This document shows, piece after piece, positions 1 to 14,973 of a stretch of 14,973 nucleotides of DNA. Source of the DNA: Synechococcus sp. Lineage in GTDB: Bacteria > Cyanobacteriota > Cyanobacteriia > Thermostichales > PCC-7336. The stretch spans positions 1-14,973 of the forward strand of contig JBFRWD010000087.1 in assembly GCA_051439425.1 (NCBI GenBank), given 5' to 3'. The notes beneath the pieces were generated by a model. It worked only from the letters and a program-made list of their open reading frames with translations. It was not told the DNA's origin and did not search any database. Numbering within the stretch: the stretch's first letter is position 1; each line of letters begins with the position of its first letter. The translations under genes were made by a program, and so were the position numbers.

Positions 1-195
1 GAGCAGGTGATTGCCACGTACGGCCCCCCTGGCGAGAATGGCTACAACGAAGTCAACCCCTTCCCCGCCAGCAGCCGCACCAGCCAAGATGCGGAGCTAT
101 ATTTCATCAACTACGATGCGCTAGGAATTAGCTTTGCCTTCCAGTCTGGAACCAACCAGGTGCAAGCCATTGGTTTGTATAAGCCCGGCAGCTAG
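1..195 (+). CDS. 3' end of a hypothetical protein, truncated by the window edge
   Basis: Frame 1 is open from base 1 (EQVIATYGPPGENG...QAIGLYKPGS) to TAG at 193-195. Same strand as the next genes. No family recognised. Confidence 0.6.
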   Translation, partial: EQVIATYGPPGENGYNEVNPFPASSRTSQDAELYFINYDALGISFAFQSGTNQVQAIGLYKPGS

Positions 196-261
196 TCCCC
201 TTCTAGCGGCAACACAGATTGGCCCAATCCTTGAGTGACCTCACGTCGGATTCCCGTCAGC

Positions 262-1035
262 ATGAACACCATTGAACTTGGAGCGTTGGCCAGTCTGGCA
301 GCAGGATTAGCAACTGGGCTGGGGGCCACCCCCGTGTTTGTTACCCAAGGAATGAGCGAACGCATTCAGGGCATCATGCTGGGGTTTGGGGGCGGTGTAA
401 TGCTGGCGGCAACCGCCTTCTCCCTGATTGTTCCTGGCACAGATGCGGCGATCGCGCTAGGGCTCTCCACTGCTCATGCTGCCGGTCTGATGGTGGCTGG
501 CATTTTGTTGGGGGGCATGTTTTTATGGTTGGCCAATACCTTTTTTCCCCACGAACACTTTTTCAAAGGCAAGGAAGGCTCCCTCTCGAATAACCTACAG
601 CGTATCTGGCTGTTTGTGATTGCCATCACCCTGCACAATTTCCCGGAAGGACTCGCGGTTGGTGTAGGGTTTGGGGCTGGTGATTTGCATAACGGGACAG
701 CGCTGGCGGCTGGCATCGGGCTACAGAATTTGCCGGAAGGATTGGTGGTGGCATTGGCGTTGAAGGGATTGCAATATTCGGCTTTATCCGCATTTGGGGT
801 GTCGCTACTCACCGGTCTGGTTGAACCGCTGGGAGGGGTGATTGGGGCCGGTACCGTTCAGGTGGCGCAGTTCATTTTGCCGTGGGGAATGGCATTTGCT
901 GCTGGGGCGATGCTGTTTGTGATTTGCGACGAAATCATTCCGGAAACTAGCCGCAAGGGGTACGAGCAAGAAGGCACGTTGGGCATCATGATTGGCTTTG
1001 TGGTCATGATGTTTTTGGATATTTCCTTGGGCTAA
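262..1035 (+). CDS. zupT: ZIP family divalent metal transporter (ZupT/GufA-like)
   Basis: Highly hydrophobic. Has the ZIP metal-site motifs HNFPEG and QNLPEG, a PHEHF loop, LVEP, and AAGAMLFVICDEIIPE. ATG at 262 is preferred over GTG at 235. Confidence 0.92.
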   Translation: MNTIELGALASLAAGLATGLGATPVFVTQGMSERIQGIMLGFGGGVMLAATAFSLIVPGTDAAIALGLSTAHAAGLMVAGILLGGMFLWLANTFFPHEHFFKGKEGSLSNNLQRIWLFVIAITLHNFPEGLAVGVGFGAGDLHNGTALAAGIGLQNLPEGLVVALALKGLQYSALSAFGVSLLTGLVEPLGGVIGAGTVQVAQFILPWGMAFAAGAMLFVICDEIIPETSRKGYEQEGTLGIMIGFVVMMFLDISLG

Positions 1036-1119
1036 ATGACAGGGTAATCGTTTAGATAGCAAGCGTGTACCAAGCCCGGCACGTCATAATGACTGGAGAT
1101 GTCGTGACTTACGAGTGAT

Positions 1120-1998
1120 ATGTCCGCACTCACGCAACCCAACACTCCTTGGCTATACCGCTATTCCCGCACCATCATGTCCGTGTTTGCGGTACTGGGA
1201 GGAATGCTGACCGCCTATCTGACCGCCAGTAAAATAGCAGCCCAGAAAGTTGCCATGTGTGGGACAGGCCAGGGATGTGACTTGGTGTTAGGTAGCCGTT
1301 GGGCCACATTTTTGGGGGTGCCGACTGCGGCTATCGGTTTGTTGGGGTTCTTGGCGGTACTGTTCTTGGCTGCGCTCCCCGATGACATCCCACTCCTAAA
1401 ACGTTGGCGCTGGCCTGCACTGTTCGCCGTTTCAACGTCCATGTTTGCCTTCGAGATGTACATGGTGTATCTCATGGCAGTTGTGCTGCGCTCGTTTTGC
1501 CCCTATTGCGCAGTGGCGATCGCCATCACCACAGGCATTTGGGTCACGGTATTGTTTGGCCGCTCTTGGGTCGATACCGTGCAGCTTATTATTGGCGGCG
1601 CTGCAGTTGCTCTGGTCACAATCCTCATCACCGTTGGTGTCTATGCCAGCCAGCCCCAACCTCCTAGTGCGTTGGCCGCCGGCGTTGCCCACCACCTCCA
1701 CCACCAAGACATCAAAATGTACGGTGCGAGTTGGTGCCCCCACTGTGCGGAACAAAAGATGCTGTTTGGAAGTGCGTTTAAGGACGTTCCGTACGTTGAA
1801 TGCTCCCCTTACGGTGGCCCCGGTACTCCCCAAGCCCCTGTCTGTGCGGCAGAAGATATTAAGAGCTATCCCACCTGGATTTATGAGGGGGAGCGAATCT
1901 ACGGTATCCAAACCTTGGAAGAACTTGCCGAACTCACGGAGTTTGATGTCTCGACAGTTGCAGACTCTCCGGAACAGGCCAGCGATCTCGGTAGCTAA
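1120..1998 (+). CDS. Vitamin K epoxide reductase (VKOR)-thioredoxin fusion; disulfide bond formation protein (cyanobacterial DsbAB / plant LTO1 type)
   Basis: VKOR loop cysteines (MCGTGQGCDLVLGSRWA), membrane CPYC motif, then a Trx-like domain with YGASWCPHC, YVEC, a further Cys and YPTW. Confidence 0.93.
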   Translation: MSALTQPNTPWLYRYSRTIMSVFAVLGGMLTAYLTASKIAAQKVAMCGTGQGCDLVLGSRWATFLGVPTAAIGLLGFLAVLFLAALPDDIPLLKRWRWPALFAVSTSMFAFEMYMVYLMAVVLRSFCPYCAVAIAITTGIWVTVLFGRSWVDTVQLIIGGAAVALVTILITVGVYASQPQPPSALAAGVAHHLHHQDIKMYGASWCPHCAEQKMLFGSAFKDVPYVECSPYGGPGTPQAPVCAAEDIKSYPTWIYEGERIYGIQTLEELAELTEFDVSTVADSPEQASDLGS

Positions 1999-2046
1999 CC
2001 ATCTGATTGGCATATCGGACATCTGCGAATTGCAGCCCTGTCAACC

Positions 2047-2087
2047 TGAGTCCTCGTCTAATTGAGTCCTCGTCTAATTGAGTTCTC
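2047..2087. repeat. Tandem direct repeat, 16-bp unit TGAGTCCTCGTCTAAT, about 2.5 copies
   Basis: Identical copies at 2047-2062 and 2063-2078, partial copy TGAGTTCTC at 2079-2087. Confidence 0.9.
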
Positions 2088-2158
2088 AACAGGGCACTGT
2101 GCCGCCATTGCGGATTTGTCTGGGTAAAGTTCGCTTTAGTTACCTCTCTACTCAGGAC

Positions 2159-2689
2159 ATGTTTAAGCGCCTAGTTACTCCCTTGGCTTCGCTCGCGACC
2201 GCCGCTACAGCTACCATCGCTACAGCCACTATCGCCATTAACATTGCCCCTGCCTCAGCCCAGTCCGCTACAACATCTGCGGATGGCCGTTATTCCGGGT
2301 TGGTGCAGATTATGACCTGTCCTGACGATCGCGGTACCTATGGCGAATACAACGACTACGGCTATTGGGGAGGAGGGGCCTGGTGTGGCCAGACCGGAGA
2401 AGCTGGTTTTTGGGTGTACTCCTATCCCAATTGGTACGTCTGGGAACAAGAAGGGCACAGCACCAATCAGAAAATTTCAGCCAACATTAGTCTGCCTGCC
2501 CTTGCTTCAGCCAATGGCAACTACTATCGTCTCGAACAAATTTTGACCTGTGCAGCCGATCGTGATGCCTACGGCGATCACAACGATTACGGCTATTGGG
2601 GTGGGGGAGCCTGGTGCGGACAGACTGGCGTAGAAGGATATTGGGTGTACGTCTATCCCAACTGGTATGTCTGGCAAGGTGCTCGCTAG
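2159..2689 (+). CDS. Secreted hypothetical protein with two 56-aa Trp/Tyr/Gly/Cys-rich repeats
   Basis: ATG at 2159 starts a Sec-type signal (MFKRLVTPLASLATAA...APASA|Q). Repeats at 2276-2443 and 2507-2674 align without gaps, 40/56 identical by manual count. Confidence 0.85.
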   Translation: MFKRLVTPLASLATAATATIATATIAINIAPASAQSATTSADGRYSGLVQIMTCPDDRGTYGEYNDYGYWGGGAWCGQTGEAGFWVYSYPNWYVWEQEGHSTNQKISANISLPALASANGNYYRLEQILTCAADRDAYGDHNDYGYWGGGAWCGQTGVEGYWVYVYPNWYVWQGAR

Positions 2690-2818
2690 GGCAGTGGCCA
2701 TACCGCTACCGAAATGAAAAACGCTATAAAAGCGCGTACATAAACTGGCCGATCGCTCTGGGAGGGCAAGGACTGTCGTATCCTGACAAACGGATGGATC
2801 GCGATGGGAGCAGTAGTC

Positions 2819-3760
2819 GTGCGAATTTTGGTGATGGGGGGAACCCGATTTGTGGGAGTCGCTCTAACGGAAGCGTTAGTGGCTGCCGGTCACGAAGTAG
2901 TGCTATTCAATCGCGGTAATCGTCCCGCTCCGGTCGAAGGACTTCAGCAAATTCATGGCGATCGCAAAGATCCCCAACAGCTCAGAGAAAAGCTGGCCGG
3001 TCAACGGTTTGATGCAGTCTTTGACAATAATGGACGGGAACTGAGCGACACCCAGCCCTTGGTGGAATGCCTGCAAGACAGCAACCTGCAGCATTTTGTT
3101 TACATGAGTTCTGCCGGGGTTTATCTTAAGTCGAACCTGATGCCCCACATCGAAGGGGACGCCCTCGATCCCAAGAGCCGCCACAAGGGCAAGGGTAATA
3201 CGGAAGCTTACCTACAGTCCCAGTTCGAAGCGAACGGCTTTCCCTATACCTCGATTCGTCCCGTCTACATCTACGGTGCAGGCAACTACAACGACATCGA
3301 AGCGTTCTTCTTCGATCGCCTCTATCGCAACCGCCCCATCCTCGTTCCCGACAATGGCCAGTGGATCACCCAACTAGGCCACGTTAAAGATCTGGCCGCT
3401 GCTATGGTTGCAGTCTTGGGGAACGACACGGCCAAGGGCCAGATTTATAACATTTCCGATACCCGCTGTATTACCTTCAATGGCTTGGTGGAGGAATGTG
3501 CCGCAGTGATAGGCAAAGAAGCCAAAATCGTCCACTTCGACCCCAAGCAGTTCGATCTAGGCAAACGCAAAGCGTTCCCATTGCGCGGTCAGCATTTCTT
3601 CGCGTCCATCACCAAAGCCCAAACCGAGCTGAATTGGACACCGCAAATTTCGCTGTCAGATGGAGTAAAAGACTTTTGGGATCGAGACTTTATCGCTTCC
3701 GGGCGTCACCAAACTGAGGTAGATTTTGCGATCGACGAGCAAATCCTAGCCCGGTTTTAA
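2819..3760 (+). CDS. NAD-dependent epimerase/dehydratase family atypical SDR, CSP41-like (chloroplast stem-loop RNA-binding protein homolog)
   Basis: GTG at 2819 with GGAG at 2807-2810. MRILVMGGTRFVG Rossmann start, FNRG, FDNNGRE, SSAGVY, KSRHKGK, RPVYIYG and KAFP motifs match cyanobacterial CSP41 homologs. Confidence 0.9.
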   Translation: MRILVMGGTRFVGVALTEALVAAGHEVVLFNRGNRPAPVEGLQQIHGDRKDPQQLREKLAGQRFDAVFDNNGRELSDTQPLVECLQDSNLQHFVYMSSAGVYLKSNLMPHIEGDALDPKSRHKGKGNTEAYLQSQFEANGFPYTSIRPVYIYGAGNYNDIEAFFFDRLYRNRPILVPDNGQWITQLGHVKDLAAAMVAVLGNDTAKGQIYNISDTRCITFNGLVEECAAVIGKEAKIVHFDPKQFDLGKRKAFPLRGQHFFASITKAQTELNWTPQISLSDGVKDFWDRDFIASGRHQTEVDFAIDEQILARF

Positions 3761-3761
3761 T

Positions 3762-4049
3762 TCAAAGAAACGCAAGAAATCCGAAGCGCCGTATCAGTAT
3801 TTGGCAGTGAATCAAGACTATCTGGTGAACGATGAAGAGCGGGAGCAGACGAATCAGCCTTACAGTAGTCAGGTAGCTGAATCTCATATCGAATCGCTCG
3901 TGAATGCTCGCCAAAAGAAGAGTGGAAAAATGCAGTGGACTCGTGATGGCGCTCATAAAGTCCTGCAGATCGGAGGAATGATTGCCAGCAACGAATAGGG
4001 GCAAAGATGGCAACCTGCTGTTCTTAAAGCTTTAAGAGCTGCCGCTTAA
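3762..4049 (+). pseudogene. C-terminal fragment of an ISKra4-family transposase with an internal stop
   Basis: Reads YQYLAVNQDYLVND...SSQVAESHIESLVNARQKKSGKMQWTRDGAHKVLQI...NE*GQRWQPAVLKALRAAA*. It resembles ISKra4 C-termini (M-W---GAH--LQ). TAG at 3996-3998 is probably a former TGG. No N-terminal part is present. Confidence 0.75.
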
Positions 4050-4061
4050 AAGCTACATGGA

Positions 4062-4082
4062 CTACAAATATAGTTCGCTTTC
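4062..4082. mobile_element. Possible degenerate right terminal inverted repeat of the ISKra4 remnant
   Basis: CTACAAATATAGTTCGCTTTC lies just after the transposase stop and resembles the ...CGCTCTC ends recalled for this family. No left end is available to compare. Confidence 0.35.
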
Positions 4083-4153
4083 AGATGTCCTTCTATTGCA
4101 GGATGAGATGTAGTGAATTCATGAAATAAGGACTTAGCCCTCCTGTCAGTTTC

Positions 4154-4169
4154 TGTAATTCTGTCTACA
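4154..4169. promoter_or_regulatory. Candidate NtcA-binding site
   Basis: TGTA-ATTCTGTC-TACA is an exact tGTA-N8-TACa match in an intergenic region. The hexamer 22 nt downstream is TAACAG, an imperfect -10. Confidence 0.4.
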
Positions 4170-4585
4170 GTGGATGTTAGTTGGTTAACTTAACAGCGAA
4201 AATCTTTTATATGGAGAATAATACCTGTCCTCCCTTGTCAACGCTCTTCAACGATTATTTTGCATTGTTGGCGTGAAATGGCCTCAAGCTCCCTTTTGAT
4301 AGTGTTGAGTGATGTTGAGCTTAAGTGTTATATAGCACTGCCAAGCGCGTAGGAAGCCATCGACCTGTCTGTGTTAGACACGCACATCAGCTGCAACAGC
4401 TTTACTTGGCTGGCTCGGTCGAAGGATCTTAGTGCGGAACCTCTGCTGCTAAGACCTTTGCTAGATGATTTGAGGGCTTTCTCGATCTCGCAGAAGAATA
4501 GAGAGTACCACTCGATATGTACTTGTACCTATTTGTGATTTAAGATAACTTGACTTAAAGAAATATATTGCAATGGGTGACGCAC

Positions 4586-5935
4586 ATGGCAATTGAAGGT
4601 ACGACTATGCATCGTGTAGCAGTTATCGGCGGTGGATTTGGCGGACTGAATGCTGCTCGTGCGCTTGGTGATGCACCAGTTGAAGTAACCCTGATTGATA
4701 AGCGTAACTTTCATCTCTTTCAGCCACTTCTCTACCAGGTTGCGACCGGAAATGTGTCTCCAGCTGATATTTCAGCTCCTTTACGATCGGTTTTGAGTAA
4801 GAACTCCAATACTACCGTTCTGCTTGATGAAGCTGTAGGACTTGACCCCGACAAGCAACAAATTGAACTAAGAGATGGCACCGTCACATACGACACGCTG
4901 ATTATCGCTACCGGTTCTAGTCACCATTATTTTGGAAACGATCAGTGGAGCGAAATGGCTCCCGGCCTGAAAACTGTTGAGGATGCACTCAACATACGCC
5001 GACAGGTATTTGAGGCATTTGAGGCGGCGGAAAAAGAAGTAGAGGAGAAGAAGCGCCGTCAATTGTTAACGTTTGTTGTTGTTGGCGCAGGTCCAACTGG
5101 TGTAGAGCTAGCAGGGGCGATCGCCGAGCTAGCCTACGTCACAATGAAGCGCGATTTCCGCAATATCGATACTTCGGAAACGCGAATTATTCTACTAGAA
5201 GGTGCGGATCGCGTTCTGCCTCCATTTAGCCATCAATCCTCAGAGGAGGCGACTGATGCGCTGCAACAGTTAGGTGTCACGATTCGCACGAAGTCCTTAG
5301 TCACCAATATTGAAGATAAAGTCCTCACCGTTAAGACCGGTGACGAAGTAGAAGAGATTCAAGCCGGAACGATCTTATGGGCGGCGGGAGTAAAGGCATC
5401 TGGATTAGGTAAGGTTCTGGCCGAGAAGACTGGGGCAGAGTTGGATCGGGCTGGCCGAGTCATGGTTCAGAATGACTTAAGCCTAGTCAACTATTCCAAC
5501 ATTCATATTGTTGGTGACCTCGCTCACGTTCAACAAGACGAGCGTCCTCTACCTGGAGTTGCGCCGGTAGCGATGCAGGAAGGCGAGTACGTTGCAGGTC
5601 TGATTAAGGATCGATTGGCAGGCAAGGAGACAAAGCCATTCCAATATGTCGATCGCGGCAGTATGGCAATCATCGGCCAGAATAAGGCTGTAGCTGATAT
5701 GAAGCTCATGAACCAAACTTTAAATCTTAAGGGGCCATTTGCTTGGTTAGTTTGGCTACTTGCTCATATTTATTTCTTAATCGAATTTGACAGCAAAATT
5801 ATTGTCACAACCCAGTGGGTGTGGAACTTCTTCACTCGCAAGCGTGGTGCGCGACTGATCACCGAAGCTGGCGCTCAATCTCAGATGACTGTTCAGGTCC
5901 CAGATACCCGCGAGTCGGCTCTGCAAAAGGTTTGA
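4586..5935 (+). CDS. ndh: Type II NADH:quinone oxidoreductase (NDH-2, NdbA-like)
   Basis: FAD motif VIGGGFGG, HLFQPLLYQVATG, second Rossmann motif VVVGAGPTGVELAG, WAAGV, GDLA, and PGVAPVAMQEG. Start is ATG 4586 or 4607. Confidence 0.93.
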   Translation: MAIEGTTMHRVAVIGGGFGGLNAARALGDAPVEVTLIDKRNFHLFQPLLYQVATGNVSPADISAPLRSVLSKNSNTTVLLDEAVGLDPDKQQIELRDGTVTYDTLIIATGSSHHYFGNDQWSEMAPGLKTVEDALNIRRQVFEAFEAAEKEVEEKKRRQLLTFVVVGAGPTGVELAGAIAELAYVTMKRDFRNIDTSETRIILLEGADRVLPPFSHQSSEEATDALQQLGVTIRTKSLVTNIEDKVLTVKTGDEVEEIQAGTILWAAGVKASGLGKVLAEKTGAELDRAGRVMVQNDLSLVNYSNIHIVGDLAHVQQDERPLPGVAPVAMQEGEYVAGLIKDRLAGKETKPFQYVDRGSMAIIGQNKAVADMKLMNQTLNLKGPFAWLVWLLAHIYFLIEFDSKIIVTTQWVWNFFTRKRGARLITEAGAQSQMTVQVPDTRESALQKV

Positions 5936-5969
5936 ACTTTCGCTTGGTTCTACGTTTCTTACTCGCATC

Positions 5970-6008
5970 ACCCTCTAGACTCGGCAATGCTGGGTTTGGA
6001 GGGTTTTT
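5970..6008 (+). terminator. Intrinsic terminator of ndh
   Basis: 16-bp stem ACCCTCTAGACTCGGC / GCTGGGTTTGGAGGGT with an AAT loop, followed by a T run. Four G-U pairs work only on the + strand transcript. Confidence 0.8.
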
Positions 6009-6258
6009 GATATGGTGGCTTCTTATGCCTGCTTGAACGATATAGCAGTGGCCATATCACTGCTGACATTTCAGCGATGTCTAAACCTGACTGCGATGGT
6101 AACCTCTGTCCTATCTGAAATGGCAAATACTATAGCCTTGGTAAATCGAAGCTTCTTGCCTCGCCCAGTTTCGCTCTTGACTCACCCCTTTGAATAGAAC
6201 GGCTTGTCTTCGTCTCTCTGTAGCCAAGTAACAATCTCCGAGGAATATCTCGAGTTCT

Positions 6259-7416
6259 ATGATTCTGAATGTCTTCGATCGCAGTCTTCAAGTAGCGATT
6301 GTTCACGAGTGGTTTGTAGACTATTCAGGGTCGGAGCGAGTGGTCGAACAGTTGCTCAATCTATTCCCGCAAGCGGATTTGTTTGCGGTGGTGGAAAACT
6401 TGCCTCCGGAGTTGACCGGGTTTATTCAGCACAAACCAGTCCAAACAACGTTTATTCAAAAACTGCCGTGGGGAAAGCAAAAGTACCAGCAATACTTACC
6501 CTTAATGCCGCTAGCGATTGAGCAGTTCGATCTATCTAGCTACAACCTAATTCTGTCCAGTGCCCATGCCGTGTCGAAAGGTGTTTTGACTGGGCCAAGC
6601 CAATGTCATGTCAGCTACGTTCATTCACCCATGCGCTATGCCTGGGATTTGCAGCATCAATATTTGGCTGAATCGGGGCTGAAGTGGGGCCCTAAAGGGG
6701 TATTAGCACGATATTTTCTGCACAATCTGCGGCAGTGGGATCGGCTTAGTGCCCAAGGGGTGGACTATTTTGCGGCTAACTCTAAGTTCATTGCCCAGCG
6801 CATACAAAAGGTCTATCGTCGCCATGCCAGAGTCATTTATCCTCCAGTCGATATCGATCGCTTCGAGATGGCGGGTAGTAATCAACGAGGAGATTACTAT
6901 TTAACGGCCTGTCGTATGGTGCCTTACAAGCGGATGGAGCTGATTGTAGAGGCCTTTGCTCGCATGCCCAATCGCAAGTTAGTAGCGATTGGTGATGGGC
7001 CTGGTTTGGCTCGGGTGCAGCGACTAGCCGGGGCCAATGTGGAGCTGTTGGGATATCAGTCTGCGGAGCAGCTTGTGCACTACATGCAGCAGGCAAAGGC
7101 CTTTGTATTTGCAGCTCAAGAGGACTTTGGTATTACGTTGGTGGAGGCTCAGGCTTGCGGAACTCCAGTGATTGCTTATGGCGCAGGTGGAGCGTTGGAA
7201 ACGGTGAACGGGGTAGGGAGCGATCGGCCCACAGGCGTGTTGTTCTCCGAACAAACGGTCGACAGTCTTATTAGCGCGATCGAGACGTTCGAGACACACT
7301 CATTGTCTGCTCAATCTTGCAGGGACAATGCGAAGCGGTTCGGGATTGCACAATTCAGGAGTGACTTTTCGGATTATGTTGCAGATTGTTGGACCGATTT
7401 TTGGAACCAGTCCTAA
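6259..7416 (+). CDS. Glycosyltransferase family 4 (GT-B; WbaZ-like putative mannosyltransferase)
   Basis: VAIVHEW...GSERV, YVHSPMRYAWD, ANSKFIA, IYPPVD, RMVPYKR, and the EX7E motif EDFGITLVEAQACGTPVIA. Confidence 0.92.
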   Translation: MILNVFDRSLQVAIVHEWFVDYSGSERVVEQLLNLFPQADLFAVVENLPPELTGFIQHKPVQTTFIQKLPWGKQKYQQYLPLMPLAIEQFDLSSYNLILSSAHAVSKGVLTGPSQCHVSYVHSPMRYAWDLQHQYLAESGLKWGPKGVLARYFLHNLRQWDRLSAQGVDYFAANSKFIAQRIQKVYRRHARVIYPPVDIDRFEMAGSNQRGDYYLTACRMVPYKRMELIVEAFARMPNRKLVAIGDGPGLARVQRLAGANVELLGYQSAEQLVHYMQQAKAFVFAAQEDFGITLVEAQACGTPVIAYGAGGALETVNGVGSDRPTGVLFSEQTVDSLISAIETFETHSLSAQSCRDNAKRFGIAQFRSDFSDYVADCWTDFWNQS

Positions 7417-7696
7417 GGTTTTTGCTCCAATGCCCATTGTCCCAGTAATAGATGTTCGATTGACTTGAGAGGTCGTTAGGTAGGACATACTTTTTGCAAC
7501 TGACTCGTCGACTCTGGTGTTCCCCACAATTGCTGCGAGGCCATGGGGAGTCCTGAAAAAGCTCATATCCATATCCTGATGAGCGAAACAGGAGTTTGTG
7601 GTTTGTCTTTCGCGAGTTGGGTTGTGCACCGTCATCCTGAACATCTGTTGCATTGCTCAATTGGGATGTCTTGCTGAACGTTAGCTAGGTTATTTC

Positions 7697-8674
7697 ATGG
7701 CTTGGACACGAACAAAAAGTGCATTGGTGTGTGCTGTCTCAATCTGTTTATTGTCTGTTGACGGTTTTTACTCACCGGGATCGGCCCAGAACAAGACATC
7801 TATTGTTGCTGGCAGCCAGCCTTACTCGGTTAAATCCGCTGGAGAGAATCGCCTGAAGTCTGTTGATGGAGACGTTGACGAAGAATCGATTCTCTCACCT
7901 GAGGACATGACTGTGTTTCAGTCAGTGTCTCAATACGCAACTGAACGCAATCTACAGAATGAGGCTCTTGGTGATTCAATCCAGTCGTTAGCCGAATATT
8001 TTCTGGGGTTACCGTATCGGGGATATCAGCTAGACCAAAGCGATCGCGAGATTCTTTCCGTTAATTTGCGGACCTTTGACTGTGTCATCTTCGTCGAAAC
8101 CATGTTGGCTCTGGCACGTAACTTCGCAGTGCAAGACTACTCAGTACCGAACTTCTTGGAGGGGATGCAGGCCCAGAGATATCGAAATGGCGAAATTGAT
8201 GGGTATTGCAGTCGACTGCATTACTTTACGGACTGGATTGGGGAAAACGAGCGCCAGGGACGAATCCGTAACATCACCGGCCAGTTAGGGGGGATATCTG
8301 TTGAAAAACAGCTTGATTTTATGACTTCCCATCGAGAGGCATACCCACAACTGATAGATAACGACGAAAATTATCGCTGTATTGCAGAGATGGAGGCGGC
8401 ACTCTCTCCTACTGAGCTAACCTATATTCCAATCGCAGAGATTCGAGAAATATACAGCGAATTACGGGCTGGAGACATTGTGGCGATCGCCACCTCAACT
8501 TATGGCTTGGATGTCAGTCACACCAGCTTTATCCACATCTCTGAGGATGGCAATGTGGGAGTCATTCACTCGGATATCTATGGGGTTAAAGTAGAGCCCG
8601 ATTTGCAGCAGTTTCTTGAAAGTGCCCCCAATGCAATCGGCGCGATTATTGCACGGCCTAACAGTTTGTCTTAG
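7697..8674 (+). CDS. DUF1460 N-acetylmuramoyl-L-alanine amidase-like protein (NlpC/P60 superfamily), probably exported
   Basis: N-terminal hydrophobic signal, FLGLPY, FDCVIFVE (catalytic Cys), RYRNG, RLHYFTDW, FMTSHR, GDIVAI, and GLDVSH (catalytic His). Confidence 0.88.
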   Translation: MAWTRTKSALVCAVSICLLSVDGFYSPGSAQNKTSIVAGSQPYSVKSAGENRLKSVDGDVDEESILSPEDMTVFQSVSQYATERNLQNEALGDSIQSLAEYFLGLPYRGYQLDQSDREILSVNLRTFDCVIFVETMLALARNFAVQDYSVPNFLEGMQAQRYRNGEIDGYCSRLHYFTDWIGENERQGRIRNITGQLGGISVEKQLDFMTSHREAYPQLIDNDENYRCIAEMEAALSPTELTYIPIAEIREIYSELRAGDIVAIATSTYGLDVSHTSFIHISEDGNVGVIHSDIYGVKVEPDLQQFLESAPNAIGAIIARPNSLS

Positions 8675-8676
8675 CG

Positions 8677-11600
8677 TTAGCACAGCTCCACAGTCCCCCG
8701 ATCTCCGTTCACTCTCACCCGTTGTCCGTCTTTCAGCCGCACCATCGCTTGCTCCACATTCATGACGGCAGGAATGTTGTATTCACGAGCCACAATCGCC
8801 CCATGAGACAGCTGGCCACCCACTTCCGAAATGATGGCCACCGCGTTTACCAGTAGGGGGGCCCAACCGGCATCGGTGTAAGGAACGACCACAATGGTAC
8901 CGGGTTCAAATGTATCGAATTTTAACTGACGACAGACTTTGACAGTGCCCTCCACGCATCCACCGCTTGCGGGAATACCAGACATCAGCCCCTCGGTACC
9001 TAAGCTGCTATTGACGAATGAGAGAGGATCGGAAGAGCGAGTCTCGGCTGGGGGCAGCCGGTTGCCGTAGACCACAGTGGGAATTTGGCGTTCCCGATCG
9101 CGATGGAGCTGCTGTCGGCGTTCTAAAACCATTGGTTGAAGGCGTTCCGGTGCGAGCATGCCACCTACCCATTCTTTAATCTCGCCCAAACGCAAGAAAA
9201 AGATATCCCCTTCCTGATGCAAGACAGACTCTGTAATTCCTCGACGCTCTAGCTCGACAAATGTCCAGCGTAGATGAGCCAGTAATTTTCCATATACCTC
9301 GTCAATGGACGCTTGTACGCTTGCACGCTCTCGACATTGGTTGGACCGCCATTGTTGCAGTGCATTTTTAGGTCGAGAAGCTTGTTGAGGAGCGTTTTCA
9401 GGCTGTTGGGCGAAAGTCTGAAACAAAGAAAAAATCGTGTCGGGAAGTTCGCTCCAGGTGGGGACGGCAATATCCGTTCCCGCTTCGCTCAGATATCCGT
9501 AGCGATCCAGCCAATCATTGAATTGGGATTTTAGCTGGGGATGTTCGGACATCATTGTCTCAATATCCTCATTGCGACTAGCCAAATAACTGTCGCTGTT
9601 CCCAGTACCCACCTCAGCGGTTCCAAGCTGGTTAGAAAGGGTGCTGCTGCGGTACTGAGCGGCTATCTGAGCCAAGTCGCGCAGGGCCGCCAACTCTGGA
9701 GCGGTGGTATCATCTAGCCAACTTTCCGATACCTTAAAAAGTGACTTGCGAATTGCCAATCCGATCGGCCCCAGGATGTTGTAGTAGGTCGCTGGGATCA
9801 GCGTTTCGCGAATGAAATCAACTCGATCGAGCAACTGTACCGGGCTCAGCGAGTCAAGAGAGGTGGATTCCAAACGAGCGATCGCCGGTTTGAATAGCTC
9901 GTCGAAATCTCGATAGAACTCCTCAGGGAGTCTTCCTTCTTTTTGCTTGAGTCTTAGCAGGCCAGATAGATTGCGCAGCGTACTGGCTAACGGAGGGCGT
10001 CCCATTTTTTGCCCCCGCAATAAAAACTCCAACCCCTGTTCGGGCAGCCCCATACGACTGAAAATCTCCCCCAACAAGGTGGCATTGAAATAGGCATGCG
10101 ATCCGAGTAGCGTTGCTGTTTGAGAAAAGTCTAAGTCGGTGGCTCGTTGACCTAACACTGCTGAAAAAATAGTTCCCCATACCCCACAGGTGAGTGGTTG
10201 ATTGACGGACCAAGTCAGCGGATGGATGGCACCGGGGATCACTTCTGCGGCAATGGTTCGCGTCCACACCGGTTGTAAGGTGGAAATTGGACGGCTCTGA
10301 ACGATCCAAATCTGCTCTCCATCCCAAATCCATTCCAAATCTTGCGGAATTCCATCAAATAGAGTTTCGATTTGCAACACTAATTCAGCCAGTTGGCGCA
10401 ATACATTCGCTGGCAGGAGGACGGAAGCTACATGGCGATCGCCCATTGAAAGCAAATCTCTCAAATTGGCCTCGCTCCAATCTTGCTGGATTCGGGATAA
10501 TTCCCAATGGAGCGGAGTCTGCGTCCCGCCGACAACTGCTTCTGCCCCTCCGGGCAGTGCTTCAATCACAATGCGATCTAACCCGTGTATCGGGTGGCGG
10601 CTAAAAGCCACCCCCGACACCTGACCCTCCACGTAATGCTGCAGCAAGATGGACATTCCGGCATCAGTTAATCCACGTCCTTTGCGATAAGCGACAGCGC
10701 TACCATCCCCATAAGAATCACGGCAGACTTCAACGGCTGCCATGAGTTCGCTCCCGGAGCGCACGGGGCCAACCGTCCGGTATTGACCTGCTGCAGAGCT
10801 ACTATCCCCGTCTTCTCCGATGGCCGACGATCGCACCATCAGTGGATGGGCATCACTGGGGTTCACTTGCTTGATGACATTTGGGTCAATCTCGCTACTG
10901 ACTGGGAGACCCCATCCCTGTGGAACCTGAATGCCGTGACGTTTTAACTGAGCGAGTCGTGCCGCTTTGGCACCATATTGCTTAGGGTCAAGGGGGCGAT
11001 CGAGTGAAACTAAAGCCATCGCGTCATCCCTCTGCTGCAAATCAATCCACACCAACAATCCCACCAAGCCAAGAGCTACCCAGCGTTCCGCAAGGGTTTT
11101 TTCCAAAACGGCGACCCACAATGCTCCGCTGGCGCAACCAATTCGGGCCGACCATCTCCGGGCTGAACTTTTCTGGGCTGAACTTCGCAGAGCTGACCAT
11201 CTATTGTTCGACTCTGTATAAATTCCACTGTTCCTGACTGTTCCATCTGTTGGAGATACTTGAAGACTATGAATCAAAGCCTTAGCAACCCCCAATGTCG
11301 CCAATCCGGTTAGAGCTGACAACAGGACCGCTGCCGGAGAGTAAACCAATACGCCCCATGACACATTTGTTACTCCTCCACCCTTGGCGATCACGTAACG
11401 CCCCACCACTAATGGAATCAATACCCCCAGATGTGTTGCTGGCCAATCAGGTAGTAGCCACAGCGCAACGAAAACCGGCGCAACGCCACGAACAATTTCG
11501 GCCCCCACAACAGCAACCCCAATCGCAGGCCCCATCTGTTTAAAGGTGGCTGCTACGCTGATATTCCCCGTCCCTACTTCCCTCAAATCCTCGCCAGTCA

Positions 11601-11697
11601 GAGTGCGAACAATCCACAACGGTAATGGCAAGCAACCCAGCCCAAAAGATGTTAGGGCTAACGCTGCGCTCGTTAGCCATCCACTCAATTCCTGCAT
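8677..11697 (-). CDS. Fusion of a PlsY-like glycerol-3-phosphate acyltransferase membrane domain, a PPDK_N ATP-grasp domain, a central domain and a C-terminal phospho-His swivel domain
   Basis: First ~226 aa are hydrophobic with DLREVGTGNISV and KGGGVTN. Then GAKAARL, VRSSAIGEDG-SSAAGQY, SGVAFSRHP, PQDLEW-WIVQSRPI, and C-terminal TDAGWAPLL-EVGGQLSHGAIVAREYNIPAV. Confidence 0.88.
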   Translation of the reverse strand: MQELSGWLTSAALALTSFGLGCLPLPLWIVRTLTGEDLREVGTGNISVAATFKQMGPAIGVAVVGAEIVRGVAPVFVALWLLPDWPATHLGVLIPLVVGRYVIAKGGGVTNVSWGVLVYSPAAVLLSALTGLATLGVAKALIHSLQVSPTDGTVRNSGIYTESNNRWSALRSSAQKSSARRWSARIGCASGALWVAVLEKTLAERWVALGLVGLLVWIDLQQRDDAMALVSLDRPLDPKQYGAKAARLAQLKRHGIQVPQGWGLPVSSEIDPNVIKQVNPSDAHPLMVRSSAIGEDGDSSSAAGQYRTVGPVRSGSELMAAVEVCRDSYGDGSAVAYRKGRGLTDAGMSILLQHYVEGQVSGVAFSRHPIHGLDRIVIEALPGGAEAVVGGTQTPLHWELSRIQQDWSEANLRDLLSMGDRHVASVLLPANVLRQLAELVLQIETLFDGIPQDLEWIWDGEQIWIVQSRPISTLQPVWTRTIAAEVIPGAIHPLTWSVNQPLTCGVWGTIFSAVLGQRATDLDFSQTATLLGSHAYFNATLLGEIFSRMGLPEQGLEFLLRGQKMGRPPLASTLRNLSGLLRLKQKEGRLPEEFYRDFDELFKPAIARLESTSLDSLSPVQLLDRVDFIRETLIPATYYNILGPIGLAIRKSLFKVSESWLDDTTAPELAALRDLAQIAAQYRSSTLSNQLGTAEVGTGNSDSYLASRNEDIETMMSEHPQLKSQFNDWLDRYGYLSEAGTDIAVPTWSELPDTIFSLFQTFAQQPENAPQQASRPKNALQQWRSNQCRERASVQASIDEVYGKLLAHLRWTFVELERRGITESVLHQEGDIFFLRLGEIKEWVGGMLAPERLQPMVLERRQQLHRDRERQIPTVVYGNRLPPAETRSSDPLSFVNSSLGTEGLMSGIPASGGCVEGTVKVCRQLKFDTFEPGTIVVVPYTDAGWAPLLVNAVAIISEVGGQLSHGAIVAREYNIPAVMNVEQAMVRLKDGQRVRVNGDRGTVELC
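11145..11204. repeat. Four degenerate 15-bp tandem units inside the fusion CDS
   Basis: GGGCCGACCATCTCC, GGGCTGAACTTTTCT, GGGCTGAACTTCGCA, GAGCTGACCATCTAT. On the minus strand they encode NRWSA-LRSSA-QKSSA-RRWSA. Confidence 0.7.
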
Positions 11698-11808
11698 GCC
11701 ATAGCCGCCAACTCATGGCCTCATTGTGATTGCAAGCTCGCGAGAGAACCAGCCGTGCGATACTGGCTAAAAGGAAACCTTAACAAAGTCAGGATTGGTG
11801 AACCGATT

Positions 11809-11973
11809 ATGATGTTTGGCGATATCCCAGCAGCTCCCATCATCCTAGGCATTGTGGGATTTGTGGCTGCGATTTCCTTGGGCTCCATTGCTTGGTATAA
11901 CTCCAAGCGTCCTGCAGGTTGGGAGAATGCCGAGCGTCCCAATTACATTCCCAAAGTCAATGACGACGAGTAA
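11809..11973 (+). CDS. psb35: Photosystem II assembly protein Psb35
   Basis: One TM helix followed by the family signature GFVAAISLGSIAWYNSKRPAGWENAERP. ATG at 11809 or 11812. Confidence 0.8.
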   Translation: MMFGDIPAAPIILGIVGFVAAISLGSIAWYNSKRPAGWENAERPNYIPKVNDDE

Positions 11974-12164
11974 TTGCCAGAGTCGAGCCGATATGCCCGA
12001 TAGGGGTGAGATATGTTCTCGACAATCGCAGTCTGAGTGCTCTTCCCATGAGTGGATTGACCAACAATCCTGAGAGGTGCCAGCAGTTATCGCTTTTGTT
12101 GAGTTGCGTTGTTTGAGGACGTTTTGCAGTAAGCTTGTAAGGCTGTACTGGAATTGTCCGCACA

Positions 12165-12374
12165 ATGCACAATCCCTCCCTGCAAGAGCAACCCCTTGGC
12201 ATGAGAGCCCCAACTGTTCCCTCTAACGACACCATGTCAATTCTGGATTGGTTGCGCTCTGAGGGAAGACTGATTGAATCTAAGACTCCCGTCGTCGAGG
12301 AAGAGCGACCTCAGGAAGAGGACATCAGCGTATTGTTGGGAGAAGAAGAGAAGTACGACGACGATGACGACTAG
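12165..12374 (+). CDS. DUF3134 family small cyanobacterial protein
   Basis: NPSL-EQP, SILDWL---GRL and an acidic tail, as recalled for DUF3134. Confidence 0.78.
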   Translation: MHNPSLQEQPLGMRAPTVPSNDTMSILDWLRSEGRLIESKTPVVEEERPQEEDISVLLGEEEKYDDDDD

Positions 12375-12456
12375 GTTATACGCTTAAGCTTTAGTTTCCG
12401 ATCGGTCTCGTACCGTTAACGATTTAGTCTGCGATCTCAGGCTTCAGTAATTATCA

Positions 12457-12484
12457 AAAGCCTCTAGTATGTGCTGGGGGCTTT
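12457..12484 (+). terminator. Probable intrinsic terminator after DUF3134
   Basis: 12-bp stem AAAGCCTCTAGT / GCTGGGGGCTTT with G-U pairs and an ATGT loop. The U-tract is weak (TTTCGTAT). Confidence 0.6.
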
Positions 12485-12569
12485 CGTATGTTGGGAGGAA
12501 ACCGCCCCCAAATAGCTCAACTTGGCCCACACAAGCCCACTTTTTCGTGTCAAGATGTTTAAAGTCCAG

Positions 12570-12585
12570 TATTCCGATCGGAATA
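12570..12585. promoter_or_regulatory. Perfect 16-bp palindrome TATTCCGATCGGAATA, candidate operator
   Basis: Exactly self-complementary, ending 9 nt before the JAB gene ATG at 12595. Confidence 0.5.
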
Positions 12586-12594
12586 GGCGGGTTT

Positions 12595-13134
12595 ATGACG
12601 TTGCACCTCACCCTAAATCATCAGACGCAGATTCGCTCCCATGGCGAGAGCTCGTTTCCACAGGAGTGTTGCGGCCTACTACTCGGTGACATTGAACTCA
12701 GAGAGGGGCAGGAGCACAAGATCGTTAAAGGTTTGTGGTCGGTGGACAACACTTGGGATTCGGCCGAGAATCCTGTTGATGACGGTGAGTCGATCAATCG
12801 CCGCTTTTTGATCGAGCCGGCTGATTTTAAGCGCGGCTACGATGAGGCTCGCAAGCAAGGGCTTGGAATTATCGGTACTTACCACTCTCACCCCAATCAT
12901 CCCGCTATCCCGTCAGAGTTCGATCGCCAACATGCATTTCCTTGGGGCTATTCCTGCGTCATTGTCAGTGTTAAAGACGGTTCTGCTGCAAACCTGCGCA
13001 GCTGGGTGTTGGATGAGAGCGATCGCTGTGTTGAGCAGGTTATTTGGGTTCAACTGGAGAGTGATGTGACTGACTCTAAATCCTCCCAGATGTCCGCTGA
13101 AGCGACTGACACCAGCCAACCTGTGGGTGTTTAA
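12595..13134 (+). CDS. JAB/MPN (Mov34, M67) zinc metallopeptidase, Mec/QbsD-like
   Basis: FPQECCGLLLG (catalytic Glu) and the JAMM motif YHSHPNHPAIPSEFD. ATG at 12595 is preferred over 12469. Confidence 0.92.
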   Translation: MTLHLTLNHQTQIRSHGESSFPQECCGLLLGDIELREGQEHKIVKGLWSVDNTWDSAENPVDDGESINRRFLIEPADFKRGYDEARKQGLGIIGTYHSHPNHPAIPSEFDRQHAFPWGYSCVIVSVKDGSAANLRSWVLDESDRCVEQVIWVQLESDVTDSKSSQMSAEATDTSQPVGV

Positions 13135-13252
13135 TGCAGTGCTTGGGGATATGACCCACCGCTCAACTTCTGATTTTGGGACCAAAACTGTTTACTCTTA
13201 AAGAGTTCGACAAACGTTTGCACATTACCTTCGCGATCGACCGATTCCTATC

Positions 13253-13534
13253 ATGGCTGTAAAAGTTCTGATTCCAACACCGCTGCGTGCCTATACTGGC
13301 AATCAAGACAGTGTAGACCTCGACGGCAATACCGTTGGAGAAATTCTCGATAATCTCACCAATACTTACTCCGATCTAAAGCGCCATCTGTATAACGAGA
13401 ACGGCGAGTTGCGGAATTTCGTCAATGTGTACTTGGGTGATGAGGATATTCGACATCTAGAGCAAGGGAAATCCACCCCTGTCACTGGAGATGAAACTAT
13501 CAGTATCGTTCCTTCCATTGCGGGAGGTTGCTAA
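13253..13534 (+). CDS. MoaD/ThiS/CysO-family ubiquitin-like sulfur carrier ending in Gly-Gly-Cys
   Basis: MAVKVLIPTPLR, TVGEIL, FVNVYL-DEDIR, and the C-terminus ISIVPSIAGGC. Confidence 0.93.
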   Translation: MAVKVLIPTPLRAYTGNQDSVDLDGNTVGEILDNLTNTYSDLKRHLYNENGELRNFVNVYLGDEDIRHLEQGKSTPVTGDETISIVPSIAGGC

Positions 13535-13537
13535 CTC

Positions 13538-14704
13538 ATGTTGAACGACACATCAAGTATCGAGCTATCTCGGGATGAGATGGAGCGATTTTCGCGCCAT
13601 TTGATCCTGCCCGAGGTCGGCCTCGAAGGACAGAAAAAACTCAAGGCTGCCAGCGTTTTATGCATCGGTAGCGGCGGTTTGGGCTCTCCCCTGCTGCTTT
13701 ACCTGGCCGCGGCTGGGATCGGTCGATTAGGTCTGGTTGATTTCGATGTAGTTGATTCGTCCAACCTACAGCGTCAGATCATTCACGGCACCTCATGGGT
13801 GGGTAAGCCCAAGATTCAATCTGCGAAAGATCGCATTTTGGAGATCAACCCCTATTGCCAGGTGGATCTGTATGAAACCCGTCTGGAAGCCAGTAACGCT
13901 CTGGATATTTTTGCGGACTACGACATCGTCGTAGACGGCACCGATAACTTCCCTACTCGCTATCTGGTGAACGACGCCTGCGTGCTCACCGGCAAACCGA
14001 ATGTATACGGGTCCATCTTCCGCTTTGAGGGGCAAGCCACTGTCTTCAACTACGAAGGTGGCCCCAACTATCGCGATCTCTATCCCGAACCCCCGCCCCC
14101 CGGTCTGGTACCCTCTTGTGCTGAAGGCGGCGTATTGGGAATTCTCCCCGGCCTTATTGGTGTAATTCAAGCCACCGAAACAGTCAAAATCATCTTGGGT
14201 GAAGGGATGACGCTCAGCGGTCGATTGTTGCTGTACGATTCCTTGAACATGAAGTTTCGGGAACTAAAGCTGCGCAAGAGCCCCGCGACACCTCCAATTA
14301 CCGAGCTGATTGATTACGAACAGTTTTGCGGAATTCCCCAAGCGGCAGCTGCAGATGCTGAAGGGAGTGACGAAATTCCCGAACTAGATGTATCCGATTT
14401 GAAATCGCGGATGGATGCAGGCAAGGACTTTGTCTTGATCGACGTTCGCAACCCTCACGAATACGACATCTGCAGTATCGAAGGGGCGGAGTTAATTCCA
14501 CTGTCCGATATCGAGAGTGGTGACGGGGTCGATCGCGTTCGGGAGCTGACTAACGGTTCCGAGCTGATCGTGCATTGCAAGAGCGGTATGCGATCGATGA
14601 AGGCTCTGAAGGCGCTGCAAAGTGCAGGAATTAAAGGTAAAAATCTCAAGGGTGGCATCCTGGCCTGGGGAGATGCATACGACCCAACGATTCCTCGCTA
14701 CTAG
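13538..14704 (+). CDS. moeB: MoeB/MoeZ-type E1-like adenylyltransferase with C-terminal rhodanese domain
   Basis: RFSRHLILPEVG, GSGGLGS, DFDVVDSSNLQRQ, DGTDNFPTRYL, PSCAEGGVLG. Rhodanese motifs LIDVR, HCKSGMRS and LKGGILAW. Confidence 0.95.
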   Translation: MLNDTSSIELSRDEMERFSRHLILPEVGLEGQKKLKAASVLCIGSGGLGSPLLLYLAAAGIGRLGLVDFDVVDSSNLQRQIIHGTSWVGKPKIQSAKDRILEINPYCQVDLYETRLEASNALDIFADYDIVVDGTDNFPTRYLVNDACVLTGKPNVYGSIFRFEGQATVFNYEGGPNYRDLYPEPPPPGLVPSCAEGGVLGILPGLIGVIQATETVKIILGEGMTLSGRLLLYDSLNMKFRELKLRKSPATPPITELIDYEQFCGIPQAAAADAEGSDEIPELDVSDLKSRMDAGKDFVLIDVRNPHEYDICSIEGAELIPLSDIESGDGVDRVRELTNGSELIVHCKSGMRSMKALKALQSAGIKGKNLKGGILAWGDAYDPTIPRY

Positions 14705-14787
14705 CCTCTAATTGCTACTTTCCTCTAATTGGTATTCATAGCGGGCATTACAGCTTAGTTGCCGGCAGCGTCTACAACCGATCTCGA

Positions 14788-14828
14788 AACTCCAGTCTTA
14801 AATTTTCAGGGCTGGAGTTCGTTCTTTT
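14788..14828 (+). terminator. Probable intrinsic terminator of the JAB-Ubl-moeB cluster
   Basis: 12-bp stem AACTCCAGTCTT / AGGGCTGGAGTT followed by CGTTCTTTT. Confidence 0.65.
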
Positions 14829-14846
14829 GGTAATTATTTTCAAAGT

Positions 14847-14973
14847 TATTGCAAACGAATAGGCAGTTAGGACATATTGGTTGGATTGATGAGTGCCATC
14901 TCGCTTATGCCAGCCGCCTACAGCATGGACCTACGCCTGAAAGTCCTCAAAGCAATCGAACGAGGAGAAAAGA
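14847..14973 (+). mobile_element. Left end of an IS630-family element, running off the window
   Basis: TATTGCAAACGAATAGGCAGTTAGGACAT (14847-14875) resembles TATAGC...GTTAGGACA ends recalled for cyanobacterial IS630 elements. A transposase-like start follows. Confidence 0.7.
14907..14973 (+). CDS. IS630-family transposase N-terminus (partial)
   Basis: MPAAYSMDLRLKVLKAIERGEK carries the YS-DLR-KV helix-turn-helix start typical of IS630 transposases. Confidence 0.8.
   Translation, partial: MPAAYSMDLRLKVLKAIERGEK

Follow-up and report, generated by a model that had tools for sequence, protein, structure and literature searches.

The window, a 14,973-nucleotide stretch of DNA from Synechococcus sp. 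(GCA_051439425.1, contig JBFRWD010000087.1, positions 1-14,973), carries a gene for a single protein in which a PlsY-like membrane domain is fused to a phospho-histidine relay enzyme. We give roughly even chances to the reading that this product is a membrane-bound enzyme of the 'water dikinase' type, transferring phosphate to a lipid-like acceptor. An original prediction, made from the DNA letters alone, was partly supported: its architecture, fold, motif loss and recurrence held up, and its suggestion of a bypass of PlsX was weakened. The features are collected in Table 1.

Table 1. Features of the fusion gene and its product, in window coordinates.
Feature	Positions	Strand	Basis or remark
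Whole ORF (P0001)	8677..11697	-	1006 aa + stop; full-length relatives 45-76% identical
PlsY-like membrane domain, residues 1-226, seven-helix fold	11020..11697	-	PF02660 50.5 bits; AF2 pLDDT 88.2; Foldseek
Motif 1 loop, remodelled, GTGNISVAATF, residues 42-52	11542..11574	-	Aligns to aaPlsY G34-T44
Arg100, invariant in the fusion family, at the aaPlsY His92 position	11398..11400	-	Alignment
Loop 3 / motif 2, remodelled, KGGGVTN, residues 105-111	11365..11385	-	Alignment
Hydrophilic insertion before the sixth helix, ~residues 147-183	11149..11259	-	Closest relatives only
Asp224-Asp225, invariant pair just after the last membrane helix	11023..11028	-	Canonical PlsY has motif 3 (H..N) there
ATP-grasp (nucleotide-binding) domain, ~residues 228-478	10264..11016	-	PPDK_N at 280-475; aligned to RPH-Lm 112-319
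Central helical domain, ~residues 479-895	9013..10263	-	PF27448 (Rph_4th) in precomputed annotation
Swivel phosphohistidine domain, residues 896-1006	8680..9012	-	PEP-utilizers at 930-1001; aligned to RPH-Lm 738-865
His965 codon, predicted phospho-carrier	8803..8805	-	In LSHGAIVARE; aligned to RPH-Lm His825

The ORF and a Pfam scan confirmed that one 1006-aa frame holds the four predicted parts, namely the PlsY-like, ATP-grasp, central and C-terminal His domains. Pfam placed PF02660 (G3P_acyltransf) at residues 17-137, with 50.5 bits where the cut-off is 24.1 and a match confined to profile positions 2-118 of 164. PPDK_N followed at 280-475 with 120.6 bits and then PEP-utilizers at 930-1001 with 78.6 bits, giving the order PlsY, ATP-grasp, swivel. 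The motifs named at the outset were also read correctly, with GTGNISV at residues 42-48, KGGGVTN at 105-111 and His965 within LSHGAIVARE. E-values of 1e-13 to 1e-34, together with conservation over hundreds of genomes, exclude a chance pattern.

The dikinase part matched rifampin phosphotransferase. RPH-Lm (5FBS/5FBT/5FBU, 5HV1-3; described in passages of PMC4844700) shares with the fusion protein the order of ATP-grasp, large helical central and C-terminal swivel His domains, whereas RPH is without a membrane domain; the Pfam order and the alignment to RPH-Lm thus confirm the RPH-type arrangement that had been proposed. The fusion family profile matched RPH-Lm with an E-value of 8.9e-87, and the whole-protein model aligned to it over ~900-950 columns (E 1.6e-28). 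In these comparisons His965 aligned to RPH-Lm His825, Arg289 to Arg117 and Glu455 to Glu297, with RPH-Lm Lys22 lying outside the alignment. His965 and Glu455 were invariant in 35/35 family members and Arg289 was kept in at least 90%. The central domain is the best-conserved region of the fusion family and falls with the Rph_4th clusters, and its sequence match to the RIF-binding domain of RPH-Lm reached only 15 bits. The profile alignment covers RPH-Lm 530-635 (those 15 bits) and 684-867, and the rifampin and phosphate site residues Gln336/337, Arg666, Glu667 and Lys670 fall in unaligned stretches. Because those that hold the phosphate (Gln337, Arg666, Glu667, Lys670) are unaligned, the acceptor site could lie in the central domain, in the membrane domain or between them. 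The rph equivalog models scored 195.4 bits against 999 (NF041857) and 131.2 against 1700 (NF000283) on the fusion protein.

The known relatives in this dikinase branch have hydrophobic compounds with a hydroxyl group as substrates, rifampin among them (PMC4844700), which speaks for a lipid-like acceptor. Phenol, hydroxyacetophenone and a prodigiosin precursor are further substrates of the branch. The prodiginine condensing enzymes PigC, RedH and HapC are, like the fusion, built in the manner of RPH with the His domain at the C-terminus, but they are without a PlsY-like domain and are located in pigment gene clusters. In PigC-type mechanisms, phosphoryl activation drives a condensation. The NCBIfam models for PigC and RedH matched the fusion protein partially (174.1 bits against 1300 and 172.1 against 1350). 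Phenylphosphate synthase and HpeHI are split dikinases resembling PEP synthase, and their targets are the hydroxyl groups of hydrophobic phenolics. The HpeI structure, PDB 9GOJ, came up in both structural and sequence comparisons with the fusion's ATP-grasp part; these soluble, multi-subunit enzymes lack a membrane domain, and their match is confined to the ATP-grasp domain. PEP synthase and PPDK have in common with the fusion the ATP-grasp and swivel His domains and the conversion of ATP to AMP + Pi, but their His domain is central and a barrel (PF02896) forms the C-terminus, whereas the fusion ends in its His domain. The predicted lack of a PEP/pyruvate barrel was borne out by the Pfam scan, in which PF02896 found no match in the fusion protein, and the PEP synthase model TIGR01418 (PEP_synth) scored 144 bits against a cut-off of 739.75. 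FakA/FakB and PlsX, the known acyl-phosphate sources (PMC9136124), would yield the same product if the acceptor of the fusion were a fatty acid, but their fold and chemistry are unrelated and no homology to the fusion was found.

Structural modeling showed that the fold of the membrane domain is that of PlsY. A model of the N-domain (AF2, with canonical PlsY rows included) had a pLDDT of 88.2, and its top five Foldseek matches were all Aquifex PlsY (5xj5-5xj8; TM by target 0.73-0.77, E 2e-5 to 5e-4), with the first match after these at only E 0.5. The predicted PlsY fold is real; Aquifex PlsY is the sole solved fold matched by the N-domain model. A whole-protein model built from fusion family rows alone, without canonical PlsY (pLDDT 85.8, pTM 0.75), again matched 5xj5 with a TM of 0.73; pLDDT fell below 50 over residues 148-167, within the hydrophilic insertion. 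Aquifex aeolicus PlsY (5XJ5-5XJ9; passages of PMC5700162) and the fusion share the seven-helix fold, the homologous motif-1 loop and glycine-rich loop 3, and the helix 2 D/E-x-x-K/R-G motif, but the fusion's C-terminus runs on into a 780-aa cytoplasmic enzyme. On the PlsY-type NCBIfam model PRK14416 the fusion protein scored 30.3 bits against a cut-off of 222. A complex prediction pairing residues 1-235 with residues 896-1006 gave a score of 0.00 and a mark of 0.32, was without controls, and counts neither way.

Conservation within this domain follows the PlsY substrate site. In aaPlsY, the site is formed by the motif-1 loop, the His92 position and loop 3 (active-site passages of PMC5700162, the source also for the residue functions below). 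Across 19 N-domains, 29-47% identical to that of the window, 22 columns were invariant and 14 of these fell in the three segments, which argues that the membrane domain is conserved beyond a passive anchor. Family-invariant residues include G42, T43, G44, N45, V48, A50 and F52 in the motif-1 loop, and G108, T110 and N111 in loop 3, where the glycine-rich loop is kept and a 4-residue deletion lies upstream relative to canonical PlsY. aaPlsY His92, whose side chain binds acyl-phosphate, is replaced by the invariant Arg100, and Thr41, whose hydroxyl binds the acyl carbonyl, by Ala49 in the window protein and by Ser in most relatives. Glu67, Arg180, Asp224 and Asp225 are invariant polar residues new to the fusion family.

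The residues that bind glycerol-3-phosphate (G3P) were not retained. In aaPlsY the G3P phosphate clamp consists of Ser35, Arg45, Lys104 and Asn180, and motif 3 (H..N; His177...Asn180) together with Ser142 binds the G3P 2-OH (PMC5700162). Ser35 aligned to Thr43, the Arg45 position is Lys53 in the window protein and varies in the family (Lys, Tyr, Ile or Ser), Lys104 lacks a counterpart at its position, conservation is absent where Ser142 should lie, and the alignment stops short of Asn180. When 13 fusion-type N-domains were aligned with 16 canonical PlsY sequences, motif 3 was absent from all 13, and the region reads I.L.Q.DD in its place; the alignment with canonical PlsY agrees with the earlier view that motifs 1 and 2 diverge and that motif 3 is missing. 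Judged from these alignments, the G3P pocket of Aquifex PlsY (Arg45, Lys104, Ser142, His177, Asn180) is lost in the fused domain, the lipid-phosphate 'hole' is probably kept in modified form, and the domain is not a working G3P acyltransferase. With the pocket gone, it would be unable to make lysophosphatidate in the way of PlsY.

The same genome encodes the housekeeping enzymes separately: a plsY (172.9 bits, over the full profile positions 1-164), a plsX (407.9 bits) and a PEP synthase whose 841-aa frame contains both PPDK_N and PEP-utilizers_C; its PF02896 matches lie on contigs other than that of the fusion. One use originally suggested for the dikinase, making acyl-phosphate for its own PlsY domain and so bypassing PlsX, is weakened by the presence of both plsY and plsX and by the loss of the G3P pocket. 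The other, a PlsY fold repurposed to hold a lipid acceptor, fits best, with the acceptor itself being putative.

Fusion-type N-domains were found in 244 of the 401 sampled cyanobacterial genomes of the class, nearly always in frames of ~900-1230 aa, bearing out the expected recurrence in other cyanobacteria, and a relative is encoded in at least 842 species-level genome records. The gene is absent from many unicellular lineages (for example 0/40 and 0/39 genomes in two families) and is therefore not essential to cyanobacterial membranes. Separate genes for the two halves in relatives had been named as a finding that would refute the original prediction. Such genes do occur, in 3/401 genomes of one deep lineage, but there they are adjacent and the stop of one overlaps the start of the other, an arrangement that argues for functional coupling rather than against it. 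A comparison of neighborhoods in 21 genomes (7 kb per side, all-against-all BLASTP, 1e-8, at least 50% coverage) revealed no conserved neighbor gene: the fusion itself was in 21/21 and the best other cluster in three, which gave no hint of a pathway. Its neighbors in the window are unrelated, comprising an AmiA-like amidase, a GT4 glycosyltransferase, NDH-2 and a JAB/ThiS/ThiF set. Six sequencing runs were listed, all of DNA and one of them perhaps the source sample, so that they carry no information on expression.

By homology with RPH-Lm, the ATP-grasp domain of the proposed phosphotransferase would bind ATP, His965 of the swivel domain would take the beta-phosphate as AMP and Pi leave, and the swivel domain would then move to a second site and pass the phosphate to the acceptor. 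The fusion and its pattern of conservation suggest an amphiphilic, lipid-like acceptor that may be held in a pocket of the PlsY-derived domain on the cytoplasmic face, with the central Rph_4th domain probably taking part; fatty acids, prenols, phenolics and other hydroxylated lipids are candidates. A more far-reaching version, which we consider unlikely, is that a PlsY paralogue, once an acyltransferase, now serves as the lipid-holding half of a phospho-His relay and so opens a new ATP route for activating a membrane lipid, either by making acyl-phosphate from free fatty acid or as a lipid or prenol/quinol water-dikinase. If the acyl-phosphate version were true, the protein would be a third source of acyl-phosphate besides PlsX and FakAB, made at the membrane. 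If such a lipid-activation route exists, the two-gene form of the deep-branching lineage would be ancestral and the module would have been fused in crown cyanobacteria.

The lipid-acceptor reading has a rival in which the membrane domain is a mere anchor or localizer, and the central domain alone binds the hydrophobic small molecule to be phosphorylated (a xenobiotic, an antibiotic-like compound or a phenolic). That the central domain is the most conserved and groups with Rph_4th clusters is consistent with such an anchor, as is the placement of rifampin, the hydrophobic hydroxyl substrate of RPH, wholly in the central domain of RPH-Lm (PMC4844700). We nevertheless think it improbable, given the invariant polar and glycine residues at the exact PlsY active-site positions despite 29-47% identity, and the fact that the split lineage keeps the membrane half as a gene of its own, coupled in translation to the other half. 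The same conserved positions can be read in another way: the dikinase would make acyl-phosphate from free fatty acid and the PlsY-derived domain would use it to acylate an acceptor that is not G3P, making the protein an ATP-dependent membrane acyl ligase. In favor of this, the positions of the acyl-phosphate hole are the best conserved in the N-domain, the invariant Arg in place of His92 could still bind phosphate, and Glu67, Arg180, Asp224 and Asp225 could build a new acceptor site; the scheme might be likened to the PigC-type use of a phosphorylated intermediate for condensation, and PigC and RedH are among the partial NCBIfam matches. Such a ligase is rather doubtful in our estimation, since the Thr that binds the acyl carbonyl has given way to Ala49 here and to Ser in most relatives, there is no known candidate for the acceptor and neighboring genes in the 21 genomes give no clue to one, and cyanobacteria are described as recycling fatty acids via Aas (PMC10114076).

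A phosphate-hole-like pocket kept without a second substrate site would also suit a sensor or regulator that reads acyl-phosphate or another membrane lipid phosphate and employs the His relay for signaling or for protein modification, and PPS-like proteins that act as regulators exist (PMC10948481). This is very unlikely for a protein whose dikinase catalytic hallmarks are all intact and invariant, with no conserved partner gene in the 21 genomes and no DNA-binding or output domain in the Pfam scan. Least credible, and in our view close to dismissed, is that the protein is what databases call it, a G3P acyltransferase (PlsY) or a PEP synthase / pyruvate, water dikinase. The source names of its relatives and the PF02660 match above cut-off speak for those names; against them stand the G3P pocket that was not kept, PlsY-type and PEP_synth scores below the NCBIfam cut-offs, the missing PEP-utilizers_C domain (Pfam), and the true plsY, plsX and ppsA elsewhere in the genome. 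Most databases label the fusion glycerol-3-phosphate acyltransferase, a name without support from the active-site comparison, and on that comparison the protein is probably misnamed.

The literature searched yielded no publication on a PlsY-dikinase fusion, and such a fusion does not figure in the passages on PlsY, acyl-phosphate and fatty acid kinase of a 2023 review of fatty acids (PMC10114076). The family is large, unstudied and widespread in cyanobacteria. Should the acceptor prove to be a membrane lipid, no phospho-histidine relay dikinase would have been shown before to work in the plane of the membrane, and the family would clearly exemplify how the fold of an integral-membrane acyltransferase can be turned into a module that presents a substrate. 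Between them, the fused and split forms offer a test system ready to hand.

Several shorter or irregular relatives were also seen. A 594-aa relative without the central domain has Asn replacing the catalytic His and is therefore uninformative on where the acceptor binds. P0125, P0146 and P0147 were rejected as split forms: they run out into unrelated sequence, which suggests gene calls that were frameshifted or truncated. P0006 (794 aa, no PF02660) starts within the last membrane helices and probably has a mis-called start. The N-domain profile gave 124 matches among proteins of 108-419 aa; those with names were cyanobacterial, mostly 'partial' gene calls, and the 124 included one Vampirovibrionales and one Obscuribacterales label, both on contigs of <3 kb.

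The reverse-strand gene at 8677-11697 belongs to a fusion family that is real, widespread, uncharacterised and misnamed, in which an RPH-type (rifampin phosphotransferase-type) dikinase carries a repurposed PlsY domain. No paper on a PlsY-dikinase fusion was found in the literature. The ORF call, the Pfam domains and the positions of three quoted motifs confirmed the original prediction that PlsY-like, ATP-grasp and phospho-His domains share one frame (Table). The PF02660 match spans only profile positions 2-118 of 164, and Pfam detected no PEP/pyruvate barrel in the fusion. All NCBIfam matches were partial and far below their cut-offs.

Table. Features of the fusion protein, its family-model scores, its residues at aaPlsY (Aquifex aeolicus PlsY) active-site positions, and other loci in the window.
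Feature	Location	Detail
Fusion ORF	8677-11697 (-)	single ORF, 1006 codons, ATG start
G3P_acyltransf (PF02660), Pfam	residues 17-137	50.5 bits; cut-off 24.1
PPDK_N, Pfam	residues 280-475	120.6 bits
PEP-utilizers, Pfam	residues 930-1001	78.6 bits
GTGNISV	residues 42-48	
KGGGVTN	residues 105-111	
LSHGAIVARE	His965 codon, 8803-8805	
NCBIfam 'PEP synthase' PRK06241 subfamily		218.6 bits; cut-off 945
NCBIfam rph equivalog		195.4 bits; cut-off 999
NCBIfam PigC		174.1 bits; cut-off 1300
NCBIfam RedH		172.1 bits; cut-off 1350
NCBIfam PEP_synth TIGR01418		144 bits; cut-off 739.75
NCBIfam PlsY-type model PRK14416		30.3 bits; cut-off 222
G3P pocket, aaPlsY Ser35	Thr43	invariant in family
G3P pocket, aaPlsY Arg45	Lys53	variable; Tyr/Ile/Ser among relatives
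G3P pocket, aaPlsY Lys104		no positional equivalent in family
G3P pocket, aaPlsY Ser142		not conserved in family
G3P pocket, motif 3, aaPlsY His177/Asn180		beyond end of profile-aaPlsY alignment
Acyl-phosphate 'phosphate hole', aaPlsY His92	Arg100	invariant in family
'Phosphate hole', aaPlsY loop 3 backbone 104-107	Gly108/Thr110/Asn111	glycine-rich loop; these residues invariant
'Phosphate hole', aaPlsY Thr41	Ala49	Ser in most members
Hydrophilic Ser/Arg-rich insertion	residues ~147-183; 11149-11259 (-)	~38 residues; loop before sixth membrane helix
VKOR-family gene	1120-1998 (+)	membrane domain at residues 19-144
Repeat-containing ORF	2078-2689 (+)	203 aa
JAB, ThiS-family, ThiF-rhodanese genes	12469-14704 (+)	three successive genes

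An AlphaFold2 model of residues 1-239 (mean pLDDT 88.2, pTM 0.83), built on 13 fusion-type N-domains, the genome's own PlsY and 15 canonical PlsY sequences, matched only aaPlsY among 350,542 PDB chains; the best five matches were 5xj5-5xj8 (E 2e-5 to 5e-4, TM (target) 0.73-0.77) and the sixth had E 0.5. Because the canonical PlsY rows could bias this model, a whole-protein model from an alignment of 35 family members only (pLDDT 85.8, pTM 0.75) served as a check, and it also matched 5xj5 (TM 0.73). The PlsY fold predicted for the N-domain was thus borne out by both models, and a profile of 19 fusion-type N-domains (29-47% identity to that of the window) aligned to the aaPlsY chain with E 1.1e-6.

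Residue roles in aaPlsY were taken from PMC5700162, according to which the S35T variant keeps 17% activity. The fusion family has a non-invariant Lys or Arg two or three places before the Lys104 position and a 4-residue deletion preceding loop 3, and its motif-3 region reads I.L.Q.DD, ending in invariant Asp224-Asp225, in all 13 fusion-type sequences aligned with 16 canonical PlsY. Fourteen of the 22 invariant profile columns fall within three places: the motif-1 loop, the His92 position, and loop 3 together with the beginning of the following helix. This concentration, together with the residue comparison, indicates that selection acts on the membrane domain at its former substrate site, of which the G3P half is gone. 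Most family members lack the insertion at residues ~147-183, where the model has pLDDT < 50.

The best sequence match of residues 230-1006 was the rifampin phosphotransferase RPH-Lm (5fbs/5hv1; E 1e-37, or 8.9e-87 with the family profile). Its phospho-carrier His825 aligns with His965, and its Arg117 and Glu297 with Arg289 and Glu455 (roles from PMC4844700). The whole-protein model aligned with the RPH-Lm structure over ~900-950 columns (E 1.6e-28) at a low global TM, as would be expected where several domains move relative to each other. Conservation within the family is highest in the central region. This region matched the RPH-Lm rifampin-binding domain with only 15 bits over RPH 530-635, and Arg666, Glu667, Lys670 and Gln337, described in PMC4844700 as holding the transferred phosphate, fall within stretches left unaligned by the family profile. 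PF27448 is given for most members in the precomputed Pfam list; an ESM Atlas look-up identified it as Rph_4th and placed residues 480-895 with Rph_4th clusters at 0.95-0.96.

The source assembly (96% complete) encodes elsewhere both genes that the original prediction had marked for checking, a canonical plsY (172.9 bits, profile positions 1-164; GSGSTGATN, GGKSAAT, HRGNIQRL) and plsX (407.9 bits), as well as a true PEP synthase on contig 123, where a single 841-aa frame holds PPDK_N (401.9 bits) and PEP-utilizers_C (211 bits). Judged from this gene content, the genome would not need the fusion protein for housekeeping steps, and we find it scarcely credible that the database names, glycerol-3-phosphate acyltransferase and PEP synthase, are correct.

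The analysis establishes how the four domains are folded and in what order they stand, with the relay His, Arg and Glu intact, the G3P site lost, the lipid-phosphate site conserved and the two halves persistently linked. We give roughly even chances to the fusion being a membrane phosphotransferase, in which an RPH-type His965 relay would act on an amphiphile at the PlsY-derived pocket. By analogy with RPH-Lm chemistry, ATP + acceptor + H2O would yield AMP + Pi + acceptor-phosphate via phospho-His965; the fusion itself suggests an amphiphilic acceptor, its head group at the cytoplasmic membrane face and in or beside the PlsY-derived pocket. The conserved lipid-phosphate site could also serve an in-situ acyl-phosphate ligase, a rather improbable role. 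Were the membrane domain an anchor only, with the enzyme acting on a hydrophobic small molecule, the invariant substrate-site columns would be left over; we regard this as unlikely. A sensor might use the conserved pocket, and with the relay intact it seems very improbable.

The fusion recurs in other cyanobacteria, as both a protein search and genome samples bore out. In a word-indexed protein search, 118 of 119 other proteins listed carry PF02660, PF01326 and PF00391 together; the named sources of these relatives (45-76% identity) are Microcoleus, Oscillatoria, Lyngbya, Tychonema, Limnospira and Okeania, and most are labelled 'glycerol-3-phosphate acyltransferase'. Matches at E <= 1e-20 occurred in 121 of 301 genomes sampled across the phylum, the window's own counted. 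The strong ones (E < 1e-120) are all labelled 'same class' and are stop-free frames of roughly 930-1230 aa; the 23 genomes labelled 'same phylum' gave weak matches only (1e-21 to 1e-46), starting at about residue 275 or later and lacking the membrane domain. In a scan of genome records, at least 842 stretches encoded a relative; among the 80 retained are Nostoc, Anabaena, Calothrix, Fischerella, Nodularia, Planktothrix, Spirulina, Crocosphaera, Halothece, Leptolyngbya and Pleurocapsales, and one MAG labelled Actinomycetota.

With a fusion-type N-domain as query (E <= 1e-12), 244 of 401 genomes sampled within the class matched, 39/39 in some families and 0/40, 0/39 and 0/10 in others. Among the rows listed, the matching frame measures 901-1229 aa in all but ten cases. 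Seven of these exceptions are frames of 192-835 aa, mostly on short contigs. The other three genomes (G357, G372 and G397; one family, one genus) encode the N-domain on a separate 223-aa ORF, whose stop is overlapped by the start of a dikinase ORF in a different frame. Since the three N-domains share 80-100% identity with the query P0282, an assembly accident does not explain the split. The halves are literally separate in one lineage, which had been named as grounds for refutation, but the genes are adjacent and translationally coupled; coupling there and fusion in the rest are a classic sign that the two halves work together. An NCBI record named from a Gloeobacterales MAG has the same sequence as the G357 protein; should that lineage label hold, the two separate genes may represent the ancestral state.

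Searching with the N-domain only gave 248 matches at E <= 1e-3, of which the 29 at E <= 1e-10 are fusions or pieces of fusions; PlsY proteins of the ordinary 200-aa kind do not enter until ~1e-8 and further down the list. The N-domain thus represents a distinct PlsY paralogue clade. Named matches of its profile among 108-419-aa proteins were all from Cyanobacteriota.

Several relatives depart from the usual 950-1020 aa. Locus L034 (G220:C9; 1229 aa) and protein P0143 (1148 aa) carry extra inserted sequence. Three genomes of 3.3-3.4 Mb in family f21 (G131, G174 and G192) have only a 932-aa frame matching residues 429-1005 (30-31% identity, E 1e-35 to 1e-39), apparently a distant paralogue or strongly diverged form. 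P0206, a 594-aa metagenome cluster protein from outside the window (10 of 11 members exactly 594 aa), combines PlsY-like, ATP-grasp and swivel domains without the central domain and has Asn for the catalytic His (LSNGAI); it has the look of a reduced paralogue, probably inactive, that some lineage has retained.

No conserved neighbour was found within 7 kb on each side in 21 genomes of different families: the fusion alone was common to 21/21, and the next best cluster to three. One flank in the window is a convergent AmiA-like amidase gene; upstream, a 770-bp gap precedes a divergent set encoding a prokaryotic JAB-domain protein, a small ThiS-family protein and a ThiF-rhodanese E1-like enzyme, arranged as in ubiquitin-like sulfur-carrier or conjugation sets. 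The ORF at 2078-2689, without a Pfam match, has a signal-like N-terminus and an internally duplicated Trp/Tyr/Gly-rich unit (..DRGTYGEYNDYGYWGGGAWCGQTGEAGFWVYSYPNWYVWEQ.. repeated). Beyond its membrane domain, the VKOR-family protein has a CPHC motif in its C-terminal region, and it looks like a VKOR-thioredoxin-like fusion, a type of protein that cyanobacteria use in disulfide formation.
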